In this document: positions 1 through 64,000 of the stretch, in pieces
Layout of the letters: every line of letters begins with the position of its first letter
Numbering within the stretch: position 1 is the first letter of the stretch
Source of the DNA: Gammaproteobacteria bacterium
Lineage (GTDB): Bacteria > Pseudomonadota > Gammaproteobacteria > Pseudomonadales > JAUIET01
Length of the DNA stretch: 64,000 bases
Reading direction: 5' to 3'
Assembly (NCBI GenBank): GCA_030431775.1
Contig: JAUIHW010000003.1
Coordinates: 109,190 to 173,189, forward strand
Position numbers and translations under genes: made by a program
The notes under the pieces: model-generated
What the model saw: the letters and a program-made list of their open reading frames with translations, nothing else
Database searches by the model: none
What the model was told of the DNA's origin: nothing

Positions 1-1859
1 GCATCAAATGCGGCCATACCACTGGCGGTTACCGAGGCCGACCTCGTTGCCTGTTGGCTCATGCCACTGAAATCGGTTTGCTGAGTCGCAAACATAACTT
101 TGCAGGTTTCCAGCCCCAGTTGACCAAGGTATTGATCACTGAGACCTGGTCTCAACTTTCGCCTGCCATGACCAAGACGGATAGTTTTACCCGCCTGTAA
201 TTCCTCGCTGGCTTTTCGCGGTGGGTAGAACTGCTGCACTGAGTGCATGGAATCGAGCCAAAGAATACTGAAGAAAACCGGCTGATCTACGCTGTTATTT
301 TTGATTTCCACCACCAGGCTGTCTTTAGGGCCAAACACAGTAGTTCCCCCGTTAGCAAGGGTAAGCTTGTCCGCCGCAGATCGCTTGTAAATATTGACGC
401 TGACATCCAGCAAAGACAAGGGATTGTCCAGGGCCAGTGTACGCCGGTAACGGGCCAATGTTTCCAGATTGCTCAGTGTTGCGTCCACTGCGTTTCGTTC
501 ACTTTGCGCATGCACTGGGCTTGCCAGCTTTCCGTCAGTATCCAGCACAACCCAGCTGGCGTTCGTAATGCCCTGGTAACGCGGTGGATTTTCTTCTATC
601 AGAACCTGCTCACTCGCCTGTAGCACCCTGACCTGACAATCGGCGAGGCTGGCGTTGCTGGCAACGGTCAATAAACGTGAACGCTCAATGCTGCTTTCTA
701 GCTGGGCACGGTCACTTGCGCTCAACTTTTCCAGATCGATGCTCAGCGGGTCAGGAACCACAGCGTCGGCCTGCAAAGAGGCCCGGCAACCGGCGGCTAT
801 TCCTTTGCGGTTCTTGGGTAACAGTGCTTCTGCCCGTAACCCACCGACCTTGGCAATAGTGACGTTCGCGATCGGCTTGCTTGCTTCTGTAGACTTGGTG
901 CCTGGGGGATACAAAGCCCAACGCGAACCAACCCGGACGCCATGCGCTGCACCGCCACCGAGCACCAATGTGTTCTTGACGATTTTCTCAACAGGTAAGC
1001 CATTCAGCGGCTCAATATCACGAGTGCCGAACAGCTCGCGGTCGAGGCGACCTTCTATCTGCGGATTCTGGCCATTCACCAGGCTTGGCACTTTGCTGCT
1101 AACCTGCTCAAACACGTCCCGATAGGTGCTGCCTGGTTGTGCTCGCATCAACGCCTCATTCAGGCAATAGGTCAGCACCCCGTGCTTATACTTCATACTG
1201 CCTTCGCTGAAGTATCGCTCTTTGGAAGTTTGCATATCACGGCAACCGGAGATAACGACGTATTTATTGCTCAACTGCAACCAGCCCCCGGGGCCTTTTC
1301 GGGTCGCTGTTTTTCCAATTTTTTTGGCCGGCCGCGGGCGAAGCTGATCAGGGACTCCACGAACCTTCACGGCCGGGTTTATGCTGCGAGTCATGGTGCC
1401 TGAGTGGCAAGCGTCGAAAATCAGCGTAATATTGGCCGTTTTCTTGGCCAGCTTTTCTAGCCAGGCATTGAACTGGTTGTCACGTATCTCGCGGTAATCG
1501 GCCGTACCATCCGCTTTGGGCTTGGAATCATCCGACGGCAGAATGCAATTATCCTTCCCACTGCCTTCATCGGTGTATTTGGTTTTTGTCGAGCAGCGGT
1601 GACCATGCCCGGAGTAGTGGAACAATACAACATCATTTTTCTGCACGGCACGCAGTAGTTGCTCCATCGCATCCAGAATACCGTCGCGAGACGCTTTTTC
1701 ATTGAACAGTTCAACAATCTCGCCGCTGGTAAAGCCAAACTTGTTGCACAAGGTAGTCTTCAGCAACTTGGCATCATTAACGCAACCACCAAGCTGGTAT
1801 TTGGCGCCGAGATAAGGGTATTTGTTAATCCCGATGATCAGCGCGTGTTTTGCGGGCAT
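1..1859 (-). CDS. Caspase-fold cysteine protease (peptidase C14, metacaspase/orthocaspase-like) with a long C-terminal extension; the 3' end lies beyond the window
   Basis: This ORF is absent from the ORF track because no stop codon is reached. My reverse-strand translation from ATG 1859..1857 stays open to position 3 (619 codons): MPAKHALIIGINKYPYLGAKYQLGGCVNDAKLL..VVLFHYSGHGHR..ITLIFDACHSGTMTRS..HGVLTYCLNEAL. HYSGHG and DACHSG are the His and Cys dyad contexts of C14 peptidases. The C-terminal part (..DQPVFFSILWLDSMHSVQQFYPP..) resembles the DUF4384 module often fused to bacterial caspases; this comparison is from memory and was not searched. Confidence 0.85.
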   Translation of the reverse strand, partial: MPAKHALIIGINKYPYLGAKYQLGGCVNDAKLLKTTLCNKFGFTSGEIVELFNEKASRDGILDAMEQLLRAVQKNDVVLFHYSGHGHRCSTKTKYTDEGSGKDNCILPSDDSKPKADGTADYREIRDNQFNAWLEKLAKKTANITLIFDACHSGTMTRSINPAVKVRGVPDQLRPRPAKKIGKTATRKGPGGWLQLSNKYVVISGCRDMQTSKERYFSEGSMKYKHGVLTYCLNEALMRAQPGSTYRDVFEQVSSKVPSLVNGQNPQIEGRLDRELFGTRDIEPLNGLPVEKIVKNTLVLGGGAAHGVRVGSRWALYPPGTKSTEASKPIANVTIAKVGGLRAEALLPKNRKGIAAGCRASLQADAVVPDPLSIDLEKLSASDRAQLESSIERSRLLTVASNASLADCQVRVLQASEQVLIEENPPRYQGITNASWVVLDTDGKLASPVHAQSERNAVDATLSNLETLARYRRTLALDNPLSLLDVSVNIYKRSAADKLTLANGGTTVFGPKDSLVVEIKNNSVDQPVFFSILWLDSMHSVQQFYPPRKASEELQAGKTIRLGHGRRKLRPGLSDQYLGQLGLETCKVMFATQQTDFSGMSQQATRSASVTASGMAAFD

Positions 1860-1964
1860 AGTTTATACGCTCGACGACTAATCAATTAAAGTAAGACGTA
1901 GGTTGAACACAGTCGTCGCCGTGCGGGACTGGGCAAAACAGGCCAGCAATCGGTTTCCAGTGCT

Positions 1965-2186
1965 TTAACGATTATCTGGTGTGCCCGAGCGGTTGTCCGG
2001 TGTGCCCGAGCGGTTATCCGGGGTACCCGAACGGTTATCCGGCGTGCCCGAGCGATTATCTGGCGTGCCCGAGCGATTATCCGGAGTACCAGAACGGTTA
2101 TCCGGCGTGCCCGAGCGATTATCCGGAGTACCAGAACGCTCATCTTCAACACTGTTGTTGCTGCTCTCTTCAACCATATCAGACAT
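1965..2186 (-). CDS. 73-aa acidic micro-protein: a 16-aa N-terminus followed by eight perfect RSGTPDN heptads
   Basis: ATG 2186 is preceded by a GAGGTGG Shine-Dalgarno-like box (reverse strand ..aaaaGAGGTGGtggcgATG). The translation is MSDMVEESSNNSVEDE+(RSGTPDN)x8+R, with stop TAA at 1967..1965. Track ORF 1965..2327 is the same frame with a longer N-terminus that lacks an SD. A + strand frame (VPERLSG)x8 is equally open, so the coding strand is favoured but not proven. Confidence 0.5.
   Translation of the reverse strand: MSDMVEESSNNSVEDERSGTPDNRSGTPDNRSGTPDNRSGTPDNRSGTPDNRSGTPDNRSGTPDNRSGTPDNR
1968..2138. repeat. Tandem 21-bp repeat, 8 copies (+ strand unit approx GTGCCCGAGCGGTTATCCGGC)
   Basis: Direct reading shows the copies are head-to-tail and differ only at every third nucleotide (G/A, C/A, G/A, G/A, G/A, C/T, N). 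Confidence 0.95.
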
Positions 2187-2306
2187 CGCCACCACCTCTT
2201 TTCGTTTTACTCGCGGGGTGATCAAGCTTAAACTGGCGTCCAGGTAATTACCAGCAATATCGCCTAAACAGGCTGCGTACTCAAGCCGCTCGCTTGTGGC
2301 AGTCGC

Positions 2307-4325
2307 TTGATCTCCGGTGCGATTCATTTGTTTCAGCGTCTGGTTAGTGAAATTCGAAGAAGAAAGGTGTTCCGTGTGGTAACGGCCTATGCGGTGGTTG
2401 CCTGGTTGATTTTACAAGTGGGTGTCATTGTTGCCGAGCCACTGGCCCTACCCGACTGGACGGTACGTGCCTTGATCATCGCCGCGATTGTCGGCTTCCC
2501 TGTCTCATTCGTTCTGGCCTGGGTAATTGATATTCGCCCGGAAGGCCTGATCTTTGACCTGCCATTGCTGGCGGGCACTGGGAACGAGCGAAAATCAAAA
2601 AAAACTGATTGGATCTTTGCGAGCATGCTGGTCGTTGTGCTGATCGGTGGCGCTTACTACCTGATCACGATGTTACTGAATGAGCTGAGCACCCCAGACT
2701 CTACACACCTGGAATCAGCGAACCACGGCTCAGCATCCCCTAATTCTATTGCGGTGTTGGCATTCGAAAATTTTGGAGGCGATGAAGGCACCGGCTATTT
2801 TGCGGCTGGATTAGCCGAAGAAATCCTGTTGCTTCTGTCCAGGCTGGAAGAGCTGAAGGTTGCGTCGCGCACTTCATCTTTTCAGTTTCGTGACCACCAG
2901 ATTGATATCCGGGAAGTCGCGAGCCGTCTGGGAGTAGCCTTGATTCTGGAGGGCAGTGCGCGGGAATACAATCAGCGCGTGCGAGTCGCAGCGCAACTGG
3001 TAGATGGTAGTAACGGTTTCAATCGCTGGGGGGCAACATTTGAACGTTCTGTTGACGATATTTTCGCTATTCAGCAGGAAATCGCCAGCAACATCGTGCA
3101 GCAGCTGGAACTGGTCATTTCCCGGGGGTCACAGCAGCAGTTGCAGTCCCGGGCGACGGAGTCTAATGAAGCCTACCTGCTCTATTTGCAGGGTGTAGGT
3201 CGTTTGCGAAGCTCTAACGATGCCGATGTGATGCAAGCCGCCGCCCGATTTTTTGATCAGGCAATCAGTCTGGATAATGAGTTTGCCAAAGCCTACGCTG
3301 GCAAATGCGAAGCACTCCTTCGCCTTTATCAAATCGGTAACAGGGTAGGCGACTTTGACACAGCCGAGCAGGCCTGCAACCAGGCCAACGAACTGGCGAA
3401 TGGGTCAAGCAGCGAAGTCAGCCTCGCGCTGGGCAAGCTGTATATGCAACGCGGCTGGGTCGAACGTGCCGAGCAACACCTGAAAACCGCGATGGGCGTT
3501 GCCTCTGACCCCACGGACAGCTACATACAACTGGGAGAGCTGATGGCCGCCCAGGGGCGGCATGGGGAAGCAGAGCAATTCTTAAAAACCGCGCTTGCCA
3601 GCAACCAACATTACTGGGCGGCTCAGGAAGCCCTTGCCAGTTACTACTACCGGAGCAAGCGCTATCGGGAAGCCATAGACGCTTATGAAAAAGCAACATT
3701 GCTCGCACCCAATGTTGCTACCGTATTTGGGGGAAAGGGAGCAAACTACTGGATGCTTGGCGAGTTTGACCAAGCGATTGCGGCTTACGAAGAGTCGCTT
3801 CGGATAAAACCATCCAGACTTACCTACACGAATATCGGGTCTTTGCATTATTACGCCGGTCGTTTTGAGCAGGCTGTGGAGAATCAGAAAAAAGCGCTGG
3901 TGTTTGCACCAGACGACCACCGCATTTGGGGTCGCCTGGCAGAGGCTCTACTGTTTGCCGGGCAGCAGGACGAAGCGACTGCCGCCTACCAAAAAGCCGC
4001 TGAGCTTGCCGAACAGAACCTCACAGTCAACGAACGGGACTGGAAAACAGCGAGCCTGCTCGGTATTTACTATGCGCACCTGCTTCGCAACGATGAAGCC
4101 AGAGAGCTGTCGGCCCTGGGTGTGGAACTGTCGGGCGGCGACCCGGAATCGCTGTACCTGCAGGCCCTGGTCTACGTGCAATTGGGCAATTCTGAATTGG
4201 CGTTGGAGTTTCTTGAATCGGCGGTATCGCAAAATGAGCAGTTCAGCCTGTTTATTAAAGCCGACCCCTTTCTGCAGACACTACAGGAGCGCCCACGCTT
4301 CAAGGCATTGCTGCAAACTGACTGA
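2307..4325 (+). CDS. Membrane-anchored tetratricopeptide-repeat (TPR) protein
   Basis: The N-terminus RRRKVFRVVTAYAVVAWLILQVGVIV.. plus a second hydrophobic helix is followed by many TPR-like units (AYLLYLQGVGRL, AKAYAGKCEALLRLY, YWAAQEALASYYYRSKRYREAIDAYEKA, ...). The start codon is uncertain; the track uses TTG at 2307. Confidence 0.75.
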   Translation: MISGAIHLFQRLVSEIRRRKVFRVVTAYAVVAWLILQVGVIVAEPLALPDWTVRALIIAAIVGFPVSFVLAWVIDIRPEGLIFDLPLLAGTGNERKSKKTDWIFASMLVVVLIGGAYYLITMLLNELSTPDSTHLESANHGSASPNSIAVLAFENFGGDEGTGYFAAGLAEEILLLLSRLEELKVASRTSSFQFRDHQIDIREVASRLGVALILEGSAREYNQRVRVAAQLVDGSNGFNRWGATFERSVDDIFAIQQEIASNIVQQLELVISRGSQQQLQSRATESNEAYLLYLQGVGRLRSSNDADVMQAAARFFDQAISLDNEFAKAYAGKCEALLRLYQIGNRVGDFDTAEQACNQANELANGSSSEVSLALGKLYMQRGWVERAEQHLKTAMGVASDPTDSYIQLGELMAAQGRHGEAEQFLKTALASNQHYWAAQEALASYYYRSKRYREAIDAYEKATLLAPNVATVFGGKGANYWMLGEFDQAIAAYEESLRIKPSRLTYTNIGSLHYYAGRFEQAVENQKKALVFAPDDHRIWGRLAEALLFAGQQDEATAAYQKAAELAEQNLTVNERDWKTASLLGIYYAHLLRNDEARELSALGVELSGGDPESLYLQALVYVQLGNSELALEFLESAVSQNEQFSLFIKADPFLQTLQERPRFKALLQTD

Positions 4326-4327
4326 AC

Positions 4328-5479
4328 TTAGCTGCGCACTGTCGCAAAGCAGGTGCGCAGTTCATTCACAAACAGGTCCGGTTGTTCAAAGGCGGCGAAA
4401 TGCCCTCCCTCATCCAGCTCGTTCCAGTGGATCAGCTTGGTGAAGCGTTTCTCAGCCCAGCGTCGCGAGCAGAGAAATACTTCCTTGGGAAACACACTGC
4501 ACCCCGTTGGCATGCTGACTTCTTCCAGCGACTGATCGTTGAAGCTCTCCCAGTACAAGCGGCCCGATGAGGCGCCGGCATTGTTCAGCCAGTAAAACAT
4601 GACGTTGTCGATCATCTCGTCTCTGCCGAGTGCATTTTCCGGGTGTTTCGCTCCGTCACGCTCGCAGTCCGTCCAGGCCCAGAACTTTTCTACAATCCAG
4701 GCCAGCTGCCCGCTGGGAGAATCCGCCAAACCGTAGCCCAGGGTTTGCGGCCTGGTGCTTTGCTGCTTCGAGTAGCCAGAATCCTGTTTGTCGTAATAAT
4801 CAATAGCCGCGAGCGCCTTCTGTTCAAGCTCAGTCATACTGTCCATCGTGTCCGGGTCCGGCGCGGCGATTACCAGATTGACATGGATGGCGGCGCAGTG
4901 TTCGGTTTCACTAATTCCCATACAGGTGGTCACCATCGCGCCCCAATCCCCACCCTGGGCTACGTATCGATCATAGCCAAGGCGCGCCATCAGCTCCCCC
5001 CAGGCGCGACCGATGCGCGCTGCATCCCAGCCTTCCTGCTGTGGTTTGCCTGAGAACCCATAGCCCGGCAGATTGGGTAGCACCAGGTGGAAGGCGTCCT
5101 CTGCTTTACCACCATGAGCTGTGGGGTTTACCAAGGGGTCAATGACTTTCAGAAATTCCACCGGGGAACCCGGCCAGCCGTGAGTCATAATCAGCGGCAG
5201 CGCATTGTCATGTGTACTGCGGATATGAAAGAAATGGATGTCCACGCCATCAATAGTGGTCACACTGGGATTCAGCTCGTTAAGGCGGGCTTCTGTGCGG
5301 TGCCAGTCGTAGTCGTTCTGCCAGTAGTTACAGAGTTCCTGCACATAGGCCAGTGGAATTCCCTGTCGCCAGTCCCCGGTTGTCTCGGCGTTTGGCCAGC
5401 GCGTGGCCGCCAGCCGGCGCTGCAAATCTTCAAGTTCATTGTCAGTAATGGCAATCGGTGCCGGCTTGATCGCGGTCAT
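4328..5479 (-). CDS. Epoxide hydrolase (microsomal-EH-like alpha/beta hydrolase with EH N-terminal domain)
   Basis: Motifs seen: ..ITDNELEDLQRRLAATRWPN.., HGWPGSPVEF, PGYGFSGKP. The likely start is MTAIKPAP at 5479, which overlaps the upstream SDR stop by 1 nt (TGATG). Confidence 0.85.
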   Translation of the reverse strand: MTAIKPAPIAITDNELEDLQRRLAATRWPNAETTGDWRQGIPLAYVQELCNYWQNDYDWHRTEARLNELNPSVTTIDGVDIHFFHIRSTHDNALPLIMTHGWPGSPVEFLKVIDPLVNPTAHGGKAEDAFHLVLPNLPGYGFSGKPQQEGWDAARIGRAWGELMARLGYDRYVAQGGDWGAMVTTCMGISETEHCAAIHVNLVIAAPDPDTMDSMTELEQKALAAIDYYDKQDSGYSKQQSTRPQTLGYGLADSPSGQLAWIVEKFWAWTDCERDGAKHPENALGRDEMIDNVMFYWLNNAGASSGRLYWESFNDQSLEEVSMPTGCSVFPKEVFLCSRRWAEKRFTKLIHWNELDEGGHFAAFEQPDLFVNELRTCFATVRS

Positions 5480-6243
5480 CAGGCTAACATCCCCCCATCC
5501 ACGGTGATGCACTCACCGGTTAAATAACTGGCCGCATCGCTGACCATGTACAACACGGTGCCGGCCATTTCATCGGGCTCCGCGTAGCGGGCCATTGGTA
5601 TCTGCTTAAAGGCCTCATTTACCAGCTCGTCGTTGTCAATAAGTGCGCCAGCGAACTTGGTGTTGGTCAGCCCGGGTAGCAGCGCATTCACCCGTATATT
5701 GAACTCAGCGCATTCTTTCGCAAAGGCCTGGGTCATGTTGATGACTGCCGCCTTGGTAATGGAGTAAATACCCTGATACAAGGCCGGTATGCGGCCATTG
5801 ACGGAAGCGGTGTTCACAATGCAGCCACCGCCATTTTCCCGCATGAGCTTTCCGCCCTCGACCGACATAAAGAAATAGCCGCGCATATTGACGTCGACGG
5901 TTTTTTCAAAGGCCGCCAGATCTGTATCCAGGATGTGTCCGAAATATGGATTGGTGGCTGCGTTATTAACCAGAATATCCAGCCGACCGTATTGCTGGCG
6001 AATATGCTTGAATACAGCGCTAATCTGCTCCACATCACCAACGTGACAGGCAAAAGCTGCGGCATTACCACCACTCTCGCGGATGCTGGCCGCTACCGCT
6101 TCACAACCCGCAATTTTGCGACTGGACACTATGACTGTGGCGCCCTGTTCAGCAAGCAATCGGGCGATGGATTCACCTATGCCTCGACTGGCACCAGTCA
6201 CCAACGCAATCTTGCCACTCAGATCAAAAAGTTTGGTACTCAC
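5479..6243 (-). CDS. Short-chain dehydrogenase/reductase (SDR)
   Basis: KIALVTGASRGIGESIA (TGxxxGxG) and YSITKAAV (YxxxK) are present. Confidence 0.9.
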   Translation of the reverse strand: MSTKLFDLSGKIALVTGASRGIGESIARLLAEQGATVIVSSRKIAGCEAVAASIRESGGNAAAFACHVGDVEQISAVFKHIRQQYGRLDILVNNAATNPYFGHILDTDLAAFEKTVDVNMRGYFFMSVEGGKLMRENGGGCIVNTASVNGRIPALYQGIYSITKAAVINMTQAFAKECAEFNIRVNALLPGLTNTKFAGALIDNDELVNEAFKQIPMARYAEPDEMAGTVLYMVSDAASYLTGECITVDGGMLA

Positions 6244-6275
6244 TATCTACTAACTCGTCGGTTATTGATGAAGAA

Positions 6276-7316
6276 TTACAGTGCCTGCACGCGCTGCCAG
6301 CCAATCTCGGAAATCATTCGGGCGGCGTCCTTGAAAAGCAGAGCACGGTCCGAGCTGGCATTACCATCAATACCGCGCTTGTACACCCCCTGGATAATAC
6401 TGGCACTGCGAAACATGTTGAATATAAGGTAGAAGTCCCAGTTTTCGATAGTGCTGCGCCCAGCCGCTTCACAATAGGTATCCAGCATTTCCTGTTCGCC
6501 AGGGATGCCCAGCTCGGCTGCATTTTCCGGAATACCACGGCCACCGGATGTACTGACCCCGTGATAGTCCTGACAAAGATAGGCCAGATCAGCCATGGGA
6601 TGGCCCAGAGTACTTAACTCCCAATCCAGCACAGCAACGATGGACGGCTGCTGCGGATGAACCAGCACATTGCCAAGCCGATAGTCACCGTGAACGATCC
6701 CTGTAGCATCATCGTCAGGAATATTGTCAGGCAGCCACTCCATCAAGCGGTTCATATTGTCCAGTTCCTCGGTTTGCGAGGCCTGATACTGCTTACTCCA
6801 GCGGTTGATTTGGCGCGCGTAGTAGTTGCCTGGCCGGCCAAACTCAGCCAGACCAACTTCTTGCGGAGTAACTGAATGCAGCGCACCCAGTGTTCTGGCC
6901 AGGTTCAGATAAACCTCGCGACGTTCACCCGGCGAACTGTCCGGCATGGCACAATCAATGAATACTCGACCCTCCACATAGCCCATCACGTAAAAGCTGG
7001 TGCCGATTATTGATTTATCCTCGCACAGGCAGTACATGGTTGGCACCGGCACGGCGCTGTCAGCAAGTGCTTTCATCACCCGGTATTCGCGGTCTACTTG
7101 ATGGGCCGAAGGCAACAACTCCCCCGGGGGTTGCTTGCGCAGCACGTAATTCTGGGCTGGTGTCTGCAGCTTAAACGTCGGATTACTTTGCCCACCCTCA
7201 AACTGTTTTACAGTCAGAGGACCTTTAAACTCCGCCACCTCGGCAGCGAGGTATTCCTCGAGCCGCGCGAGATCGAGCTCATGCCCCTGGCGAATATCGG
7301 TTAACTCAACGCTCAT
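6276..7316 (-). CDS. Phosphotransferase family protein (APH / ACAD10-11 / LvaA-like kinase fold)
   Basis: IVHGDYRLGNVLVHP..VLDWELSTLGHPMADLAY is the Brenner/APH catalytic loop plus the DxE metal site. Confidence 0.8.
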   Translation of the reverse strand: MSVELTDIRQGHELDLARLEEYLAAEVAEFKGPLTVKQFEGGQSNPTFKLQTPAQNYVLRKQPPGELLPSAHQVDREYRVMKALADSAVPVPTMYCLCEDKSIIGTSFYVMGYVEGRVFIDCAMPDSSPGERREVYLNLARTLGALHSVTPQEVGLAEFGRPGNYYARQINRWSKQYQASQTEELDNMNRLMEWLPDNIPDDDATGIVHGDYRLGNVLVHPQQPSIVAVLDWELSTLGHPMADLAYLCQDYHGVSTSGGRGIPENAAELGIPGEQEMLDTYCEAAGRSTIENWDFYLIFNMFRSASIIQGVYKRGIDGNASSDRALLFKDAARMISEIGWQRVQAL

Positions 7317-7535
7317 TACACTCTTCAGTCCCGAAAACGTTGCCGCATTATTTCAAGTAAGCACTCCCTATACAAGCGCAAGCTGCCCAGTTTGAATTTG
7401 GCTGGGGCTTTCTGTATCGTGAGCGTGTGACGAGCAGCCACGCCAATTGCTGCAGCAGGTTTCTTGCATTCCTTCCTCACTTTTAGCCCCGCGCTCAGCG
7501 CGGACCTAACTCTTCCAAGCATACAATGAGGCCTT

Positions 7536-8000
7536 ATGAAAATTGCCAGCAATTGCGTGGTATCCATTCACTACACCCTAACCAATGATGCCGGTGAAAC
7601 CCTGGATTCATCCGCAGGCGGTGACCCACTGAGCTACCTGCACGGAAATAATGGCCTAATTCCCGGCCTGGAACGGGAGCTGGAGGGCCGCGAGCCCGGT
7701 GATTCGTTTAAAGCCTCCATCCAGCCCGCCGATGCCTACGGCGAGCACAACCCACAGCTGGTACAGGAAGTACCACTGGAAGCCCTCGCGCAAATTGAAG
7801 AATTGCAGGTGGGCATGCAGCTGCAATCGCAGTCGCCGGATGGCCAGGTTCAGGTGTTGCAGGTTGATGCCATCGGCGACAGCACCGCCACATTGAATGC
7901 CAACCATGCTCTGGCCGGGCAGACCTTGCATTTTGATGTTTCTGTGGAAAATGTTCGTGAAGCGAACGATGAGGAAATCGCCCACGGGCATGCACACTAG
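7536..8000 (+). CDS. slyD: FKBP-type peptidyl-prolyl cis-trans isomerase SlyD
   Basis: MKIASNCVVSIHYTLTNDAGETLDSS..LSYLHGNNGLIPGLERELEG.., an insert-in-flap region, and a short His-containing tail (AHGHAH). Confidence 0.9.
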   Translation: MKIASNCVVSIHYTLTNDAGETLDSSAGGDPLSYLHGNNGLIPGLERELEGREPGDSFKASIQPADAYGEHNPQLVQEVPLEALAQIEELQVGMQLQSQSPDGQVQVLQVDAIGDSTATLNANHALAGQTLHFDVSVENVREANDEEIAHGHAH

Positions 8001-8008
8001 GCTGCTTA

Positions 8009-8776
8009 TTATTCGTTAATTGCAAGCACGTGGTCAGCCCGGCTCAGGGCCTGGCCATGCGGGCCATACTGCTGTTCGTGAAAGCCCACCTGAGTGGCCG
8101 AGAAATACAACAGGCTGGTCGTACGAGTACCATATTCTTCTCCCGCAATAAAAATCGACGAGAGCTGGCGCTCAGCCTCGAGGCCCACTCCGGTTTGTGG
8201 CAGTAAGTGGTCATCCGCCTGAGTCGCATCACGCATAATCTCCAGTATTTGCTCCACGTCCAGCGTTTCGGTCCGTTGTTCCAAGTGCTGTTCCAGTAAC
8301 GCGACCCCTCGCGACATCTTGGGCCAATAGTCGTCAACCGGCCCATTGCTCAAAGCGTGGTAGCCAGGCGTAAGGTCGACAACAGACTCGGTAACGCTGT
8401 TATACACCTGCAGCCCATGCTGATCGCCAAACAGCAGATTAAACGGGTTGTAGCGCTTGCCCTCTGCGACTAACTGTTCGCGCAAGCCGGCGTCAGACGC
8501 ACACTGCAGATAGCGGCGTACCCATTCCCCCCGGCTGAGCGCGCCATCTCGAGTGAGCGCTGGATTGCGAATATTGGTAATAGCCGCCACCCGGCCGGCA
8601 CGGGAAACCGCCAGCCAACTGCCACCCGCCAGAAGGTCACGCCCGCCGAAGATGTCGGCGTGTTCGGGCCAGTAGTCAGCGTTTGCGCTTGGGCGGGCAA
8701 ACTGTTCGTCTCGGTTAGCGGCAATCACCAGGGGGAAACGCCTGTGTACACCAAGCGCAACGAACAATATGCACAC
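8009..8776 (-). CDS. NRDE family protein (TANGO2-like, predicted N-terminal-Cys hydrolase fold)
   Basis: The protein starts MCILFVALG and contains the name-giving motif VIAANRDEQF. Confidence 0.8.
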   Translation of the reverse strand: MCILFVALGVHRRFPLVIAANRDEQFARPSANADYWPEHADIFGGRDLLAGGSWLAVSRAGRVAAITNIRNPALTRDGALSRGEWVRRYLQCASDAGLREQLVAEGKRYNPFNLLFGDQHGLQVYNSVTESVVDLTPGYHALSNGPVDDYWPKMSRGVALLEQHLEQRTETLDVEQILEIMRDATQADDHLLPQTGVGLEAERQLSSIFIAGEEYGTRTTSLLYFSATQVGFHEQQYGPHGQALSRADHVLAINE

Positions 8777-8781
8777 TACGT

Positions 8782-9465
8782 TTAGCTCAGCCCACTGACA
8801 GGCAGCAATGCACCGTGCACGGCGCTGGCATTCTCCGAACCGAGAAAGCAGATGACATTGGCGAGATCACGTGGCGCCACCCATTTAGCCGGATCGGCAT
8901 CGGGCATGTCGGCGCGGTTGCGCGGCGTGTCAATCACGCTGGGTAATACCGCATTCACATTGATTCCCTGCTCCCGCAGCTCGCCGGAAAGACTTTCAGT
9001 CAAGCGCATTACCACGCTTTTGGACGCTGAATAGGCGGACATCATCGCGTTGCCCTGCAATGCGCCCATCGCTCCAACATTCACAATCTTGCCATGCCCC
9101 TGTTTCTGCAGCACCGGTACCACCGCTTTCAAGACATTGCGAAGAGTGCTGACATTGAGCTTGAACATTTCATCCCATTGCGCGTCGTCCTCAGCGTGGG
9201 TCGGTACCCCCATGGCAAAGCCACCGGCGAGATTAAACACAGCGTCAATCTGACCCAGCCCGGCAAAGCACTGCTGGCAGGCAGCCAGGTCACACAAGTC
9301 CAGCGCAACGGTGCGAGCAGATTCCAGGCCAGCAGGCAGTGGGTCGGGAAACCTCAAATCGAGCAGAATGAGTTCGGCTCCTTGCTCGGCAGCAACCAGG
9401 CTGACCGTCTGCCCCAGACCACCGCCGGCTCCAGTAATAACAACTCTTTTATTCTGCAAAATCAT
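8782..9465 (-). CDS. SDR family oxidoreductase
   Basis: The likely start is MILQNKRVVITGAGGGLGQ at 9465 (GGAG SD upstream), and YSASKSVV is present. The track ORF extends to 9582, but that N-terminus overlaps the upstream gene. Confidence 0.85.
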   Translation of the reverse strand: MILQNKRVVITGAGGGLGQTVSLVAAEQGAELILLDLRFPDPLPAGLESARTVALDLCDLAACQQCFAGLGQIDAVFNLAGGFAMGVPTHAEDDAQWDEMFKLNVSTLRNVLKAVVPVLQKQGHGKIVNVGAMGALQGNAMMSAYSASKSVVMRLTESLSGELREQGINVNAVLPSVIDTPRNRADMPDADPAKWVAPRDLANVICFLGSENASAVHGALLPVSGLS

Positions 9466-9485
9466 GGTTTCTCCAGTCCTCATTC

Positions 9486-10013
9486 CTATTTTTTTCCACC
9501 AGCCACTGCGTTGCTTACCATTAACTGGCGCGTGAAGCGCAAACCAATCGGGAACAGCAACAGCCAGATAAAAGCGATGCACGCCAAGGCCAGCTCGGTG
9601 AGCACACCAAATTTTGCTGCTCCCATTTGCACCGCCGCAAGATAAGTAAGCGGCGCAACCACTGCTGCCAACAGAGCAGCAAACACTGGGCTATCCTGCA
9701 AAGGTCTAAAAGCGATATTAAAGGTAGTCGCAAATAATGGCCATAGTGCAGTCATCCACAACGGTGTCACGTTGCCGGCGTCAACTGGAATCAGCACGCC
9801 TTCCCTGTACAAGGCATTGTCCACCGAGAAGCCAATCAGCGTGGCAACTGCCAGCAACACGATGGCCCGATATCGCTGCTTCTCAACATAAAAATAAGCC
9901 GCTAGAACCGCAACAAACACCAGCGCTGATATCCAATTACGCAATGCCACACAAGCAAACCAGCCCAGACTGTAAAGCGCGCCATTTAACAACATCAAAG
10001 GCATAGTCGGCAT
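9486..10013 (-). CDS. Small polytopic membrane protein, DUF2878-like
   Basis: There are four to five hydrophobic helices. The N-terminal LLNGALYSLGWFACVALRN matches my recollection of the DUF2878 signature; this was not verified by search. Confidence 0.5.
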   Translation of the reverse strand: MPTMPLMLLNGALYSLGWFACVALRNWISALVFVAVLAAYFYVEKQRYRAIVLLAVATLIGFSVDNALYREGVLIPVDAGNVTPLWMTALWPLFATTFNIAFRPLQDSPVFAALLAAVVAPLTYLAAVQMGAAKFGVLTELALACIAFIWLLLFPIGLRFTRQLMVSNAVAGGKK

Positions 10014-10018
10014 AACAG

Positions 10019-12481
10019 TTACTCATCCAGTTGTTGCAAACGAATTGTCTCTCCCAGCTGGTCTGCGACGATTTCGGCTTCACAAAACGCCATATCCACC
10101 CATTCTTTATCGGCGTACAAGCGGGTTTGGTCGTCGTAGTGCTCTGACGCCGAATGACTGGATTGCGAATAGCTCAACAGCGCATAGGCATTTGGACAAT
10201 CACTTTCGTCCCAGTCTACTGTTTGCATGTAGCTGTTACCGTGACGTATATCACTGTAGCCCTCATTTTCCACCAGTTCCGACGTAATCACACTGAACAT
10301 CATAGAACCGGAACCGCCGTGGATGGGGATGCGCACCCCGTTGCGCTCGCTAAATTGCACCTCACCCCAGGGAGCGTCCAGCGCGATGTTGTTATCCAAC
10401 AGTCGCTGCACCGCATCGGCCAGCGCCTGGCGCACCATTTCCACAAGCTCCGCATCCGCCACATTCAGAGTGTTCGGGGTACCAACTGGATCGGCGGCAT
10501 TAAACGGAACGGCCCAAAGATTTTCCTGACCGCTTATATTCAACCAGAACTCGTAGAACAGCTGGCCGCCCACACTGTCGACGTTGTGCCGCCCATCCCA
10601 GGCGGCCAGCACACTGCAAGCCTGATTCATTGCCGCTTCGTTCGCAGAATAGGGACTCCAGTCAGCCACGGCACCGCATAGAGTCACCACATCGTCCCGA
10701 ATCAATTCCGCCGGCATATTGCGACTGCCAAACATCAATTCCTGCAGCAGTTCGGCAGTCACCCCAGGGGCACCCAGGCCATCGGTACCAGCCAGGCGTT
10801 GCTCCATTTGGGTAAAAGTAAGCCGTGTGCGCTGGCTTTGTTCCACGCCCTCAGCCCCAATGATCTCTGGGTAGCCGCTTAGCAAACTCGACGGATTTGA
10901 CAGCCAATAACTGTCATTGGCATTCGCCACATAGGTCTGGTTGATAAGCTTAGGCAGGCGCTGGTAACCAATGACCCCGGGTTGCGGCGAATCCTGGTCT
11001 TCCAGCAATTCGCAAGCTGCCCGCGAGCCGTCCAGCGTGGTCAGCCCAAAATCCGTCAGTAGTGGTGCAATTGGCCCGGTAATACAATCGCCACGTTGCT
11101 CATCACTGACATTGGCAATAGCGGAAATGTCCCCGTAGAAAGCAGTACCAGCGCGGTCGGCCGCAATGGTATTCACCCAGGGAATACCAATATTGGAAAG
11201 TGCGGTTTCCAGCTCGGCAATATTGCGAGACTGCGCAACATTACGCCAGGTCGTCAAACCGCGAAAGTTGCTGAAGTTGATGTCGCGCAAAGTAAACACT
11301 TTGCCAGTACCGGCTGCTATTGGCCAACCGGCCAGCAGACTATTGACGTCACCCAAATCCAAAATTGGGCCGAAATGGGAAAAATAGAAGGTATGCTCAC
11401 GGGTCTCGACCGCACCACCGTCGCCCTGCACTTCAATACTGATGGTTTGACTCGTGATATCGCGCATCTCACCTTCGAATTCATATTGCAGCGGGTTGTC
11501 CGGGTTCAGGTCTAATTCGTAAATCACAAAGCGGCTGCCAGTCGACACGGTATGGGTCCAGGCCAGGTCGCTGTTGAAACCGATACTGACCAGGGGAAAG
11601 CCGTGCAAGGCAGCACCCATCGCGTTGTAAGTGGGTTGCTCCTCCCCCTCGGGTTTCATGGTCAAATGCACCATCGCAAAGCGATTGCTGCCCTCCCATG
11701 GAAAATGCGGGTTACCCAGCAGGGCCCCTCGACCATGCTGGGTTGCGTCGCTGCCTACTGCGTAGGCATTGCTGCCCAGATCCTCCGGTTTGGGCAGGTC
11801 GATTCGCTCGATGGCTTCACGCAGCGCCGCAGGATCCAGGGATTTCACGCTGGCTTTAGGCCTAGAGACCGCCGCCGCTTCAGCTTGCGGTGGCTCAGCT
11901 GCAAAAATAAAGTCTGCCAGCGGATCGGTACTGGCACGAACCGAAAGTTTGCGCAGCACTTTTCCGTAGTCCACCAAATCAATTGGCCTGACCCAGGGAG
12001 CATCCCGACAACCGAGCTCATCGTCCGGCAGGTTTCCAACGCCGGTATCCTCCAGATAGCGATTGAACCCGGCCACATAGCCCTCAGCCAGGGCCAGGGA
12101 TTCCTCGTCAAAGGCCGATAAAACCACTTCTTCGACGTCGTCACCCAGCAATGCAAACACGAAATCACGCGACACGCTGCCTTCATCGGCGAAGAAGCGT
12201 TGCGACTGACCATTGGCGATGACGACCTCTCGCATCAGCACACAGTAGTTATCCCGCGCGTAGGCATAGCCATGACCAAAACCCAGGCTGCCCCAATCAG
12301 CTGCGGCTACATGCGGCACGCCGTATTCAGTAATGCGAAGTTCCGCCTCATACAGCACTTCGGCTGGAGGCGGCGCGGGAGGAGGTGGTGTTGAGGGCTG
12401 GGCGTCATCCGAGCTACTGCTGCAACCCAGCAAGCCTCCCAAGCCAATTATTGCTGCACCAAGGGTTTGAACTGCTTTCAT
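10019..12481 (-). CDS. Penicillin/AHL-acylase family Ntn hydrolase, lipoprotein
   Basis: A lipobox signal (GLGGLLG-C-SSSSDD) is followed by a Pro-rich linker. YGVPHVAAADWGSLGFGHGYAYARDN marks the alpha subunit. The spacer ends at DLG-SNAYAVGS..GNPHFPW, placing the nucleophilic Ser at the beta-subunit N-terminus as in PvdQ/QuiP/aculeacin acylases. Confidence 0.85.
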   Translation of the reverse strand: MKAVQTLGAAIIGLGGLLGCSSSSDDAQPSTPPPPAPPPAEVLYEAELRITEYGVPHVAAADWGSLGFGHGYAYARDNYCVLMREVVIANGQSQRFFADEGSVSRDFVFALLGDDVEEVVLSAFDEESLALAEGYVAGFNRYLEDTGVGNLPDDELGCRDAPWVRPIDLVDYGKVLRKLSVRASTDPLADFIFAAEPPQAEAAAVSRPKASVKSLDPAALREAIERIDLPKPEDLGSNAYAVGSDATQHGRGALLGNPHFPWEGSNRFAMVHLTMKPEGEEQPTYNAMGAALHGFPLVSIGFNSDLAWTHTVSTGSRFVIYELDLNPDNPLQYEFEGEMRDITSQTISIEVQGDGGAVETREHTFYFSHFGPILDLGDVNSLLAGWPIAAGTGKVFTLRDINFSNFRGLTTWRNVAQSRNIAELETALSNIGIPWVNTIAADRAGTAFYGDISAIANVSDEQRGDCITGPIAPLLTDFGLTTLDGSRAACELLEDQDSPQPGVIGYQRLPKLINQTYVANANDSYWLSNPSSLLSGYPEIIGAEGVEQSQRTRLTFTQMEQRLAGTDGLGAPGVTAELLQELMFGSRNMPAELIRDDVVTLCGAVADWSPYSANEAAMNQACSVLAAWDGRHNVDSVGGQLFYEFWLNISGQENLWAVPFNAADPVGTPNTLNVADAELVEMVRQALADAVQRLLDNNIALDAPWGEVQFSERNGVRIPIHGGSGSMMFSVITSELVENEGYSDIRHGNSYMQTVDWDESDCPNAYALLSYSQSSHSASEHYDDQTRLYADKEWVDMAFCEAEIVADQLGETIRLQQLDE

Positions 12482-12697
12482 TTTCTATACTCCGTAAGTC
12501 ACCGCAGTCTACCCAAAGTTGCTTAAGGCGTCACCACAGCGGCTTCACCGACAGTAGATGAACGGAGCATGCAGGCGACACGCGACATTGGTCACAGAAA
12601 CGAAAAGCCTGTCACGGTTCGGCGGGCTACAACTGGAAGTTTTGCATTCTTCTTGTATGTTTATTAAACGACATTCACGGTTTACGAGATATTGACC

Positions 12698-13816
12698 ATG
12701 ACCAATAAACTGACCGCTTTAATTGCTGCTTCCGGCCTGTGCATGGCGATCACTGTACCCCCGGCTTATGCAGCGGCTGAAAACCAAAACGAAAATGAAC
12801 AAGAAGAGAACGTGCTGGACCTGGATGCCATCTGGGCAAGTTTGCAGCAGTATTTGGGCAGCTTCTTTGTTGAACAGAACAAGGAACGCATTGCCGAAGC
12901 ACTGGATGCCGCCAAGACCGCTGCTGAGAAACGCGAAAATGGGCAGCAAACAAAGCCTACAGTACCGACAGCACAAGCCCCTGCAACACCTGTAAACAAC
13001 TCGGTTCCGCAGGCGGATTGGACAGCGGCCGCCAACAATTACCGCAACACCCGTTGGGGTCGGCAATTTCAGTTTTCCTACGGCAATGACTCGACCACAA
13101 ACGCGAATCCGCCGCTAACACAGCAGCCTCAGACGACAGGCGCTACTGAACAAAGAAAGAGTCAGCCGACCCAAACCTACACCGTGCCACAAACCATTGG
13201 CGGCAGCAGCATTAGTGACCGCGGCATCGCAGCCTGGCCAACGTTCCAACCGAGCGTACCCACTGCGCGACCCAGCCGGGAAGCGCCAGAGGTTGTCGCC
13301 CGCAGCCCCTTCGGCGCTAACAATTCACCAACGCGATCAACCCCAGTGCAAAAACCGGCTCCACAGTCCAAACCTCAGCCTGTGGCAAAGCCCGAACCCC
13401 AGCCTGTACCAAAGTCCGAACCACAGCCTGTGGTGGCACAGCCCAAGCCGCAGCCTGCAGCAGAAGCCGATCAGGTGGCTCAGGTTCAGCCGGCACAGAA
13501 TCCACAACCCGTGCAGGAACCGGAGCCTATTCCCCAGCCGGAGCCAGTGGTTGGCGAAGCCAAATTATCCTGGAGCATCCCGACCAAGCGTGAAAATGGC
13601 GATGACCTCAGTCTGGCCGAAATCGCGGCCTACGAGATCTACGTTACTGCCGAAAACGCCGGCACCAACCAGACCATCCGGGTGGATAATCGAAACCAGA
13701 CTCAGTACACGGTGGAACCGCTGAGCGCCGACACCTACTACTTCTCCATGGTGACCATTGATGTGGAGGGCGTCTACAGCGAACTGTCGCAGGTGGTCAG
13801 CAAAACCATCGATTAA
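12698..13816 (+). CDS. Secreted protein with a P/Q-rich low-complexity linker and a C-terminal fibronectin-III-like beta-sandwich domain
   Basis: The signal peptide is MTNKLTALIAASGLCMAITVPPAYA-AA. The linker contains KPQPVAKPEPQPVPKSEPQPVVAQPKPQP (about 24-bp imperfect DNA repeats). The C-terminus LSWSIPTKRENGDDLSLAEIAAYEIYVTAE..YTVEPLSADTYYFSMVTIDVEGVYSELS is FN3-like. Confidence 0.6.
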   Translation: MTNKLTALIAASGLCMAITVPPAYAAAENQNENEQEENVLDLDAIWASLQQYLGSFFVEQNKERIAEALDAAKTAAEKRENGQQTKPTVPTAQAPATPVNNSVPQADWTAAANNYRNTRWGRQFQFSYGNDSTTNANPPLTQQPQTTGATEQRKSQPTQTYTVPQTIGGSSISDRGIAAWPTFQPSVPTARPSREAPEVVARSPFGANNSPTRSTPVQKPAPQSKPQPVAKPEPQPVPKSEPQPVVAQPKPQPAAEADQVAQVQPAQNPQPVQEPEPIPQPEPVVGEAKLSWSIPTKRENGDDLSLAEIAAYEIYVTAENAGTNQTIRVDNRNQTQYTVEPLSADTYYFSMVTIDVEGVYSELSQVVSKTID

Positions 13817-13824
13817 AACCCTGG

Positions 13825-13862
13825 CTGCGATCGATGTGAGACATATCTCACATCGATCGCAG
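13825..13862 (+). terminator. Perfect 17-bp-stem hairpin (4-nt loop) downstream of the FN3-like gene; no U-tract
   Basis: ctgcgatcgatgtgaga-cata-tctcacatcgatcgcag; every stem position pairs. It is followed by aaattgcc, so it is not a canonical intrinsic terminator. Confidence 0.35.
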
Positions 13863-14071
13863 AAATTGCCTCTCCACTTTGCCCGCCAGACTATGTATTC
13901 TGCTTGCAAGGATTGGGAGCACAGGGACGTCACTTTAATCTCTCCCGCATCTGGCACTTCCGTGCATATTTGTGAGCCAAGTCACAAATTTCCAGCTATC
14001 ATTACTTCTATGTGCAAGTCAGTACAGCGTTAGCGGCTTGCGCGTGATGGAATAAAAAGCTCAGGGAAATC

Positions 14072-15145
14072 ATGAAGATACTTGTAACTGGCGGTGCAGG
14101 GTTTATTGGCTCTGCGGTTGTGCGCCTGCTAATTCAACACACCGAGCACCAGGTGCTCAACGTTGACAAACTCACCTACGCCGGCAATCTGGAAAGCCTT
14201 ACCCCGATAAGCGACCATCCCAGATATCGCTTTTCTCAAGTCGATATATGCGATTCTGTGAAAATCGCCGAGCAGTTTGCTGACTTTCAGCCCGATGCGG
14301 TGATGCATCTGGCTGCTGAGTCGCATGTGGACCGCTCCATTGACGGCCCAGCCGCGTTTATTGAAAGCAATGTCATCGGTACCTATACCCTGCTGGAGGC
14401 GGCCCGGGCGCATTGGCTGGCGCTGCCGGAGCAACGGGCCGAGCAGTTTCGATTTCACCATATCAGTACCGACGAGGTATACGGCTCACTGGGGCCAGAG
14501 GGGTTGTTTCGTGAAGACAACCGCTATGAGCCAAACTCGCCCTATTCAGCCAGCAAGGCGTCCTCTGACCACCTGGTTCGCGCCTGGCATGCCACCTACG
14601 GCTTACCGATTGTGCTCACCAACTGCTCAAATAATTACGGCCCTTATCATTTCCCGGAGAAACTTATCCCGCTGACCATCTTGAACGCGCTGGAAGGCAA
14701 GCCCTTACCAGTGTACGGCGATGGCAAGCAGGTTCGCGACTGGCTGTACGTGGAAGACCATGCCCGCGCGCTGGTCACCGTGCTGAGCGAGGGTAAAGTG
14801 GGCGAAACCTACAATATCGGTGGGCACAACGAAAAGCAGAACATCGAGGTAGTACGTACCATCTGCAGCTTGCTGGAAGAGCTGGCTCCTAACAAGCCGG
14901 CTACAGTCAGCCATTACGAAGATCTGATCACCTTTGTTGCCGACCGACCCGGGCACGACGTTCGTTACGCCATTGATGCCGGCAAAATCGAGCGCGAGCT
15001 GGGCTGGAAGCCCCAGGAAACGTTTACCAGTGGCCTCAAAAAAACCGTGCAGTGGTATTTGCAGAACGAGGACTGGTGGCGCCACGTGCAGGACGGTTCT
15101 TACCAAGGCGAGCGTCTTGGTCTGGCCACTGCGGATCCGGTTTGA
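14072..15145 (+). CDS. rfbB: dTDP-glucose 4,6-dehydratase
   Basis: [24 protein letters not shown] and [14 protein letters not shown] are present. Confidence 0.95.
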
Positions 15146-15191
15146 GAAATTTGCCTAACACACTCGGATAATAAGAAAGGACTCCTAAGCC

Positions 15192-16070
15192 ATGAAAGGA
15201 ATAGTACTCGCCGGCGGTTCCGGCACACGCTTACACCCGGTGACCCGCGGCGTGTCCAAGCAGCTGCTCCCAGTGTACGACAAGCCGATGATCTACTACC
15301 CCTTGTCAACTCTGATGCTGGCCGGTATTCGCGACATTTTGATCATCTCCACACCGGTGGACTTGCCCTATTTCCAGCGCATGCTGGGGGATGGTAGCAA
15401 CCTCGGGGTTAATTTCGAATACGCCGAACAGCCCTCGCCGGACGGGCTCGCGCAGGCTTTTATCATTGGTGAAGAATTTATAGGCGACAGCTCAGTGTGC
15501 CTGGTGCTTGGCGACAATATTTTTTACGGCGAGCATTTCTCTACCACACTGGAACAGGCCGTCGCGCAGGATAAAGGCGCCACCGTATTCGGCTACCTGG
15601 TGGATGACCCTCAACGTTTTGGCGTCGTGGAATTCGACGCTAACGGTAAAGCCCTGTCAATTGAGGAAAAGCCCAAGCAGCCAAAATCTGACTACGCGGT
15701 AACCGGTCTGTACTTCTATGACAATGACGTGGTGGACATTGCCAAAAACATCGAACCCAGCGAGCGCGGCGAACTGGAGATTACCACGGTGAATTCTGTT
15801 TACCTGGATCGTGGTGATTTGACGGTCAAACGACTGGGGCGCGGCTTCGCCTGGCTGGACACCGGCACCCACGACAGCCTGATGGACGCAGGGCAGTTTG
15901 TACGCACGATTGAATTGCGCCAGGGCTTGAAAGTGGCCTGTCTGGAAGAAATTGCCTACCACCGTGGCTGGATCGGCCTGGAACATCTGCTGAACGAGGC
16001 CGAGCAACTTGGCAAAACCCAGTACGGCCAGTACCTGATGAAAGTAGCCAAAGGGAAAACAGCCGAATGA
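15192..16070 (+). CDS. rfbA: Glucose-1-phosphate thymidylyltransferase
   Basis: [39 protein letters not shown] is present. Confidence 0.95.
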
Positions 16071-16618
16071 ATGTCATTGAAACCGCGCTGCCAGGCGTGT
16101 TAATTCTGGAGCCCAAAGTATTTGGTGACCATCGTGGCTTTTTTTTGGAGAGCTTTCGCCAGAATCAATTCGCCGAATTAGGTATTGACCTGGACTTTGT
16201 GCAGGACAATCACTCACGCTCGCAATACGGTGTACTGCGTGGTCTGCACTTTCAGATTACCCAGCCGCAGGGTAAGCTGGTGCGAGTGTCGCGTGGCAGT
16301 GTGTTTGACGTGGCCGTGGACATCAACCCGGATTCCGACACTTATGGGCAACACGTGGGCGTGGAACTGAACGATGACAACAACCGCCTGTTCTGGGTGC
16401 CACCCGGCTACGCGCATGGCTTTGTTGTGACCTCCGAGATCGCTGACTTTCAGTACAAATGCACGGCTTACTACAAGCCAGAGGACGAAGGCGGTGTGAT
16501 TTGGAATGACCCGGACATCGGTATTCAGTGGCCGGTCGCCGAACCAACACTGTCACAAAAAGACCTGGCCTTGCCACGGCTGAAAGACTACGCCGGCAAA
16601 GAACTTGTGGGTGCATGA
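16067..16618 (+). CDS. rfbC: dTDP-4-dehydrorhamnose 3,5-epimerase
   Basis: ..[34 protein letters not shown].. is present, and the gene has a 4-nt overlap with rfbA. Confidence 0.95.
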
Positions 16619-17487
16619 TGCGCGTTCTGGTCAGCGGCGGTAAGGGCCAGCTTGGCTCAGAGTTCCCTGCGTTCACTAATGATTCCCGCGAATGCATTGC
16701 GCTGGGTTCAGATGCATTTAACATCTGTTCCAGCGATTCGATTAACCGGGCGCTTACTGAGTACCAGCCTGATGTCATCATCAACTGCGCGGCCTACACC
16801 GCGGTTGATAAAGCCGAGCAGGAAATTGAAGCCGCCTACGCCGTGAACCGCGATGGCGTGCACAATCTCGCCCAAGCCTGCGCCAACGACGATATCCCCC
16901 TGTTACACATTTCAACCGACTACGTGTTCAGTGGCAGCAAAGCAAGCCCGTATGTGGAAGCCGACCCGACTGATCCGCAAGGGGTATATGGCGCTTCCAA
17001 GTTGGCCGGCGAGCAGGCGCTGCAGCAGACCTGGGAAAAACATATTATCTTGCGCGTGAGCTGGGTGTTTGGTCAGTACGGGCACAATTTTGTGAAAACC
17101 ATGCTTCGCCTTGGTAGTGAACGCAATGAGCTGGGCGTGGTAGCGGACCAGCACGGCGCACCCACTGCGGCTCGTTCAATTGCCGAAAACTGCCTGACTG
17201 TTGCTGCACAGATGGCCGCCGGCGAGCTTGACTGGGGTATCTACCACCTGCCCAGCCTGCCACACACCACCTGGTATGCTTTTGCCGAGCGAATATTCTC
17301 CCGCAGTGTGGAATTCGGTTTGCTTGAAACAGCGCCAACTGTGAACGTCATTGCCACCAGCGACTACCCCACCCCGGCCGCGCGGCCTGCTAACTCGATG
17401 CTGCTCAGCAACCAGCCCATCGCCGGCATGCAAGCCTGTGACTGGCCAGCGGAACTGGACCGGGTATTGCACGCCTTAAAAGTCTGA
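16615..17487 (+). CDS. rfbD: dTDP-4-dehydrorhamnose reductase
   Basis: The start ATGATG at 16615 overlaps the rfb[40 protein letters not shown] is present. The longer N-terminus in the track (16528) lies inside rfbC. Confidence 0.9.
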   Translation: MMRVLVSGGKGQLGSEFPAFTNDSRECIALGSDAFNICSSDSINRALTEYQPDVIINCAAYTAVDKAEQEIEAAYAVNRDGVHNLAQACANDDIPLLHISTDYVFSGSKASPYVEADPTDPQGVYGASKLAGEQALQQTWEKHIILRVSWVFGQYGHNFVKTMLRLGSERNELGVVADQHGAPTAARSIAENCLTVAAQMAAGELDWGIYHLPSLPHTTWYAFAERIFSRSVEFGLLETAPTVNVIATSDYPTPAARPANSMLLSNQPIAGMQACDWPAELDRVLHALKV

Positions 17488-18282
17488 GTCCGGCCAATCA
17501 CCACTGACCGTGGCACCCCACTGGGGTGCGCGTTTCTCGAAAAATGCAACCCCGCCTTCCAGCGCATCCGGCTTACGCATGCTGTAGTTCAGCGCAAAAG
17601 TCTCACCGGAAAGCGCATTGTCCATGGATGCCGAAAGCCCCTGCCACAACAGTTTTTTATGCAGACCGGCCACCAGCGGTGAACAGTTGAGCGCAATATC
17701 ACGGGCAATTTCCAGCGCGGTGTCCAGTACCTGGCTGGCCGGCACACAGCGCGACGCCAAACCAAATTCCATCAGTTCACGGCCACTCAGCCGGGGCGCG
17801 CGAACCAGCAGTTCAAAAGCGCGCTCAAAACCGACCAGGCGCGGCAGCACATAAGTCATGCCGAAATCTGTCACCACGCCACGTCGGTTTTGCAGAAAAC
17901 CGTATTTAGCTTCTTCCGCAACCACGCGCAAATCGCATTGTGCCGCAATACCCAGGCCTACCCCGATAGCGTGCCCATTACAGGCCGCGATCACCGGCTT
18001 GCGCACATCCCAGGCCTGCATAGAGAGCGGGCAGGACGGCGTGTCCTGTCGATCAGTGCTGTCAAAAGTATGGCCACCATCGGATAGATCCGCCCCGGCA
18101 CAGAACGCCTTGCCAGCCCCGGTAACCACCACAACCCGCACGGCATCATCTTCATCACAGTCTTTATAAGCCGCGCCCAGCCCGTCCATCAGCTCATTGT
18201 TGAAGGTATTGAGCGCTTCGGGGCGATTCAGGGTGATAACGGCAATATCGTCATTTTTTTCAAATTTAATCGTGTCGGACAT
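17476..18282 (-). CDS. Enoyl-CoA hydratase/isomerase (crotonase) family
   Basis: The start MSDTIKFEKNDDIAVITLNRPEALN is at 18282 (AAGGAAA SD upstream), and VVVVTGAGKAFCAGADL is present. The 3' end overlaps the rfbD 3' end by 12 nt in convergent orientation. Confidence 0.9.
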   Translation of the reverse strand: MSDTIKFEKNDDIAVITLNRPEALNTFNNELMDGLGAAYKDCDEDDAVRVVVVTGAGKAFCAGADLSDGGHTFDSTDRQDTPSCPLSMQAWDVRKPVIAACNGHAIGVGLGIAAQCDLRVVAEEAKYGFLQNRRGVVTDFGMTYVLPRLVGFERAFELLVRAPRLSGRELMEFGLASRCVPASQVLDTALEIARDIALNCSPLVAGLHKKLLWQGLSASMDNALSGETFALNYSMRKPDALEGGVAFFEKRAPQWGATVSGDWPDSDF

Positions 18283-18544
18283 TCTATTTTTCCTTTTGTG
18301 GATAATCTCACCGCCCTCACTAATCAGTGCCGGTGCTTCCTGAACCATTCGTGACTGCTACCGGACACATTGTCGCCCAGCAGGCTTTTGGCAGGCAACA
18401 TATGGCAAGGCGTTTATAGCCATGCGGTTGCACACGGCTGGCCATCTTCGGGGGTTTATTGTTTTACGCACTCAGTCCGCCTCAGCGGTTTCAGCCGAGT
18501 ATAATACCCGGCCAATCAATTCGCAGCGCCCCGGAGTACCCCGC

Positions 18545-19693
18545 ATGCGGCTGAAAGACTGCTACAACACTGAACAATTTCGTCTGCTTGCCAAGCAGCG
18601 CCTGCCCTCACCCATTTTCCACTACATCGATGGTGCGGCCGACGATGAGATCACTTACCGGCGTAACACAAGCGCCTATGAAGACTGCGATCTGGTGCCG
18701 AATGTGCTGGCCGGGGTAGAAGAGATCGACCTGTCGACCACCGTGATGGGTAAAACCATTGACCTGCCCCTGATGCTGTCACCAACCGCCCTGCAGCGCC
18801 TGTTTCACCACGAAGGGGAGCGCGCCGTTGGCCAGGCGGCGCAGCAGTTCAATACCTGGTTTGGCATTTCCTCGCTAGGCACCATCAGTATTGAAGAGGT
18901 GGCGCGAACCATCTCCTCACCTAAGATGTTTCAGCTTTATGTACATAAGGACAAGGGCCTGAACGAGAGCATGATTCAGCGTTGCAAGGATGCCAACTTC
19001 GATGCTATCGCACTCACCGTCGATACGATTGTGGGCGGCAACCGCGAGCGTGACCTGGTCACCGGCTTCACCTCGCCGCCACGACTGACCCCGCGTAGCC
19101 TGCTGAGTTTTGCGTTGCACCCAGCCTGGGCGCTGAATTATTTCCTGCGCGAGAAGTTTGAGCTGTCGCAACTGAAAGACTATGTGGACGAGGGCACCAA
19201 TATTCAGCTGTCGGTGTCGGACTATTTCACCAGCATGCTGGACCAAAGCATGACCTGGGAAACCGCCGAGAAGATTAATGCACAGTGGGGCAAGCAATTC
19301 TGCCTGAAGGGTATCATGTCGGTTGAAGACGCCAAACGCGCCGTGGACATTGGAGCGACCGCCATCATGATCTCTAACCATGGCGGCCGGCAATTGGATG
19401 GCTCACGCTCACCATTTGACCAACTTGCCGAGATCGTAGATGCCGTTGGCGACAAAATCGAAGTAATCTGCGACGGCGGCATCCGCCGCGGCAGTCACGT
19501 GCTAAAAGCGCTGTCACTGGGCGCCACCGCCTGCTCCGGCGGGCGCCTGTACCTGTACGCCCTGGCCGCGGCCGGCCAGGCCGGCGTGGAAAAAGCGCTG
19601 GGCAACTTCAGGACCGAAATTGAACGCGATATGAAGTTGATGGGCGCCAAGTCCGTGGCCGATCTGGGACGTGGGAATTTGCGGTTTCGGTAA
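18545..19693 (+). CDS. FMN-dependent alpha-hydroxy-acid dehydrogenase/oxidase (LldD / mandelate dehydrogenase family)
   Basis: The start MRLKDCYN.. is at 18545. LPSPIFHYIDGAADDE, FQLYV, ISNHGGRQLD and CDGGIRRGSHVLKALSLGA are present. Confidence 0.9.
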   Translation: MRLKDCYNTEQFRLLAKQRLPSPIFHYIDGAADDEITYRRNTSAYEDCDLVPNVLAGVEEIDLSTTVMGKTIDLPLMLSPTALQRLFHHEGERAVGQAAQQFNTWFGISSLGTISIEEVARTISSPKMFQLYVHKDKGLNESMIQRCKDANFDAIALTVDTIVGGNRERDLVTGFTSPPRLTPRSLLSFALHPAWALNYFLREKFELSQLKDYVDEGTNIQLSVSDYFTSMLDQSMTWETAEKINAQWGKQFCLKGIMSVEDAKRAVDIGATAIMISNHGGRQLDGSRSPFDQLAEIVDAVGDKIEVICDGGIRRGSHVLKALSLGATACSGGRLYLYALAAAGQAGVEKALGNFRTEIERDMKLMGAKSVADLGRGNLRFR

Positions 19694-19708
19694 TTTAGAC
19701 GCAGCCCT

Positions 19709-20197
19709 TCATGCCCTGGGCTTATGTTCAGCACCAAGCATCCCCACCGGCACCCCATCGCTGTTACTGTCCAGGTGGCCAACCCCTGGCACAAAGTTGA
19801 CTTCAATGCGAATACCATCCGGGTCTTCAAACAGCACCGAGTAATATCCGGGGGCAAAGTTGTCTTCCTGGGCGCCGTGCACCAGGGTCGCGCCCGGCAG
19901 AGCCGGGACAAACTCTGCAATAGCATCGATGTCTTCCCGGGCTCGAGCACGCAGGCAAAAATGGTGTAATCCAATGCGACGCTGCTGGAACGCATCGTAT
20001 TCCTCAGTTTCGCACGCCGGGGTAAGGCAAATTCCGGTGCGGCTGCCGACAGCGTAAAATGCCAGGCCGGGCTCATCGGCGATCACTTTCATATCAAAAA
20101 ATTCGAACAGCGGTTTGTAAAATTCGCGGGATTTTGCCACGTCTTTGACGGACAACTGGATATGCGCGATACCATTGAGTTTCATTAGCTTTTCCAA
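19709..20197 (-). CDS. VOC (glyoxalase/bleomycin-resistance/dioxygenase) family protein
   Basis: Overall pattern: GIAHIQLSVKDVAKSREFY..GLHHFCLRA..DPDGIRIEVNF. Confidence 0.6.
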   Translation of the reverse strand: MEKLMKLNGIAHIQLSVKDVAKSREFYKPLFEFFDMKVIADEPGLAFYAVGSRTGICLTPACETEEYDAFQQRRIGLHHFCLRARAREDIDAIAEFVPALPGATLVHGAQEDNFAPGYYSVLFEDPDGIRIEVNFVPGVGHLDSNSDGVPVGMLGAEHKPRA

Positions 20198-20291
20198 TCA
20201 GGCACTATAAGAGGAAGCAGTATAAACTGCCGGCTGCCTTGCTTGTATGCCTGAGCTGGCGTTGAAACCCTGAGCACTATTGAGAGTCAGT

Positions 20292-21575
20292 ATGAGATTT
20301 TTCACCCCACGGCGCGCCATTGTGTTTGCAATAATCCCTTTGCTGCTTGTATTACAAGCGCAAGCGCAAGGCTTACCAATGGTAAAAGCCAGCGAAGTGG
20401 GCATGTCACAACAAGCCTTACAACGCATCAACGAGATGACCGCACGTAATATCGAGGCCGGGAAGCATGTGGGTTATGTGACGATGGTGGCACGCCACGG
20501 CAAAATCGTTCATTTTGAAGCGGCGGGAACAACCGGCCTTAATAGCAAGCAGAAAATGCAGAAAGACTCATTGTTCCGTATTTTCTCCATGACCAAACCG
20601 GTCACTACGGTTGCCGCAATGATGTTGTACGAAGATGGCTTGTTTCAGCTGTCAGACCCCGTCAGTAACTACATACCAGAATTAAAGGATCTGGTGGTGT
20701 TCGCAGAAGACGGTGAGCACACACCCGCACCGGCGATCACTATAGAGCAACTGATGACTCATACCGCCGGTTTCACCTACGGTTTTACCCGTGACCACCC
20801 CGTGGACGCGCAGTATCAGGATGTGCAGCTTTTGCGCAGCGGCTCCAGCGATGAGTTTATTAAAAAACTGGCCGCCATACCGCTGCGCTTTGAACCCGGC
20901 ACACGCTACTTTTACAGTGTGGCCACGGATGTTCTGGGCGTCCTGGTCGAGCGGCTCAGTGGCCAGACGCTGGCGGAGTTTTTTGCCGAACGGATTTTTC
21001 AGCCCCTGGGCATGCAGGATACTTTTTTTGAGGTGCCAGAAAACAAACTCCCGCGCTTCGTCACCAATCATGTCTGGGACTATGACGCACAGAAAATCAG
21101 CCTGATTCCGCCAGAGCGGCGCAATGACTATCAGAATGTTGCTGTATATTCCGGAGGCGGTGGGCTGGTATCCACAGCCATGGATTATATGATTTTCTGC
21201 GAAATGCTGCGGGCGGGCGGTATGTACAACGGCACCCGTCTACTCAGCCCAAAAACCGTGCAGTGGATGACCATGGACCATCTGAGCGAACAGGTGCGCA
21301 AGCACGGTGCAGATGAATTCCCCAGCATGCACCTGTACCCCGGCCAGTCCTTCGGTCTTGGCTTCGGTGTCATCATAAAACCCGGCCTGAGTCAGGTGGT
21401 CTCGTCCAAAGGCGAGTATTCCTGGGGTGGAGCCGCCGACACCAAGTTCTGGATTGACCCGGAGGAGGACCTGGTCGCCATTATCCTGACCCAGCTGATG
21501 CAGTCACCCTGGGAAACCCGCCATGAGATGAAAGTGGCGACTTATCAGGCACTGGAAAAGTTGGCCGGCGACTAA
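20292..21575 (+). CDS. Secreted serine hydrolase, beta-lactamase (class C / EstB-like) family
   Basis: The signal peptide is MRFFTPRRAIVFAIIPLLLVLQAQA. The SxxK motif occurs in FRIFSMTKPVT. A YSxx motif and a C-terminal W/GG region (YSWGGAADT) are also present. Confidence 0.85.
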   Translation: MRFFTPRRAIVFAIIPLLLVLQAQAQGLPMVKASEVGMSQQALQRINEMTARNIEAGKHVGYVTMVARHGKIVHFEAAGTTGLNSKQKMQKDSLFRIFSMTKPVTTVAAMMLYEDGLFQLSDPVSNYIPELKDLVVFAEDGEHTPAPAITIEQLMTHTAGFTYGFTRDHPVDAQYQDVQLLRSGSSDEFIKKLAAIPLRFEPGTRYFYSVATDVLGVLVERLSGQTLAEFFAERIFQPLGMQDTFFEVPENKLPRFVTNHVWDYDAQKISLIPPERRNDYQNVAVYSGGGGLVSTAMDYMIFCEMLRAGGMYNGTRLLSPKTVQWMTMDHLSEQVRKHGADEFPSMHLYPGQSFGLGFGVIIKPGLSQVVSSKGEYSWGGAADTKFWIDPEEDLVAIILTQLMQSPWETRHEMKVATYQALEKLAGD

Positions 21576-21672
21576 CTCAACGCATCATTGAGTTCGCTGA
21601 CTCCAACAGACAGCGAACCGGCCACTAAAATGTTACGCTAAGCACAGATAGTCCGTTTCTCAGGGAAAGACA

Positions 21673-24117
21673 ATGTCAGCTTTACTGTTTCTGCTCATCG
21701 TGCTCATTGCTAATGCCTGCCTGGCCTTTAATCGCGTCGGCCTGAAGCCCTTTGCTATCACTAATGTGGTGCTGCTCCTCGTTTACCTGGTTTTTGTTGA
21801 ACAGGCCTTTTTGTTGGGCGTTTTATTGGTTTTGCTGGCAGGTATCGGCGTTTTTCTTAACTTTGCGCCCCTGCGCCAGAAACTGTTGAGCGGCCCATCG
21901 TTTGGCATCTTTAAAAAAGTATTGCCGACCATGTCGACCACCGAAGCTGAAGCGTTAGAAGCCGGCACAACCTGGTGGGAAGGAGAGCTGTTTACTGGCA
22001 AGCCAGAGTGGGGCAAGTTACAACAGCATCCGAAGCCGGCATTGTCCGAGCGAGAGCAGGCGTTTATTGATGGCCCGGTGGAAGAGCTGTGCGGCATGCT
22101 TGATGACTGGACATTCTGCGAAGAATATGCCGATCTGCCGGATGAAGTGCTGGACTTTATTCACAAGCATAAGTTTCTCGGCATGATCATTCCGGAAGAG
22201 CACGGCGGGCTGCACTTTTCGGCTTATGCGCAAACCCGAGTGCTCACTAAAATCAGCGCAGTCAACGGTATTGCGGCGTTCTACATTGCCGTGCCCAATT
22301 CGTTGGGCCCAGGCGAGCTGCTGATGAAATATGGCACAGATGAACAACGGCAGCATTACTTGCCGCGCCTGGCAGATGGACTAGACCTACCGTGCTTTGG
22401 CTTAACCTCGCCGAGAGCCGGCTCAGACGCAGGCGCGATTCCCGACACTGGAGTCATTTGCGAGAGCGAATTTGAGGGCGAAAAGGTTCTCGGCATCAAG
22501 CTGAATTTCGATAAGCGTTACATCACCCTGGCACCCGTAGCAACCGTAATTGGCCTGGCGTTCAAGATGTATGACCCAGACAATTTAATTGGCGACGAGG
22601 AGGAGCTTGGCATCACCTGTGCGCTGATTCCAAGCCATCTTGACGGTATTGAAATTGGCCGGCGGCATGCACCGGTCGGTACGCCGTTCCACAACGGCCC
22701 GATCAAGGGCAAAGACGTATTTATTCCAATGAGTTACGTGATCGGCGGCCAGGAGATGATCGGCCAGGGCTGGAGAATGCTGGTTGAATGCTTGTCGGTG
22801 GGCCGCTGCATTACCCTGCCATCGGTTTCCAATTCGGTTGGCAAAAACGTGATTGCCACAACCGGCGCATACACCGCCATTCGCCGGCAGTTTAATTCTG
22901 CGATTGCCAATTTCGAAGGTATTCAAGAGGCTCTGGCTCGTATTGCAGGTTTCAGCTACATCATCGAGTCAGCGGTTAGTGTCACGGCAACAGCCATTGA
23001 CAGTGGCGAGAAGCCGTCAGTGCCGTCGGCCATTTTGAAATACCATTGCACCGAAATGGCGCGCACCATTCTCAACGATGGTATGGACATCAATGCCGGC
23101 AAAGCCGTGATTCAGGGGCCGAAGAATTACATCGCCAACCTGTATTCGAGTTTTCCGGTAGCAATAACAGTGGAAGGTGCAAATATCCTGACGCGCAGCC
23201 TGATTATCTTTGGTCAGGGCGCAATTCGTTGCCACCCCTACGTGCTACAGGAAATGGAAGCCGCTGCCGGCGATGATCTGGAGCAATTTGACCACGCTCT
23301 GTTCGGCCACATCGGCTTCGCGATCAGCAATGTGGTTCGCTCGCCGGTTCTGGCCGTGTTTGGGCGCTTGCTTCCATGTCATGGTGACCAGTTCAGCAAA
23401 CCTTACTATGCCGCCTTGAATCGCTACAGCGCGAGCTTTGCTGTAGCAACTGATATAGCCATGCTAACCATGGGCGGCAGCCTCAAATTCAGGGAAATGA
23501 CATCAGCCAGACTGGGCGACTTGCTGAGCACACTCTATCTGGCGTCAATGGTATTGAAGCACTATGAAAACGAGGGCTCGCCCGAGTGTGAGCAGCCCTT
23601 TGTTAAATACGCTTTGGATCATCTGCTGCACACCTTTGAGCAGCAGTACAAGCGGTTTGCTAACAATATGGGTGTGCCGGGTGTAGGGCCAATGCTGAAG
23701 TTAATCGCCTTTCCGGTCGGCTCACATCGTAAACCTCCTGCGGACACTACAATCAAGACAGTCGCCAACTCGGTCAGCCGGCCCACAGAAGCCCGGGAGC
23801 GTATTATGGCCGGCATTTATGCGACCAAAGACACCCCCGCGGGCAAAATGGGCGAAGTGATGGCGATGGTCTACGAATACAATGAGCTCGGCAGGAAAAT
23901 TCGAGCAGCGGTAAAAGACGGAAAGATTACCGACGTGGTTGGCTACCGGCAAATTAACGAAGCTGAAGAAGTGGGCGTATTGAGCAAAGAGGAAGCGGAC
24001 AAGGTACGCAAACTGGATGACGCCCGAATGGAGTTTATCCACGTTGATGATTTTGCCTACGATGAAATTGGTCGTAACCCGCTGCGCGAAAGTTCCTGGA
24101 CGCGTTCTGGCAAATAG
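21673..24117 (+). CDS. fadE: Large acyl-CoA dehydrogenase FadE (N-terminal membrane segment plus C-terminal DUF1974-type extension)
   Basis: The protein is 814 aa with N-terminal hydrophobic helices. ..GMIIPEEHGGLHFSAYAQTRVLTKIS.., ..FGLTSPRAGSDAG.. and ..IITVEGANILTRSLIIFGQGAIRCHPY.. are present. Confidence 0.9.
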   Translation: MSALLFLLIVLIANACLAFNRVGLKPFAITNVVLLLVYLVFVEQAFLLGVLLVLLAGIGVFLNFAPLRQKLLSGPSFGIFKKVLPTMSTTEAEALEAGTTWWEGELFTGKPEWGKLQQHPKPALSEREQAFIDGPVEELCGMLDDWTFCEEYADLPDEVLDFIHKHKFLGMIIPEEHGGLHFSAYAQTRVLTKISAVNGIAAFYIAVPNSLGPGELLMKYGTDEQRQHYLPRLADGLDLPCFGLTSPRAGSDAGAIPDTGVICESEFEGEKVLGIKLNFDKRYITLAPVATVIGLAFKMYDPDNLIGDEEELGITCALIPSHLDGIEIGRRHAPVGTPFHNGPIKGKDVFIPMSYVIGGQEMIGQGWRMLVECLSVGRCITLPSVSNSVGKNVIATTGAYTAIRRQFNSAIANFEGIQEALARIAGFSYIIESAVSVTATAIDSGEKPSVPSAILKYHCTEMARTILNDGMDINAGKAVIQGPKNYIANLYSSFPVAITVEGANILTRSLIIFGQGAIRCHPYVLQEMEAAAGDDLEQFDHALFGHIGFAISNVVRSPVLAVFGRLLPCHGDQFSKPYYAALNRYSASFAVATDIAMLTMGGSLKFREMTSARLGDLLSTLYLASMVLKHYENEGSPECEQPFVKYALDHLLHTFEQQYKRFANNMGVPGVGPMLKLIAFPVGSHRKPPADTTIKTVANSVSRPTEARERIMAGIYATKDTPAGKMGEVMAMVYEYNELGRKIRAAVKDGKITDVVGYRQINEAEEVGVLSKEEADKVRKLDDARMEFIHVDDFAYDEIGRNPLRESSWTRSGK

Positions 24118-24206
24118 CCGGCAGCACGCAAGCATAAAAGCAGCTCACTTGGCGTTTTGAACATACAGCATCAACCGGGCAGGCTCACAGCTGACTTCCA
24201 GGTCGG

Positions 24207-24821
24207 TCACGAATTCTGGCCAAATATAGCCTGGTGCCAAACTTGCGTTACTATCTGCGCGGCCTCGTCAAGCGGCACAGTGGTTTGCTGCAATTCTTCG
24301 TGGGCATACCAGCAGTAAGCGGATTGTTCCACCATAGAAACCATACTTTCCACTACCCGCCTGACCTGAACCTTGCCAACCTTCGTGATACCGTGCACTT
24401 TCTTCAGGGCATAGACATATCGGTCTATGTGGCGCTCCCGCATTTGCCACCAGATATCGCGGTCACGCTGGTCCACTGTGACCGCCTCAAACAGTGCGCG
24501 CATCAGGTCTCGGTTTTGGTAATAGCAGCCCAGGTAGCCCCGATTCGCTTCCAGCAGAGCCTGGTAGGGCTCGGTGGCAAAATCACTTTCCGCCGTGGCG
24601 GCCTGGTACAGGTCTTCATGCACGTTGGCTATCAGGTTGGCAAATAAGTCCTCCTTATTCTGGAAGTAGCGATACAAGGCACCCATGGACAAACCAGCCT
24701 CGACCGCCACATCACCCATGCGCATGGCCACGTAACCGTCGTGCGCAAAAATGGTGCGTGCCGCTGCCAGAATATTCTCGCGCGTCTTTTTGCCTTTGGG
24801 GGTTAAACTGTCTTCGCCCAT
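24207..24821 (-). CDS. TetR/AcrR family transcriptional regulator
   Basis: RENILAAARTIFAHDGYVAMRMGDVAVEAGLSMGALYRYFQNKEDLF is the HTH. Confidence 0.9.
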   Translation of the reverse strand: MGEDSLTPKGKKTRENILAAARTIFAHDGYVAMRMGDVAVEAGLSMGALYRYFQNKEDLFANLIANVHEDLYQAATAESDFATEPYQALLEANRGYLGCYYQNRDLMRALFEAVTVDQRDRDIWWQMRERHIDRYVYALKKVHGITKVGKVQVRRVVESMVSMVEQSAYCWYAHEELQQTTVPLDEAAQIVTQVWHQAIFGQNS

Positions 24822-24885
24822 CGATTCTAGCTACCTTTCAGTACAGGCGGAATTTTAAACCCAGGCCTGAGCAATGCAATCCTGC

Positions 24886-25683
24886 TTATGTAAAGCAGGC
24901 CCGGCCGTTCTTAAGCACTTCAGTGCCGCCGGCACTGGCGGAAAAAACCAGCTCCCCGGAACTGGTTTTGCCTGCGCTGATCGTCATTTGATCGCCGGGG
25001 AATACCGGAGCAGCCAGTTTGGCTGATAAGGATTGCAATGCAGTTGGCCGGGCATTCACCGCCTCGGCACAGGCCCGCGCCACTATACCCAGGGTGCACA
25101 GCCCATGCAGGATCGGGCGCTCAAAGTTATTACTTTTTGCTGTCTCCGGATCAATATGAATGGGGTGTCGATCTCCAGTCAAACGATACAACGCTGCCAG
25201 ATTGGTACTGGTTCTAAATGCTGTGCTCCAGCTTGGCTCTAGCTCGACCGGTGGCTCGCTGGCAGGGCCACGCTCTCCGCCCCAGTCACCGATGCCAGGC
25301 AGGAAAATGGTGTAGTTTGCGGTAAACACCTCCGAGGCCACCTCAATATCCACCACGGTCGCCCGCCCTTTATCCCACACGGCCTGCACCGATGCATTGG
25401 ATCTGATCGGACCGGTTGTGGGCATCGGTGTATGCATTACCAATGATTGCGAAGCGTGCAGGGACTGAGTTCTGTCATAGGCGCCCAGGTTTCCTGCCGC
25501 TTCCACTGCCCACAGGCCTAACGCACAGGCATAGCCTGGAAGCACCTGTAGATCACGCTCATACACCAGCTGCAAATCATCCGCGGGTGCGCCGACTGCC
25601 AGGGCGTAGAGGATCGCATCGCGCTCATCGTACTCAAGGTTGCGGCTTCCCAGATCATAACCGACCAGGTCTTTCAGGTGCAT
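24886..25683 (-). CDS. Double hot-dog MaoC-type (R)-specific enoyl-CoA hydratase (hydratase-2-like)
   Basis: The N-terminal hot dog (..DERDAILYALAVGA..) is followed by a C-terminal MaoC motif YRLTGDRHPIHIDPETAK..ILHGLCTLG. Confidence 0.8.
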   Translation of the reverse strand: MHLKDLVGYDLGSRNLEYDERDAILYALAVGAPADDLQLVYERDLQVLPGYACALGLWAVEAAGNLGAYDRTQSLHASQSLVMHTPMPTTGPIRSNASVQAVWDKGRATVVDIEVASEVFTANYTIFLPGIGDWGGERGPASEPPVELEPSWSTAFRTSTNLAALYRLTGDRHPIHIDPETAKSNNFERPILHGLCTLGIVARACAEAVNARPTALQSLSAKLAAPVFPGDQMTISAGKTSSGELVFSASAGGTEVLKNGRACFT

Positions 25684-25713
25684 TTTTGGTCTCCCCTTCC
25701 AACTGCTGATTGT

Positions 25714-26451
25714 TCATTCGTGAAGCTTTTGTTTGGCCTTAAGCAACGCGCTCCGACGTTCCGGTGAGTTCAGCCTCATCCGTCGTTGAACCTGCCAATA
25801 TTCCGCATCATAAGTACCGACGAAGATCGCATTCAGCATCTGCTTGCTGGCTGTCATGGCGGCGCTGTCATTATGTTCCGCCAGTTGAGCAAGCGCTTGC
25901 GCTTCGCCTAGCGTCTCTCCGGGTTCGGCAAGTCTGGAAAGCAGGCCACAGCGCAGCGCCTCCTGCGCATTCAGCCGCTCACCAAGAACCAGCAAGCGAA
26001 ACAATACATCACGCGGGTAGTGTTGGGCCCAGCGCACCACCGATTCAGGATTATAGAGCAGGCCAAGACGGGTTGCCGGAACCTGGAAGAACGCCCCGGT
26101 CGAGGCGATTCTCAGATCGCAGGCGAGCGATAAATCCACTGCAGCACCCAGACAAAACCCTTCCACTGCAGCAATAACCGGTACTGACGTTGCAGCAATG
26201 GCGGAAACCGCATCATCTATGGCATCGTCCACCTGCTGATCCCGTGCATCACCTTCCAGATCCCGCAAGTCAGCGCCGGCGCTGAAGTACCCGGTGCCAC
26301 CTGTAAGGATCACCGCGCGCACCGAGTCGTTTACTTCTGTGCGCAAGGTGCTGGCAATCTGCTTCAGTAAATCAACAGACAAGGCATTGCGCGCGTCAGG
26401 CCGATACACTTGCAGTTGCAGCACAGAACTTTGGTTCGACACCCGTAGCAT
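25714..26451 (-). CDS. Enoyl-CoA hydratase/isomerase family
   Basis: VILTGGTGYFSAGADL..AAVEGFCLGAAVDLSLACDLRI is present. Confidence 0.85.
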   Translation of the reverse strand: MLRVSNQSSVLQLQVYRPDARNALSVDLLKQIASTLRTEVNDSVRAVILTGGTGYFSAGADLRDLEGDARDQQVDDAIDDAVSAIAATSVPVIAAVEGFCLGAAVDLSLACDLRIASTGAFFQVPATRLGLLYNPESVVRWAQHYPRDVLFRLLVLGERLNAQEALRCGLLSRLAEPGETLGEAQALAQLAEHNDSAAMTASKQMLNAIFVGTYDAEYWQVQRRMRLNSPERRSALLKAKQKLHE

Positions 26452-26454
26452 CTT

Positions 26455-27843
26455 TTATGCGAGCCTCCCGGGCCATTGCGCGTGCATTGCCTCATAAGTA
26501 AAACCCAACTCATGCTCCAGTCGTTCCGCGACATCCAGCAACAGTGCGTCGGCCCACATCGGCGCCACCAGCTGCAGGCCAACCGGCAGCCCCTGAACCA
26601 GCCCGCAAGGGATACTGGCAGCCGGGTTGCCTGCCACGTTGAACGGCGCAGTACAGGGAAACGCGCCCCATAACCAATGCACATCCTGGCCATCAATACA
26701 GTCTGGGCGCTGAGCAACCGGAAAAGCAGGCACCGCTGTGGTCGGCAGAAGGATAATGTCAAAATGTTCAAACAGCTTTTCAATTCGGCTGCGGTACAGT
26801 TCGTGCTCACGTTGGGCTGTTCTCACCTGGGCCTCGCTAAGCTGAGCGCCATACTCCAGCGAGCGTCGTTCATAGCCAGTCAATAACTCAACCTGTTCGA
26901 GCAGAAGCTTGCCGCGCTCACGGTGCTCATTGCTGAGCACCAGCGGGTTAAAAGCCGGTTGCCAGCCGGCCAGCTCCAGATCAAACGACGTCAGTTGGTA
27001 GCCCAGCGTCTCAAAGTGGCGCGCGGCCGCTTCCACCGTTGCCAGCAGCCCGGCGTCATGCGGACAGCCATCCGGTTGCAGGCACAGACCGAGGCGCAGG
27101 TCGGCAGGCAGCTCCTGACGAATAAACTCTGTGTCCGCCAGTACCGACAACATCAGGCGCGCATCAGCAACACTTCGGGCAAACGGCCCCGGAGAAATAA
27201 AATCGCTCATGGCATTCAGCCCACCCTCGTCCGAGCACAACCCATAACTGGGCTTGAAGCCGAACACCCCGGTAAATGCTGCCGGGATACGGATCGATCC
27301 CCCACCATCAGCGCCGACGGCCATTGTTGCCAGGCCGGCAGCAACCGAAGCGGCTGCGCCACCACTGGAGCCGCCTGCGGTGCGCCCCAAATCCCAGGGG
27401 TTGCGAGTATCATCAACGAAGCGGTTTTCGGCGGTAGCCGATTGCGCGAACTCCGAGGTGTTGGTGCGCCCGCAGAATACCGCTCCTGCCTGGCGCAAGC
27501 GACGCGTTACGCCGGAATCAGCGGCCCGGAGATTGTCTCGATACGCCAGTGATCCGTAACTGGCCACATGGCCTGCAATGTGAAAGGTGTCCTTGATTGA
27601 GACCGGTATTCCACTCAGCGGTGCGGCCGTTCCCGCCCTCCACGCTGCTTCAGCGGCCCGCGCCTGCTCGCGGGCAAGTTCATCGGTTCGGCCAAGAAAC
27701 GCCTGCAATTCGCCATTGAATCGGTCAATTCGGGTCAGCGCTTCGTCAACGACCTCCAGCGGTGACAACAGGCGCTGGCGGTAAGCCGCCTGCAACTGCC
27801 CGACCGACCAGAACAGAGGCGATGTACTTGGTAAATCAGCCAC
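26455..27843 (-). CDS. Amidase (amidase-signature family)
   Basis: GGSSGGAAASVAAGLATMAVGADGGGSIRIPAAFTG is present. The start is uncertain: the track ATG at 27903 overlaps the upstream SDR by 68 nt, while GTG at 27843 gives an 8-nt overlap and a typical N-terminus. Confidence 0.85.
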   Translation of the reverse strand: MADLPSTSPLFWSVGQLQAAYRQRLLSPLEVVDEALTRIDRFNGELQAFLGRTDELAREQARAAEAAWRAGTAAPLSGIPVSIKDTFHIAGHVASYGSLAYRDNLRAADSGVTRRLRQAGAVFCGRTNTSEFAQSATAENRFVDDTRNPWDLGRTAGGSSGGAAASVAAGLATMAVGADGGGSIRIPAAFTGVFGFKPSYGLCSDEGGLNAMSDFISPGPFARSVADARLMLSVLADTEFIRQELPADLRLGLCLQPDGCPHDAGLLATVEAAARHFETLGYQLTSFDLELAGWQPAFNPLVLSNEHRERGKLLLEQVELLTGYERRSLEYGAQLSEAQVRTAQREHELYRSRIEKLFEHFDIILLPTTAVPAFPVAQRPDCIDGQDVHWLWGAFPCTAPFNVAGNPAASIPCGLVQGLPVGLQLVAPMWADALLLDVAERLEHELGFTYEAMHAQWPGRLA

Positions 27844-28594
27844 CGGGACACACCCCACCGCTGACACCGTACACCTCGCCTGTGATGTAACCGGCTCGCT
27901 CACTCACCAGAAAGGATACGATGTTGGCGATATCCTGTGGTTCCCCCACCCGTTCCAGAAGTGATTTGTTTTCGATATAGCCGGAAAAGAAATCGTCCGG
28001 GTAGATCTTTCGCAGAAAATCGTTGTAAATAAGACCGGGAGCCACCGCATTTACACGTATGCCATGTTTGCCATTCTCGGCGGCAGCAACCCGGGTGAGC
28101 GCGTGCACACCCGACTTTGCTGCCGAGTACGCGGCACCATGTTCTTTGGAAGTTTCCCAGGCCGCGATCGAGGAAATGTTGACGATGGCGCCACTGTGCT
28201 GCTCGATCATTTGCGGTAACGCATGACGCATGCAGTTGAAAGTACCGTTAAGGTCAACGTCAATGCAACGTAACCAGGTTTCACGATCCATTTCAGCCAG
28301 CGGCGCAATCTTGCTCCACCCTGCGTTATTCACTAACACATCCAGCCGGCCCTTTCGCGCGACCACGTCGTTAACCACCTCGCCAACTCGATCAAAGTCA
28401 GTCACGTCCAGGGCATAGGCCGCGAAACTGGTGCCACATTCCTGACCCAGTTGCTCGGCGAATTCAGCGGCACGCCGCTCATGCGCGTCAGTAATCACCA
28501 CATCCATACCGTCCTGCGCGAGCTGACGCGCCACGGCAGCGCCGATGCCGGCACCTGCGGCGGCAGTCACCAAAGCCACTTTTGCTGTTGTCAT
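27836..28594 (-). CDS. SDR family oxidoreductase
   Basis: KVALVTAAAGAGIGAAVA, NNAG and YSAAKSGVHAL are present. Confidence 0.9.
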   Translation of the reverse strand: MTTAKVALVTAAAGAGIGAAVARQLAQDGMDVVITDAHERRAAEFAEQLGQECGTSFAAYALDVTDFDRVGEVVNDVVARKGRLDVLVNNAGWSKIAPLAEMDRETWLRCIDVDLNGTFNCMRHALPQMIEQHSGAIVNISSIAAWETSKEHGAAYSAAKSGVHALTRVAAAENGKHGIRVNAVAPGLIYNDFLRKIYPDDFFSGYIENKSLLERVGEPQDIANIVSFLVSERAGYITGEVYGVSGGVCPGG

Positions 28595-29382
28595 ACCGAT
28601 TCCCCTGTTCGTAATGCGTGTTTTAAGGTGTCGATGTAGCTCTCCGGTTGGTCGATACTGACCAGGTGGCCGGCCTCGCCTATTTCCACATAGTGGGCTA
28701 CCGGCAGATGCTCGAGCATGATGTCAGCCGCCTTGCGCGGACAAAAGACATCCTGGTCCATGCCGATGACCGTAGTGCGGCACTGAATCCGGTCCAACAG
28801 CGGAGTCAGTTTGTCATTGTGCATGCCGATGATGGCCTGCGCGGCATTGACGTAGCCGCGGCCATCACCGATCGCAGCAAGGCGCCGTTTGGCCACCGTG
28901 CTGTGGTCCACATCAGGGCTCACTATTTGAGCCGCGGTATCGCTGCCCAGTGCGTCACTGAACGCGGCGAAGTCACTCATTATTAATTGCAGGCGCTGCT
29001 GAAACAGCTCAACCGCCGCACTCCCAACCACCGTGGACGTACCAACCACAATCGCATGCCTGATCAGCTCAGGCCGTTGTAAAGCGGCCTTAAGAACAAT
29101 GGTGCCACCTAACGAGTAGCCTATGCATTGCGCCGGCCCACTCACAGCTTCCAGAAACCCACACAAGTCTGCGGCCAGCTGGCCCAATGTCCCGCTCGGC
29201 TCGCCCAGGGCAGACTCACCATGGCCGCGCAGGTCAAGCGCATAGGTCCGGTATCCGGCCAGTCCCTCCTGCACCTGGGCGAAACTGTTTTTGTCCTCAG
29301 CCAGGCCGTGCAAAAGCACTACGGGTGGGCCTTCGCCCTTCTGGGAAAAGCTTATTTCAAGGTCGTTAATTAGCTGCTTCAT
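28591..29382 (-). CDS. Alpha/beta-fold hydrolase
   Basis: PPVVLLHGLAEDKNSF, the nucleophile elbow GYSLGG, and a C-terminal GHLVSIDQP (His) are present. Confidence 0.85.
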   Translation of the reverse strand: MKQLINDLEISFSQKGEGPPVVLLHGLAEDKNSFAQVQEGLAGYRTYALDLRGHGESALGEPSGTLGQLAADLCGFLEAVSGPAQCIGYSLGGTIVLKAALQRPELIRHAIVVGTSTVVGSAAVELFQQRLQLIMSDFAAFSDALGSDTAAQIVSPDVDHSTVAKRRLAAIGDGRGYVNAAQAIIGMHNDKLTPLLDRIQCRTTVIGMDQDVFCPRKAADIMLEHLPVAHYVEIGEAGHLVSIDQPESYIDTLKHALRTGESV

Positions 29383-29387
29383 TTGGT

Positions 29388-31040
29388 TTACCCTTGCCCC
29401 TGGAACGCCGACTGCTCACGCAGGGTCTGATAGTCCAGCTGCTGGCGCTGCAACATCGTACGTAGATCAGCCTTACGGATTTTCCCACCTGCCGTACGCG
29501 GCATACTTTCAACAGTGAACAAGCATTCTGGACATTGCCTTTTACTCAAGCCTTGCCGAACGGCAAATTGCTGCAGTTCTTCCAGCTGAGGTGCGGGCAA
29601 ATCGGTTTCAAGTACGGCACACAAGCGTTCGCCCAGACGGTTGTCGGCAACGCCAATCACCGCGGCGCTGCGTATCGCTGGGTGCTTGACCAACACGTCT
29701 TCAATAGGTATTGGCGAGATATTGACTCCCCCTCTAACGATCAGATCTTTTAGCCGGCCGGTAATGGTCAAATAGCCCTGCTCGTCGATGCGCGCCAGGT
29801 CTCCGGTGCGAAAGAAGCCATCGGCTGTCAATTCGCTGCGATACAAATCTTCCTGCCCCATATAGCCGATAAACACCCCCGGTCCACGCATGGCCAACTC
29901 GCCTTCCACGTTGCCGGTAATTTCCGCGCCGCCGTCTGGCTCGACAATTTGCAGTTCCAGCCCAGGCAGAGCAATACCGGCCGTACCGGCTACTTTTTCG
30001 GGTGGACTACTGCGGGTGCAGGTAGTCAATCCTCCTTCCGTCATACCCCACAGGTTAGTCACGAAAGTATTGGGAAGTTCCTCGCGGGCCTGCTCAATCA
30101 GCTGCGGTGGTACCGGTGCACCGCCGCACAGGAAGCTACCCAGACTGGCAAATTTCGGGCTACCCGCTGGCTTTTTTGCTGCAAGCAGATCGCGGAGAAA
30201 AGGAGTGGCGGCGGCTGTGAAGCCACATTCATAACGGGCCACAAATTCAATAGCTCGCTCGGGCTGCCAACGCTCCTGCAACACCAGGGGCGCTCCGGTG
30301 TACAGCGCCAGGCGTGCACCGTGATACGCACCCACGCTGTGCCCAAGTGGAGACGCCATGAATATTGCCGCACTGTCTGTCAATGCAAAGCGTTCGGAAA
30401 AGGCCTGGTGTAGGGCCATCAACGTATCGCTGCTGTGCATGACCGCTTTCGGCTTGCCGGTCGTACTGGATGTAAACATCACCAGTTCCAGTAGAGGTTC
30501 GTGCTGAATTGCTGCAGCTACCCGCTCCGTATCTTTGCACCAGCCAAACTGCCCATCATCCCCAAGGCGCATTAGGGACGGTGGCTCTGCACACTGCCGT
30601 TGCGCATCCACCGCGGTAACCAGCGGCGAGTCCGATTGCCCATTGTCACCACTCAAGAGCGCTGCGGCACCTACCCGCCGGCAAATCCCAGCCAGAGCGG
30701 CTGCATCAGTAGTGACCGGTACCGGAACGGGCACCGCTCCCAGCCGCATGATTGCAAGCAAAGCGACCTGCCACTCCGCCCAGTTGTCAGCATACAGAAC
30801 CACTGCGTGCCGGGCTCGTACGCCTCGTTCAGCCAGGTGACTGGAAACTGTACCGGCAACTTTCCACAGCCGGGCATGCGAATACCGGTGACCGCGGTCG
30901 TCCACCACAGCCAGATCGGCAGGACGCGCTTTGACGTGCTGTTGATAGCGACTGAGCAGAGGTTCACCGGTCCACCAGCCCATGGATCGGTACCAGTCGT
31001 AGCGCTGCTTCGCGTTGGTAAAAGTCGGTATCTGGCTCAT
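29388..31040 (-). CDS. AMP-dependent acyl-CoA synthetase/ligase
   Basis: The start MSQIPTF is at 31040. MFTSSTTGKPKAVMHS (P-loop motif), ..GMTEGG.., FRTGDLARIDEQGYLTITGRLKD and ..GKIRK are present. Confidence 0.9.
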   Translation of the reverse strand: MSQIPTFTNAKQRYDWYRSMGWWTGEPLLSRYQQHVKARPADLAVVDDRGHRYSHARLWKVAGTVSSHLAERGVRARHAVVLYADNWAEWQVALLAIMRLGAVPVPVPVTTDAAALAGICRRVGAAALLSGDNGQSDSPLVTAVDAQRQCAEPPSLMRLGDDGQFGWCKDTERVAAAIQHEPLLELVMFTSSTTGKPKAVMHSSDTLMALHQAFSERFALTDSAAIFMASPLGHSVGAYHGARLALYTGAPLVLQERWQPERAIEFVARYECGFTAAATPFLRDLLAAKKPAGSPKFASLGSFLCGGAPVPPQLIEQAREELPNTFVTNLWGMTEGGLTTCTRSSPPEKVAGTAGIALPGLELQIVEPDGGAEITGNVEGELAMRGPGVFIGYMGQEDLYRSELTADGFFRTGDLARIDEQGYLTITGRLKDLIVRGGVNISPIPIEDVLVKHPAIRSAAVIGVADNRLGERLCAVLETDLPAPQLEELQQFAVRQGLSKRQCPECLFTVESMPRTAGGKIRKADLRTMLQRQQLDYQTLREQSAFQGQG

Positions 31041-31136
31041 GCTGAGGGTACCCGGTTTCATGCATCCTAGCATATTTGTGAAACTGATGTCATTTTTTTA
31101 TTTTGCTGGTACACTATCAGAAAACCGGAGATTATT

Positions 31137-32138
31137 ATGAAGATAGGTACCTCTCTGGGCATCAGCCCGCGCGAACCGATTAGTCACTCGGTAGAAGTGG
31201 TTAAAACTGCTGAATCACTTGGCTTTGACGGCGCCTACTTCACCGACGTGCAATTGGCAATGAAGGACTGTTTTTCGGCAATGACCTTGAGCGCTGTGCA
31301 AACGTCGAAAATTCGTCTCGGCACCGGGGTCACCAACCCGATTACCCGGCATCCATCGGTATTGGCGTGCCAGTTCAGCGCACTAAAGGAACTGAGTGAT
31401 GGCCGGGCCGTGCTCGGCATTGGTACCGGCTGGACCGGGGTATTTCCGATCGGCCTGAAGCCCGCTTCCATCAAAGTCATGGAAGACTCCGTGACCGCCA
31501 TTCGCCAGCTGTGTGAAGGTCGTGAAGTGGCCGGTGGCGAGCACGGCGAACCCTACAGGATGAACGTTGCTCAAGGGCCCATCCCGATTTTCGTTGCCGC
31601 TAACCAGCCCAGAATACTGCAGATGTGCGGCCGGGTTGCCGACGGCGTCATTCTGATGGGAGGTGCCAACGAAGCATTCACACAGTGGCAGATTGATCTG
31701 GTGCGCCAAGGTGCCGAATCGGTCGGCCGAGATTTTGCTGACATCGAATTGCACCTTTGGGCGGCCATCGGCATTAATGAAGACCTGGAAAAAAGCCGCG
31801 AGGATGTCAGCCATTGGGCCGCATCCCAGGCTGAAACGTTTCACAAATGGAAAGTACTACCCGATTTTCTGCTGCCTTTTGAGGAAGATTTTGCCAGGGC
31901 CGGCAGTGCGTACAACCGCGAGCATCACCTGTCCTCAAGGGCCGCGCACAAAAACGTGGTGTCGGACGAGTTTATCGATTTTGTCGCCCTCACCGGGGAT
32001 GGGAAAAGCTGCCTTGAACAAATCAGGCAACTGGAGAAACTGGGCTTGCACGGAATGACCCTGTCTTTTAGAGCCGGCGCCGGTGGACGTCGGGCTCGCA
32101 TGGAAGAAATAGCCGAGCATATTATCAGCCAGCTCTAA
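31137..32138 (+). CDS. Luciferase-like (LLM) flavin/deazaflavin-dependent oxidoreductase, Mer-like
   Basis: MKIGTSLG..AESLGFDGAYFTDVQ..IRLGTGVTNPITRHPSVLA..GRAVLGIGTG is the typical LLM TIM-barrel pattern. Confidence 0.75.
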   Translation: MKIGTSLGISPREPISHSVEVVKTAESLGFDGAYFTDVQLAMKDCFSAMTLSAVQTSKIRLGTGVTNPITRHPSVLACQFSALKELSDGRAVLGIGTGWTGVFPIGLKPASIKVMEDSVTAIRQLCEGREVAGGEHGEPYRMNVAQGPIPIFVAANQPRILQMCGRVADGVILMGGANEAFTQWQIDLVRQGAESVGRDFADIELHLWAAIGINEDLEKSREDVSHWAASQAETFHKWKVLPDFLLPFEEDFARAGSAYNREHHLSSRAAHKNVVSDEFIDFVALTGDGKSCLEQIRQLEKLGLHGMTLSFRAGAGGRRARMEEIAEHIISQL

Positions 32139-33547
32139 GCGGCGGGCCGAAGGGGCGGCTCCCTACGTAACATGGCACCGAGAGCCGCCACCAGGCTGAG
32201 CCCACCGAGAATCCACAGGTCCACTCGCAGCCCGGCAACACGTTCCGGCAACACGCCGACGGTGGATGCCAGAAATACCAGCAAGCCTATTGCAGTGGCG
32301 ATCACAATCGGCATGGCAGGACGCTGTGCGCCGAGAACCGCACTGAGAATCATCGGCGCAAGTATGGCGGTACCGGCAAAGCTGACCCGTGCCAGCAGTA
32401 CCAGTTGATCATTGCTGGTGACTGCAACCAGCAGGCCAGCCCCGGCAAAAAAAACTATCGCCAGCTTGGTAATTCTGAGTTTGCGCTGCTCGTTACCATT
32501 CAGCAAAGAACGCAGCTCTGTCCCTAACGCAAATATCTGCGAGTCTGCCGTCGACATGGCTGCGGCGATTAAACCGATTGCGGCGGCCGCGGCCACTATG
32601 GGTGCCTGGTCATAAATAATGGTTTGTGCCAGGAACTCTGTGGTCGGTGCTTTTGGGTACTGTATCGCGCCGTACATACCTATCGGAATAATCATCAAAG
32701 ACAGCAAAACCGCAAAAAAACCGACCCCTATGGCCATTTGGTTAGCAGTTGCCAAGTCACGCAAAATCACAATACGGGTTGACAGCTGCGGTTGGGTAAT
32801 CGGTACGGCCAGAATCACCAGAAACGACGCAAACAGAAATTGCAGGGAAAACAGGCCTTGCGGGCCCGGTACTGACAAAAGAGCCGCGTTTGACTCCCGC
32901 ACCTCGGCAAACAAATTGGCAACGCTGCCAAAATTGGCAATGCAGCCATAGGCAATAACTCCAGTAACCATAAACAGTACACAACCCTGCAGCGAATCCG
33001 CATAGATGATCGCCTTGAGGCCACCGATCTCACTGTAGACCAACATTGCCGTTACGATCGCCAGGGCCCATGCCCAAACCGGCAGCGTGTCAGGGAAGGC
33101 CGCATTCATGAAAATACCGATACCGCGAATCTGCACCGCAACATATGGCACCAGAAAGATGAATACGCCAAGTAAATAGATATAGCCGGCCCAGCGATTG
33201 CGGTAACACTTGACCAGTAAGCCTGCCATACCCTGAAAACCTTCTGCTCTGGCACGACGACGCAAATGCAGTGCGAACCAGATCAGCACAAACGCCATCG
33301 CCGCATCGGCAACTGCCAGAAAAATCCATGCACCAATTCCATGCGTGCGATAAAAGTCCGGCATCCCGAGTAAAGTGAAGGTGCTGAACAACGTGGCCGA
33401 GAACGTCAGAAACCCGAAAATGGCGCCAATCTTTGAGCCAGCCATAACATAGTCGTCAGCACTTTTAACCCGACGCCTGGCATCCAGTGTGGCATATACC
33501 AGGGCCGCAACGTAGCAGGCGCCCAGCACCATGAGCCAGCCGCTCAT
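32135..33547 (-). CDS. Sodium:solute symporter (SSF) family transporter
   Basis: The protein is 470 aa with about 13 hydrophobic helices. The pattern ..GSKIGAIFGFLTFSATLFSTFTLLGMP.. is typical of SSF. Confidence 0.8.
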   Translation of the reverse strand: MSGWLMVLGACYVAALVYATLDARRRVKSADDYVMAGSKIGAIFGFLTFSATLFSTFTLLGMPDFYRTHGIGAWIFLAVADAAMAFVLIWFALHLRRRARAEGFQGMAGLLVKCYRNRWAGYIYLLGVFIFLVPYVAVQIRGIGIFMNAAFPDTLPVWAWALAIVTAMLVYSEIGGLKAIIYADSLQGCVLFMVTGVIAYGCIANFGSVANLFAEVRESNAALLSVPGPQGLFSLQFLFASFLVILAVPITQPQLSTRIVILRDLATANQMAIGVGFFAVLLSLMIIPIGMYGAIQYPKAPTTEFLAQTIIYDQAPIVAAAAAIGLIAAAMSTADSQIFALGTELRSLLNGNEQRKLRITKLAIVFFAGAGLLVAVTSNDQLVLLARVSFAGTAILAPMILSAVLGAQRPAMPIVIATAIGLLVFLASTVGVLPERVAGLRVDLWILGGLSLVAALGAMLRREPPLRPAA

Positions 33548-33792
33548 GAGCGGTTCTCCGTTTCATCGGGATCTTCTGGTTCGGAGTTCCTGCTGCGTAT
33601 GCTGGCTGCCACAATCGTCAGTATCAGAAAAGCGAAAGCCAGTAGAATGCTGACCCAAAGGGTATAGGGCAGGCCAAGCAGAAAAGGGCTTATCCTGCCC
33701 GGCGCGAGATTCCAGGGACTGAACGTAAATACGCACAGCATGAAAAAGATAGCCGAACAATATTGCCAGCTGCGTGATCGCTTGGCTTGCAT
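33544..33792 (-). CDS. DUF3311-like small membrane protein (accessory subunit commonly paired with SSF transporters)
   Basis: There are two TM helices (..FTFSPWNLAPGRISPFLLGLPYTLWVSILLAFAFLILT..) and a 4-nt overlap with the symporter gene. Confidence 0.6.
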   Translation of the reverse strand: MQAKRSRSWQYCSAIFFMLCVFTFSPWNLAPGRISPFLLGLPYTLWVSILLAFAFLILTIVAASIRSRNSEPEDPDETENRS

Positions 33793-33939
33793 GGTTTCTA
33801 ACCCCGGCCAGTACGTAGCGCGTATTATGTCACGATGACGGCATAAGTAATAGTGATATCACTTTTTTGTGTGCGATAATATTCCGGTATTGGCGCACCC
33901 GCGCGTACGCACTTTTTCAGATCCACAGGGTTTAACGGC

Positions 33940-35160
33940 ATGCACAAACCACTCAGCGGATACCGTGTACTGGACCTCAGCCGGATTTTGGCTGGACCGT
34001 GGGCCACGCAATTACTCGCCGACCTTGGTGCGGATGTCATCAAGGTTGAGCGCCCTGGCCAGGGCGATGACACCCGCGGTTGGGGGCCGCCCTACCTGCA
34101 AGACCGGGCCGGCGAAGATACCAGTGATGCAGCCTACTTTTGCTGTGCGAATCGCAACAAGCGCTCCATTACAATCGACATCAACCAGGCGGAAGGCGCC
34201 AAACTGGTCCGTGACCTGGCGCGCCAATCAGATGTATTGGTGGAAAATTTCAAGACTGGCGGACTGAAGAAGTACCAGCTTGATTATGCGAGCATTCAAG
34301 CCATCAACCCGCGGCTGGTGTATTGCTCGATTACCGGCTTCGGCCAGACCGGCCCGCTGGCACAACGGGCGGGTTATGATTTTCTTATTCAGGGTATGGC
34401 CGGGCTGATGAGTATCACCGGCGAACCGGACTCAGCCGGTGGTATGCCCACCAAAGTCGGTGTTGCTGTGTCTGACCTGTTTACCGGGTTGTATGCTGCC
34501 AACGCGGTGCAGGCCGCGTTGCTGGAACGCGCAACCTCCGGCGAAGGGCAGTACATTGATCTGGCGCTGCTGGACGTGCAGGCAGCCGTCCTGGCCAACC
34601 AGGCCAGCAATTACCTGGTCGGCAACATGGTGCCGCAACGCCTGGGGAACGCGCACCCGAATATAGTACCTTATCAGGCGTTCGCCAGTGCCGACGGACA
34701 TATTATCCTGGCGGTCGGCAATGATCAGCAGTTTCAGAGCTTTTGCAACGCGGCCGCTCGGCCGGACCTCGCCAGCTCGGATCTGTACCAGACCAATCGA
34801 CTAAGAGTGGAAAACCGGGAAACCCTGTGCGCCACAATTGCCGATACCATACGGGCACACTCAACCCGGTACTGGATCGACCTGCTGGAGCAGGCTGGTG
34901 TGCCCTGCGGGCCGATTAACAGCATTGACCAAGTGTTTGCCGCGCCGCAAATCAAGGCGCGCAATATGCGGGTGTCCATTCCTGAGCCCAGAAGTGGCCA
35001 CATCGAACTGGCGGCCAACCCGATCAGGTTCAGCCGCACACCGATCAGCTACGACCGTCCACCGCCGCAGTTGGGTGAAAGCACCGACGAGGTTCTGACA
35101 GAACTGTTAGGGTACTCGGAAAGTAAAATCGTCGAGCTGCGCAACAAAGGCGTAATTTAG
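33940..35160 (+). CDS. Class III (CaiB/BaiF) CoA-transferase
   Basis: LSGYRVLDLSRILAGPWATQLLADLGADVIKVERPGQGDDTRGWGPP..YFCCANRNKRSITIDI is present. Confidence 0.9.
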   Translation: MHKPLSGYRVLDLSRILAGPWATQLLADLGADVIKVERPGQGDDTRGWGPPYLQDRAGEDTSDAAYFCCANRNKRSITIDINQAEGAKLVRDLARQSDVLVENFKTGGLKKYQLDYASIQAINPRLVYCSITGFGQTGPLAQRAGYDFLIQGMAGLMSITGEPDSAGGMPTKVGVAVSDLFTGLYAANAVQAALLERATSGEGQYIDLALLDVQAAVLANQASNYLVGNMVPQRLGNAHPNIVPYQAFASADGHIILAVGNDQQFQSFCNAAARPDLASSDLYQTNRLRVENRETLCATIADTIRAHSTRYWIDLLEQAGVPCGPINSIDQVFAAPQIKARNMRVSIPEPRSGHIELAANPIRFSRTPISYDRPPPQLGESTDEVLTELLGYSESKIVELRNKGVI

Positions 35161-35164
35161 TGAT

Positions 35165-36481
35165 CTAGCTCCAACCCGGAATCCATTTGGTGCCCGCCAG
35201 GGGCACTCTGGCCATTGCGGCGGCTTCCACCGATACCGCCACCAGATCCTCAGGCTCAAGATTCAACACGTGTGATTTACCGCAGGCGCGCGCTATGGTC
35301 TGTGCTTCCAGGGTAATACACTGCAAGTAATTCGCCAGACGCCGGCCGCCCAGTTCCGGGTCGAGTTGGCTCATAAGGTCCGGATCTTGAGTGGATATTC
35401 CGGCTGGGCAAAGCCCTTCGTGATAATCGTCGTAGAAACCCGCCGCCGAACCGATGTCACGATACTGGTCATCATAATTCGGATGATTGCAGCCCAGAGC
35501 AATTAATGCGGCCGTACCGATCGACACGGCATCTGCACCCATCGCCAGACATTTCGCCACATCGGCACCATTGCGGATACCTCCCGACACGACCAGCTGC
35601 ACTTTGCGGTGCATGTCCATTTCCTGTAGCGCCTGAACCGCTTCCGGTATGGCCGCCAGCGTGGGAATACCGACGTGCTCGATAAACACGTCCTGCGTGG
35701 CGGCGGTGCCTCCTTGCATCCCGTCAAGCACAATGACATCAGCACCGGCCTTAACGGCCAGCTTAACGTCATAGTAGGTGCGCGTTGCACCGATTTTCAT
35801 ATAGATCGGCACGCGCCAATCCGTGATTTCACGCAACTCGATCACTTTGATAGCCAGGTCATCCGGGCCGGTCCAGTCCGGGTGCCGGCAGGCACTTCGC
35901 TGGTCCACGCCTTTCGGCAAGGTACGCATTTGAGCAACACGATCGGTTATCTTCTGCCCCAGCAGCATGCCGCCACCACCGGGTTTGGCACCCTGACCCA
36001 GCACTATTTCTATCGCGTCCGCTTTGCGCAGATCGTCGGGGTTCATGCCGTAGCGCGATGGCAGATACTGATAGACCAGCTTGTTGGAGTGGCCCCGTTC
36101 CTCGGGGGTCATACCACCATCACCGGTAGTCGTCGATGTGCCCATCAGGTTGGCGCCACGCCCCAGCGCTTCTTTGGCATTGGCGCTGAGGGCGCCAAAG
36201 CTCATACCAGCGATGGTAATGGGAATATCAATCTTTACAGGTCGCTTCGCAAAGCGGTCCCCAAGGGTCACATCGGTCGCGCATTTTTCTCGATAGCCTT
36301 CAAGCGGATAGCGCGACATGCTCGCACCCAAAAAAAGCAGGTCATCAAAATGCGGCAGCTTGCGCTTGGCGCCAAAGCCGCGAATATCATAAATACCCGT
36401 GGTAGCCGCCCGGTCAATCTCTGCTATCGTTCGTCGATCAAACAGCGCGGATTCAACCAGCCCTGGCGCTTTTGGCTTCAT
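35165..36481 (-). CDS. mgsC: Glutamate-synthase FMN-binding domain protein (N-methylglutamate synthase subunit C-like)
   Basis: ..ITIAGMSFGALSANAKEALGRGA..VLGQGAKPGGGGMLLG..VVSGGIRNGADVAKCLAMGADAV.. corresponds to GltB domain 2. Confidence 0.8.
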   Translation of the reverse strand: MKPKAPGLVESALFDRRTIAEIDRAATTGIYDIRGFGAKRKLPHFDDLLFLGASMSRYPLEGYREKCATDVTLGDRFAKRPVKIDIPITIAGMSFGALSANAKEALGRGANLMGTSTTTGDGGMTPEERGHSNKLVYQYLPSRYGMNPDDLRKADAIEIVLGQGAKPGGGGMLLGQKITDRVAQMRTLPKGVDQRSACRHPDWTGPDDLAIKVIELREITDWRVPIYMKIGATRTYYDVKLAVKAGADVIVLDGMQGGTAATQDVFIEHVGIPTLAAIPEAVQALQEMDMHRKVQLVVSGGIRNGADVAKCLAMGADAVSIGTAALIALGCNHPNYDDQYRDIGSAAGFYDDYHEGLCPAGISTQDPDLMSQLDPELGGRRLANYLQCITLEAQTIARACGKSHVLNLEPEDLVAVSVEAAAMARVPLAGTKWIPGWS

Positions 36482-37182
36482 CGTGACACCTCCGGTAGTA
36501 CTGCGTTGTCGACGCTGAAGTTATACAGCGATTTGTCACTGCCGTACTGCGCGAATTGAGCCGGATCAATGTCGATTTCAGCCTTAGCCAACAGGTCCGA
36601 CAGAATCGACAGATCCTCGGCGGTGCTGGTTTTCCGTTCGCAGCCGGCCCCCAGCGATTCAACTTCTCCGAGCACAAAGATTCGGGTTTCATACAGCGAA
36701 TCCCCCAAGGCTTCACCGGCATCACCACATACCACCAGTGTGCCGGCCTGAGCCATGAAGCAACTCATGTGACCCACACTGCCTTTCACGACAATACTGC
36801 CACCTTTCAGCGAAATGCCGCAGCGAGCAGCGGCGTCACCATCAACAATTAATAAACCACCGTGTGCCGTTGCACCGGCTGACTGGCTGGCATTCCCGGT
36901 TACATGGACCGTGCCGGACATCATGTTTTCTGCGACACCGACACCTACATTGCCATGCACCGTCACTGTCCCACGTTGATGCATGCCGGCACAATAGTAA
37001 CCCGCATGCCCCTGCAGACTAACGTTTATGTTATGGGTTATACCACAGGCAAGTGCATGCTGACCTTTTACGTTGAGGACATTGAAACTCTCACCATCGC
37101 TTTGCACATCGTGCAGAGCCTGGTTCAATTCCCGTACTGAATGCAGGTCACAATCGAAATTTCTCATAGTTAACTCTGTCAC
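36478..37182 (-). CDS. mgsB: GXGXG-motif (glutamate synthase alpha C-terminal beta-helix) protein, subunit B-like
   Basis: Repeated G-x-G turns are seen: GHAGYYCAGM..VHGNVGVGVAENM..VTGNASQSAGATAHGGLLIVDGDAAARCGISLKGGSIVVKGSVG. Confidence 0.8.
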   Translation of the reverse strand: MTELTMRNFDCDLHSVRELNQALHDVQSDGESFNVLNVKGQHALACGITHNINVSLQGHAGYYCAGMHQRGTVTVHGNVGVGVAENMMSGTVHVTGNASQSAGATAHGGLLIVDGDAAARCGISLKGGSIVVKGSVGHMSCFMAQAGTLVVCGDAGEALGDSLYETRIFVLGEVESLGAGCERKTSTAEDLSILSDLLAKAEIDIDPAQFAQYGSDKSLYNFSVDNAVLPEVSR

Positions 37183-37202
37183 TGTTTACATATATGCCAT
37201 GT

Positions 37203-38108
37203 TCAGGCAGCGACCTGTTCGCCCCAGACATAAACCCTCGCGGGCTCGGGTTCCCACAATCGAGCCGACTCGATTCCCGGCAAATGGGCCAGAGACTGGT
37301 ATTCGGACGCAATAGCCACGTAGTCATCTGTTTCCGCCATTACCGCAGGCTTGCAGGCAATGGGGTCCCGCAGCACCGCAAATCCATTTTTCGTGCCGAT
37401 CGCCAGGGTATAAAAACCATCCAGATCGCGCAGTGCGTGCTCCAGGGCTTCCTCCAGTGCATCGCCCTCCTGAAGCCGCCATGTGAGGTAGCCCGCTGCC
37501 ACCTCGGTATCGTTATCAGTTTCGAATTGAATGCCTTTGCGGCGCAGCACTTCGCGTAAGCGGTTATGGTTAGAGAACGAGCCGTTGTGCACCAGACACA
37601 GATCCATTCCGGTTGAAAACGGATGTGACCCTTCGGTTGTAACGTCACTCTCCGTTGCCATTCGCGTATGGCCGATAATATGACTGCCACTCATACCCAC
37701 CAATCCATATTGCGCGACAATATCCACTGGCAAACCGGCTTCTTTCAGTATTTCGATAGAATGACCTATGCTCATGATGCGCAAGTCCGGGTGTTCTTTT
37801 TCCAGAACGTCACGTATTTCCTGCTCACCGGCTTTTATTTCAACTACCGCTGCATTAGCATTTGGCGTAACAAGAATATCATCGCCCACCGCACCAAGGG
37901 ATTCCTGCACAGCGGACCAATCCCGATCGATGGCTGTACTTTGCAAGGTCACCTTGATAGTAGAGTCATCCGCCGGCCGCCGATAAATTGCAAAGCCGGC
38001 ACTGTCGGGCCCGCGACCACTCATAGCAACCAGCATCGGAGCAAACATTTCCCCCAGCCGGGGTTCCAGAGCAGGGTTTTTTAAGTACAAACCAACTATG
38101 CCGCACAT
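37203..38108 (-). CDS. mgsA: Class-II glutamine amidotransferase, subunit A-like
   Basis: The N-terminal nucleophile is MCGIVGLY, with ..GRGPDSAGFAIY..HTRMATES.. Confidence 0.8.
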   Translation of the reverse strand: MCGIVGLYLKNPALEPRLGEMFAPMLVAMSGRGPDSAGFAIYRRPADDSTIKVTLQSTAIDRDWSAVQESLGAVGDDILVTPNANAAVVEIKAGEQEIRDVLEKEHPDLRIMSIGHSIEILKEAGLPVDIVAQYGLVGMSGSHIIGHTRMATESDVTTEGSHPFSTGMDLCLVHNGSFSNHNRLREVLRRKGIQFETDNDTEVAAGYLTWRLQEGDALEEALEHALRDLDGFYTLAIGTKNGFAVLRDPIACKPAVMAETDDYVAIASEYQSLAHLPGIESARLWEPEPARVYVWGEQVAA

Positions 38109-38163
38109 CGATCTCTCTCACTCATGCAGTTTTAAAATGAAAAGCTAGCAGTGTCCGCCTGGC

Positions 38164-39498
38164 CTAGAAAAACTCGGCGTAATGCTCCAGTTCCCACTCC
38201 GACACCTGACGCTGGTACTCTACCCACTCCATGCTTTTGAGCTTCATGAATTCCTCCATTAACCCTTCACCCAGTTGCTCCGCGAATAACGAATCAGTTT
38301 GCAGGTCTACCAGCGCTTCGTGCAGGCTTTGCGGCAGCGTATGCACCCCCATCTCGGCCAGCTCTTCCGCGCTCTGGGTGTAATGGTTGATGTTTCTGGG
38401 TTCACCCGGATCAAGTTTGCGATCGACCCCGTCCAGGCCAGCGGCTATCACGGCTGCATGCACCAGGTACGGGTTGCAACCGGCATCCGCCAGGCGCAGT
38501 TCCAGACGCCCATAAGGCACCCGCACCATGGAAGAGCGGTTATTATCACCGTAGGAAATATAAGCGGGAGCCCAGGTCGCACCGGACAGCGCATTGCCAA
38601 CAACAAGGCGCTTGTAGGAATTAACGGTGGGCGCTGCTATCGCACACAGGGCGCGCGCATGATGAATAAGCCCACCCATCCAATGATAGGCAACGGGCGA
38701 CAAGCCAAGGCCATTTTTGTCATTGTCGTCGCTGAAAATATTGGCGTTGTCTTCGGTCGCAATCGACATATGCATATGCATGCCGTTACCGGTACGTGTG
38801 GCCGCCGGTTTGGGCATAAACGAACAGATCATTCCCATCTCATTGGCAATTTCGCTGCCAGCCATACGAACCAGCACAAAACGATCACAGGAACTCAGGG
38901 CATCACTGTAGGTGTAGTTGATCTCAAACTGACCGTTCGCGTCCTCGTGATCAATCTGATAGACATCCAGGCCTATTTCCTGCAAAGAACCCACGAATTT
39001 TTCAAGAAACGCCCGCGACCGGGAGAGGCCCTTGTAGTCATAGCAGGGCTTGTCAAGACGATCGGTGTCGTCTGCGAGCACAATTCGCCCCGCTTCATTG
39101 CGCTTTAGCAGGCAAAACTCCGGTTCAAGGCCAGTGTTGAGCGTCCAGCCTCGTTCGTTCAAGCGTTCGATCTGGGTCAGCAATACCTGGCGTGAGTCCA
39201 GCGGGTGCGGCTGGTCATTGACGTGGCCGGTACAGGCGATACGTGCATAACCCGGCTGCCAGGGCACCAGGCTCAGACTGCTGAGGTCACCGCGTGCCAT
39301 GAAATCCGGGGAATGCGGTTCCTGCCCAAGCCCCCAGACCGCGAAGCCGGCGAAACCGGCCCCATCAGTGACGACATCCTCCAGACAGTGTGCCGGAACC
39401 GATTTGGTCTTGGCCACACCGTGGATGTCTACAAACTGTGCCAGAACGAACTTGATGTTGTGTTCTTTCAGAAACTTCTTGGCTTGCTCTAGGTTCAT
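38164..39498 (-). CDS. gmaS: Type III glutamine-synthetase-like gamma-glutamyl-amide synthetase (GmaS/GlnT-like)
   Basis: ..[77 protein letters not shown].. is the GS catalytic core; the protein is 444 aa. Confidence 0.8.
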
Positions 39499-39634
39499 GT
39501 GGGACCCCTCTTCTGTGTGAGCTACTATGTGCGAGCCTGGACGCGCGATTTATGGATAGACTCGGCGTTTTATTACCAGTAGAAAAACAATATTACTATC
39601 AGTAAACTTTTACGACAAGCACCCCGGACAATTC

Positions 39635-40237
39635 ATGCCTGCGATGACCAACAGCGATCCCAACCTGAAGCTTGACCGGTACCTGGCTGCGAAACTGCGC
39701 CAGGAACGGCAGTCACAGGGCCTGAAGATTATCGATGTCGCGCAATTGGCCGGCATCAGCCAGGGCATGCTAAGCCGTATCGAGAATGCCCAGGTATCAA
39801 CCAGCCTGGAAACCCTGCACAAAGTCTGCAAGGCGCTTGGTTTGCATTTATCCACCCTGTTTAACGATTTCGAACGCCCCGAAGGCTCTGCCCAGCTGGT
39901 CAAGCGGGGCCAGGGGCTTGAGGTTGTCAAACGCGGCACCGAGCGCGGGCACACCTACCATTTACTGTGCTACCACCTGGGGCCACACCGCAACATAGAG
40001 CCATTTCTGGTTACCATGGACGATGCCAGCGAAGTGTTTCCCACCTTTGCCCACCCCGGCACGGAATTCATCCATTTACTGGAAGGCGAGTTGATCTACC
40101 GGCACGGCAATCACACCTACCATTTGCAAGCGGGCGACAGCCTGACTTTCGAAGGTGAAATACCGCACGGTCCTGAAGAACTGCGCCAGGTGCCCATTCG
40201 CTTGCTGTCGGTCATGAACTACGGCGAGCCCCTTTAA
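39635..40237 (+). CDS. XRE-family HTH plus cupin transcriptional regulator (PuuR-like architecture)
   Basis: LRQERQSQGLKIIDVAQLAGISQGMLSRIENAQ is the HTH_XRE domain. HPGTEFIHLLEGELIYRHGNHTYHLQAGDSLTFEGEIPHG is the cupin domain. Confidence 0.85.
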   Translation: MPAMTNSDPNLKLDRYLAAKLRQERQSQGLKIIDVAQLAGISQGMLSRIENAQVSTSLETLHKVCKALGLHLSTLFNDFERPEGSAQLVKRGQGLEVVKRGTERGHTYHLLCYHLGPHRNIEPFLVTMDDASEVFPTFAHPGTEFIHLLEGELIYRHGNHTYHLQAGDSLTFEGEIPHGPEELRQVPIRLLSVMNYGEPL

Positions 40238-40321
40238 CAACGCGACGCTCTCGCACTTTCCAAGCCTTTGCCCCCCAAAGGTGCCTTCCCGCACTGGATA
40301 AATATCGGTCATATCATTTAT

Positions 40322-40350
40322 TTGATATTCTATATGATCGATGATATAAA
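40322..40350 (+). promoter_or_regulatory. Candidate sigma70 promoter of the TonB-receptor gene (-35 TTGATA, 17-nt spacer, -10 TATAAA)
   Basis: Read directly: TTGATA at 40322-40327 and TATAAA at 40345-40350. The promoter overlaps the 16-mer shared with 50764-50779. Confidence 0.4.
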
Positions 40351-40475
40351 GCCCTTCAAGGCTTCCCTGACAAAGGTGGCTTATGAACTTGTTGGCCCAT
40401 TCAGGTTGTCACGCAATGGCCGGCGCGTTTCTCATCACCAGCAGCAATCGATTCGAACAGCAACGAGGTATCACA

Positions 40476-42629
40476 ATGAAAACGCTCAAGCAGAACAGTA
40501 AACCGCTCGTCCTGGCAGTGCCTTTGCTCATGGCACCCATGGCGGTCAATAGCGCAGGAATGCTCGAAGAAATCATCGTATCGGCGCAAAAGCGACAGGA
40601 GAGCCTGCAAGACGTTAATCTCGCCGTTTCCGCAGTGACCGGTGACCGTATGGAAGAGTTCCAGATCGATACCGTTGAGGATCTGCAGGGCATGGTCCCG
40701 TCCTTGTCCGCCGGCAACGACTTTGCCTTCGCAAAAATATTTATCCGTGGTATCGGGCTGAACAGCTCTTTTGCCGGTGTTGATCCTTCCGTAGCCTTAC
40801 ACGTCGATGGCGCGGTGAATTCTCTGTCTTATTCGCAGCTTGGCTCATTTTTCGATCTGGATCGAGTAGAGGTTTTGCGCGGTCCACAGGGTACTTTATA
40901 CGGCCGGAACGCTACCGGCGGGGCGATCAACCTGATCACCCGCAAACCAAGCGAGGAGTATGAAGGCTATGTGCGGGTAACGGCCGGTACAGATTCTCTG
41001 TTGCGCACCGAAGCCGCAGTCGGTGGTCCATTGACCGACAGGATACTGGGCCGCATCTCGGTCAAGCACACCGACCGGGATGGCTACGGCATTAATGAAC
41101 TGTCAGGAAACGACGTGGACGACGCCAATAAAAAATCAGCTCGCGTGCACCTGCAGTTCAACTTCAGTGACGATGTTGATCTGCTGCTTTCCAGTGAATG
41201 GCATGACGAAGACGATGCCGGCCTGGGGCTGAAATACATCGAGTCTCTGTCCAATCTTGACCCGACATTTCTGCCGCCTCCGGGTGCCGGCGGCTTTGCC
41301 GTGGGACAGCGCAATGTAGCGTCGGAGTTAGACAACAAAAACCAGCGTGACTCTGTTTCAACCACCGCAACCTTAAACTGGCGCTTTAACGACCAGTGGC
41401 GCTTGACCTCTATCACCAACTACCGCGACTCGAACGTGCGCCTGCTTCAAGATATTGATTTCTCCACTAATATCAATAATCAGATACAGGATAATCGCAC
41501 CACCAGTGAACAAATCAGCGAGGAATTGCAGCTGCATTATGAAGGTGACCGCATGCGAGGCCTGCTGGCATTCTGGTATTACGATGAACACTTTACCAAT
41601 GCAAATCAGATCGGTTTTGCCCGTGCCGCAGACGGTTTGGTTCGCAATGTGTTCTTCACGGCCGATGTAGATATCGAGTCCATCGCATTGTTCGGCAATT
41701 TTGAATACGATCTCACCGACAACCTGACCTTGAACCTGGGCGGCCGCTGGACCGACGAGGAACGCGGTGGCAACACCCAGCGCGCCATCTTCGCGATCGA
41801 CCTGGATCTGCGCTTCGAGGATGAAGACAGCTTCTCCAACTTCAAGCCTTCAGTAGGCGTTGAATGGCGGCCGAACGAGAACATTCTGACCTATTTCACT
41901 TACTCGGAAGGATTTAAGGGTGGCGCATTCCAGGGCGGTCAGGTAACACCGATTCTTGAGCCCGAGCTTATCGATAATTTTGAAGCCGGCTTTAAGGGTG
42001 AATTTCTCGATCAACGGCTCAAGCTGAATTTGGCCGGCTTCTTCTTCGAAGTTGAGGACATGCAGCTTGACCGGACGCGGGAAACCGCCCCCGGGGTACT
42101 GCTTGGTATCTTTGAAAACGCCGCGTCGGCGGAAGGCTACGGCATCGAAGCGGAGAGCACCTGGCTGGTGACCGAGCAGTTCACCCTGAGCGGCAGTCTG
42201 GCCTGGCTGGAAACCGAGTTCACTGACTACACCACCGACAATCCGATTACCGCTGCAGCTGAGATTATTGACCTGAGCGGTAACTCCTTACGCCAGGCTC
42301 CCGAGTTCAGCTACTTTATTCGCGGTGAGTATGAGCTGCCACTCGCCAATGGAGCGGCGCTGACCTTTGGAGCCAATGCATCCTACAAAAGCCGTCAGTA
42401 CTACACGGAGTTTAACGACGACATCACCAGCCAGGAAGGCTATACGCTTGTGGACCTGAATGTGATGTACACATCGCCAAATGAAAAACTGACCGTTAAC
42501 GTATGGGGCAAAAACGTTACCGACGAACTGGTTGCAGGTGGGGCGTTTGTGAACGCGCTCGGCAGAGCGATCACCAACACGTATCTGCCGCCTGCAACCG
42601 CGGGCATCACGGTAGGCTATGACTTCTAG
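40476..42629 (+). CDS. TonB-dependent outer-membrane receptor
   Basis: The start MKTLKQNSKPLVLAVPLLMAPMAVNSAG (signal peptide) is at 40476 with a GAGG SD. The plug region is EEIIVSAQKRQESLQDV..VEVLRGPQGTLYGRNATGGAINLIT. The terminal beta-strand is ..GITVGYDF. Confidence 0.9.
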   Translation: MKTLKQNSKPLVLAVPLLMAPMAVNSAGMLEEIIVSAQKRQESLQDVNLAVSAVTGDRMEEFQIDTVEDLQGMVPSLSAGNDFAFAKIFIRGIGLNSSFAGVDPSVALHVDGAVNSLSYSQLGSFFDLDRVEVLRGPQGTLYGRNATGGAINLITRKPSEEYEGYVRVTAGTDSLLRTEAAVGGPLTDRILGRISVKHTDRDGYGINELSGNDVDDANKKSARVHLQFNFSDDVDLLLSSEWHDEDDAGLGLKYIESLSNLDPTFLPPPGAGGFAVGQRNVASELDNKNQRDSVSTTATLNWRFNDQWRLTSITNYRDSNVRLLQDIDFSTNINNQIQDNRTTSEQISEELQLHYEGDRMRGLLAFWYYDEHFTNANQIGFARAADGLVRNVFFTADVDIESIALFGNFEYDLTDNLTLNLGGRWTDEERGGNTQRAIFAIDLDLRFEDEDSFSNFKPSVGVEWRPNENILTYFTYSEGFKGGAFQGGQVTPILEPELIDNFEAGFKGEFLDQRLKLNLAGFFFEVEDMQLDRTRETAPGVLLGIFENAASAEGYGIEAESTWLVTEQFTLSGSLAWLETEFTDYTTDNPITAAAEIIDLSGNSLRQAPEFSYFIRGEYELPLANGAALTFGANASYKSRQYYTEFNDDITSQEGYTLVDLNVMYTSPNEKLTVNVWGKNVTDELVAGGAFVNALGRAITNTYLPPATAGITVGYDF

Positions 42630-42677
42630 CCTCCGATAGGGGCGCGTGCGCGACAGCGGCCCTCAATATCTCAGGCC

Positions 42678-42705
42678 GTTAAGCCCGCGTCCCCCGCGGG
42701 CTTAA
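42678..42705 (+). terminator. 12-bp GC-rich hairpin after the TonB receptor gene (terminator/attenuator-like, no U-tract)
   Basis: gttaagcccgcg-tccc-cgcgggcttaac pairs perfectly. Confidence 0.4.
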
Positions 42706-42788
42706 CAAAGAGCAATGATACCCATGGCATTGTTAAATGCCGGTACAGAACCTGTTTGCAAGGAACACCACGACAGAGGAGACTATTT

Positions 42789-44453
42789 GTGACAACAGAC
42801 AATGCGGTTATTGGCCGCGACTTACTCGCCAGTGCCATCAGCAATGCCGGCATCGACACTGTGTTCACCGTTGCCGGAGGACATTTTCTTCCCACCTATA
42901 ACAGTATCGGTCGTCAGGCTTCGCTGGCTATTGTTGCCGCCCGACACGAGCAGGGCGCCGGCTATATGGCATCGGGCTATGCCTTGACCACAGGCAAACC
43001 AGGTGTTGTGTTTTCCGGTGCACCGGGACCTGGAGCCACCAATCTGATCACAGCAGTCGCCAACGCACATGCCGACTCCATTCCATTACTGGTACTGAGT
43101 GCACAGGTAGATCGCCGCTACATACATCGCAATATTCTGCAGTATTGCGACAACGTTAGTTTGTTCGCGCCATTCTGCAAACGCTCGGTACAAGCAGTCT
43201 CGCTGGAAGAAGTGCCCAACCTGATCGCCACCGGCCTGCAACTGGCAGTGACCGGAAGACCGGGACCAGTTCATATCGCTCTGCCACAGAACCTGCAGGC
43301 AGAGCAAGGAGTGGAAACCACTCTGGACGTGGCCGACAGCAGCCCCTGCCTGCCTTCCAGTCAGGATGTCGATGCGCTGGCGGCCTTGTTGGCGAACAGT
43401 AAAAAGCCGGCCATCCTCGCCGGTCACGGTGTATTGCGTTCCGGCAGTGCCGGGCAATTGGAGAAACTTGCCGCGAGCCTTGGTGCACCGGTTGCCACCA
43501 GTCGTTCCGGCGTTGGCTCCATTAACACAAACAACCCGCTCAGCATGGGGATGCTGGGTTTTTATGGCCCCAACAGTGCCCGCGATGCTATGGCCGCAGC
43601 TGACACGGTGCTGATTATCGGTTGTGCGTTGGGCGAACAGACCACCTTTGGCTGGCGCCCGACACTGTTTGCCGAGGATGCGCAATTGATCCAGGTCGAT
43701 GCCGATGCCTCGCAAATCAATCGCGTTTACCCGGTTAAGCAAGGCATCGTCTGCGATGCAGGCAGCCTGCTGGATGCGCTCGACGGTCAATTCACCGGGA
43801 AACGCGAGGCCTGGTTCAGCGGCAAGCCAGAGCGCTCCGCACCACAGAATAACCCGGCGCAGGGTCTGAGCGCCGCCGAGGTGATGCAAACGCTAAATCA
43901 ACAGGCCAGTGACAAGACCATCGTAACGGCCGATATCGGTAATCATCGACTTTGGGTGTGTGAGCAACTGGACATCAAGCGGCCTGAGGCCTTACTGCAG
44001 TCCTGTGAATTCGATGCGATGGGTTTCAGCCTTCCCGCTGCCATCGGCGCCTGCGTTGCAGAGCCGACCACCCGTATCATTTCGATTTCAGGCGATGGAG
44101 GTTTTGTTCACACCATGGGTGAGCTGGCCGTAGCGAAAGAGCTGGGCGTGTCGCTGGTGGCCATTGTTTTTGTCGACGGTGCCCTGGGTATTCTTAAGCA
44201 CCAGGCCGAGGAAATGTATGGCGAGCACCATTTTGTACGCCTCGAATCGATCGATTTTGCCAAAGTGGCGGATGCCATGGGCGTACCCAGTCGCACGGTC
44301 GCTGAAACAGCCGCACTGGATGATGCGTTCACCTGGGCTATGCAGGCAGACGGGCCTGTACTGTTATCGGTGCAAATCGACCCTGATGAAATTTTTCCGC
44401 CGCTCAGAACCAAAATCGAGCAGCGAAAAATAGACCTGCTGGGCAAGAAGTAA
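42789..44453 (+). CDS. Thiamine-diphosphate-dependent enzyme (acetolactate-synthase-like fold; substrate unknown)
   Basis: The likely GTG start at 42789 is 8 nt after a GGAG. ..HEQGAGYMASGYALTTGKPGVVFSGAPGPGATNLITAVANAHADSIPLLVL.. is present, along with the ThDP motif ISGDGGFVHTMGELAVA.. Confidence 0.85.
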   Translation: MTTDNAVIGRDLLASAISNAGIDTVFTVAGGHFLPTYNSIGRQASLAIVAARHEQGAGYMASGYALTTGKPGVVFSGAPGPGATNLITAVANAHADSIPLLVLSAQVDRRYIHRNILQYCDNVSLFAPFCKRSVQAVSLEEVPNLIATGLQLAVTGRPGPVHIALPQNLQAEQGVETTLDVADSSPCLPSSQDVDALAALLANSKKPAILAGHGVLRSGSAGQLEKLAASLGAPVATSRSGVGSINTNNPLSMGMLGFYGPNSARDAMAAADTVLIIGCALGEQTTFGWRPTLFAEDAQLIQVDADASQINRVYPVKQGIVCDAGSLLDALDGQFTGKREAWFSGKPERSAPQNNPAQGLSAAEVMQTLNQQASDKTIVTADIGNHRLWVCEQLDIKRPEALLQSCEFDAMGFSLPAAIGACVAEPTTRIISISGDGGFVHTMGELAVAKELGVSLVAIVFVDGALGILKHQAEEMYGEHHFVRLESIDFAKVADAMGVPSRTVAETAALDDAFTWAMQADGPVLLSVQIDPDEIFPPLRTKIEQRKIDLLGKK

Positions 44454-44471
44454 CGGGAGTAGAATACAGCC

Positions 44472-45068
44472 ATGTTGGAAAAAGAAATTCGCAAATTACA
44501 CATTACGGTAGAAGAATTGCACACGGAGGCTGACCGCCCGGTGTCACCGCCGCTGAAGACCGCACTGGTCGCCGCAGTGATGCGCAACCCCTGGGCCGGT
44601 CAACCTTTTGTTGAAGACCTACGTGAGGAGATTAGACGCTTCGCGGCAGACCTTGGTGCCTTACTGGGTGACAAGCTGCTGGAAACTTTTGGCTCGGCAG
44701 AGGCCATACAGTCCTGCGGCAAGGCTTCTGTGGTCGGTGTCAATGGTGAGCTGGAGCATGCTTCAGCCATGGTGCACACGCTGCTGTTCGGCGAGCAAAT
44801 CCGCAAGCGTATCGATGGCAAAAGCACATTGGTGTTTGCCAACACCCGCGGTGGCCCCGGCACTACCATTACGGTGCCGATGGTCAGCAAACTGGAGTTA
44901 TTGACACGCTCACATTACCACACTGTGACCAGCAATATTGATGATGCGCCGCGTGCCGATGAAGTGGTTGTGGCAATAGCCGGTGCCAGCGGCGGCCGCC
45001 CGTTTCCACGTATTGGCAATCGCGACATTGATATGCAGGATATTGAGGCAGCACGCTCGCAGGACTAA
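44472..45068 (+). CDS. AA_synth (DUF1185, 'amino acid synthesis') family protein of unknown biochemical function
   Basis: ..IRKLHITVEELHTEADRPVSPPLKTALVAAVMRNPWAG..GKASVVGVNGELEHASAMVHT..TITVPMVSK.. matches my recollection of PF06684; not verified by search. Confidence 0.6.
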   Translation: MLEKEIRKLHITVEELHTEADRPVSPPLKTALVAAVMRNPWAGQPFVEDLREEIRRFAADLGALLGDKLLETFGSAEAIQSCGKASVVGVNGELEHASAMVHTLLFGEQIRKRIDGKSTLVFANTRGGPGTTITVPMVSKLELLTRSHYHTVTSNIDDAPRADEVVVAIAGASGGRPFPRIGNRDIDMQDIEAARSQD

Positions 45069-45109
45069 ATAGCACGTGCATAAGGGCGGCCAGACTGCCG
45101 CCGCCTAAC

Positions 45110-45778
45110 CTATTTTTTTATCTGGCTGCCCACGGTGCCGAGGTCCTGCTCCAGCTGTTGCAGTGCGTGTGCGCGATGAACATCCAGAAGCTCAATGAGC
45201 AGCTCGGCCTTACCGTCCTCGGCGGCGGCAATGATTTCTCGGTGTTCTCGATCGGTTCGCTCCCGATTCTCTGGCAGCATGAAAAAGCGCGAACAGTAGG
45301 ATTCGGACGAATCCCATAACCAGCCAATCAGCCGCAGCAAATGAGGCATGCTCGCAGCTTCCATCAGGGTAAAGTGCAGACGTCGATTGGCGGCCTTCAC
45401 CTGCAATACATCACTACCGCCGCTTTCCATTTCTTCCGCGGCAGCCCGCATCTGTTGCAGGTCCGAATCAGTCAGTTTCGGCAGGGCATTGCGAATAGCC
45501 TCCGCCTCCAGAATCGAGCGCAGCTTGTGAATTTCCTTCAGATCCGCCAGATCGAGTTCAACGACAAGGTAACCACGGTGCGGGCGATACTTTACCTGAC
45601 CCTCTCCCTCCAGGATCCGTAAAGCCTCGCGCACTGGCACGGCCGATACGCCCAGTTGTTCGCCGATCGCATCCGGCCGGATAGCGTCACCAGGTTGGAT
45701 CACGCCGTTCAGCAAGCGTTCCCTGATCTCCAGCAAAACGGCTTCCTGAGCAGTCTTCGGACGTTCAAACCTGTTCAC
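45110..45778 (-). CDS. GntR family transcriptional regulator (FadR/FCD subfamily)
   Basis: IRERLLNGVIQPGDAIRPDAIGEQLGVSAVPVREALRILEGEGQV is the winged helix, followed by a helical FCD-like C-terminal domain. Confidence 0.9.
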   Translation of the reverse strand: MNRFERPKTAQEAVLLEIRERLLNGVIQPGDAIRPDAIGEQLGVSAVPVREALRILEGEGQVKYRPHRGYLVVELDLADLKEIHKLRSILEAEAIRNALPKLTDSDLQQMRAAAEEMESGGSDVLQVKAANRRLHFTLMEAASMPHLLRLIGWLWDSSESYCSRFFMLPENRERTDREHREIIAAAEDGKAELLIELLDVHRAHALQQLEQDLGTVGSQIKK

Positions 45779-45846
45779 TGATGTTCAAACCCTCATGTAA
45801 GCAAAAGCCCGCGTATTTTATACATTTATAGCTGCATGAACAGCGA

Positions 45847-47022
45847 CTAGTGGTTACTCCGATACTCAATATCAGCCACCCGGCGCGCTCTTAGCGTGCA
45901 CAGTGACCCATTGACCCGAACCTGCCCATCCGTTAGGACAACCGCAACACCCGGGAACTCACCTTCGGCCAGTGCGGCTGTAGCGTTCTCCTCACAGGAA
46001 CCAAGCGATGCATCGATCACCACAAGATCTGCCGCCGCCCCGATTTCCACTGTATTACCTTCCACGCCGAAGGCTCTTGCACCCTGACCCGAAGCCACCG
46101 CCCAGACCCGTTCGGGTGAGACATCGGCCAGAGAACATATATCACCGATCGTTTTCAGAATTCCCAACGGCGCCACCCCGTAACCGGTTGGTGTGTCGGT
46201 ACCAATGAGTAAGCGGTGCAGAGCATTTTTTTCAAGCAGACGATTCACGACCCGCAGCATCTTTTTGACTCCGCCAGCCTGTACCACTTCCACATATGGC
46301 GGGCCATCATCGTCGCAGAGCAGATCAACATCCTCATCAGACAACGACGCAAAAGTATTGGCGTGTGACGCGATCGATGGCTGAACAAGCTGCACGTCCC
46401 CGGCTGAAAAATGGGGGTGTGCATCACCGCCCGGGCCACGATCCGACGTACAACCGCAATGCATGTGGACAGTCATACCCAGGTTACGCGCATACAAAGA
46501 CAGTTCACCGGAGCGCACCGGGTCCTTGAGGGAACCGATGCCTACTTCGCCGATAATACGCATTCCTGAGGCGAAGGCTTGATCTATGTGATGAAATTCA
46601 GTGTCTGTCTCGAACAGCATGGCGCCGCCATGCACCCGGATTCCCAAGGGCCGGAACGATTGAAAAGAATAAAAAGCGGCTTGCGCAATGGCCAGCGCAC
46701 TGTCAGCACCTGTGCGCCCGGGCACATGCACCTCGCCGGCTGATATTGCCCGTGTTACCGCGCCATGCACCATACGCTCAAGAAACCCGATCGATTGCTG
46801 TTTAGTACCCCAGTCGCCAATGGTCGGATGGATGTGCGTATCAACCAGACCAGGGGCAACCACCATACCCTTACAGTCAATGATGGTATCGGGATTTGGC
46901 GCCGATGCCGCGTCGAAGCTGCTTATTACACCATCTTCGATGACAATAGTATCCGCTTCCACGGTCGGGGAACCCAATATACCGCTGTAGGTCTGGCCGA
47001 TATTATGTAAAACGGTTTGCAT
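45847..47022 (-). CDS. Metal-dependent amidohydrolase superfamily protein (enamidase-like size and layout)
   Basis: An N-terminal beta-sandwich is followed by the APGLVDTHIHP (HxH) metal motif, then ..VHMHCG.. and ..LIGTDTP.. (Asp). Confidence 0.75.
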   Translation of the reverse strand: MQTVLHNIGQTYSGILGSPTVEADTIVIEDGVISSFDAASAPNPDTIIDCKGMVVAPGLVDTHIHPTIGDWGTKQQSIGFLERMVHGAVTRAISAGEVHVPGRTGADSALAIAQAAFYSFQSFRPLGIRVHGGAMLFETDTEFHHIDQAFASGMRIIGEVGIGSLKDPVRSGELSLYARNLGMTVHMHCGCTSDRGPGGDAHPHFSAGDVQLVQPSIASHANTFASLSDEDVDLLCDDDGPPYVEVVQAGGVKKMLRVVNRLLEKNALHRLLIGTDTPTGYGVAPLGILKTIGDICSLADVSPERVWAVASGQGARAFGVEGNTVEIGAAADLVVIDASLGSCEENATAALAEGEFPGVAVVLTDGQVRVNGSLCTLRARRVADIEYRSNH

Positions 47023-47060
47023 ATACCCCTCCTGTTTCCGTCTGCCAATGCCTGTTAGTG

Positions 47061-48044
47061 TCAGATGTTTGGCATGATTTCTTTAACAAACAAATCAATC
47101 TGGGCTTCATCCTCGACGAGCGGATTGAACATAAGATGTTGCACGCCGGCCTCCCTGATCCGGCCAATCCTCGCAATCAGATCATCGATGGTTCCAAACA
47201 GATAGGAATGCTGCAGATCCTGGTCGGTACGTCGATGATCCATCACGGTGCGATACGCTGCCAACTGCTCCTCGATAGCCTTGTCCCTGTCGCTGGTTTC
47301 AACAACATGGATCCACTGGGCGTGAGCGACCGTGAAATCGTCCAAACCTTTTACCTTGTCCAGATGTTTGGTTACCGTGCTGATATCCTTTTGCAGGATA
47401 CTCTCGTCAGTACCACTGGATCGGCAAATCCAACCCGAATTGCGCGTGATCCGCTCAAGTACTGCCGGAGCCATATTCGGCAAATCAAAGTTGGTGGCCA
47501 TATGGACCTGCGAGCCTCCGCCAATCCAGATTGGAATTGGTTTTTCCGGCCGCGGGTAAAGAGTGATGCCATTTACCTGATAGTACTTACCCTCGTAGTG
47601 AACATCATCTTCGGTCCACAGGCGCTGGATCAGCTCAAGGGCCTCGTCAGTACGCTTGCCTCGTTCTTTTTTGGAGACGCCTACCGAATCAAACTCCAGT
47701 TCATCATGGCCGGTACCGACGCCCAGGATCATACGGCCGCCGCCAGCTAGATGGTCGATACTTGCAACTTCCTTGGCTGTCATCGTTGGGTGACGCATTG
47801 GCGCGCACAGAATGGACGTTCCCAACTTGATGCGCTCAGTGCAGCCGGCGACCGCCGCCAGTGTAATCAGCGGGTCCAGCCAGGCGGTGGAGTATACATT
47901 CGGCGCCACCAGCAGGTGATCAATGACCCAAATGGCTTCAAAGCCTGAGTCTTCCACTTTTTTGCAATACGGTACCAGCCCGCGAGAGACGGAAGCAGGC
48001 CCCCCTTCACGAGCATAGGACGGAATCCTCCACCCAATATCCAT
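47061..48044 (-). CDS. LLM-class oxidoreductase (resembles the F420-dependent Rv2161c-type subfamily)
   Basis: ..GFEAIWVIDHLL..IKLGTSILCAPMRHPTMTAKEVASIDHLAGGGRMILGVGTGHDELEF..RTDEALELIQRLWTEDDVHYEGKYYQV..PIPIWIGGGS.. Confidence 0.7.
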   Translation of the reverse strand: MDIGWRIPSYAREGGPASVSRGLVPYCKKVEDSGFEAIWVIDHLLVAPNVYSTAWLDPLITLAAVAGCTERIKLGTSILCAPMRHPTMTAKEVASIDHLAGGGRMILGVGTGHDELEFDSVGVSKKERGKRTDEALELIQRLWTEDDVHYEGKYYQVNGITLYPRPEKPIPIWIGGGSQVHMATNFDLPNMAPAVLERITRNSGWICRSSGTDESILQKDISTVTKHLDKVKGLDDFTVAHAQWIHVVETSDRDKAIEEQLAAYRTVMDHRRTDQDLQHSYLFGTIDDLIARIGRIREAGVQHLMFNPLVEDEAQIDLFVKEIMPNI

Positions 48045-48097
48045 TCAACTTCTCCTGTACTAACAATATTTATTTTTCGTAAGCATGCAATAGCAGC

Positions 48098-48904
48098 TTA
48101 CACCGATACGCCGGTAGAACCGCTCTTCGAGCGTTTGCCATACAGACGTTTCTCAACCAGGCCATAGATCAACTCATGGCACTTATCCAGCGTTACACCA
48201 AGGGCGGTTAACAGCACAAAGGCGACAAACATGAGCTCAGTGTCGAGAGTTCCCTGGGAAACAATGATTAATGCACCAAGCCCCTTGTTGGCCCCAACAT
48301 ATTCCGCGACCACCGCCCCCACCAGGCTGAGCATCAGAGCAACGCGAAGGCCGCTGAAAATGGCGGGAATGGCATGCGGAAACTTGAGCTTGAACAGGGT
48401 TGTGCGCCGCGACGCGCGCAACGCCTTAAACAGCTCCAATTGATCCGAAGATGTGCTGGTCAAGCCAAGGTAAGTGTTCTCCATCAACGGGAAAAAGGCG
48501 ATCAGGGCAGCTATTACCACTTTTGGCCCCATTCCAAACCCAAACCAGATCACCAGGATGGGTGCGAGGGCAAACTTTGGCAGCGCCTGAGTAATAATGA
48601 CATAAGGCATGATCACGCGCCGGGCAATACTGACCTCGGCGGCTAGTACGCCGATGCCAATACCAAGAATGCTCCCAACCGCGAATCCGGCCAGAATTTC
48701 CTGCGTGGTCAGCCAGATGTGTGGCCAGGCTCTACCGCTACCGACAAATTCAACCAATCGGGTGGCTACAGCCCAGGGACTGGGCAAAATCAGAGAAGAC
48801 GTTTGCGCCGCCAGGAAATGCCACAACAACAACAACAGCACAGCGGAAACCACCACCAGAATGCGGCCCAGCCACTTCTCTGACAACCAGCCTTTACCAT
48901 TCAT
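48098..48904 (-). CDS. ABC transporter permease (NitT/TauT family)
   Basis: Six hydrophobic helices and a 4-nt overlap with the ATPase gene. Confidence 0.85.
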   Translation of the reverse strand: MNGKGWLSEKWLGRILVVVSAVLLLLLWHFLAAQTSSLILPSPWAVATRLVEFVGSGRAWPHIWLTTQEILAGFAVGSILGIGIGVLAAEVSIARRVIMPYVIITQALPKFALAPILVIWFGFGMGPKVVIAALIAFFPLMENTYLGLTSTSSDQLELFKALRASRRTTLFKLKFPHAIPAIFSGLRVALMLSLVGAVVAEYVGANKGLGALIIVSQGTLDTELMFVAFVLLTALGVTLDKCHELIYGLVEKRLYGKRSKSGSTGVSV

Positions 48905-49680
48905 GCCAACGCCTCCCGAATTACCTGCCGCAGTTGCCAGAATCGCTCGTCTCCTTCAACTTTTTCGAAAGACCTTGGTCGTGGCATGGGCACGTCGAGG
49001 ACATCGCGCACCCTGCCGGGCCGAGCGGTCAGCATCAATACCCTGTCAGAGAGGAACAACGCCTCGCCGATATCATGGGTGACAAACACGATGGTGGTTC
49101 CCGCCTCAGCCCAGATTCTCAACAGTTCCACATTCATTGTGTCCCGGGTTTGCGCGTCCAGGGCTCCAAACGGCTCATCCATCAACAGGATCTCCGGCTG
49201 CATGACCAGGCCCCGCGCTACCGACACCCGCTGCTGCATGCCCCCGGATAGTTCATTGGGGTGGTGATGCAGGTAATCTTCAAGACCCACCATTTTGAGC
49301 ACGGAATACACTTTCTCCCGAGCGGTATCGTCGACCGTGCCATTGATTTCAAACGGTAGCAAAACGTTTTCCTCAATGGTTCGCCAAGGCAGGAGCACGG
49401 CTTTCTGAAACACGTAACCGATTCGCGGGTCCGGTTCCGTGACTGTTTTGCCTCCGATGACAATTTCGCCGGACGAGAGCGATAACAGCCCGCCAATACA
49501 GCGCAGCAGAGTGCTTTTACCGCAACCGCTGGGGCCCACGATAGACACAAACTCCCCGGGTTCGATATCAAGCTCGATGGAGTCCAGCGCCAAAATGTCG
49601 CCGGCTGCAGAATCGTAGACTTTGCTGGCTTGTCTGATTTCGATGCGTCCGCGTTCCACGGTTTGTTTGGAGGCGCTCAT
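48901..49680 (-). CDS. ABC transporter ATP-binding protein (NitT/TauT family)
   Basis: Walker A GPSGCGKST, signature LSGGMQQRVSVARG, and Walker B ILLMDEPFGALD are present. Confidence 0.95.
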   Translation of the reverse strand: MSASKQTVERGRIEIRQASKVYDSAAGDILALDSIELDIEPGEFVSIVGPSGCGKSTLLRCIGGLLSLSSGEIVIGGKTVTEPDPRIGYVFQKAVLLPWRTIEENVLLPFEINGTVDDTAREKVYSVLKMVGLEDYLHHHPNELSGGMQQRVSVARGLVMQPEILLMDEPFGALDAQTRDTMNVELLRIWAEAGTTIVFVTHDIGEALFLSDRVLMLTARPGRVRDVLDVPMPRPRSFEKVEGDERFWQLRQVIREALA

Positions 49681-50735
49681 TGCGAAACCTCTTCGTCCGA
49701 TGCATCAGCGTCCTCGGTGAGAAAGCGGTTGGTGATGACGCTCGCAATATCGATGCGCTCGCGCAGAATTCCAATAGTCACGGCCTGATCGGCAACAGCC
49801 TGCATGGATTCAGGGTCACACCAGCCTATGCCGTTAGCCGCGACACCCGGCCCGGATGACTGCATGTCGATGCGCATATCGATAATTGCCCGATTGCGCC
49901 CCGGATTGTCGGCGCCAAGCGCATGCCTGGCACCAATCTCCACGGCCTGCTCGGGATTGTTCGCAATCCAGTGCTTAGCCTTCTGAATGGCCGTGATCAG
50001 CTTGCCGGCAGTGGCTTCATTTTCCTGCAACCAGCTACGACGGGCAAAATAAATATCGTTAGGCCCGGGTACTTGCTCATAATCCCAAATCGCAAACCCC
50101 TGTTCCTGCGGATCGCCGCCACGCTGGAACATGGCCCAGTTAATGCTATCCCAGGTGGATGCCGCATCGACCGTGCCACCAAGCAGAACTGAAGCGAAAT
50201 CCCGTCCTACCGACGCCATGGTCACATCGTCTTCTGACAAACCATTCGCCGCGAGAAAGAACATAGCGTAGTAGCGGCTGGTGGAAGCCTGCGAGGTAAC
50301 CGCCAGAGTTTTGCCCTTGAGATCGGCCGGTTCCCGGATACCTTTTGCGGTATTGACGACCAGCTTCATCCAACTTTTCGGATACGGGCAGTAAAAACCC
50401 TGAATGTCCGCTCCCTGCTGGATCGCAAAATAGCCCGAAAAAGGGTCAGCCATGGCGATATCAGCATTGCCTGCCACGACGTACCGGACGGCATCCCCGG
50501 CACCTTCGGCAGATAATTGTTCCAGCCGGATGCCGGCGTCGGCCAGGTAACCCAATTCCTCGGCGACATAAAAGTCTATAAAATCAATAAACTTCGGCCC
50601 CCACGGAGCAATTCGCACGGTTGTCAGCCCGCCATTGGCTTCCTGCTCACCGCCCGCGGTGCCACCGTCACAAGCTGACAAAAATCCGAGTAAAAATAAC
50701 CACATACCGACGATGACAGGAGTGTTCAGTCGCAT
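49677..50735 (-). CDS. ABC transporter substrate-binding lipoprotein (NMT1/THI5-like, SsuA/TauA-type fold)
   Basis: The lipobox is LLGFLSA-C-DGG, the protein is 352 aa, and the gene has a 4-nt overlap with the ATPase gene. Confidence 0.75.
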   Translation of the reverse strand: MRLNTPVIVGMWLFLLGFLSACDGGTAGGEQEANGGLTTVRIAPWGPKFIDFIDFYVAEELGYLADAGIRLEQLSAEGAGDAVRYVVAGNADIAMADPFSGYFAIQQGADIQGFYCPYPKSWMKLVVNTAKGIREPADLKGKTLAVTSQASTSRYYAMFFLAANGLSEDDVTMASVGRDFASVLLGGTVDAASTWDSINWAMFQRGGDPQEQGFAIWDYEQVPGPNDIYFARRSWLQENEATAGKLITAIQKAKHWIANNPEQAVEIGARHALGADNPGRNRAIIDMRIDMQSSGPGVAANGIGWCDPESMQAVADQAVTIGILRERIDIASVITNRFLTEDADASDEEVSQ

Positions 50736-50770
50736 CTTGCTAGTTATATCTCTCAGCCGCAGGATTTGAC

Positions 50771-50799
50771 ATTCTATATTCTATATAATTTTGCGTAAA
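50771..50799 (-). promoter_or_regulatory. Candidate sigma70 promoter of the ABC/LLM/amidohydrolase/GntR operon (-35 TTTACG, 17 nt, -10 TAGAAT on the - strand)
   Basis: The reverse strand reads TTTACG-caaaattatatagaata-TAGAAT, about 30 nt upstream of ATG 50735. The -10 element lies inside the tandem ATTCTAT ATTCTAT and the shared 16-mer. Confidence 0.4.
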
Positions 50800-50917
50800 G
50801 TCCCTTCCCGCTCTATTTCCAGCTAACTTTGCTGCAATCCGACACAGACACTGCCAATGCTATGCTGGCACCATCAAAACCACTTTACTTCATCGCCAGC
50901 CAAATTGGAGGCACACA

Positions 50918-51751
50918 ATGGATCTGGGCTTAACCGGCAAAACAGCCGTTATCACCGGCGGCAGTGGCGGCATTGGCCGCGGCCTGGTACTGGAGTTTGC
51001 GCGCGAGGGTTTGAACGTGGTGTCGGCCTCACGAGATGTTGAAACGGGCGCCAAGCTTTCTGCAGAGGCCGAAGCCAATGACCTGCCCGGCAAAGTGCTG
51101 GCGGTTTCGACGGATGTCACCGACCGTCAATCCGTCGACGCCATGATAGCCCGCTGCCATGAGCAATTCGGCCCGGTGGATGTATTGGTTAACAATGCCG
51201 GCGGCGTGGCTCACCCGGCTAATTTCGAAGAATTGGACAGAGAAGCCCGGCAATGGGAGATCGCTTTAAATATTGACGGTGTGGTCAACTGTTGCCAGGC
51301 CGTGGCCGATGACATGCTGCAACGCGAGCATGGCTCCATCATCAATATTTCCTCCAACTCCTCGCTGCTCGGCGAGGCCGCGGCCAATATTGTGCACTAC
51401 GGCGGCGTGAAAGGCTTTGTCAACTCCTTCAGCAAATCACTGGCCTGGGAGTGGGCCAAACGCGGTGTGCGTGTTAACAACATCTGCCCCGGCTGGATTG
51501 TGCCAGAGCAGGAAGAACATGTTGGCGAAGGCAGCTTCTGGAACCGCTTTGGCTTCGACATGATGGGCCGCCCGGATGAGATGGAGCAGGCCCTGGAACA
51601 GGGTACGCTGTACAACATGAGCGGCCTGCCCATTCCCCGCCTCGGCAGACCCGAGGACATTGCTTATTTAAGCCTGTTTCTGGCCTCGGATTTGTCCGGC
51701 TACATCACCGGGCAACTGATCAGTGTGAGTGGCGGGGCGTATATGCCCTAG
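50918..51751 (+). CDS. SDR family oxidoreductase
   Basis: KTAVITGGSGGIGRGL, NNAGG and YGGVKGFVNSF are present. Confidence 0.9.
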   Translation: MDLGLTGKTAVITGGSGGIGRGLVLEFAREGLNVVSASRDVETGAKLSAEAEANDLPGKVLAVSTDVTDRQSVDAMIARCHEQFGPVDVLVNNAGGVAHPANFEELDREARQWEIALNIDGVVNCCQAVADDMLQREHGSIINISSNSSLLGEAAANIVHYGGVKGFVNSFSKSLAWEWAKRGVRVNNICPGWIVPEQEEHVGEGSFWNRFGFDMMGRPDEMEQALEQGTLYNMSGLPIPRLGRPEDIAYLSLFLASDLSGYITGQLISVSGGAYMP

Positions 51752-51770
51752 ATGCCGGCGCGGGCAGGCC

Positions 51771-52268
51771 CTACTGTGTCAGTGCCTGCCGATCCTTACG
51801 CACCACCCGGAAAACCGGTAGTTGCCGGTGCTGTTTGCAGGCTTCCTGGTAGCGCGCATACACCGGCGACAGATTGCACAGGCGCGCAAACTCCCGATCG
51901 TGTTCTTCACCAATCAACAGCGACACGTCTGCTTCGAAGGTGTTGCCACGCATCTCTACGATGGCCTCACCACGCACTCGCAGGTTTTTTGCCCAATGCG
52001 GGTCCACTGGAGTACCGCCGCGCGAGCCGCATATCAACACACTGACACCATCGCTGTGTGGAAAAGTGGGCAACACTACCTGGTGTAACTGTCCGGTTTT
52101 GCGGCCGTAAGTTTTGAAAATTCCGGGCTTGTTGTAGCCGGCTTTCTCGCTGCGCGTAAATACATAGATTATCGGTGAGAAATACAGATAGCGAACACAG
52201 AACAGGTCCACCCCATGGCCAAAGCGCGAGCTGTCAAACCAGCGGATGAAACGTTCTGTCAGGCTCAT
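51771..52268 (-). CDS. DUF385 / deazaflavin-dependent nitroreductase-like (split beta-barrel, PNPOx-like) protein
   Basis: ..TYGRKTGQLHQVVLP..VLICGSRGGTPVDPHWAKNLRVRGEAIVEM.. resembles the GRKSG..ASKGG..P.WY.NL core of the family. Confidence 0.55.
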   Translation of the reverse strand: MSLTERFIRWFDSSRFGHGVDLFCVRYLYFSPIIYVFTRSEKAGYNKPGIFKTYGRKTGQLHQVVLPTFPHSDGVSVLICGSRGGTPVDPHWAKNLRVRGEAIVEMRGNTFEADVSLLIGEEHDREFARLCNLSPVYARYQEACKQHRQLPVFRVVRKDRQALTQ

Positions 52269-54052
52269 AATTCTGCCTCACGAAAGGTGAACTCGCCTTC
52301 CAATAAAGTACCCAGAACTCTGATTTTATGTATTTCACTGGGTGCAACTTCGAAAGGGTTTTGTTCCAGAATAACCAAATCCGCGTACTTACCAACTTCC
52401 AGGCTACCAATTTTATCTTCCATCCTGAGCTGCCAGGCTGCATCGATAGTCACCGCACGTAGCGCCTGCTCGAGAGTCATACCAGTACGTCCTGGTGGAT
52501 AGGCTTTGGACCGCTCTCCGTCCATAGGCGTCCGTAAAGTTACGGCTGCGGCCACCTGGTAAAGCGGTGCCTGTGTTTCAAAAGGGCCGCTACTGGGCAG
52601 ATCGGCCGAAATGGATACATTCACGCCGTCGCGTGCAAGATTCGGATACAGCGATATCTCGGCAAATACCCGCTCCTCACCAAGTAAACGCGAATAGATC
52701 TCGTCCTGCCCAGACCAATCGGTTGAGAACGTAGGTGTTACATTGATCGGTATGTCCAGGTCAACGATGCGCTGGTAGTCATCGGGGTGTACAAAGCCCA
52801 GATGATGTAATGAGTTTCTTGCGTTTTTGTTCCCGGCGTTTCTGCTGGATTCAATCGCATCAATACCGGCACGCACTTCGGCATCGCCCCAAGCGTGCAG
52901 CACCACATCCACTCCAAGCCTATTAGCCTGAAGCATGATCTCCTTGATCGTCTTAGGAGAAATTCCGAAATGACCGTGAGTCGATTTGCCTGCGTACGGC
53001 TCAACGAAGGGCGAGCCATAGCTTTCCATATTGGCCGCCGGATGGACTTTAAGGCTGCGCACCCGTAGTCGGTCAGTGTCGTAGCGATTCATCATGTCAG
53101 CAGTGAATTCGGCCAGATCCACCAGGTTGGCTTCGGGCACTTTCAGCATGGGCATGATTTGCACTCTCAGCGGCAGCTCACCTTCTTTAAGAAGGCCGGC
53201 CAGCATACTGGCTGCGATACGAAAGTCTTCCTTCATCCACTCCGGATTCAGCGCAGTTGGTGTTATAAGGCCGGTATCTTGAAACGCCGTCACACCGTGA
53301 CTCGCAGCCAACGCGAACAGTTGCCTGGTGCTGGCACGCATCATTTGTTCCGGCTGCCAGGCTCCGGCCGCAATAAATGGCGGCATCCACTCAAGTTCCA
53401 CAGCCACTCCTGTAGGCTGACCTGTTTCATCTCGAACCCAGAAAGAGGTGCCGGGCTGGCGGTCGGCCGTGTTTTTATCGATGCCACCAGCCGCCATGGC
53501 GGCACTGTTCAGCCAGCCGTCATGACCTGTATAGTCGATCAGAAAGGCTGGTCGATCGGGAACCGCCCTATCGAGCTCTTTGGCCGTTGGATAACGCCCG
53601 AGAGTACTCATTGTCCAGCCAATACCGCGGATTATCTTCTTATCTGGATGCGCGTCGGCATACTCCTTAACCCGCTGCAACGCCTGTTCAATGGAGGTGA
53701 CGTCAAATAGCTGCACACCGCTAAGCAACCAAAGAGAGCTTACCAAGTGGTCGTGTGCACTGACGAAGCCGGGCATGACCACACGCCCCTGCAAGTCCAA
53801 CACTTCAGTCGCGCCGCCGCGCAAAGCTTCCACGCCAGCCATGCTCCCAACGTAAACAATGCGTCCATCCTTCATTGCCAATGCGTTAGCCCAAGGCTGA
53901 GCCGGATTGATTGTATAAGCTTTGACGTTCTTGAAAATTGTATCCGCGTATTGTTGCGCTGCACGGTCTTCGGCGAGCGCCAGCTTGCAAGCTGCAACTA
54001 CACAGAGCAGGCCGACAATGGATTTTGAGATAAACGCAACAAACATGTTCAT
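52265..54052 (-). CDS. Secreted amidohydrolase (Amidohydro_3 / YtcJ-like)
   Basis: The signal peptide is MNMFVAFISKSIVGLLCVVAACKLALA. PGFVSAHDHL (HxH-type), ..HAWGD.., ..HHLGFVHPDD.. and ..SADLPS.. are present. Confidence 0.8.
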   Translation of the reverse strand: MNMFVAFISKSIVGLLCVVAACKLALAEDRAAQQYADTIFKNVKAYTINPAQPWANALAMKDGRIVYVGSMAGVEALRGGATEVLDLQGRVVMPGFVSAHDHLVSSLWLLSGVQLFDVTSIEQALQRVKEYADAHPDKKIIRGIGWTMSTLGRYPTAKELDRAVPDRPAFLIDYTGHDGWLNSAAMAAGGIDKNTADRQPGTSFWVRDETGQPTGVAVELEWMPPFIAAGAWQPEQMMRASTRQLFALAASHGVTAFQDTGLITPTALNPEWMKEDFRIAASMLAGLLKEGELPLRVQIMPMLKVPEANLVDLAEFTADMMNRYDTDRLRVRSLKVHPAANMESYGSPFVEPYAGKSTHGHFGISPKTIKEIMLQANRLGVDVVLHAWGDAEVRAGIDAIESSRNAGNKNARNSLHHLGFVHPDDYQRIVDLDIPINVTPTFSTDWSGQDEIYSRLLGEERVFAEISLYPNLARDGVNVSISADLPSSGPFETQAPLYQVAAAVTLRTPMDGERSKAYPPGRTGMTLEQALRAVTIDAAWQLRMEDKIGSLEVGKYADLVILEQNPFEVAPSEIHKIRVLGTLLEGEFTFREAEL

Positions 54053-54292
54053 GGTGACATTCGCTCCTTACTTGCCAGCCACTCACTGCAACCGGTTCAT
54101 TCGGACGCAGTCACGAACGAAACGGTTTCAGCAGCAATAAGCCAACGCATTATGTTACCGCCCGGTTGGTAGGTTATAATGGCTTATAAGGTAAAGGCAA
54201 GCCAATAAGCTGGCCGTACTGATAGATAGATTGATGAACGAGCGTGCCCAGACGAAAGCACTGGGGCCGGCAACCGTGGTACCACACTTACG

Positions 54293-54910
54293 ATGAATGC
54301 GAGAAGTTGGCAAGTAAAAGGCCCGAGATCCAAAAGGGCGCGCGAAGCCAAACGCATGCTGCTGTTGGAAACGGCCGCAAAAATGTTTAACGAACGAGGA
54401 TACGAAAACACCTCGCTCACAGACCTAGCTGATGCGCTGGGCATAACCAAACCCTCTCTCTACTATTACGTTCGTAATAAGGAAGCAATATTTCTAGGTA
54501 TTTTCGAAATCACTCGTTCAGCCTTATTACAAGCAGCGGACGAAGCACGACTCAACCATTCAACCGGGCTGAATCAGTTAAAGGCTTTCATGACCACCTA
54601 TATGGATCTGACCTCCTCCGATCTGGGTAAGTGCGTGATCCGCATGAACAGCATTGTACTTTCTAACGAAAATATTCAAGCGCTAAAGGAAATGAAACAG
54701 GAAATCGATGCGGCGCTGGTGGGCATTATACGGAACGGAGTTCAGGACGGGACGCTAAGCACTCTATCACCGAAAATAGCGGCCTCTGCAATTTTTGGCG
54801 CTATGAACTGGCTGGTTTTCTGGCACAACGAAGACAAGCGAAGCGACTTGAATATGATCAAGGAAATCTACCTGGAAACTTTTCTGAAAGGCCTGGAAAA
54901 AACACCATGA
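54293..54910 (+). CDS. TetR/AcrR family transcriptional regulator
   Basis: RMLLLETAAKMFNERGYENTSLTDLADALGITKPSLYYYVRNKEAIF is present. Confidence 0.9.
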   Translation: MNARSWQVKGPRSKRAREAKRMLLLETAAKMFNERGYENTSLTDLADALGITKPSLYYYVRNKEAIFLGIFEITRSALLQAADEARLNHSTGLNQLKAFMTTYMDLTSSDLGKCVIRMNSIVLSNENIQALKEMKQEIDAALVGIIRNGVQDGTLSTLSPKIAASAIFGAMNWLVFWHNEDKRSDLNMIKEIYLETFLKGLEKTP

Positions 54911-54959
54911 CACAGAGACTGGCAGAGTTACCTTGCTTGTCATCAGTGGCCAGCTCTTC

Positions 54960-55790
54960 TTACCCCTTTGCGGGGTGAACTCTGGAACCATGTTGCGCCA
55001 GATACTCGTTAAGCACACCAAGCGTTTCAGAGTCTCCAAATAGCCTGGCCTGTGCACCTCGCTCCAGTTCCAGATAATCGTGCAACACACAGCCTCGCGA
55101 GCCATTGACCAACTGCTTTACCTCAACGGCCGCCGATCGTGGTAACTCAGCTATTCGAGCTATCAGTTCCCGTGCCTTGGTCTGCAACTCTCCATCTTCC
55201 CAGCAGGCCCAAATCAGTCCTGAATCAGCCGCATACGCAGCGTCAATTGGCTCTCCCAGCAGCGAATGAGCCATTGTTCGCGCAGTACCAATTCGATCTT
55301 GCAAAAATGATACCGCCCCCAGGTCGGGTATCAATCCGAGTTTCGGTACGAATGGTAGGCTGAAGTAGGCACTCTTGGCCGCCACAGTGATATCCGCGGC
55401 CAATGCCAGACCGGCACCGCCGCCAACGGCCGGACCATTAACAACAGCAACGACAATACCCGGGAAGGTGTGTATCTCTTTTACCAGTTCCTGCGCATCT
55501 CCTAGCGCTGCGTAACTGTTTTCATAGCGCTCCTCAGCCCGACCTTGGCCCTGCTTAAGCACACCGTCCACCCAGCCCAGATCCGCACCGGCGCAGAATG
55601 CCCGCCCGGCGCCCGTCAGTTCCACGACAAAGACCCCTTGAGTTCTGAATTGATCAAGCGCCTGGCGGCACTCGGCAATGTTCTGCTGGCTAAGCGGATT
55701 CAGCACTTGTTCCTGATTCAGCACAATACGGCCCGTGCGTGCAGTCTTCTCGACAAGAATCAGTTCAGGCTTCGCCGTTTTATTCACCAT
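54960..55790 (-). CDS. Enoyl-CoA hydratase/isomerase family
   Basis: VVELTGAGRAFCAGADL..AVVNGPAVGGGAGLALAADI is present. Confidence 0.85.
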   Translation of the reverse strand: MVNKTAKPELILVEKTARTGRIVLNQEQVLNPLSQQNIAECRQALDQFRTQGVFVVELTGAGRAFCAGADLGWVDGVLKQGQGRAEERYENSYAALGDAQELVKEIHTFPGIVVAVVNGPAVGGGAGLALAADITVAAKSAYFSLPFVPKLGLIPDLGAVSFLQDRIGTARTMAHSLLGEPIDAAYAADSGLIWACWEDGELQTKARELIARIAELPRSAAVEVKQLVNGSRGCVLHDYLELERGAQARLFGDSETLGVLNEYLAQHGSRVHPAKG

Positions 55791-55800
55791 GTTCTTTCTC

Positions 55801-56631
55801 TCAAATACCGGTAATACCGCCCGTACACATCAGTGTCTGCCCACTGACGAAATCCGATTCCGGTATGCAAAACAGATACACAGCGCCGGCAGCTTCCTCA
55901 GGTGTTGCGCCTCGACCGAACGGAATGGAACGTTCAACCGTCTGCAGCAGGTCCGGATTGACGCCAATCGCGATCTCCCGCCCCTCAATCGTTGCCATCT
56001 CGTTGTCCGCGGCACTACCGGTGAGCCGTGTTTTGACCAGGCCAAAAGCAACACAATTAACGGTTGTATTGATGCGACCCCACTCCTTGGCAAGCGTCTT
56101 GGTCATACCGACAATCCCGGCTTTGGCGGCTGAATAGTTCACCTGTCCCGCATTACCGAACAAGCCGGCCACCGAAGAAATGTTCACGACCTTGCGCATC
56201 TTGTGTTCGCCTTGCTGCAGCTCACTTTTACTCAGCTGTCTGATTACAGGCTGCGCGGCACGCAGTATGCGAAACGGCGCCGTTAGATGCAGATCAATCA
56301 TTGCGTACCATTGTTCATCTGTCATTTTCTGAACCACATTATCCCAGGTGTACCCCGCGTTGTTCACAACAATATCCAGACCGCCGTATGCCTTGACGGC
56401 TGTTTGAATGAATCGGTCCGCAAAATCCGGTGCACTAACACTCCCAACGCACGCAATTGCCTCACCACCCGCGTCACGGATGGCCTGTACAGTCTCATCA
56501 GCGGGCTCAACATCGAGGTCATTGACCACAAGCTTTGCACCTTCAGCTGCAAGCTTGAGCGCAACTGCCCTGCCTATGCCGCGTCCGGAACCAGTGATAA
56601 GCGCTACCTTTCCATCCACTTTACCTTGCAT
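55801..56631 (-). CDS. SDR (3-hydroxyacyl-CoA dehydrogenase-type)
   Basis: KVALITGSGRGIGRAVA, NNAG and YSAAKAGIVGMT are present. Confidence 0.85.
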   Translation of the reverse strand: MQGKVDGKVALITGSGRGIGRAVALKLAAEGAKLVVNDLDVEPADETVQAIRDAGGEAIACVGSVSAPDFADRFIQTAVKAYGGLDIVVNNAGYTWDNVVQKMTDEQWYAMIDLHLTAPFRILRAAQPVIRQLSKSELQQGEHKMRKVVNISSVAGLFGNAGQVNYSAAKAGIVGMTKTLAKEWGRINTTVNCVAFGLVKTRLTGSAADNEMATIEGREIAIGVNPDLLQTVERSIPFGRGATPEEAAGAVYLFCIPESDFVSGQTLMCTGGITGI

Positions 56632-56633
56632 GA

Positions 56634-57071
56634 TTATGACTCCACAGTGTTGTTCGCCGGCAATGCGACTATGGCATTGCCTGAGATTTTTAACTCGCCA
56701 TACTGGTTGGCGCTGTCAAGCGCAATTCGCACTGCACATTCCCCTTCCAGCTCAAGCTTTTCTGTCACCCGACCGCGGCAGGTAATAATGTTGCCGAGAT
56801 GGGTAACGCCTATAAATCGCGCATCAAACTCTCGCAGCTGAGCTTGCGGTACCCAGGAGGTCAGCAGCCTTCCAGCCCAGGCCATACCAAGCATTCCGTG
56901 CGCAAACACATCGGGAAGACCAGCACGCCGTGCAGCGTCCAGGTCAATATGAATCGCGTTGTGATCACCTGAGGCTCCGGCAAACAATGCCAGTGTCGTG
57001 CGATCCACGGGCGGTAGTGTCAATGGTGGCAGCTCGTAGCCAACCTCAATATCTTCGAACATAACAGTCAT
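56634..57071 (-). CDS. MaoC-type hot-dog hydratase subunit (HadB/ChsH2-like catalytic subunit, no DUF35 extension)
   Basis: FAGASGDHNAIHIDLDAARRAGLPDVFAHGML is the DxNxxH hydratase motif. Confidence 0.8.
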   Translation of the reverse strand: MTVMFEDIEVGYELPPLTLPPVDRTTLALFAGASGDHNAIHIDLDAARRAGLPDVFAHGMLGMAWAGRLLTSWVPQAQLREFDARFIGVTHLGNIITCRGRVTEKLELEGECAVRIALDSANQYGELKISGNAIVALPANNTVES

Positions 57072-57090
57072 CTAGCAACCTCCATTACCG

Positions 57091-57531
57091 CTAATGGCGA
57101 CAAACCAGAACCGAGCGCAACTCAGCGACCAGCTCACCGTTCTGATCATTGGCACGAGAGGTGTTTACAACGAACTCCAATGCGCCACCCTTTTTTTCGT
57201 AAATATCGTCCACTGTCGATTGAACGGTAATTACATCTCCGGCACAGACCGGCCGGTGATAACGAAATGCCTGCTCGCCGTGAAGTAACCTGGACAATGG
57301 AATGCCCAGCTCATTGAGCAGTGCCTCGGTTTCCCCCGAATCCATTTCCGCCGCGAAGATAAATGTCGGCGGCGCTACCACATCCGAATAGCCAGCCGCA
57401 CGAGCCGCTTCCGGATCAAGATATATAGCCGCGGATTCACCGATTGCCTTAGCGAAAAACTGAACTCGCCTACGTTCAATTGGTAGTACAGATGGCTTTG
57501 TCGTTCGACCAATCCATTTTCTGTCAATCAT
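57091..57531 (-). CDS. MaoC_dehydrat_N-type hot-dog subunit (HadA/ChsH1-like non-catalytic partner)
   Basis: ..IERRRVQFFAKAIGESAAIYLDPEAARAAGYSDVVAPPTF..LLHGEQAFRYHRPV.. is present, with a 4-nt overlap with the upstream thiolase gene. Confidence 0.75.
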   Translation of the reverse strand: MIDRKWIGRTTKPSVLPIERRRVQFFAKAIGESAAIYLDPEAARAAGYSDVVAPPTFIFAAEMDSGETEALLNELGIPLSRLLHGEQAFRYHRPVCAGDVITVQSTVDDIYEKKGGALEFVVNTSRANDQNGELVAELRSVLVCRH

Positions 57532-58727
57532 ACGGTAGCTCCTCCAATCCGTTCATAAAGTGTGACCACGCATGCCCCGCCAAGGCCTACGTTGTGTTGC
57601 AGAGCGAGCGTGGCGCCGTCAACCTGTCTGGCTTCGGCTGCACCGCGTAGTTGCTGCACAAGTTCATAGCATTGGGCCAGACCTGTCGCGCCCAATGGGT
57701 GTCCCTTGGACAATAGGCCGCCGGACGGATTGGTTACGACACGGCCTCCATAGGTGTTATCACCATCGGTAATAAACTGCGGGGCGCCCCCCTTGCCGCA
57801 TAAGCCTAGAGCCTCATACATCAGAAGCTCATTCTGGGCAAAACAGTCATGCAGTTCGACGAGCTGTACGTCCCTTGGATCGACACCTGAAGATTCATAC
57901 ACCCGTTGGCTTGCGTCTTCAGCCATGCCCACTCCAACAAGCTGTCGCATATCATGTGCGTCGAAGCTGTCTGGCCGGTCAGTAGTCATTACCTGCGCTT
58001 TAATCCGCACGTTTGTGCGTAATCCATTTCGCCGTGCGTAGTCCGGCGAACACAGAATGGCCGCAGCTGCGCCACAGGTGGGTGGGCAGGCCATCAGGCG
58101 GGTAAGTACCCCCGGCCAGATAGACGGCGATTCAAGCACCTGTTCTTCGGTAATTTCTTGACGGAATATCGCGAACGGATTGTTCACTGCATGCCGGCTG
58201 GCTTTGGCCCTAATTTTTGCGAATACATCAAGACCAACACCATACTCCCGCATGTAGGCTTTCCCGGCACCGCCAAAATAGCGCAGTGCAAGCGGGATAT
58301 CACTGTTGTCGGTGAGCGCGTCCGCCTCGGCATCAAACCATTCAAAAGGCGACGGGCGATCGGTGAACAGAGTCCCCAATGCACCAGGATTCATCTGCTC
58401 AAAACCAAGAGCCAGCGCACAATCGACCGCACCACTGGCCACTGCCTGGCGCGCCAGATACAGCGCCGTTGAGCCCGTCGCGCAATTGTTGTTAACGTTG
58501 ACAACCGGCAAACCGGTCATGCCCACTTCATATAGAGCACGTTGCCCGCTGGTGGAATCGCCATACACATAGCCAACGTAGGCTTGCTGTATTTGCTTAT
58601 ATTCAATATTGGCATCTGCCAGTAAACCGCGCACTGCTTTTGCGGCCATCGTCGGATACGGCTCATTGGCACCCGGCTTGGTAAACGGAACCATAGCAAT
58701 CCCACTTACGCATACCTCACGAGACAT
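57528..58727 (-). CDS. SCPx / lipid-transfer-protein-type thiolase
   Basis: ..VNVNNNCATGSTALYLA.. carries the nucleophilic Cys. ..NPSGGLLSKGHPLGATGL.. and ..HNVGLGGACVV.. are also present. Confidence 0.85.
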   Translation of the reverse strand: MSREVCVSGIAMVPFTKPGANEPYPTMAAKAVRGLLADANIEYKQIQQAYVGYVYGDSTSGQRALYEVGMTGLPVVNVNNNCATGSTALYLARQAVASGAVDCALALGFEQMNPGALGTLFTDRPSPFEWFDAEADALTDNSDIPLALRYFGGAGKAYMREYGVGLDVFAKIRAKASRHAVNNPFAIFRQEITEEQVLESPSIWPGVLTRLMACPPTCGAAAAILCSPDYARRNGLRTNVRIKAQVMTTDRPDSFDAHDMRQLVGVGMAEDASQRVYESSGVDPRDVQLVELHDCFAQNELLMYEALGLCGKGGAPQFITDGDNTYGGRVVTNPSGGLLSKGHPLGATGLAQCYELVQQLRGAAEARQVDGATLALQHNVGLGGACVVTLYERIGGATV

Positions 58728-58802
58728 ATCTTACGTTCCTTTTCAGGCCGCCAACGACAGCGCGGAACATCGCGCGAGCGCTAAAAATGGAAGCACCTTT
58801 TC

Positions 58803-59960
58803 TCATAACGCATTTACTCCTGTTAGGGCGCGACCAATGATCAATTGCTGTATCTGGCTGGTGCCTTCTGGAATAGGCAGAATGAGTGCCTCACGAGCCA
58901 GTTTCTCCACCATGAAATCCGTGGTCACGCCGTTGCCGCCATGTATCTGTACTGCCTGACGTGTCACCTTCACCGCGGCCTCGCAGGCAAAGTACTTTGC
59001 CATTGCCGCCTCCATCTCTGCTGACAAATCGGCCTCTATCATTTGTGCAGCCCGGTAACAAAGTAATCGGGCCGCATCCACCTGAGTTGCCATCTCCGCA
59101 AGCATTGCGGAGATCAACTGATGTCCCGCTATCTTCTTACCACGCTGCACACGTTCCTGTGCGTAGTGCACAGCTTCGTGGAGGGCTCGGCGCGCAATTC
59201 CAACTGCGCACAACGCAACAAACACACGTGAACGCTCGAATAGGGCCAGTGTATTTCTTAAACCCTCTCCCTTCTCTCCAAGCATGTTGTGAGCAGGAAC
59301 AACAATTTCTGGAAGAAAAACCTGCGCTGTAGACTGGCTATTCAATGCCACCTTCTTAATATTCTGAACCTCATACGGGTGCTCGCTACGGTCCAGCAGA
59401 AAATGCGTTAAGCCTCCACGCGGTTCATCGCTGGTTCGGCAGGTACAGATCAACACGTCCGAATATGCACCGTTTGATATCCAGGTTTTTTCACCGCTCA
59501 AAACATAGTTTTCACCTGTGCTACGCGCTCGTGCCTTGATCTCGACTACATTGGAGCCAACATCCGGCTCGGAAATCGCAATCGATACAAACCGGCTCCC
59601 ATTGACCAATCCCGGAAGGTAACGTTCAAGCAATGCCTCGGACGCAAGTTTCTCCAGCATGTAGGCACCAAATGAGTTAATCAGCACTAATAGCGCGAGG
59701 TCACAGGATGTGAAGGCCACTTCCTCAAACAGCATGGCATTGGTTAGCCAGTCCGCTCCGAGTCCGCCATATTCTTCCGAAACAACCCCGGATACGAGCC
59801 CAAATTCCGCCAGCTGTTGTGTGACAGGCAGCAGTTTTTCTTTGGGCACAAAGGTGTCGCGATAATCGTGCCAGTAGAGTGGTTCCACTTCCGCCTTCAG
59901 AAAGCGACTAAGCGAATCGAGGGCCAGCGCCTGTTGTTCCGTTCTGAACACATGCCCCAT
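58803..59960 (-). CDS. Acyl-CoA dehydrogenase
   Basis: The start MGHVFRTEQQ is at 59960 with a GGAG SD. ..EEYGGLGADW.., ..KTWISNGAYSDVL.. and ..QIHGGNGVTTDFMVEKLAREA.. are present. Confidence 0.9.
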   Translation of the reverse strand: MGHVFRTEQQALALDSLSRFLKAEVEPLYWHDYRDTFVPKEKLLPVTQQLAEFGLVSGVVSEEYGGLGADWLTNAMLFEEVAFTSCDLALLVLINSFGAYMLEKLASEALLERYLPGLVNGSRFVSIAISEPDVGSNVVEIKARARSTGENYVLSGEKTWISNGAYSDVLICTCRTSDEPRGGLTHFLLDRSEHPYEVQNIKKVALNSQSTAQVFLPEIVVPAHNMLGEKGEGLRNTLALFERSRVFVALCAVGIARRALHEAVHYAQERVQRGKKIAGHQLISAMLAEMATQVDAARLLCYRAAQMIEADLSAEMEAAMAKYFACEAAVKVTRQAVQIHGGNGVTTDFMVEKLAREALILPIPEGTSQIQQLIIGRALTGVNAL

Positions 59961-59971
59961 AAAACGCTCCG

Positions 59972-61219
59972 TTAATCGCGCCCGAAAATGCCCACGTGAG
60001 CGACAGACTCCTCGACGCCCCACACCCCGCCGCCATTCTCTTGAATGGCCAAACGCGCATTCGCTACCTGACGAGGTCCCGCCTCATCGCGCAACTGGGT
60101 AACAATTTCAAAAACCTGCCCCAACCCGGTTGCACCGATCGGATGTCCTTTGGATTCCAAACCGCCGGATGGATTGATTGGTAGCCTGCCGCCCAACGCG
60201 GATGCGCCCGATTCCGCAAATTCTCCACCACCACCGCGCGGACAAAACCCCAGATTTTCGGTTTGAATCACCTCTCCCATGGCCGTGGCATCATGAACTT
60301 CGGCAAAATCCATATCCTCAGGCCCCAGACCGACTTGACTGTACGCTGCCTCAGCCGCGAGCCGGGTAACGTGCTGATCGAGCCGGTCCCCCGCTCGCGC
60401 CGTCGCAGTGCGCAATACAGACGCCCGCACGCGAATCGCCCGTCGGTGGTCGAAACCATATTTCGCCAGTGCTGAACCAGTGCACAAGAGGGCGGCCGCA
60501 GCTCCATCCGAGATCGGCGAGCACATTGGTAAAGTCAAAGGGAAGGTAATAGGCGGTGCCTGAAGCACCTCGTCAACCGTGATCGGATCGCGAAACTGAG
60601 CAGATGGATTGTGACGCGCATGGCCACGGTTTTTGGCAGCAACAGTGGCAAGTTGGCGTTGGGTAAGCCCGTATTCACGAATATGGTAGCGACAAAACGC
60701 CGCATACACATCCATAAAAAGGCTGTAGGGCTTTTCCGACACGCTACCAGGCGGTGGGCTGACACCATCGCCGAGCTGTTTCAGCGTTTCAGAATTGGTT
60801 TCACAGGTTTCGATATCCCAGGCAGAATCGAAGGCCGAAAACGTCCTCGCTTTGTCATTGGAGTACAGCTTCTCGGCGCCCACAGCCAGAACGAGATCAG
60901 TGTCGCCGGCTTTGAGCTCTTTGACCGCGAGATGCAACGCGGTGGATGCTGTGGCACAAGCATTTTCAACATTGACGATGGGTATGCCCTGCAAGCCCAG
61001 TGGTAACAGTGCCACTTGGCCTCGAACACAGTGCTGACCCTGCATATGCCCTTGGGTTGAGTTACCGAAGTAGGCAGCCTGAATAAGTTCGGGCGTACAA
61101 CCCGCATCACGAAGTGCATCCGCGACTGCCCGGCTGACCAGATCCTTGATCGACCAATCCAGATGCTTTCCAAACGGCGTCATACCCACACCAACTATGT
61201 AGATTCCTGAACGGTGCAC
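59972..61219 (-). CDS. SCPx / lipid-transfer-protein-type thiolase (second copy)
   Basis: ..IVNVENACATASTALHLA.., ..NPSGGLESKGHPIGATGL.. and ..IQENGGG.. are present. Confidence 0.85.
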   Translation of the reverse strand: MHRSGIYIVGVGMTPFGKHLDWSIKDLVSRAVADALRDAGCTPELIQAAYFGNSTQGHMQGQHCVRGQVALLPLGLQGIPIVNVENACATASTALHLAVKELKAGDTDLVLAVGAEKLYSNDKARTFSAFDSAWDIETCETNSETLKQLGDGVSPPPGSVSEKPYSLFMDVYAAFCRYHIREYGLTQRQLATVAAKNRGHARHNPSAQFRDPITVDEVLQAPPITFPLTLPMCSPISDGAAAALLCTGSALAKYGFDHRRAIRVRASVLRTATARAGDRLDQHVTRLAAEAAYSQVGLGPEDMDFAEVHDATAMGEVIQTENLGFCPRGGGGEFAESGASALGGRLPINPSGGLESKGHPIGATGLGQVFEIVTQLRDEAGPRQVANARLAIQENGGGVWGVEESVAHVGIFGRD

Positions 61220-61260
61220 GCTAAAGAAACCTGAGCTTAGACATCACGCCAGTCATCGGT

Positions 61261-62790
61261 CTAGAAATGAGCTCGAATGTCTTTCTTCAACACTTTTCCA
61301 ACGGCGGAGCGCGGCAGTTCAGGCCAGAAATCAACAGTCTTGGGGGCCTTCAGGCTGCCAAGTTTTGACTTGCACAGAGTGATAAGCTCCTGCTCTGTGG
61401 CGCTTGTTCCGTCTTTTAACTGAACGACAGCTTTGACGGCTTCACCCCATTTGGCGTCGGGAACGCCGATAACCGAGCAGTCGAGCACGGCTGGATGCTC
61501 AGCAATCACAGCCTCAATCTCAGACGGAAAGAGATTGAACCCTCCCGATATAATCATGTCCTTCTTGCGATCGAGAATCGTGATGAAGCCCCGTTCATCC
61601 ATACTTCCCACATCGGTAGTGTGATGCCAGCCATTTGTACTGACCTCGGCCGTTTCCTCCGGGCGTTGGTAGTACCCAGCCATCACCATACTGGTGCGAA
61701 CGACGATCTCACCGCTTTCTCCGGGTGGTAGAAAGTTCCCGGAATCGTCCATGATTGCGACCCGTACACAATCCATCGGCTGGCCTGCGCTGAGCAGCGC
61801 GGCCTCATCAAAACTGCCATCCTGTTGCAGATAATCCTCGGGGCGCTTGTGGAGTACTGGCCCAAGGCTTTCAGTCTGGCCATAGAACTCGTACATCACC
61901 GGACCAAAGACTCTGACCGCTTCTTTAAATTTCTCCGGGGCGATTGGAGCGGCGCCTATGACAATCCCACGCAGCGAACTGAAGTCGGGCCGTTCAGATG
62001 GGTCCTGGGCCAACATGGCGTACAAAGCCGTTGGCGGTACAAACAGATGCGAGACCGCCTGATTTTCAATGGCTTTGAAAACTGCAGGGACATTAAATTC
62101 CGGCAGCACAACAATTCGCGCACCTGCCGACAAAAAGCCAAGCGCAAAGAGTCCTCCCGCATGCGTCATGGGTGCAACAGCAAGATAGACCGATTGTCCG
62201 CTGATCGCATAGGCTCGACGCAAAGCCAACATGCAGTGTTCCATCGAGTGATGTGTATGTCCGACCGCCTTGGACGGACCGGTTGTACCCCCAGTGGGTT
62301 GCAGCATCATCAGTCGTTGCGGATCTTCCTGCGGGGGTAGCTCTGCCTCGCCGACGTCACCCAACCATTCCCCCAGTGATGGACCCAGGTCACTGGACTG
62401 ATCAATACAGATAACACGCAACTCCTGTGGCAATTCGTCCAAGATATCGCTTGCCATAGCCTCAAAGCTTGAGTGATAAAACAGAATGTCGCAGTCCAGA
62501 TTCTGCAGGGTTTCTAGCTGTGCCTGGGTGCTGTTACGCGCATGCAGTGATACCCAAACCTGATCTGCGTGGTTGATCGCCAGTTGCAGCAGCGTGATGC
62601 GGTGGTCGTTAGGGCTCAGAATGGCAATGTGCAGCGGCTCATCACTTGTTACCTCCCTGCATAAGGCTGAGGCTATACGCAATGTCTGCGATCTGGCGGC
62701 GGCAAAAGACAGGTTGGTATGACCGTCGACAAATGCTATGGCATCGGGAGAACGCTCCGCCGTCGCTAGGAAGTAGTCTACAATTCGCAT
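61261..62790 (-). CDS. AMP-dependent acyl-CoA synthetase
   Basis: MLQPTGGTTGPSKAVGHTH, ..YGQTES.., WHHTTDVGSMDERGFITILDRKKD and ..GKVLKK are present. Confidence 0.9.
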   Translation of the reverse strand: MRIVDYFLATAERSPDAIAFVDGHTNLSFAAARSQTLRIASALCREVTSDEPLHIAILSPNDHRITLLQLAINHADQVWVSLHARNSTQAQLETLQNLDCDILFYHSSFEAMASDILDELPQELRVICIDQSSDLGPSLGEWLGDVGEAELPPQEDPQRLMMLQPTGGTTGPSKAVGHTHHSMEHCMLALRRAYAISGQSVYLAVAPMTHAGGLFALGFLSAGARIVVLPEFNVPAVFKAIENQAVSHLFVPPTALYAMLAQDPSERPDFSSLRGIVIGAAPIAPEKFKEAVRVFGPVMYEFYGQTESLGPVLHKRPEDYLQQDGSFDEAALLSAGQPMDCVRVAIMDDSGNFLPPGESGEIVVRTSMVMAGYYQRPEETAEVSTNGWHHTTDVGSMDERGFITILDRKKDMIISGGFNLFPSEIEAVIAEHPAVLDCSVIGVPDAKWGEAVKAVVQLKDGTSATEQELITLCKSKLGSLKAPKTVDFWPELPRSAVGKVLKKDIRAHF

Positions 62791-62804
62791 TGAGTCATCC
62801 TCCT

Positions 62805-63575
62805 CTACCGTCCTTTAAATTCAGGAATGCGCTTTTCGGCAAAAGCTTTGATTCCCTCGGCAAAGTCCTCCGAGCGCATGTGGTCACGCAACTCCAACAG
62901 CTCCTCCTTAAGGGCGTCGGCCTGTGCCTTGTCCGCGGCTGTATTGGCTACACGTTTCATGCGCGCCAGAACTAACGGACTCTTCGCAGCAATTGCTTCA
63001 GCCACGACCTGCACTCGCTCCTGCAACTCTGATGCAGCCACCACCTCATTCACCAGGCCATGCGCAGCCAAACAGGTAGTCGACATTGTTTCGCCGGTAA
63101 ATAACAGTTGCTTAGCAATATTGAGTGGCAGTCTACGAGGCAAAACAGCCGCACCTCCGCCACCGGGAAGCACGCCGAAATTTGCGTGCGCGTCACCGAT
63201 TCGTGCCTGATCGGACGCAATAATCAGGTCGCAGCACAATGCGAGTTCCAAGCCACCGGCCATGGTCAGACCATTAACCGCCGCAATAGCCGGTTTTGGC
63301 AGGTCGCGCAGTAATGAAAAGACACGCGTTGCGCAGTCAAGGAAATCCGGTTCTCCTACCGCAGTAGCTGTGGTGACATCTTTAAGGTCCGCACCGGCAC
63401 AAAACGCCTCGCCCGAGCCGGTTAAAACTACAACGCGTACTGCATCATCATTACGTACTTCTGCCAGGCAGGCTTCAAAGGCTTGCAGGGCAACACGATT
63501 AAGCGCATTCATTTGCGCCGGCCGGTCAAGCGTGATCCATGCGACCCGGTTGTGAGTGTCCAGCTTGATGCTCAT
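62805..63575 (-). CDS. Enoyl-CoA hydratase/isomerase family
   Basis: VVVLTGSGEAFCAGADL..AAVNGLTMAGGLELALCCDL is present. Confidence 0.9.
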   Translation of the reverse strand: MSIKLDTHNRVAWITLDRPAQMNALNRVALQAFEACLAEVRNDDAVRVVVLTGSGEAFCAGADLKDVTTATAVGEPDFLDCATRVFSLLRDLPKPAIAAVNGLTMAGGLELALCCDLIIASDQARIGDAHANFGVLPGGGGAAVLPRRLPLNIAKQLLFTGETMSTTCLAAHGLVNEVVAASELQERVQVVAEAIAAKSPLVLARMKRVANTAADKAQADALKEELLELRDHMRSEDFAEGIKAFAEKRIPEFKGR

Positions 63576-63619
63576 TATTGCTTACTCCAGACAGAAGCCG
63601 ATACATCGGGTTGCAACAT

Positions 63620-64000
63620 TCACCAGTTATAACGAAGCTCAACACCGTAGCTCAATGGCTCGCCCGGTAAACGCATCCAACTCGCCAGGTCATCGGTAGT
63701 CACGTTGACGAAATAATTTTCATCAGTCAGGTTCTTGCCCCACAGTGCTGCCTCCCACTGTCCGCCCGCTTCTGCCACGGTCAAACGAGCACCCAGCAGA
63801 CCGTAGTCTTCCAACTGCTGAAACATGGTTTGTTCAATAATCGACAGGCCCGTGCCAAAGCGGTCGTCACGCCAGCTGTAGTCCAGTTGAGCTGACCAAG
63901 CCAACTGGCCCGCGGTTATGCTGTAACGCCCAAGCAAGGTGTAAGTCAGGTCCGGCGCAAACGGCCGATCGCGCCCTTCCAGAGATTCCAACGTACCGAG
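63620..64000 (-). CDS. TonB-dependent receptor, C-terminal barrel strands only (5' part beyond the window)
   Basis: The reading frame is open to the window edge. The sequence ends ..LWGKNLTDENYF..LSYGVELRYNW, the typical terminal aromatic beta-strand. Confidence 0.8.
   Translation of the reverse strand, partial: LGTLESLEGRDRPFAPDLTYTLLGRYSITAGQLAWSAQLDYSWRDDRFGTGLSIIEQTMFQQLEDYGLLGARLTVAEAGGQWEAALWGKNLTDENYFVNVTTDDLASWMRLPGEPLSYGVELRYNW

What the first reader, a model, noticed from the sequence alone, without database searches (positions are those of the whole stretch)
1968..2138. All sequence differences between the eight 21-bp copies fall on one nucleotide phase, which is the shared wobble position of one + frame and one - frame
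- Reading the copies side by side, the only variable positions are every third base (coordinates equal to 0 mod 3).
- These are third codon positions both for the + frame (VPERLSG x8, GTG/GTA CCC/CCA GAG/GAA CGG/CGA TTG/TTA TCC/TCT GGN) and for the - frame (RSGTPDN x8).
- Both translations are therefore perfectly invariant, while the remaining + frame is variable (CPSGCPV / CPSGYPG / YPNGYPA ...).
- Seven of 21 positions vary and 14 are frozen. That is the signature of an old repeat kept by purifying selection on a protein, not a recent slippage expansion or a non-coding repeat.
- The pattern cannot distinguish the two strands. The SD+ATG context and the clean stop favour the - strand.
Basis: seen in the sequence. 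Interest (0 to 1): 0.6.

Follow-up and report, generated by a model that had tools for sequence, protein, structure and literature searches.

The report
Tandem heptapeptide gene beside bacterial caspase
A small, unannotated gene on the minus strand encodes eight identical copies of the peptide SGTPDNR, kept identical by selection while the silent DNA positions drifted; it belongs to a conserved bacterial gene cluster of caspase-like proteases, for which it is probably a built-in substrate or regulator.

Summary
Eight 21-bp units (1968-2135) differ only at the seven positions of one codon phase; 14 positions are frozen (P about 3e-5).

The interpretation, an old coding repeat under purifying selection with the minus strand favoured, is supported, and the strand is now settled. 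In 47 of 79 related loci a small ORF with tandem Arg-containing peptide units lies in the same gene cluster. Sites that are 2-fold in the RxGxPDx frame but 4-fold in the opposite frame almost never show transversions (2 of 52 variable columns, against 114 of 160 at sites 4-fold in both frames). The opposite frame contains stop codons in two loci. Its codon adaptation in the window (0.48) is below that of all 41 reference genes.

The gene encodes a 73-aa protein, a 16-residue leader plus (SGTPDNR)x8, ending exactly on Arg. It has no Pfam or NCBIfam family and no detectable homologue by protein search.

It sits head-to-head with a membrane TolB-like/TPR sensor gene and upstream of a metacaspase-like protease, followed by a CHAT protease.

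My best explanation is a disordered protein with one Arg cleavage site per unit, cut by the Arg-specific caspase. It then serves either as a decoy or buffer, or as a source of heptapeptides. The function is inferred, not shown.

The parts
1968..2135 (-). Array of eight 21-bp units encoding (SGTPDNR)x8. Read from 2138 it is (RSGTPDN)x8 plus R.
   Evidence: All variation is at third codon positions and the peptide units are identical.
1965..2186 (-). Small ORF of 73 aa: MSDMVEESSNNSVEDER + (SGTPDNR)x8. The TAA stop (1965-1967) directly follows the last Arg. An alternative ATG lies at 2177.
   Evidence: Codon adaptation is 0.75, within the range of 41 window genes. No Pfam or NCBIfam match. The exact sequence is not in the 15-billion-protein collection.
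2190..2199 (-). Shine-Dalgarno-like AGAGGTGGTG, followed by 3 nt (GCG) and then the ATG at 2186.
   Evidence: Read directly from the sequence; flags an SD-like motif upstream of the start.
1860..1964 (-). 105-nt spacer between the repeat ORF and the caspase gene, with no terminator-like site.
   Evidence: One search finds 0 terminator-like sites in 1700-2500. This is consistent with co-transcription, which is an inference.
1..1859 (-). First 619 codons of a 652-aa metacaspase-like protein (Peptidase_C14 N-terminal domain followed by beta-rich C-terminal domains). Catalytic His85 and Cys151; GCVND and FDACHSG motifs.
   Evidence: translation. (PF00656, E = 7e-33). (P0001 is 100% identical and 652 aa). 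(best PDB sequence matches are the metacaspases Yca1, AtMC4 and TbMCA2). (AF2 model with pTM 0.86; the best structural matches are type II metacaspases).
1338..1361 (-). Codons for caspase residues 167-174, R-G-V-P-D-Q-L-R. This is the family-conserved linker motif between the p20-like and p10-like parts (R167 and R174 invariant, P170 nearly invariant) and the candidate autoprocessing site. Its Arg-to-Arg spacing of 7 equals the repeat period.
   Evidence: invariant columns; linker sequences; the repeat PSSM's best hit falls here in 45 of 64 relatives; low-confidence flexible segments at 153-158 and 178-192. For the window's own protein the match is weak.
2187..2306 (.). 120-bp divergent intergenic region between the repeat ORF and the TPR gene.
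   Evidence: The head-to-head arrangement of repeat ORF and TPR gene recurs in gammaproteobacterial loci, even where the TPR gene lies at the far end of the cluster.
2307..4325 (+). 672-aa membrane protein: conserved N-terminal motif (..EIRRRKVFRV..), three predicted TM helices, a TolB-like domain (..NSIAVLAFENF..) and TPR repeats.
   Evidence: (many TPR families). (TPR models; weak match to TIGR04510 over residues 202-337). (conserved N-terminal half). The topology is inferred from the sequence.

Best explanation
SHOWN. The array is the body of a real, translated, minus-strand gene for a 73-aa low-complexity protein: a 16-residue acidic leader followed by eight identical SGTPDNR units.

SHOWN. 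The gene belongs to a conserved but unannotated family of small tandem-repeat proteins (3-16 units of 6-14 residues, one Arg per unit as a rule). The family occurs only inside a specific gene cluster:
- a membrane TolB-like/TPR sensor;
- the repeat protein;
- a metacaspase-like C14 protease with beta-rich C-terminal domains (Pfam DUF4384 is precomputed for many family members, though not for the window's protein);
- a CHAT protease;
- either a signal-peptide-bearing trypsin-like protease or a 150-aa multi-TM protein (c2).

INFERRED mechanism. The cytoplasmic C14 protease has the His/Cys dyad and the metacaspase-type motifs GCVND and FDACHSG, so it should cut after Arg. Each unit offers one Arg in a Pro/Gly/Asp context. 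That context resembles the protease's own conserved inter-domain linker (R-x-x-P-x-D-x-R, with the same 7-residue Arg-to-Arg spacing) and the conserved N-terminal tail of the c2 membrane protein. The small protein would then be a dedicated multi-site substrate.

Its most likely role is a competitive decoy or buffer that absorbs leaky activity of a dangerous Arg-specific protease and sets an activation threshold. This would be analogous to PCi, which is both substrate and inhibitor of PCaspase. Complete cleavage would also release eight identical heptapeptides, SGTPDNR, since the protein ends exactly on the last Arg.

Whether the intact protein or the peptides carry the function is unresolved. 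My confidence that this is a minus-strand coding gene of this family is about 0.97. My confidence in the protease-substrate mechanism is about 0.45.
For: Coding and strand:
- Wobble-locked variation in the window and across the family (31/22/259 of 334 columns).
- 2-fold versus 4-fold test over 46 arrays. Columns 2-fold in the repeat frame and 4-fold in the opposite frame: 52 variable, 2 with transversions. Columns 4-fold in both: 160 variable, 114 with transversions. Columns 4-fold in the repeat frame and 2-fold in the opposite frame: 13 variable, 6 with transversions.
- The opposite frame has stops in L005 and L044. A start and a stop are present for every repeat ORF not cut by a contig edge.
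- Codon adaptation is 0.75 against 0.48.

Family and context:
- Arrays occur in 47 of 79 caspase loci.
- The cluster composition is conserved.
- The gene after the window's caspase is a CHAT gene.
- Negative control: 80 loci with TPR homologues but no caspase have no such ORF, with one exception.

Protease:
- The caspase aligns with Arg/Lys-specific metacaspases across the GCVNDA, HYSGHG and DACHSGT motifs and structurally.
- C14 members other than animal caspases are strictly Arg/Lys-specific at P1, and type II metacaspases autoprocess in the p20-p10 linker (PMC5756287).
- Bacterial caspase-like proteases have been shown experimentally to be promiscuous and Arg-specific (bioRxiv 10.1101/2024.10.24.620036).
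- A CHAT-to-caspase cascade with a small substrate-inhibitor, PCi, is known (bioRxiv 10.1101/2023.06.23.546230).

Substrate mimicry:
- A leave-one-out PSSM of the heptad finds its best match at the linker motif, +17 from the D.CHSG motif, in 45 of 64 caspases.
- The c2 tail carries a conserved [ST]-R-[GA]-G-P-x-[DE].
- By my count of the sequences printed, 24 of 44 predicted proteins end exactly on Arg, including the window's.
- There is no terminator between the repeat ORF and the caspase gene.
Against: - There is no experimental evidence for expression or cleavage.
- The linker mimicry is strong in the CHAT740/c2 clade and in L018, L046 and L051, but weak for the window's own caspase. P0001 gives no positive PSSM score; its linker R-G-V-P-D-Q-L-R shares only the R..R spacing and a Pro-Asp pair shifted by one residue.
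- The 45 of 64 hits are homologous proteins, so they amount to roughly one independent observation.
- In most family members Arg is followed by Pro (RPGPPD..). From my own knowledge of trypsin, Arg-Pro bonds are usually cut poorly by Arg-specific proteases. That would favour a non-cleaved pseudosubstrate or a binding motif.
- The tightest genomic partner of the repeat ORF is the TPR gene, not the caspase. Where the TPR gene sits at the other end of the cluster, the repeat ORF goes with it.
- Units in Gemmatimonadota (12-14-mers such as GGDRDPxAKPTS) are linked to the family by context, not by sequence similarity.
Confidence: 0.5

Rival explanations
1. The repeat protein, or its heptapeptides, is a ligand or adaptor of the adjacent TPR sensor rather than primarily a protease substrate. 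TPR domains bind short linear peptides, and the pair would work like a receptor gene with its peptide gene. Proteolysis might only mature the ligand.
For: - The repeat ORF is head-to-head with the TPR gene in the gammaproteobacterial loci, or directly downstream of it in Gemmatimonadota and some gammaproteobacteria. It follows the TPR gene when that gene lies at the far end of the cluster (L007, L010, L011, L012, L016, L042, L050).
- Units are identical within a genome but differ between lineages (RSGTPDN, REGTPDD, RSGKPDD, RPGPPDT...). That is the pattern expected of a co-evolving peptide and receptor pair.
- Precedent: Rap (TPR) receptors with tandemly duplicated Phr propeptides (PMC11343458).
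Against: - The TPR part is predicted to be periplasmic. There are three TM helices with a positively charged N-terminus, and relatives carry a cytoplasmic kinase or TIR domain before the TM segment.
- The repeat protein has no signal peptide, and no exporter appears among the recurring genes of the clusters.
- TPR homologues without caspase clusters lack the repeat ORF, so the pair is not autonomous.
Confidence: 0.25
2. The selected reading frame is the plus-strand frame that shares the wobble position (VPERLSG x8), as a small ORF or upstream ORF co-directional with the TPR gene.
For: Within the window both frames are perfectly invariant, and a GTG-started ORF at 1981..2247 exists.
Against: - Family-wide 2-fold versus 4-fold test.
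- Stop codons in that frame in L005 (5) and L044 (2), and no start codon in that frame in about half of the arrays.
- Ser TCN/AGY switching in L001 makes that frame alternate between Leu and Glu.
- Codon adaptation of 0.48 is below all 41 window genes (0.64-0.78), with only the less-used Arg codons CGA and CGG.
Confidence: 0.01
3. It is a non-coding or recently expanded slippage repeat, for example a regulatory repeat in the divergent promoter region of the TPR gene, and the phase pattern is a coincidence.
For: The array lies about 170 bp from the start of the TPR gene. A sigma-70-like match falls inside it, which is probably chance.
Against: - P is about 3e-5 for the phase pattern in the window alone.
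- The same pattern is seen in 37 independent arrays.
- Positional orthology with neutral-rate wobble divergence between L046 and L051.
- No Rfam match.
Confidence: 0.01
4. It is a precursor of a modified peptide natural product (RiPP-like), or a structural or chaperone-like disordered protein unrelated to the neighbouring proteases.
For: Tandem identical core peptides occur in some RiPP precursors (own knowledge: fungal dikaritins, cyanobactins). The TPR protein weakly matches TIGR04510, 'putative peptide modification system cyclase', far below its cut-off.
Against: - No modifying enzyme recurs in the cluster; the recurring genes are proteases, the sensor and the c2 membrane protein.
- There is no conserved leader: leaders are 2-28 residues long and unrelated to one another.
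- The ORF is absent from TPR homologue loci that lack caspases.
Confidence: 0.08

Closest known systems
PCi in the SAVED-CHAT / PCaspase cascade of Haliangium ochraceum type III-B CRISPR (bioRxiv 10.1101/2023.06.23.546230)
   Same: A CHAT protease gene and a C14 caspase-like protease gene share a cluster with a small protein that is both cleaved by the caspase and inhibits it. A Ser/Thr kinase is also part of that cluster, as it is in the Gemmatimonadota versions here.
   Different: PCi is predicted to have a CI-2-like fold and is not a tandem repeat. Its cascade is triggered by cyclic oligoadenylate through a SAVED domain, and no SAVED, CRISPR or CD-NTase component was seen here. Here the sensor is a membrane TolB-like/TPR protein. 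No cleavage has been shown here.
Type IV Thoeris caspase-like protease (bioRxiv 10.1101/2024.10.24.620036)
   Same: It is a bacterial C14 protease shown to require Arg at P1 and to be promiscuous. That makes a built-in Arg-rich decoy plausible. Some sensors in this family carry an N-terminal TIR-like domain (L034, L039, L063).
   Different: Thoeris IV is a two-gene TIR plus caspase system activated by N7-cADPR, with no repeat protein, CHAT or TPR sensor described. PADLOC gives only a generic 'caspase' hit for the window protein.
RRNPPA quorum sensing with tandemly duplicated Phr propeptides (PMC11343458)
   Same: A TPR-repeat receptor gene lies next to a small gene whose product carries several copies of a short peptide, which proteases release.
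   Different: Those systems are found in Bacillota and their phages. Their propeptides have Sec signal peptides, are matured outside the cell and are re-imported by Opp to a cytoplasmic receptor. Here there is no signal peptide and the TPR domain is membrane-anchored and predicted periplasmic. There are 3-16 near-identical copies, and caspase and CHAT proteases are encoded alongside.
Eukaryotic polyprotein peptide precursors cut at basic residues (yeast alpha-factor/Kex2, neuropeptide precursors; own knowledge)
   Same: Identical short peptides are arranged in tandem, each ending at a basic cleavage residue. Selection acts on every copy.
   Different: Those precursors travel the secretory pathway and are cut by subtilisin-like convertases at dibasic sites. 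Here there is a single Arg, a cytoplasmic C14 protease, and a bacterium.
EACC1-caspase two-gene conflict system (PMC7159879)
   Same: A small 5' gene is followed by a gene whose product has an N-terminal caspase domain.
   Different: EACC1 is a single-TM domain protein. The repeat protein has no TM helix, and the window caspase scores 39 bits against NF047832, whose cut-off is 140.
PatS/PatX/HetN RG(S/T)GR peptides and the CHAT protease HetF in Anabaena (own knowledge; HetF protease activity on PatU3 in PMC9457339)
   Same: A small protein ends in an Arg-bracketed Gly-rich motif that acts as a peptide signal, in an organism where a CHAT protease controls the same developmental pathway.
   Different: There is no RGSGR motif and no tandem array in PatS. 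No HetR was looked for. No link between HetF and PatS processing is established. This is a lead from memory only.

Membership tests
Protein-coding tandem repeat under purifying selection | Differences between units are confined to synonymous (third-codon) positions of one frame. | tested here: met
   7 of 7 variable columns in one phase; 31/22/259 across the family.
Protein-coding tandem repeat under purifying selection | 2-fold sites of the coding frame show transitions only, while 4-fold sites show transversions. | tested here: met
   2 of 52 variable 2-fold columns have transversions, against 114 of 160 columns that are 4-fold in both frames.
Metacaspase/orthocaspase-type C14 protease (the neighbouring gene) | Peptidase_C14 fold with a catalytic His-Cys dyad. 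| tested here: met
   PF00656, 114.6 bits; H85 and C151 invariant; model matches AtMC9, AtMC4 and Yca1.
Metacaspase/orthocaspase-type C14 protease (the neighbouring gene) | Acidic S1 pocket residues: the Asp of the GCxND motif and the Asp two residues before the catalytic Cys. | tested here: met
   One search aligns GCVNDA and FDACHSGT with Yca1 GCINDA and FDSCHSGT. D29 and D149 are invariant. Assigning these residues to the S1 pocket rests on my own knowledge of the TbMCA2 structure.
Metacaspase/orthocaspase-type C14 protease (the neighbouring gene) | Cleavage after Arg or Lys. | not testable with these tools
   Needs an enzyme assay. Literature precedent: PMC5756287 and the preprint read.
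RRNPPA-type receptor and propeptide pair | The propeptide has an N-terminal secretion signal. | tested here: not met
   leaders are 2-28 residues long, acidic or polar, with no hydrophobic core. The window leader is MSDMVEESSNNSVEDE.
RRNPPA-type receptor and propeptide pair | A cytoplasmic TPR receptor fused to an HTH or phosphatase output domain. | tested here: not met
   the partner is a membrane protein with three TM helices, a TolB-like domain and TPR repeats. No HTH or Rap-type domain was found.
SAVED-CHAT / PCaspase / PCi cascade | CHAT protease and C14 protease genes in one cluster. | tested here: met
SAVED-CHAT / PCaspase / PCi cascade | A SAVED sensor domain and a cyclic-oligonucleotide source (CRISPR type III or CD-NTase) nearby. 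| tested here: not met
   only the CHAT domain is found by Pfam; the SAVED_CHAT model matches only over a 220-residue stretch that lies inside the Pfam CHAT domain. No cyclase or Cmr genes appear among the recurring genes.
SAVED-CHAT / PCaspase / PCi cascade | The small protein is a CI-2-like folded inhibitor. | tested here: not met
   The sequence is a Pro/Gly/Asp/Arg-rich tandem repeat with no family match.
EACC1-caspase two-gene system | The 5' gene encodes a single-TM EACC1 domain, and the caspase matches the EACC1-associated type. | tested here: not met
   No hydrophobic segment in the small protein. NF047832 scores 39.2 bits against a cut-off of 140.
Tandem polyprotein peptide precursor | Identical core peptides, each bounded by a protease site, with the last unit ending at the C-terminus or at a site. 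| tested here: met
   (SGTPDNR)x8 with the stop directly after the last Arg. By my count of the printed sequences, 24 of 44 family proteins end on Arg.
Tandem polyprotein peptide precursor | Release of the peptides has been demonstrated. | not testable with these tools
   Needs mass spectrometry. The expected SGTPDNR monoisotopic mass is about 745.34 Da (my own arithmetic).

The most novel reading that the evidence does not exclude
The cluster is a Gram-negative peptide alarm system. When the caspase/CHAT cascade fires in a stressed or infected cell, it chops the repeat protein into many copies of a lineage-specific heptapeptide (here SGTPDNR). Cell lysis releases the peptides. They are then read in the periplasm of kin cells by the matching TolB-like/TPR sensor, whose cytoplasmic face (a short conserved motif, a TIR domain or a Ser/Thr kinase, depending on lineage) primes or triggers the same cascade. 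This would be an RRNPP-like peptide and receptor logic coupled to caspase-type cell death, with the copy number of the array setting signal strength.
Probability: 0.1. Interest if true: 0.9.

Novelty: new variant of a known kind. Interest (0 to 1): 0.62.

Why it matters
Natural substrates and regulators of bacterial caspase homologues are largely unknown. The few characterised enzymes are promiscuous Arg-specific executioners whose control is poorly understood.

A conserved small gene that presents 3-16 Arg sites in a linker-like context, encoded inside a sensor-caspase-CHAT cluster across several phyla, is a directly testable candidate for such a substrate or regulator.

The family is also a useful case for annotation. 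Automated gene calling treats it unevenly: my predicted products are absent from the protein collection, one related ORF is called from a far-upstream start and two are called in the wrong frame. Yet codon-phase statistics alone prove it is coding and identify the strand.

It is also a clean natural example of a tandem repeat kept identical at the peptide level for longer than a species split, without DNA homogenisation.

Tried and rejected
- Protein homology searches with the 73-aa product found nothing, even at E <= 10. The cause is presumably composition-bias correction.
- Exact look-ups of the window product and of seven orthologues found none in the collection.
- Pfam, NCBIfam and PADLOC give no family for the small protein. 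Rfam finds nothing in 1700-2500.
- A degenerate DNA pattern for two consecutive RSGTPDN units found nothing in the JGI metagenomes. No close relative with the same unit is available; the nearest caspase relative (55% identity, L161) has REGTPDD.
- My first array finder, which worked at the DNA level, missed the synonymously scrambled arrays. I replaced it with a peptide-level finder.
- I considered co-variation between unit position 4 and a caspase His-Cys loop (GKPD in L001 and GTAD in the window). L003, L005, L017 and L054 do not follow it, so I dropped the idea.
- The linker-mimicry PSSM gives no positive score on the window's own caspase. I kept this as evidence against the best explanation.
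- Searching with the N-terminal half of the TPR protein returned 80 loci without caspases or repeat ORFs. These serve only as a negative control.
- The EACC1-caspase system and the RiPP-precursor reading were rejected; see the membership tests and the rival explanations.
Full report
**1. The observation**

Window 1968-2135 holds eight head-to-tail 21-bp units with no indels. Aligned in register, seven columns vary and fourteen are invariant. All seven variable columns have coordinates equal to 0 mod 3.

- The chance that 7 variable columns out of 21 all fall in one phase is 2.6e-5.
- At least nine substitution events are needed, all in one phase (P = 1.5e-4).
- The minus frame reads (R)SGTPDN x8 and the wobble-sharing plus frame reads VPERLSG x8. 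Both are invariant. The other plus frame varies.
- Mean pairwise difference is 3.6 of 7 wobble sites (0.51), against 0 of 14 other sites.
- Units 4 and 7, and units 6 and 8, are identical. Lag-3 comparisons are slightly more similar than other lags, giving a weak 63-bp higher-order periodicity.

**2. Which strand**

The gene immediately downstream on the minus strand (start at 1859, running off the left end of the window) encodes a Peptidase_C14 protein. Its full length is 652 aa (P0001). An alignment of 30 homologues (A1) retrieved 79 loci from species-representative genomes. In 47 of them a small ORF made of tandem peptide units lies in the cluster.

Examples of units: RSGKPDD, RAGTPDD, REGTPDD, REGEGDH, RAGDPDI, RNTPDD, RPGKPDN, RPGRPDT, RPGPPD[TEK], RPGPAE, and TRPGPPDVNAPA. 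In Gemmatimonadota and related phyla the units are 12-14-mers such as GGDRDPxAKPTS.

Several lines of evidence pick the RxGxPDx frame:

- Across 37 arrays, variable columns by codon position of that frame are 31 / 22 / 259 of 334 each.
- The decisive test uses sites whose degeneracy differs between the two wobble-sharing frames (46 arrays):
  - 2-fold in the RxGxPDx frame, 4-fold in the opposite frame: 52 variable columns, 2 with transversions (one search does not list them; the D/E swaps in L025 and L051 are the kind of change expected).
  - 4-fold in both frames: 160 variable columns, 114 with transversions.
  - 4-fold in the RxGxPDx frame, 2-fold in the opposite frame: 13 variable columns, 6 with transversions.
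- The opposite frame contains stop codons inside the units in L005 and L044 and lacks any start codon in about half of the arrays.
- Ser is kept through TCN/AGY switching and Arg through CGN/AGR switching (L001, L046, L051, L068).
- In the window, the minus frame has a codon adaptation of 0.75, while 41 reference genes span 0.64-0.78. The plus wobble-sharing frame scores 0.48 and uses only the less-used Arg codons CGA and CGG.

The gene is therefore on the minus strand: ATG at 2186, preceded by AGAGGTGGTG, with TAA at 1965-1967, giving 73 aa.

**3. Age and mode of evolution**

- L046 and L051 have caspases that are 85% identical, with 4-fold third-position identity of 0.59. Each has five units that are still positionally orthologous: same-position units differ by 2.8 nt, other-position units by 5.45 nt, and the identity permutation ranks 2nd of 120. 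My tally of their same-position wobble divergence (14 of 35 sites, 0.40) equals that of the flanking gene (0.41), whereas paralogous units differ by 0.60-0.69. Those units are older than the species split and have evolved by ordinary point substitution under very strong peptide-level constraint, with no concerted evolution on that time scale.
- L054 and L161 (also 85% identical) both encode REGTPDD, but with 7 and 5 units.
- Other arrays are young or recently expanded. Wobble difference is 0.16-0.21 in L014, L003 and L163. L001 consists of eight copies of a 42-bp two-unit block.

The family therefore shows birth and death of units. The window's array (0.51) is among the old ones.

**4. What the protein is**

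The product is MSDMVEESSNNSVEDER followed by (SGTPDNR)x8, and it ends on the last Arg.

- It has no signal peptide and no hydrophobic segment, and it is rich in Pro, Gly, Asp, Arg, Ser and Thr. It is presumably disordered, which is an inference.
- Family members have unrelated leaders of 2-28 residues and 3-16 units. By my count of the sequences printed, 24 of 44 end exactly on Arg.
- It has no Pfam, NCBIfam or PADLOC family and no detectable homologue by protein search.
- Neither it nor seven orthologues are in the 15-billion-protein collection with my predicted boundaries.
- Where gene callers do call something, they either start far upstream (L161) or pick the wrong frame (L162 and L163, 'VVSPMIE..').

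**5. Context**

The recurring cluster consists of:

- a membrane TolB-like/TPR protein;
- the repeat ORF;
- the C14 protease (about 660 aa; Pfam DUF4384 is precomputed for many family members);
- a CHAT protein of one of two types;
- either a trypsin-like protease with a signal peptide or a 150-aa multi-TM protein ('c2').

The gene after the window's caspase is of the CHAT type that is paired with the trypsin-like protease.

The repeat ORF tracks the TPR gene. In gammaproteobacteria it lies head-to-head with it, even when the TPR gene is at the far end of the cluster (L007, L010, L011, L012, L016, L042, L050). In Gemmatimonadota and a few gammaproteobacteria it lies directly downstream of it.

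The cytoplasmic end of the sensor varies. It is a short conserved RRRKVFRV motif with three TM helices in the window, a TIR-like domain in L034, L039 and L063, and a Ser/Thr kinase in Gemmatimonadota. This implies that the TolB-like/TPR part faces the periplasm, which is an inference.

Eighty loci found through the N-terminal half of the TPR protein, none of them with a caspase, lack such ORFs, with one exception. The small ORF is therefore specific to the caspase-linked subfamily.

**6. Mechanism (inferred)**

*The protease.* It matches metacaspases best in sequence (Yca1, AtMC4, TbMCA2) and in its AF2 model (pLDDT 82, pTM 0.86; the top structural hits are type II metacaspases). It keeps His85 and Cys151 and the motifs GCVND and FDACHSG.

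- All characterised non-animal C14 proteases cut after Arg or Lys, and type II metacaspases autoprocess in the p20-p10 linker (PMC5756287).
- Two bacterial caspase-like proteases have been shown or proposed to be promiscuous Arg-specific executioners.

*The resemblance between unit and linker.* The family's linker contains two invariant Arg residues seven residues apart with a Pro between them (R167, P170, R174). This is the same period as the repeat.

- A leave-one-out PSSM of the heptad finds its best match in the whole protein at exactly that motif in 45 of 64 relatives, for example RSGPPDTR and RTGPPDDR.
- The c2 membrane protein carries a similar conserved motif in its N-terminal tail.
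- Because the caspases are homologous, this is roughly one independent observation for the linker plus one for c2. For the window's own protein (RGVPDQLR) the match is weak.

*Proposal.* I propose that the repeat protein is a dedicated multi-site substrate of the Arg-specific protease. Its most likely role is a decoy or buffer that sets a threshold, as PCi does for PCaspase. Complete digestion would yield eight identical heptapeptides.

*Points against.*

- Arg is followed by Pro in most relatives.
- The genomic link to the TPR gene is tighter than the link to the caspase.
- There is no experimental evidence.

The main rival is that the peptide units are ligands of the TPR sensor, an RRNPP-like logic (compare the tandemly duplicated Phr propeptides of PMC11343458). 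The two ideas are not mutually exclusive.

**7. Novelty**

The gene family and its cluster do not match any named system I could test (EACC1-caspase, SAVED-CHAT/PCaspase/PCi, type IV Thoeris, RRNPPA; see the membership tests). Full-text literature searches found no description of it.

I rate it a new variant of a known kind: a small protease-linked substrate or regulator, or a tandem peptide precursor.

Noticed in passing
window 13361-13457 (inside ORF 12692..13816, + strand): A second coding tandem repeat (TRF periods 24 and 51) encodes a Pro-rich stretch, ..KPQPVAKPEPQPVPKSEPQPV.., in a 374-aa protein with an N-terminal signal-like sequence. It looks like an ordinary Pro-rich linker.
   Followed up: partly
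L162:2-229 and L163:149-445; also L161:2634-2909: Automated gene calls for the orthologous small ORFs are wrong. L162 and L163 are called in the variable +1 frame (VVSPMIEVVSPMIA..). L161 is called from a far-upstream TTG. The true products (RSGKPDD and REGTPDD repeats) are missing from the protein collections.
   Followed up: yes
L034:3438-5684, L039:3250-5505, L063:3440-5674; L062, L065-L079 (TPR genes): The cytoplasmic N-terminus of the TolB-like/TPR sensor is modular. It is a TIR-like domain (..FVFVSYSHAD..) in three gammaproteobacterial loci and a Ser/Thr kinase (HRDIKPDN) in Gemmatimonadota. In the window it is a short RRRKVFRV motif plus three TM helices.
   Followed up: partly
L015:4466-4918 and 20 other loci (family 'c2'): A 150-aa multi-TM protein with no Pfam family follows the CHAT gene in one cluster type. 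Its N-terminal tail has a conserved MGRSI.. start and an invariant Arg in [ST]-R-[GA]-G-P-x-[DE], which resembles the repeat unit. It may be a protease-activated membrane effector.
   Followed up: partly
L020:5571-5795: A degenerate, non-tandem member of the family: a small ORF between the TPR and caspase genes carries two RPGPP[DE] motifs separated by unique sequence. This suggests the motif matters rather than the periodicity.
   Followed up: no
L001:13-348: The array of 16 RSGKPDD units is built from eight 42-bp two-unit blocks whose halves use different codons at six of the seven positions (Ser TCG against AGY, Lys AAA against AAG, and so on). This is a two-unit higher-order repeat.
   Followed up: partly
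L110:4700-5051: This is the only TPR-homologue locus without a clear caspase that has a repeat: a Lys/Ala-rich (..KKKATKKK..) stretch followed by RGGPSGGA x5 or more, running off the contig end, with a weak CHAT-like match nearby.
   Followed up: no
window 1967-2131, + frame (NDYLVCPSGCPV..): The third plus frame, whose peptide varies, has an artificially high codon adaptation (0.90) because of the few codon types in the repeat. This is a reminder that codon adaptation on short repeats is unreliable taken alone.
   Followed up: no
window 1971-1999, - strand: A sigma-70-like match (CGGACA, 17 nt, GATAAT) lies inside the array, upstream of the caspase gene. It is probably chance: 2 sites were found against 0.6 expected in shuffles.
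   Followed up: no

What the first reader, a model, noticed from the sequence alone, without database searches (positions are those of the whole stretch)
8009..12481. Four-gene operon linking an AHL/penicillin-type Ntn acylase lipoprotein to an NRDE (TANGO2-like) protein
- The intergenic gaps on the - strand are 5, 20 and 5 nt: acylase (820 aa, lipobox, SNAYAVGS beta-subunit N-terminus), then a DUF2878-like membrane protein, then an SDR, then the NRDE protein (MCILF.. N-terminal Cys, AANRDE motif).
- The NRDE/TANGO2 family has no settled biochemical function in any organism. Proposals centre on lipid, acyl-CoA or haem handling.
- A conserved operon with an N-acyl-amide hydrolase and an oxidoreductase would give a concrete hypothesis. 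The exported acylase would release a fatty acid or amine from an N-acylated compound (possibly acyl-homoserine lactones or lipopeptides or siderophores), and the cytoplasmic NRDE and SDR would process the product.
- The operon contains two predicted N-terminal-nucleophile enzymes.
Basis: partly seen in the sequence, partly recalled or inferred. Interest (0 to 1): 0.55.

Follow-up and report, generated by a model that had tools for sequence, protein, structure and literature searches.

The report
Lineage-restricted acylase–DUF2878–SDR–NRDE gene cluster
Four tightly packed genes really do link an exported N-acyl-amide acylase to an NRDE/TANGO2-family protein, but the link traces to one origin in one small clade of uncultured marine Pseudomonadales and says little about what NRDE/TANGO2 proteins do.

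Summary
On the minus strand lie a MacQ/PvdQ-type Ser-Ntn acylase lipoprotein (10019-12481), a DUF2878 membrane protein (9486-10013), a classical SDR (8782-9465) and an NRDE/TANGO2 protein (8009-8776). The gaps are 5, 20 and 5 nt, with no terminator or promoter match in them, so co-transcription is likely.

The interpretation, a conserved operon that could explain NRDE function, does not hold.
- The four-gene order occurs only in the nearest relatives (NRDE at least 57% identical), inside a longer collinear block.
- One more distant relative has acylase and NRDE directly adjacent, without DUF2878 and the SDR.
- The linked NRDEs and the linked acylases each form a single clade, so the link has one origin.
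- None of 80 NRDE loci from other species carries an acylase or a DUF2878 gene within 10 kb.
- None of 80 loci of acylase homologues carries NRDE, DUF2878 or an SDR orthologue (one weak generic SDR hit, 26% identity) within 6 kb.
- NRDE genes at 51-54% identity sit in other contexts (DAO, HlyIII). The sister acylase clade sits next to ChrR/sigma or patatin genes.
- DUF2878 normally belongs to the cfa/amine-oxidase/DUF1365 lipid-modification cluster.

A shared fatty-acyl pathway is possible but unsupported. Interest is low to moderate.

The parts
10019..12481 (-). Penicillin-amidase-family Ser-Ntn acylase (MacQ/PvdQ group), 820 aa, lipoprotein precursor
   Evidence: PF01804 1.3e-118. Best solved relative is MacQ, 5c9i/4yf9, E 4e-142; PvdQ E about 1e-119. 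NCBIfam PvdQ equivalog scores 548 bits, below the 950 cut-off.
12422..12433 (-). Lipobox L-L-G-C (residues 17-20); Cys20 is the predicted lipidation site
   Evidence: Sequence. Cys20 is invariant in alignment A2. A lipobox is found in 32 of 34 homologues.
11771..11773 (-). Ser237, predicted beta-subunit N-terminal nucleophile (GSNAYAVGS)
   Evidence: Beta chains of 8so5, 4yf9, 4m1j and 2wyb start at query residue 237. G236, S237 and N238 are invariant.
9486..10013 (-). DUF2878 integral membrane protein, 175 aa
   Evidence: PF11086 1.4e-28. The Kyte-Doolittle scan reports five windows above threshold, two of them overlapping, so at least four distinct segments. Present only in the closest clade and absent from L089.
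8782..9465 (-). Classical short-chain dehydrogenase/reductase, 227 aa, cytoplasmic
   Evidence: PF00106 4.7e-36. Motifs TGAGGGLG, NLAG and YSASK are present. The best NCBIfam hit is a FabG-like subfamily, 207 bits, below its 352 cut-off.
8009..8776 (-). NRDE/TANGO2-family protein, 255 aa, GTG start
   Evidence: PF05742 6.1e-60. Human TANGO2 structures 8sv7 and 9bwa match at E 1e-23. Weak C45 autoproteolytic acyltransferase hit, E 0.0024.
8705..8716 (-). N21-R22-D23-E24 motif of the NRDE protein. Cys2 is at 8771-8773.
   Evidence: M1, C2, N21, R22, D23 and E24 are invariant in 29 homologues.
12482..12691 (.). 210-nt divergent intergenic region, the only non-coding space large enough for the unit's promoter (inferred)
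   Evidence: Sequence. No sigma-70 consensus match was found there. The Shine-Dalgarno GGAG lies upstream of the ATG at 12481.

Best explanation
This is a real four-gene unit that is probably co-transcribed, but it is a lineage-specific mosaic rather than a conserved NRDE operon.

Inferred history:
- An exported MacQ/PvdQ-type acylase gene and an NRDE gene became neighbours once, in the ancestor of a small clade of uncultured marine Pseudomonadales whose acylase relatives are mostly Halieaceae.
- The DUF2878-SDR pair lies between them only in the window's sub-clade. DUF2878 usually belongs to the cfa / amine-oxidase / DUF1365 lipid-modification cluster.
- The order has since been inherited vertically, along with the surrounding backbone: rmlBADC, a secreted protein, the four genes, then an ACAD11-type kinase (APH) and an epoxide hydrolase.

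Likely biochemistry of each gene:
- The acylase is a membrane-anchored lipoprotein in the periplasmic compartment. It self-cleaves to expose Ser237 and hydrolyses N-acyl amides (acyl-homoserine lactones, possibly beta-lactams or other N-acylated compounds) into a fatty acid and an amine. This is inferred from homology to MacQ and PvdQ.
- The SDR and the NRDE protein are cytoplasmic. NRDE has the Cys2 and NRDE features of the TANGO2 fold, proposed to bind or hydrolyse fatty-acyl derivatives.
- Any coupling (released fatty acid, then uptake, then acyl-CoA pool, then SDR and NRDE) is inference only. Most relatives of each gene work without the others.
For: Gene identities and spacing.

No terminator-like or promoter-like site lies in the gaps. 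The few hits fall inside coding sequence and are no more numerous than in shuffled sequence.

Where the arrangement occurs:
- The same four-gene order is in L002/L003, L084/L085 and L086 (NRDE 57-59%, acylase 67-69% identical), always inside the same rml...APH-EHN backbone.
- It is also in a further MAG, with consecutive accessions MEM8498757 to MEM8498760.
- L089 (acylase 57%, NRDE 45%) has acylase and NRDE adjacent with a 76-nt gap and no terminator-like site. It lacks DUF2878 and the SDR, but has the same backbone, with the 254-aa SDR at 77% and EHN at 69% identity.

Single origin: neighbour-joining trees place all linked NRDEs in one clade and all linked acylases in one clade.

Where the link is absent:
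- P0012 and P0013 (NRDE 52-54%) are DAO-NRDE pairs. P0014 (51%) lies beside HlyIII.
- Acylases P0138 (60%), P0137 (57%) and P0142 (55%) lie beside ChrR/ECF sigma, patatin, and MerR/integrase genes.
- 80 NRDE loci from 80 GTDB species have no acylase and no DUF2878 within 10 kb, by tblastn and by HMM with working positive controls.
- 80 metagenomic acylase loci (36-60% identity, 57 of them with at least 1 kb downstream) have no NRDE, DUF2878 or SDR orthologue; the only hit is a 26%-identity generic SDR in L169.

DUF2878's usual context is the cfa cluster (PMC10012899; PhrR regulon, PMC12971978).
Against: - The acylase-NRDE adjacency has persisted to 45-57% amino-acid identity and through at least one rearrangement (presence or absence of DUF2878-SDR, FKBP and GST genes). 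That could reflect selection for co-expression.
- All four products can be read as handling fatty-acyl groups, and the surrounding window is rich in acyl-CoA catabolism genes.
- The locus samples are the best-scoring 80 of about 600 candidates in each scan, so rare independent occurrences elsewhere could have been missed.
- No transcript data were available.
Confidence: 0.7

Rival explanations
1. The first reader's hypothesis of a dedicated N-acyl-amide salvage pathway. The exported acylase releases a fatty acid or amine. DUF2878 helps the product across or into the inner membrane. The cytoplasmic SDR and the Cys-Ntn NRDE protein process it. The operon would then reveal the NRDE substrate class.
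For: - Spacing is tight: 5, 20 and 5 nt.
- The acylase-NRDE adjacency is kept in L089 without the other two genes and with no terminator-like site between them.
- TANGO2 is proposed to be a Cys-Ntn hydrolase of fatty-acid derivatives and an acyl-CoA binder (PMC13044924, PMC11867700).
- The NRDE protein gives a weak C45 acyltransferase hit.
Against: - The link has a single evolutionary origin.
- It is absent from 0 of 80 and 0 of 80 independent loci.
- It is broken in both directions at similar divergence.
- The compartments differ: the acylase is an exported lipoprotein, while the SDR and NRDE are cytoplasmic.
- DUF2878 and the SDR are dispensable for the pairing (L089).
Confidence: 0.18
2. 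NRDE is functionally tied to the genes on its other side rather than to the acylase. These are the ACAD11-type acyl-CoA kinase (APH), the conserved 254-aa SDR, the epoxide hydrolase and the nearby acyl-CoA dehydrogenase. Together they would form an oxidised or hydroxy-fatty-acyl-CoA catabolic neighbourhood. The acylase would be a bystander.
For: - In L002, L084 and L086 the APH gene directly follows NRDE on the same strand, followed by EHN, with an ACAD nearby.
- The window's APH matches the ACAD11 kinase domain (8v3v, E 4e-86).
- Orthologues of the 254-aa SDR (72-75% identical) lie 2-9 kb from NRDE in 7 Alteromonadaceae loci.
- TANGO2 binds acyl-CoA (PMC11867700).
Against: - In the window an opposite-strand FKBP gene separates NRDE from APH.
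- APH and EHN are absent from the 80 NRDE loci of other species.
- The SDR orthologues in Alteromonadaceae are on the opposite strand and several genes away.
Confidence: 0.1

Closest known systems
MacQ of Acidovorax sp. MR-S7 (PDB 4YF9, 5C9I; PMC5478981, PMC5566955)
   Same: - It is the best solved relative, matching at E 4e-142 over residues 43-817.
- Same Ser-Ntn fold family (PF01804).
- The beta chain begins at the aligned GSN motif.
   Different: - The window protein has a conserved lipobox and a Pro-rich linker.
- Its substrates are untested.
- It belongs to a clade of marine Pseudomonadales acylases whose named members are mostly Halieaceae, not to Acidovorax.
PvdQ of Pseudomonas aeruginosa (PDB 2WYB, 4M1J)
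   Same: Homologous alpha and beta subunits (E 4e-93 for beta, 3e-25 for alpha). It is the top NCBIfam model hit.
   Different: The score of 548 bits is far below the equivalog cut-off of 950. No pyoverdine or NRPS genes lie within about 10 kb on either side.
Human TANGO2 (PDB 8SV7, 9BWA) and Shewanella oneidensis HtpA/SO0126
   Same: - PF05742 over the full length.
- Cys2 and the NRDE motif are invariant.
- Shewanella NRDE proteins are 46-52% identical.
   Different: - No function is demonstrated for the window protein.
- In the fetched Shewanella loci the NRDE gene has unrelated neighbours: a membrane protein, a PlsC-type acyltransferase and an NTF2-like protein.
DUF2878 genes of the cfa / SDR / amine-oxidase / DUF1365 cluster (for example Vibrio cholerae VC1123 and the Aeromonas salmonicida cluster)
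   Same: Same Pfam family, PF11086, and a small multi-pass membrane protein.
   Different: - Here it sits between an acylase and an SDR, with no cfa, amine-oxidase or DUF1365 gene (PMC10012899; PMC12971978).
- It is only 31-34% identical to members found in the cfa context.

Membership tests
Penicillin amidase / AHL acylase (Ser-Ntn, PF01804) | Full-length match above the Pfam gathering score | tested here: met
   398 bits against a cut-off of 21.3, covering profile positions 2-673 of 675.
Penicillin amidase / AHL acylase (Ser-Ntn, PF01804) | Beta-subunit N-terminal Ser nucleophile at the autoprocessing site | tested here: met
   Ser237 aligns with residue 1 of the solved MacQ and PvdQ beta chains. 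G236, S237 and N238 are invariant. Actual autoprocessing was not tested.
Penicillin amidase / AHL acylase (Ser-Ntn, PF01804) | Export signal | tested here: met
   Lipobox LLGC with an invariant Cys20.
PvdQ (bifunctional pyoverdine / AHL acylase, NF051460) | Score above the equivalog cut-off, and a pyoverdine locus context | tested here: not met
   548 bits against a cut-off of 950. No NRPS or pvd genes in the flanks.
AHL acylase (functional class) | Hydrolysis of acyl-homoserine lactones | not testable with these tools
   This needs an enzyme assay. JGI annotations calling relatives 'acyl-homoserine-lactone acylase' are automatic.
NRDE / TANGO2 (PF05742) | Full-length Pfam match, N-terminal Met-Cys and the NRDE motif | tested here: met
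   204 bits against a cut-off of 22.6. M1, C2, N21, R22, D23 and E24 are invariant. Human TANGO2 structures match at E 1e-23.
DUF2878 (PF11086) | Pfam match and multi-pass membrane topology | tested here: met
   100.5 bits against a cut-off of 27. The Kyte-Doolittle scan reports five windows above threshold, two of them overlapping.
cfa-type lipid-modification cluster (cfa, amine oxidase, DUF1365, DUF2878, SDR) | Co-location with cfa, amine-oxidase and DUF1365 genes | tested here: not met
   None of these genes is in the window flanks. They are present around the DUF2878 homologue P0123.
Classical SDR (PF00106) | TGxxxGxG, NNAG-like and YxxxK motifs | tested here: met
   TGAGGGLG, NLAG and YSASK. 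No NCBIfam equivalog cut-off is reached.
Conserved functional operon (gene-neighbourhood criterion) | The same association recurs in phylogenetically independent lineages | tested here: not met
   One clade only. 0 of 80 NRDE loci and 0 of 80 acylase loci carry the partners.
Conserved functional operon (gene-neighbourhood criterion) | Single transcript | not testable with these tools
   There is only indirect support: the same strand, gaps of 5, 20 and 5 nt, and no terminator-like site in the gaps.

The most novel reading that the evidence does not exclude
In this clade the acylase-NRDE pair is kept together by selection. The cytoplasmic Cys-Ntn NRDE protein would act on the same chemical class as the exported Ser-Ntn acylase: N-acyl amides or their fatty-acyl or acyl-CoA products. 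This would give the first genetically tractable bacterial handle on the substrate class of TANGO2-family proteins.
Probability: 0.15. Interest if true: 0.6.

Novelty: new member of a known kind. Interest (0 to 1): 0.25.

Why it matters
TANGO2/NRDE function is an open question with medical relevance, and a bacterial operon partner would give a testable lead. Here the partner is not conserved. The association arose once and is inherited with its surroundings, so it carries about the weight of a single observation. It is worth a cheap experiment (acylase substrate panel, NRDE assays with acyl-CoA and N-acyl amides) but cannot support a general claim. The survey also shows that bacterial NRDE genes have no universal neighbour in the 78 loci whose neighbours were clustered, which limits what gene-neighbourhood inference can say about this family.

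Tried and rejected
1. PvdQ identity: rejected. The score is below the equivalog cut-off and there is no pyoverdine context.
2. DUF2878-SDR as a remnant of a ChrR/sigma-E photo-oxidative cluster, like the one beside the sister-clade acylase in L090: not supported. L090's 235-aa SDR is unrelated to the window SDR (BLASTP E 0.12), and L090 has no DUF2878.
3. Word-based homology search with DUF2878 gave only 4 hits, so its wider neighbourhood rests on one locus pair (L173/L174) and two papers.
4. The promoter and terminator scan gave counts no higher than in shuffled sequence. It is uninformative beyond showing no site in the gaps.
5. Rfam and tRNA scans of the whole window found nothing, so there is no riboswitch or RNA element and no taxonomic marker.
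6. A search for a universal NRDE neighbour found none. The recurrent neighbours are lineage-specific: aminotransferase, PlsC-type acyltransferase and DAO.
7. A literature search found no published gene-neighbourhood study of bacterial TANGO2 homologues.
Full report
**Observation**

The minus strand between 8009 and 12481 carries four ORFs exactly as described.
- Acylase: 820 aa, 10019-12481.
- DUF2878 protein: 175 aa, 9486-10013.
- SDR: its mechanical ORF runs to 9582, but the real start is the ATG at 9465. That start follows a GGAG Shine-Dalgarno sequence, gives 227 aa, and matches the independent gene call on the same contig.
- NRDE protein: 255 aa, 8009-8776. Its GTG start is validated because M1-C2-I3-L4-F5 are invariant in 29 homologues.

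The junction sequences show gaps of 5, 20 and 5 nt. Pfam assigns Penicil_amidase (1.3e-118), DUF2878 (1.4e-28), adh_short (4.7e-36) and TANGO2 (6.1e-60). The unit is closed off by a convergent FKBP gene (7536-8000, +) and a divergent gene for a secreted protein with no Pfam match (12692-13816, +). No terminator-like or sigma-70-like site falls in the gaps, and the few hits inside coding sequence are no more numerous than in shuffles. Co-transcription from the 210-nt region upstream of the acylase is therefore likely but unproven.

**What the genes are**

*Acylase.* Its closest solved relatives are MacQ of Acidovorax (5c9i/4yf9, E 4e-142) and PvdQ. MacQ is a characterised bifunctional AHL and beta-lactam acylase (PMC5478981, PMC5566955). 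The beta chains of these structures start at query residue 237, the Ser of GSNAYAVGS, and G236-S237-N238 are invariant in 21 homologues. The protein is not a PvdQ orthologue: it scores 548 bits against an equivalog cut-off of 950, and no pyoverdine or NRPS genes are nearby. Cys20 of the lipobox LLGC is invariant, and 32 of 34 relatives show a lipobox followed by a Gly- or Pro-rich linker. I therefore read it as an exported, membrane-anchored lipoprotein.

*NRDE protein.* It matches human TANGO2 crystal structures (E 1e-23) and keeps Cys2 and the NRDE motif. It also gives a weak hit to C45 autoproteolytic acyltransferases. This agrees with the published proposal that TANGO2 is a Cys-Ntn hydrolase acting on fatty-acid derivatives (PMC13044924). 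Other proposals are acyl-CoA binding (PMC11867700) and haem trafficking by the Shewanella homologue HtpA (PMC10470608), the latter disputed (PMC12782551).

*SDR.* It has the classical TGxxxGxG, NLAG and YxxxK motifs and no export signal.

*DUF2878.* It is a multi-pass membrane protein.

**Is the association conserved?**

*Close relatives.* NRDE proteins 57-59% identical (P0002, P0006, P0007) sit in the same four-gene order. A further MAG shows it through consecutive accessions. In every case the flanks are also collinear: rmlBADC and the secreted protein lie upstream, and an APH kinase and an epoxide hydrolase lie downstream. This is vertical synteny of a whole region, not independent retention.

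*One step further out.* L089 (acylase 57%, NRDE 45% identical) has the acylase and NRDE directly adjacent. The gap is 76 nt with no terminator-like site, and a terminator-like site follows NRDE. DUF2878 and the SDR are absent, but the same backbone lies downstream. So the acylase-NRDE pair is shared across the clade, and the DUF2878-SDR pair is confined to the window's sub-clade. Whether that reflects gain there or loss in the L089 lineage is not resolved.

*Trees.* Neighbour-joining trees place all acylase-linked NRDEs in one clade and all NRDE-linked acylases in one clade. The link arose once.

*At comparable divergence the link is absent in both directions.*
- NRDE P0012 and P0013 (52-54%) follow a DAO-family oxidoreductase with a gap of 2-8 nt. 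P0014 (51%) lies beside HlyIII.
- Acylases P0138 (60%), P0137 (57%) and P0142 (55%) lie beside ChrR/ECF-sigma/photolyase, patatin, and MerR/integrase genes.

*Broad samples.*
- 80 NRDE loci came from 80 GTDB species: Shewanella, Alteromonadaceae, Arenicellales, sponge symbionts, Betaproteobacteria, Bacteroidota, Firmicutes and others. Most have 10 kb on each side.
- None contains an acylase or a DUF2878 gene, by tblastn or by profile HMMs with working positive controls. Only generic SDRs of 26-32% identity appear, 1-10 kb away on the opposite strand.
- 80 metagenomic loci of acylase homologues (36-60% identity, 57 with at least 1 kb downstream) contain no NRDE, DUF2878 or SDR orthologue within 6 kb; the only hit is a 26%-identity generic SDR in L169.
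- Clustering the neighbours of 78 NRDE loci found no universal partner.

*Usual home of DUF2878.* It normally sits in the cfa / SDR / amine-oxidase / DUF1365 / lipocalin cluster (PMC10012899), which belongs to the PhrR regulon in Vibrio (PMC12971978).

**Interpretation**

The four genes form a real and probably co-transcribed unit. As evidence about NRDE function it amounts to one evolutionary event. The most economical reading has three parts.
- An exported N-acyl-amide acylase and a cytoplasmic NRDE protein became neighbours once.
- The DUF2878-SDR pair is found between them only in the window's sub-clade.
- Each gene family normally functions without the others.

A shared theme of fatty-acyl handling is plausible. 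The window and its backbone are rich in acyl-CoA metabolism genes, including an ACAD11-type kinase that directly follows NRDE in relatives. The data do not single out the acylase as the relevant partner. The compartments also differ: the acylase is exported, while the SDR and NRDE are cytoplasmic.

I give about 0.7 to the lineage-specific mosaic reading, about 0.18 to a true N-acyl-amide salvage pathway, and about 0.1 to NRDE being tied instead to the downstream acyl-CoA genes.

**Novelty and score**

All four genes are new members of known families. I found no published description of this gene order, but it is narrow and has a single origin. Interest is 0.25. It is a reasonable lead for a cheap enzymology test and not a strong clue to TANGO2 function.

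Noticed in passing
window 6276-7316 (-): The APH-family gene is a close homologue of the kinase domain of ACAD11 (PDB 8v3v, E 4e-86; 3dxp, E 4e-111). In relatives L002, L084 and L086 it directly follows NRDE on the same strand. In the window an opposite-strand FKBP gene (7536-8000) lies between them.
   Followed up: partly
window 5479-6243 (-); L015, L017, L024, L029, L037, L068, L079: A highly conserved 254-aa SDR (NF005446 equivalog, 451 bits against a cut-off of 373) has 72-75% identical orthologues 2-9 kb from the NRDE gene in seven Alteromonadaceae genomes. It also lies near NRDE in L089 and near the acylase in L177. This may be a remnant of older synteny.
   Followed up: partly
L004-L006, L008-L010, L012, L016, L017, L019, L021, L027, L036, L038, L043, L046, L054: A 192-aa PlsC-type acyltransferase (PF01553, 1.6e-15) lies within three genes of NRDE in 17 Alteromonadales loci. 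Position and strand vary. This is of interest because of the reported shift in lysophosphatidic acid and phosphatidic acid in TANGO2 deficiency.
   Followed up: partly
L087/L088 6829-8768; L175 459-2392; also L011, L013, L014, L018, L032: A DAO-family FAD oxidoreductase (PF01266) immediately precedes NRDE with a 2-8 nt gap in one Pseudomonadales clade. There it follows an FGGY kinase-GDPD fusion gene. A DAO-like gene also recurs within three genes of NRDE in Arenicellales and sponge-symbiont genomes.
   Followed up: partly
window 12692-13816 (+): A divergently transcribed gene encodes a secreted 374-aa protein with no Pfam or NCBIfam match. It has a Pro/Gln-rich low-complexity middle. Only the C-terminal 90 or so residues are conserved (78-80% identical in L002, L084 and L086). 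It is always upstream of the acylase in the four-gene clade.
   Followed up: partly
window 20280-35160: A dense run of acyl-CoA and lipid catabolism genes: beta-lactamase-fold esterase, large bacterial-type acyl-CoA dehydrogenase, TetR, MaoC hydratase, enoyl-CoA hydratase, amidase, SDR, alpha/beta hydrolase, acyl-CoA synthetase, luciferase-like monooxygenase and family III CoA-transferase.
   Followed up: no
L090 4732-8351: The sister-clade acylase (60% identical) lies beside a ChrR anti-sigma / ECF sigma pair, a photolyase, a 235-aa SDR and a glutathione peroxidase. This looks like a photo-oxidative-stress cluster. Its SDR is unrelated to the window's SDR (E 0.12).
   Followed up: yes

Follow-up and report, generated by a model that had tools for sequence, protein, structure and literature searches.

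A gmaS-mgsABC Module without mgd Genes in Its Neighbourhood on a Pseudomonadales Contig

Results

Organization of the Locus

The window, that is, the whole 64,000-nucleotide stretch of DNA analysed here (contig JAUIHW010000003.1), carries a gmaS-mgsABC operon spanning 39498-35165 on the minus strand and a regulatory gene divergent from it. The features of the locus and its neighbours are as follows.

31137-32138 and 47061-48044: LLM oxidoreductases, neighbours
33940-35160: CaiB-family CoA-transferase, neighbour of mgsC
35165-36481, minus strand: mgsC, 438 aa, FMN-binding glutamate-synthase-domain subunit
36478-37182, minus strand: mgsB, 234 aa, GXGXG-motif (GltB C-terminal domain-like) subunit
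37203-38108, minus strand: mgsA, 301 aa, class-II (Ntn) glutamine-amidotransferase-like subunit of N-methylglutamate synthase, N-terminal Met-Cys
38164-39498, minus strand: gmaS, 444 aa, gamma-glutamylmethylamide synthetase (glutamate--methylamine ligase, EC 6.3.4.12)
39499-39634: divergent control region, 136 nt, between gmaS and the XRE-cupin gene
39635-40237, plus strand: XRE-family HTH + cupin regulator, 200 aa, predicted repressor, divergent from the gmaS operon
40383-42629: TonB receptor, neighbour on the XRE-cupin side

The gmaS/mgsA and mgsA/mgsB junctions measure 55 nt and 20 nt, respectively, and mgsB and mgsC overlap by 4 nt (36478-36481). The expected domains were detected in all five ORFs with Pfam and NCBIfam profiles. 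An earlier sequence-only reading of this DNA had described one tight four-gene run with a 4-nt overlap at the last junction and a divergent XRE+cupin gene; the five ORFs and the overlap lie where it placed them, and the CaiB CoA-transferase, TonB receptor, and LLM oxidoreductases that it named as neighbours are real. It had also assigned the four genes to the first part of the N-methylglutamate (NMG) pathway, which the gene identities described below bear out. The five genes thus form an intact, self-contained module for steps one and two of this pathway, with 35.2 kb of flanking sequence visible on the left and 23.8 kb on the right.

Identity of the Ligase and the Synthase Subunits

The 444-aa ligase is GmaS, as judged from its sequence. 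It scored 658.2 bits against the GmaS profile TIGR03105 (cut-off, 469.6), and its top PDB match was the Methylovorus mays GMAS (9QUR; 661 bits, 63.6% identity), whose glutamate--methylamine ligase activity has been measured and with which it formed one clade in a neighbour-joining tree. Residues were mapped by alignment with the Rhodovulum GmaS (RhGmaS) structure, PDB 7CQL. K30', Y147, Q175, D177, E179, E186, and N188 of RhGmaS correspond to the identical K32, Y153, Q181, D183, E185, E192, and N194, R312 corresponds to R321, and all seven methylamine-pocket residues are kept. The GmaS signatures A48' and W300 are represented by A50 in an FAGFA stretch and W309 in an ATWAP stretch; Ala50 stands in place of the ammonium-binding Asp50' of glutamine synthetases and Trp309 in place of the Glu-flap Glu, as in GmaS. 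Only one of the 18 RhGmaS residues compared is changed, the ribose contact W189, which is Y195 here. The Rhodovulum sp. 12E13 enzyme belongs to the same family and has identical pocket and catalytic residues, although overall identity is only about 43%. A type I glutamine synthetase (GlnA) was rejected, since the score against TIGR00653 (339 bits) lay under the cut-off of 429 and both the Asp50' and Glu-flap residues are replaced.

MgsA, MgsB, and MgsC are three separate GltB-domain subunits (Ntn amidotransferase with N-terminal Cys, GXGXG, and FMN, respectively), co-operonic with gmaS. The mgsA product begins with MCGIVG and matched Pfam GATase_6/GATase_7, the mgsB product matched GXGXG (40.7 bits), and the mgsC product matched Glu_synthase (318.7 bits). 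MgsA is 61-75% identical to the products of same-position genes in related clusters (61-69% for mgd-linked gammaproteobacterial loci), and MgsB is 60-75% identical to its orthologues (60-65% for the mgd-linked gammaproteobacterial loci). MgsC is 92-93% identical to its counterparts in L001 and L004, two MAG loci whose GmaS is 88-89% identical to that of the window, and 80-86% identical to mgd-linked orthologues. Together with the XRE regulator, the three subunits are orthologous to those of clusters carrying mgdABCD, purU, and folD.

These data suggest that the substrate of the ligase is methylamine. The sequence-only reading had offered a different primary amine as one branch. In such a case, ethylamine, ethanolamine, or a larger amine, for example, would be converted via a gamma-glutamyl amide to an N-alkylglutamate, and a non-canonical oxidase would then be needed. 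GmaS is promiscuous, with RhGmaS and MmGMAS both accepting ethylamine, propylamine, and hydroxylamine, and the neighbourhood of the module is not a C1 context. However, the complete conservation of the pocket, catalytic, and signature residues, the identity to M. mays GMAS, the high identity of MgsC to orthologues that adjoin mgd in complete NMG clusters, and the nesting of the clade within mgd-linked GmaS with no long branch all argue against this branch. No support for a different amine was found, and we consider it quite improbable.

Auxiliary ammonium assimilation by a 'type III' glutamine synthetase (GlnT) and a split glutamate synthase (GlxBCD) would agree with the annotation of homologues as 'type III glutamate--ammonia ligase' and 'FMN-binding glutamate synthase family protein', but the two replaced ammonium-site residues, the GlnA score below its cut-off, and the lack of a GltD-like NAD(P)H subunit make it very hard to sustain. 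Rhizobial glnT-glxBCD ('glutamine synthetase III') comprises the same four protein families and also matches TIGR03105; it differs in its order (glxBCD-glnT) and in its 38-39% identity, and it falls into an alphaproteobacterial sister clade with Rhodovulum GmaS. In R. leguminosarum, glnT-glxBCD is flanked by soxBDA-like mgd genes, purU, and dmm, and it therefore looks like an NMG cluster within a methylated-amine region rather than a glutamine synthetase system. Clustering with GlnT, which had been proposed as grounds for abandoning the GmaS assignment, is moot for the same reason.

The Regulator and the Control Region

The regulator contains an HTH_3 domain (residues 21-74) and a Cupin_2 domain (residues 126-193) according to Pfam. 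Its identity is 79-80% to its L001/L004 counterparts and 50-66% to the XRE proteins encoded in mgd-linked clusters, which indicates that XRE-cupin proteins of this kind are the cognate regulators in NMG clusters of the beta/gamma type. The 'PuuR architecture' noted previously holds at the domain level; as an analogy it fails, as the protein is an orthologue (50-80%) of the XRE-cupin regulators in mgd-linked NMG clusters. PuuR identity was rejected on this ground and on the basis of the score against the PuuR equivalog model (69.6 bits; cut-off, 211) and the 30% identity to E. coli PuuR.

The E. coli Puu pathway follows the same logic, with a GS-like ligase for the gamma-glutamylation of an amine and an HTH_3+cupin repressor in control. 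In contrast to the window, its second enzyme route is of the oxidase/hydrolase kind and not a GltB-like synthase. PuuA is only 29% identical to the ligase, which reached 256 bits against the PuuA model (cut-off, 650). No counterparts of puuD, puuC, or puuB and no adjacent hydrolase, aldehyde dehydrogenase, or oxidase genes were found. A Puu-type gamma-glutamylation system was thus rejected, since the PuuA and PuuR cut-offs were both missed and puuD, puuC, and puuB are lacking.

Two elements were read from the sequence of the gmaS control region, and both are predictions as regards promoter and operator function.

39613-39618 and 39590-39595, minus strand: predicted sigma70-like gmaS promoter, -35 TTGTCG and -10 TAATAT with a 17-nt spacer
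39593-39605, minus strand: perfect palindrome TTACT-GAT-AGTAA, candidate XRE-cupin operator, overlapping the spacer and the -10 box

A consensus scanner made no call on the promoter because only 8 of 12 positions match; the same layout recurs in L001/L004 (TTTACA-17-TAATAT) and in L090 (TTGCAA-17-TAATAT). TTAC-N5-GTAAT occurs once in the whole 64 kb, at 39593-39605. Equivalent sites were found in L001/L004 (TTACCAATAGTAA), in two copies in L093 (TTACTAGAAGTAA), and in L090/L055, where they stand ahead of purU/mgdA. A sigma54 -24/-12 element is not found in the gmaS control region of the window, whereas all 29 other loci having XRE divergent from gmaS contain one.

Genes Missing from the Neighbourhood

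No DAO, SoxD, SoxG, GCV_T, purU, or folD product was detected by a Pfam scan of all window ORFs of at least 150 aa, and tblastn with Acinetobacter PurU, FolD, and MgdA-D against the 64 kb returned nothing at E<=1. The beta/gammaproteobacterial gmaS-mgsABC-mgdABCD clusters used for comparison are of the Methyloversatilis universalis FAM5 type and came from an Acinetobacter plasmid (NZ_CP015595), the Acidithiobacillus caldus megaplasmid, Thiomicrorhabdus, Oceanospirillales, and Pseudomonas. They share with the window, as does Methylovorus mays, the order gmaS-mgsA-mgsB-mgsC and the XRE-cupin family, and their proteins are similar (GmaS 62-78% identical and in the same clade; MgsC as given above). 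Unlike these clusters, the window has no purU, folD, mgdABCD, or amt (ammonium/methylamine transporter) within 24-35 kb of the module; the transporter, purU, and folD are common in canonical NMG clusters. The absence of mgd is unusual because mgdABC(D) lies within 10 kb in 68 of the 75 informative related loci. The earlier claim that no mgd genes occur within 25 kb on either side was correct as to the absence and slightly overstated as to the extent, the right flank ending after 23.8 kb.

Arrangements without adjacent mgd are known elsewhere. In R. pomeroyi, gmaS-mgsABC and mgdABCD occupy separate operons; for other strains, the genes are described as 'scattered' (PMC13390433). The Ruegeria pomeroyi/roseobacter clusters differ from the window in their order (mgsABC-gmaS), in carrying an AraC-type TmaR instead of an XRE-cupin regulator, and in their position among tmm/tdm/dmm genes. 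A Ruegeria conchae plasmid locus is likewise without mgd, within 9 kb. As a further precedent, gmaS and mgsABC by themselves were the genes picked for engineering NMG production in P. putida (PMC6237917).

Origin of the Module and Selection

In simple neighbour-joining trees, the window grouped with L001 and L004 (bootstrap support, 100%), and this clade lay within the mgd-linked loci. The surrounding relatives are arranged XRE<>purU-mgdABCD-gmaS-mgsABC, and the layout of the window is therefore derived: its operon has lost purU-mgd. Promoter/operator architecture of the window type stands before purU/mgdA in L090, L093, and L055; in L090, IS elements lie between the promoter and mgd, and purU is split by them. 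The stop codons of the XRE gene and of mgsC mark the exact limits of homology between the window and L001, and the module was found in unrelated genomic contexts. These observations show that it was transferred as a unit and that, in one lineage, the front half of the pathway is an independent, transferable module.

The loss of the last pathway step from the operon might be taken to mean that the module is a decaying remnant, non-functional since the mgd deletion. However, all three genomes have the five ORFs in undisrupted form, dN/dS for the module genes is 0.012-0.072 (L001 versus L004), and proteins of the window remain 72-93% identical to those of L001/L004 even though synonymous sites are saturated. 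The module is under strong purifying selection, and a remnant is strongly disfavoured, the least probable of the alternatives.

Discussion

The locus is a gmaS-mgsABC operon of a known kind, and its sole unusual feature is that mgd is missing from the neighbourhood. We consider a split NMG pathway, with a derived gmaS-mgsABC module and an unlinked mgd/sox-type enzyme, to be the likely explanation. GmaS would join methylamine to the glutamate gamma-carboxyl in an ATP-driven reaction, and the gamma-glutamylmethylamide formed would be converted to NMG by the three-subunit GltB-like NMG synthase (MgsA, MgsB, and MgsC). NMG would then be turned into glutamate and methylene-H4F, most likely by the mgd/sox-type enzyme, whose genes would lie elsewhere in the genome, with the pathway probably serving methylamine as a nitrogen source. 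The XRE-cupin regulator probably sits on TTACT-N3-AGTAA, over the -10 box, and thereby represses the sigma70-type gmaS promoter; a small ligand sensed by the cupin domain would release it from this operator. The ancestral operon was arranged as in the surrounding relatives, and its purU-mgd block was taken out, plausibly through an IS-mediated deletion. Counting against the split-pathway reading are the lack of any mgd gene in the 64 kb and the absence of a transporter, purU, and folD alongside the module.

Alternatively, a small uncultured marine Pseudomonadales clade may have deleted purU-mgdABCD altogether and kept and moved the module for an Mgd-independent role. NMG would then be either the final product, serving methylamine detoxification or acting as a solute or precursor, or the substrate of an oxidizing enzyme that is not of the Sox/Mgd type. 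The derivation of the layout by purU-mgd loss is in line with this alternative, as is a promoter type unlike the sigma54 promoters of other XRE-divergent-from-gmaS loci; the strong purifying selection implies that the module is useful without linked mgd. Furthermore, the best 120 MgdA matches (at least 68% identity; query, the nearest mgd-linked relative) contained no protein from the source contig or the L001 MAG, but this search covered one MgdA type and its best 120 matches, and MAGs are incomplete. Against the alternative, the established stoichiometry of NMG synthase leaves the methylamine nitrogen trapped in NMG unless it is demethylated, so that no obvious benefit would arise, and mgd operons unlinked to gmaS are documented in other bacteria. 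Complete loss is thus rather unlikely, as is each of the roles for NMG that it would entail, and the split pathway remains our preferred reading.

The annotation 'type III glutamine synthetase / glutamate synthase' can be corrected to gmaS-mgsABC, and a candidate operator is proposed for the XRE-cupin regulator of beta/gamma-type NMG clusters. Methylamine-using bacteria of the ocean are tracked with gmaS as a marker. As a conventional split pathway is the reading favoured here, the practical value of the finding is modest. If lineages carry gmaS-mgsABC without mgd, gmaS counts would overestimate complete methylamine oxidation, and N-methylglutamate itself could be stored or released as a metabolite.

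Gene content of the module

The module consists of four closely packed open reading frames (ORFs) on the minus strand, which run from 39498 to 35165 and whose successive junctions are gaps of 55 and 20 nt and an overlap of 4 nt, and a regulator gene separated from gmaS by a 136-nt spacer.

Genes of the module, with domains assigned by Pfam and NCBIfam
38164-39498, minus strand: GS-fold ligase gene (gmaS), 444 aa
37203-38108, minus strand: class-II amidotransferase gene, 301 aa, N-terminus MCGIVG
36478-37182, minus strand: GXGXG protein gene, 234 aa
35165-36481, minus strand: GltB FMN-domain protein gene (mgsC), 438 aa
39635-40237, divergent from gmaS: HTH_3+Cupin_2 (XRE-cupin) regulator gene, 200 aa

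All window ORFs of at least 150 aa were scanned with Pfam, and the window was searched by tblastn using PurU, FolD, and MgdA-D of an Acinetobacter plasmid cluster. No sarcosine-oxidase-like, purU, or folD genes were detected by either method in the 64 kb, of which 35.2 kb lie left of the module and 23.8 kb right of it, and no purU or mgd remnants were found in the window by tblastn. The coordinates, domains, ORF scan, and tblastn results all agreed with the sequence-only reading, which had described a four-gene run with a divergent regulator and no mgd genes (last step of the N-methylglutamate, NMG, pathway) nearby. No Rfam element or leader RNA was found in the module region.

Identity of the ligase and the regulator

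The ligase scored 658 bits against TIGR03105, passing the curated cut-off of 469.6, and failed both the GlnA model (339 bits; cut-off, 429) and the PuuA model (256 bits; cut-off, 650). Its top solved relative was PDB 9QUR (661 bits; 63.6% global identity), the gamma-glutamylmethylamide synthetase (GMAS) of Methylovorus mays No. 9, for which activity with methylamine and ethylamine has been measured (PMC12588301). In Rhodovulum GmaS, the methylamine pocket comprises K30', Y147, Q175, D177, E179, E186, and N188, the catalytic residues are D177, E186, and R312, and, compared with glutamine synthetase, Ala replaces the ammonium-binding Asp50' and Trp replaces the Glu-flap glutamate (PMC7948447). 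After alignment to the Rhodovulum numbering (anchor residues matched, 18/18), the window ligase was found to keep the pocket, catalytic, and GmaS-signature residues (K32, Y153, Q181, D183, E185, E192, N194, R321, A50, and W309); the sole change among the 18 residues checked was W189 to Y195, a ribose contact. The window ligase can be assigned as GmaS because of its TIGR03105 score, its identity to M. mays GMAS, and its conserved active-site residues. It had been proposed that, with mgd genes missing nearby, this copy might handle a different primary amine and rely on a non-canonical oxidation step. However, with the pocket residues conserved, nothing in the active site points to a new substrate, and we consider a different amine very unlikely. 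The GlnA and GS/GOGAT readings, as well as the PuuA/PuuR reading, were rejected on model scores, identities, and active-site residues.

The comparison set comprised 80 loci with 10-kb flanks from a scan of species-representative genomes, 2 plasmid loci, and 7 metagenome or MAG loci. In related NMG clusters, the XRE-cupin gene is found again at 50-80% identity, divergent either from gmaS or from purU-mgdA, and this recurrence identifies its product as the predicted cognate regulator of beta/gamma-type NMG clusters. The PuuR architecture previously attributed to this protein is borne out at the level of domains but extends no further, as the protein scored 69.6 bits with the PuuR model (cut-off, 211 bits) and was 30% identical to PuuR.

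Phylogenetic position and linkage to mgd

Neighbour-joining trees were constructed, with 200 bootstrap replicates on concatenated GmaS+MgsA+MgsC. The window formed one clade with its closest relatives, loci L001 and L004 (100% bootstrap), and this clade was nested among loci ordered XRE<>purU-mgdABCD-gmaS-mgsABC (<>, divergent genes), namely L091, L090, and L093, whose GmaS proteins are 75-78% identical to that of the window, and then Thiomicrorhabdus. M. mays GMAS fell inside the beta/gamma GmaS clade; the sister of this clade contained Rhodovulum GmaS and rhizobial 'GlnT' (38-43% identity), and PuuA and GlnA fell outside both. Setting GmaS against 'bona fide GlnT', as had been suggested, does not discriminate, since in R. 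leguminosarum soxBDA-like genes, purU, and dmm flank glnT-glxBCD. The classical rhizobial glnT-glxBCD ('glutamine synthetase III') locus looks like a methylated-amine/NMG cluster, and its standard product names are probably misleading. On the Rhizobium leguminosarum plasmid NZ_CP007047 (L084, 1-16725), glnT-glxBCD is enclosed by soxBDA-like genes, purU, an aminomethyltransferase gene, and dmmABC-like genes. Directly downstream of mgsC in L093, a second GltB-like set (14448-19829) encodes a GATase, a fused GXGXG+Glu_synthase protein, and an 835-aa Fer4_20/Pyr_redox_2/Glu_synthase protein; this set is a second glutamate-synthase-like enzyme adjoining NMG genes.

Linkage was scored as the presence of MgdA or MgdC within 10 kb at 87 non-redundant loci. 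The mgd genes were linked at 68/87 loci (56 upstream of gmaS and 12 downstream), seven had full flanks without mgd, and 12 were too short to judge. Two of the seven unlinked loci, L001/L005 and L004, are the window's closest relatives (GmaS, 88-89% identical) and come from MAGs labelled Pseudomonadota and uncultured Pseudomonadales; the others belong to three Pseudomonas species, one Phycisphaeraceae MAG, and one orphan-gmaS locus. Pseudomonas genomes in which the module is unlinked are those of P. taiwanensis DSM 21245, P. oryzagri MAHUQ-58, and Pseudomonas sp. LRF_L74. The orphan gmaS (L050, MAG Pseudomonadales AC1.3, 10001-11320) encodes a GmaS of 68% identity, and mgsABC and mgd are absent within 10 kb on each side.

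Control region and proposed loss of purU-mgd

The control region (window 39499-39634) was compared with those of loci L012-L083. The predicted gmaS promoter is sigma70-like (TTGTCG-17 nt-TAATAT), and a perfect palindrome, TTACT-GAT-AGTAA (39593-39605), lies over its spacer and -10 box. L001 and L004 show the same architecture. It is also seen beside the XRE gene of the mgd-linked loci L090, L093, and L055, directed there towards purU/mgdA. Across the 64 kb, the palindrome is found at a single position, the gmaS promoter; a second operon of the regulon therefore appears to be absent from the window. In contrast, a sigma54-type TGGCA-N7-TGC(A/T) element was present in 29/29 other loci where XRE and gmaS are divergent (Oceanospirillales, Pseudomonas, and Acinetobacter) and absent from the window clade, suggesting that nitrogen control differs between the groups, with sigma54 in one and a sigma70-like promoter plus TTACT-N3-AGTAA in the other. 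The -24/-12 element of those 29 loci lies 70-210 nt upstream of gmaS and is flanked by GGAAA/TTTCC-type inverted repeats.

In L090, whose GmaS is 78% identical to that of the window, two IS-type genes (within 1268-4995) are located between the XRE promoter and mgdA and split purU.

Features between the XRE promoter and mgdA in L090
1402-2532: DDE_3 transposase gene
2582-3076: N-terminal piece of purU
3768-4538: rve gene
4813-4983: C-terminal piece of purU

This arrangement may be a snapshot of the purU-mgd block being lost. The nested position in the tree makes the window layout a derived one. Together with the tree, the promoter and palindrome parallels and the IS elements of L090 suggest that a purU-mgdABCD block once lying between the promoter and gmaS was lost, plausibly through IS-mediated deletion. 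Neither terminal repeats nor IS elements were found at the module edges in the window.

Selection and genomic context

Between L001 and L004, which are syntenic throughout, all five module genes gave dS values of 0.58-0.74 and dN/dS values of 0.012-0.072. Synonymous sites were saturated between the window and these loci, and the proteins were still 72-93% identical. The window shares only the five module genes with them, and homology ends at the stop codons of the XRE gene and mgsC. The low dN/dS and the confinement of homology to five genes indicate a unit kept by selection and moved between genomic contexts as a block.

The CaiB-like CoA-transferase, TonB receptor, SSS symporter, and TPP enzyme were rejected as parts of the system because, across about 90 related loci, none of them is found again beside the module. 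The convergent CaiB-family gene (33940-35160) and mgsC end 4 nt apart (35161-35164), too close for a terminator to separate the two transcription units. Two genes from the module, an 82-aa membrane protein without a Pfam match (33544-33792) overlaps by 4 nt the start of the sodium:solute symporter gene (32135-33547); the two look like a small-subunit-plus-SSS-transporter pair, which is not conserved beside the module in other loci. A separate group (42756-50735) encodes an acetolactate-synthase-like TPP enzyme, a PF06684 'amino acid synthesis' protein, a GntR/FCD regulator, an amidohydrolase, a luciferase-like monooxygenase, and an NMT1-type ABC transporter (permease, ATPase, and binding protein). 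The group resembles a catabolic island acting on a compound that contains nitrogen or sulfur. The window also contains a gene for an 820-aa penicillin-amidase-family protein (10019-12481), possibly an acyl-homoserine-lactone or beta-lactam acylase, and a complete rmlBADC dTDP-rhamnose cluster (14072-17487); genes of acyl-CoA metabolism (ligases, dehydrogenases, hydratases, and thiolases) are abundant in the rest.

Fate of N-methylglutamate

By established biochemistry, a cell should obtain nitrogen or carbon from NMG only through its demethylation. Among the best 120 matches to L090 MgdA (at least 68% identity), none was located on the source contig (223,588 bp) or on the 88,683-bp or 24,075-bp contigs. 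Five of the matches were traced to other assemblies: P0169 and P0231 lie in linked clusters, P0149 lies on an XRE<>purU-mgd stretch, and the remaining two are on short contigs that end within mgdC. This search is weak negative evidence, and for one MgdA type only. True independence of Mgd would accord with it but sits poorly with the need for demethylation, and we regard it as unlikely. In R. pomeroyi, gmaS-mgsABC and mgdABCD form separate operons, and in other strains the methylated-amine genes are 'scattered'; Mgd is also reported to act in further pathways that yield NMG, homarine catabolism among them (PMC13390433). Given the need for demethylation and these separate or scattered operons, the explanation rated highest is the other one raised by the sequence-only reading, that an mgd/sox-type oxidase is encoded elsewhere, unlinked to the module, which we consider likely. 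The region is essentially an ordinary gmaS-mgsABC operon accompanied by its cognate regulator, and the sole distinctive trait of the operon is that the linked purU-mgd genes were lost in this lineage.
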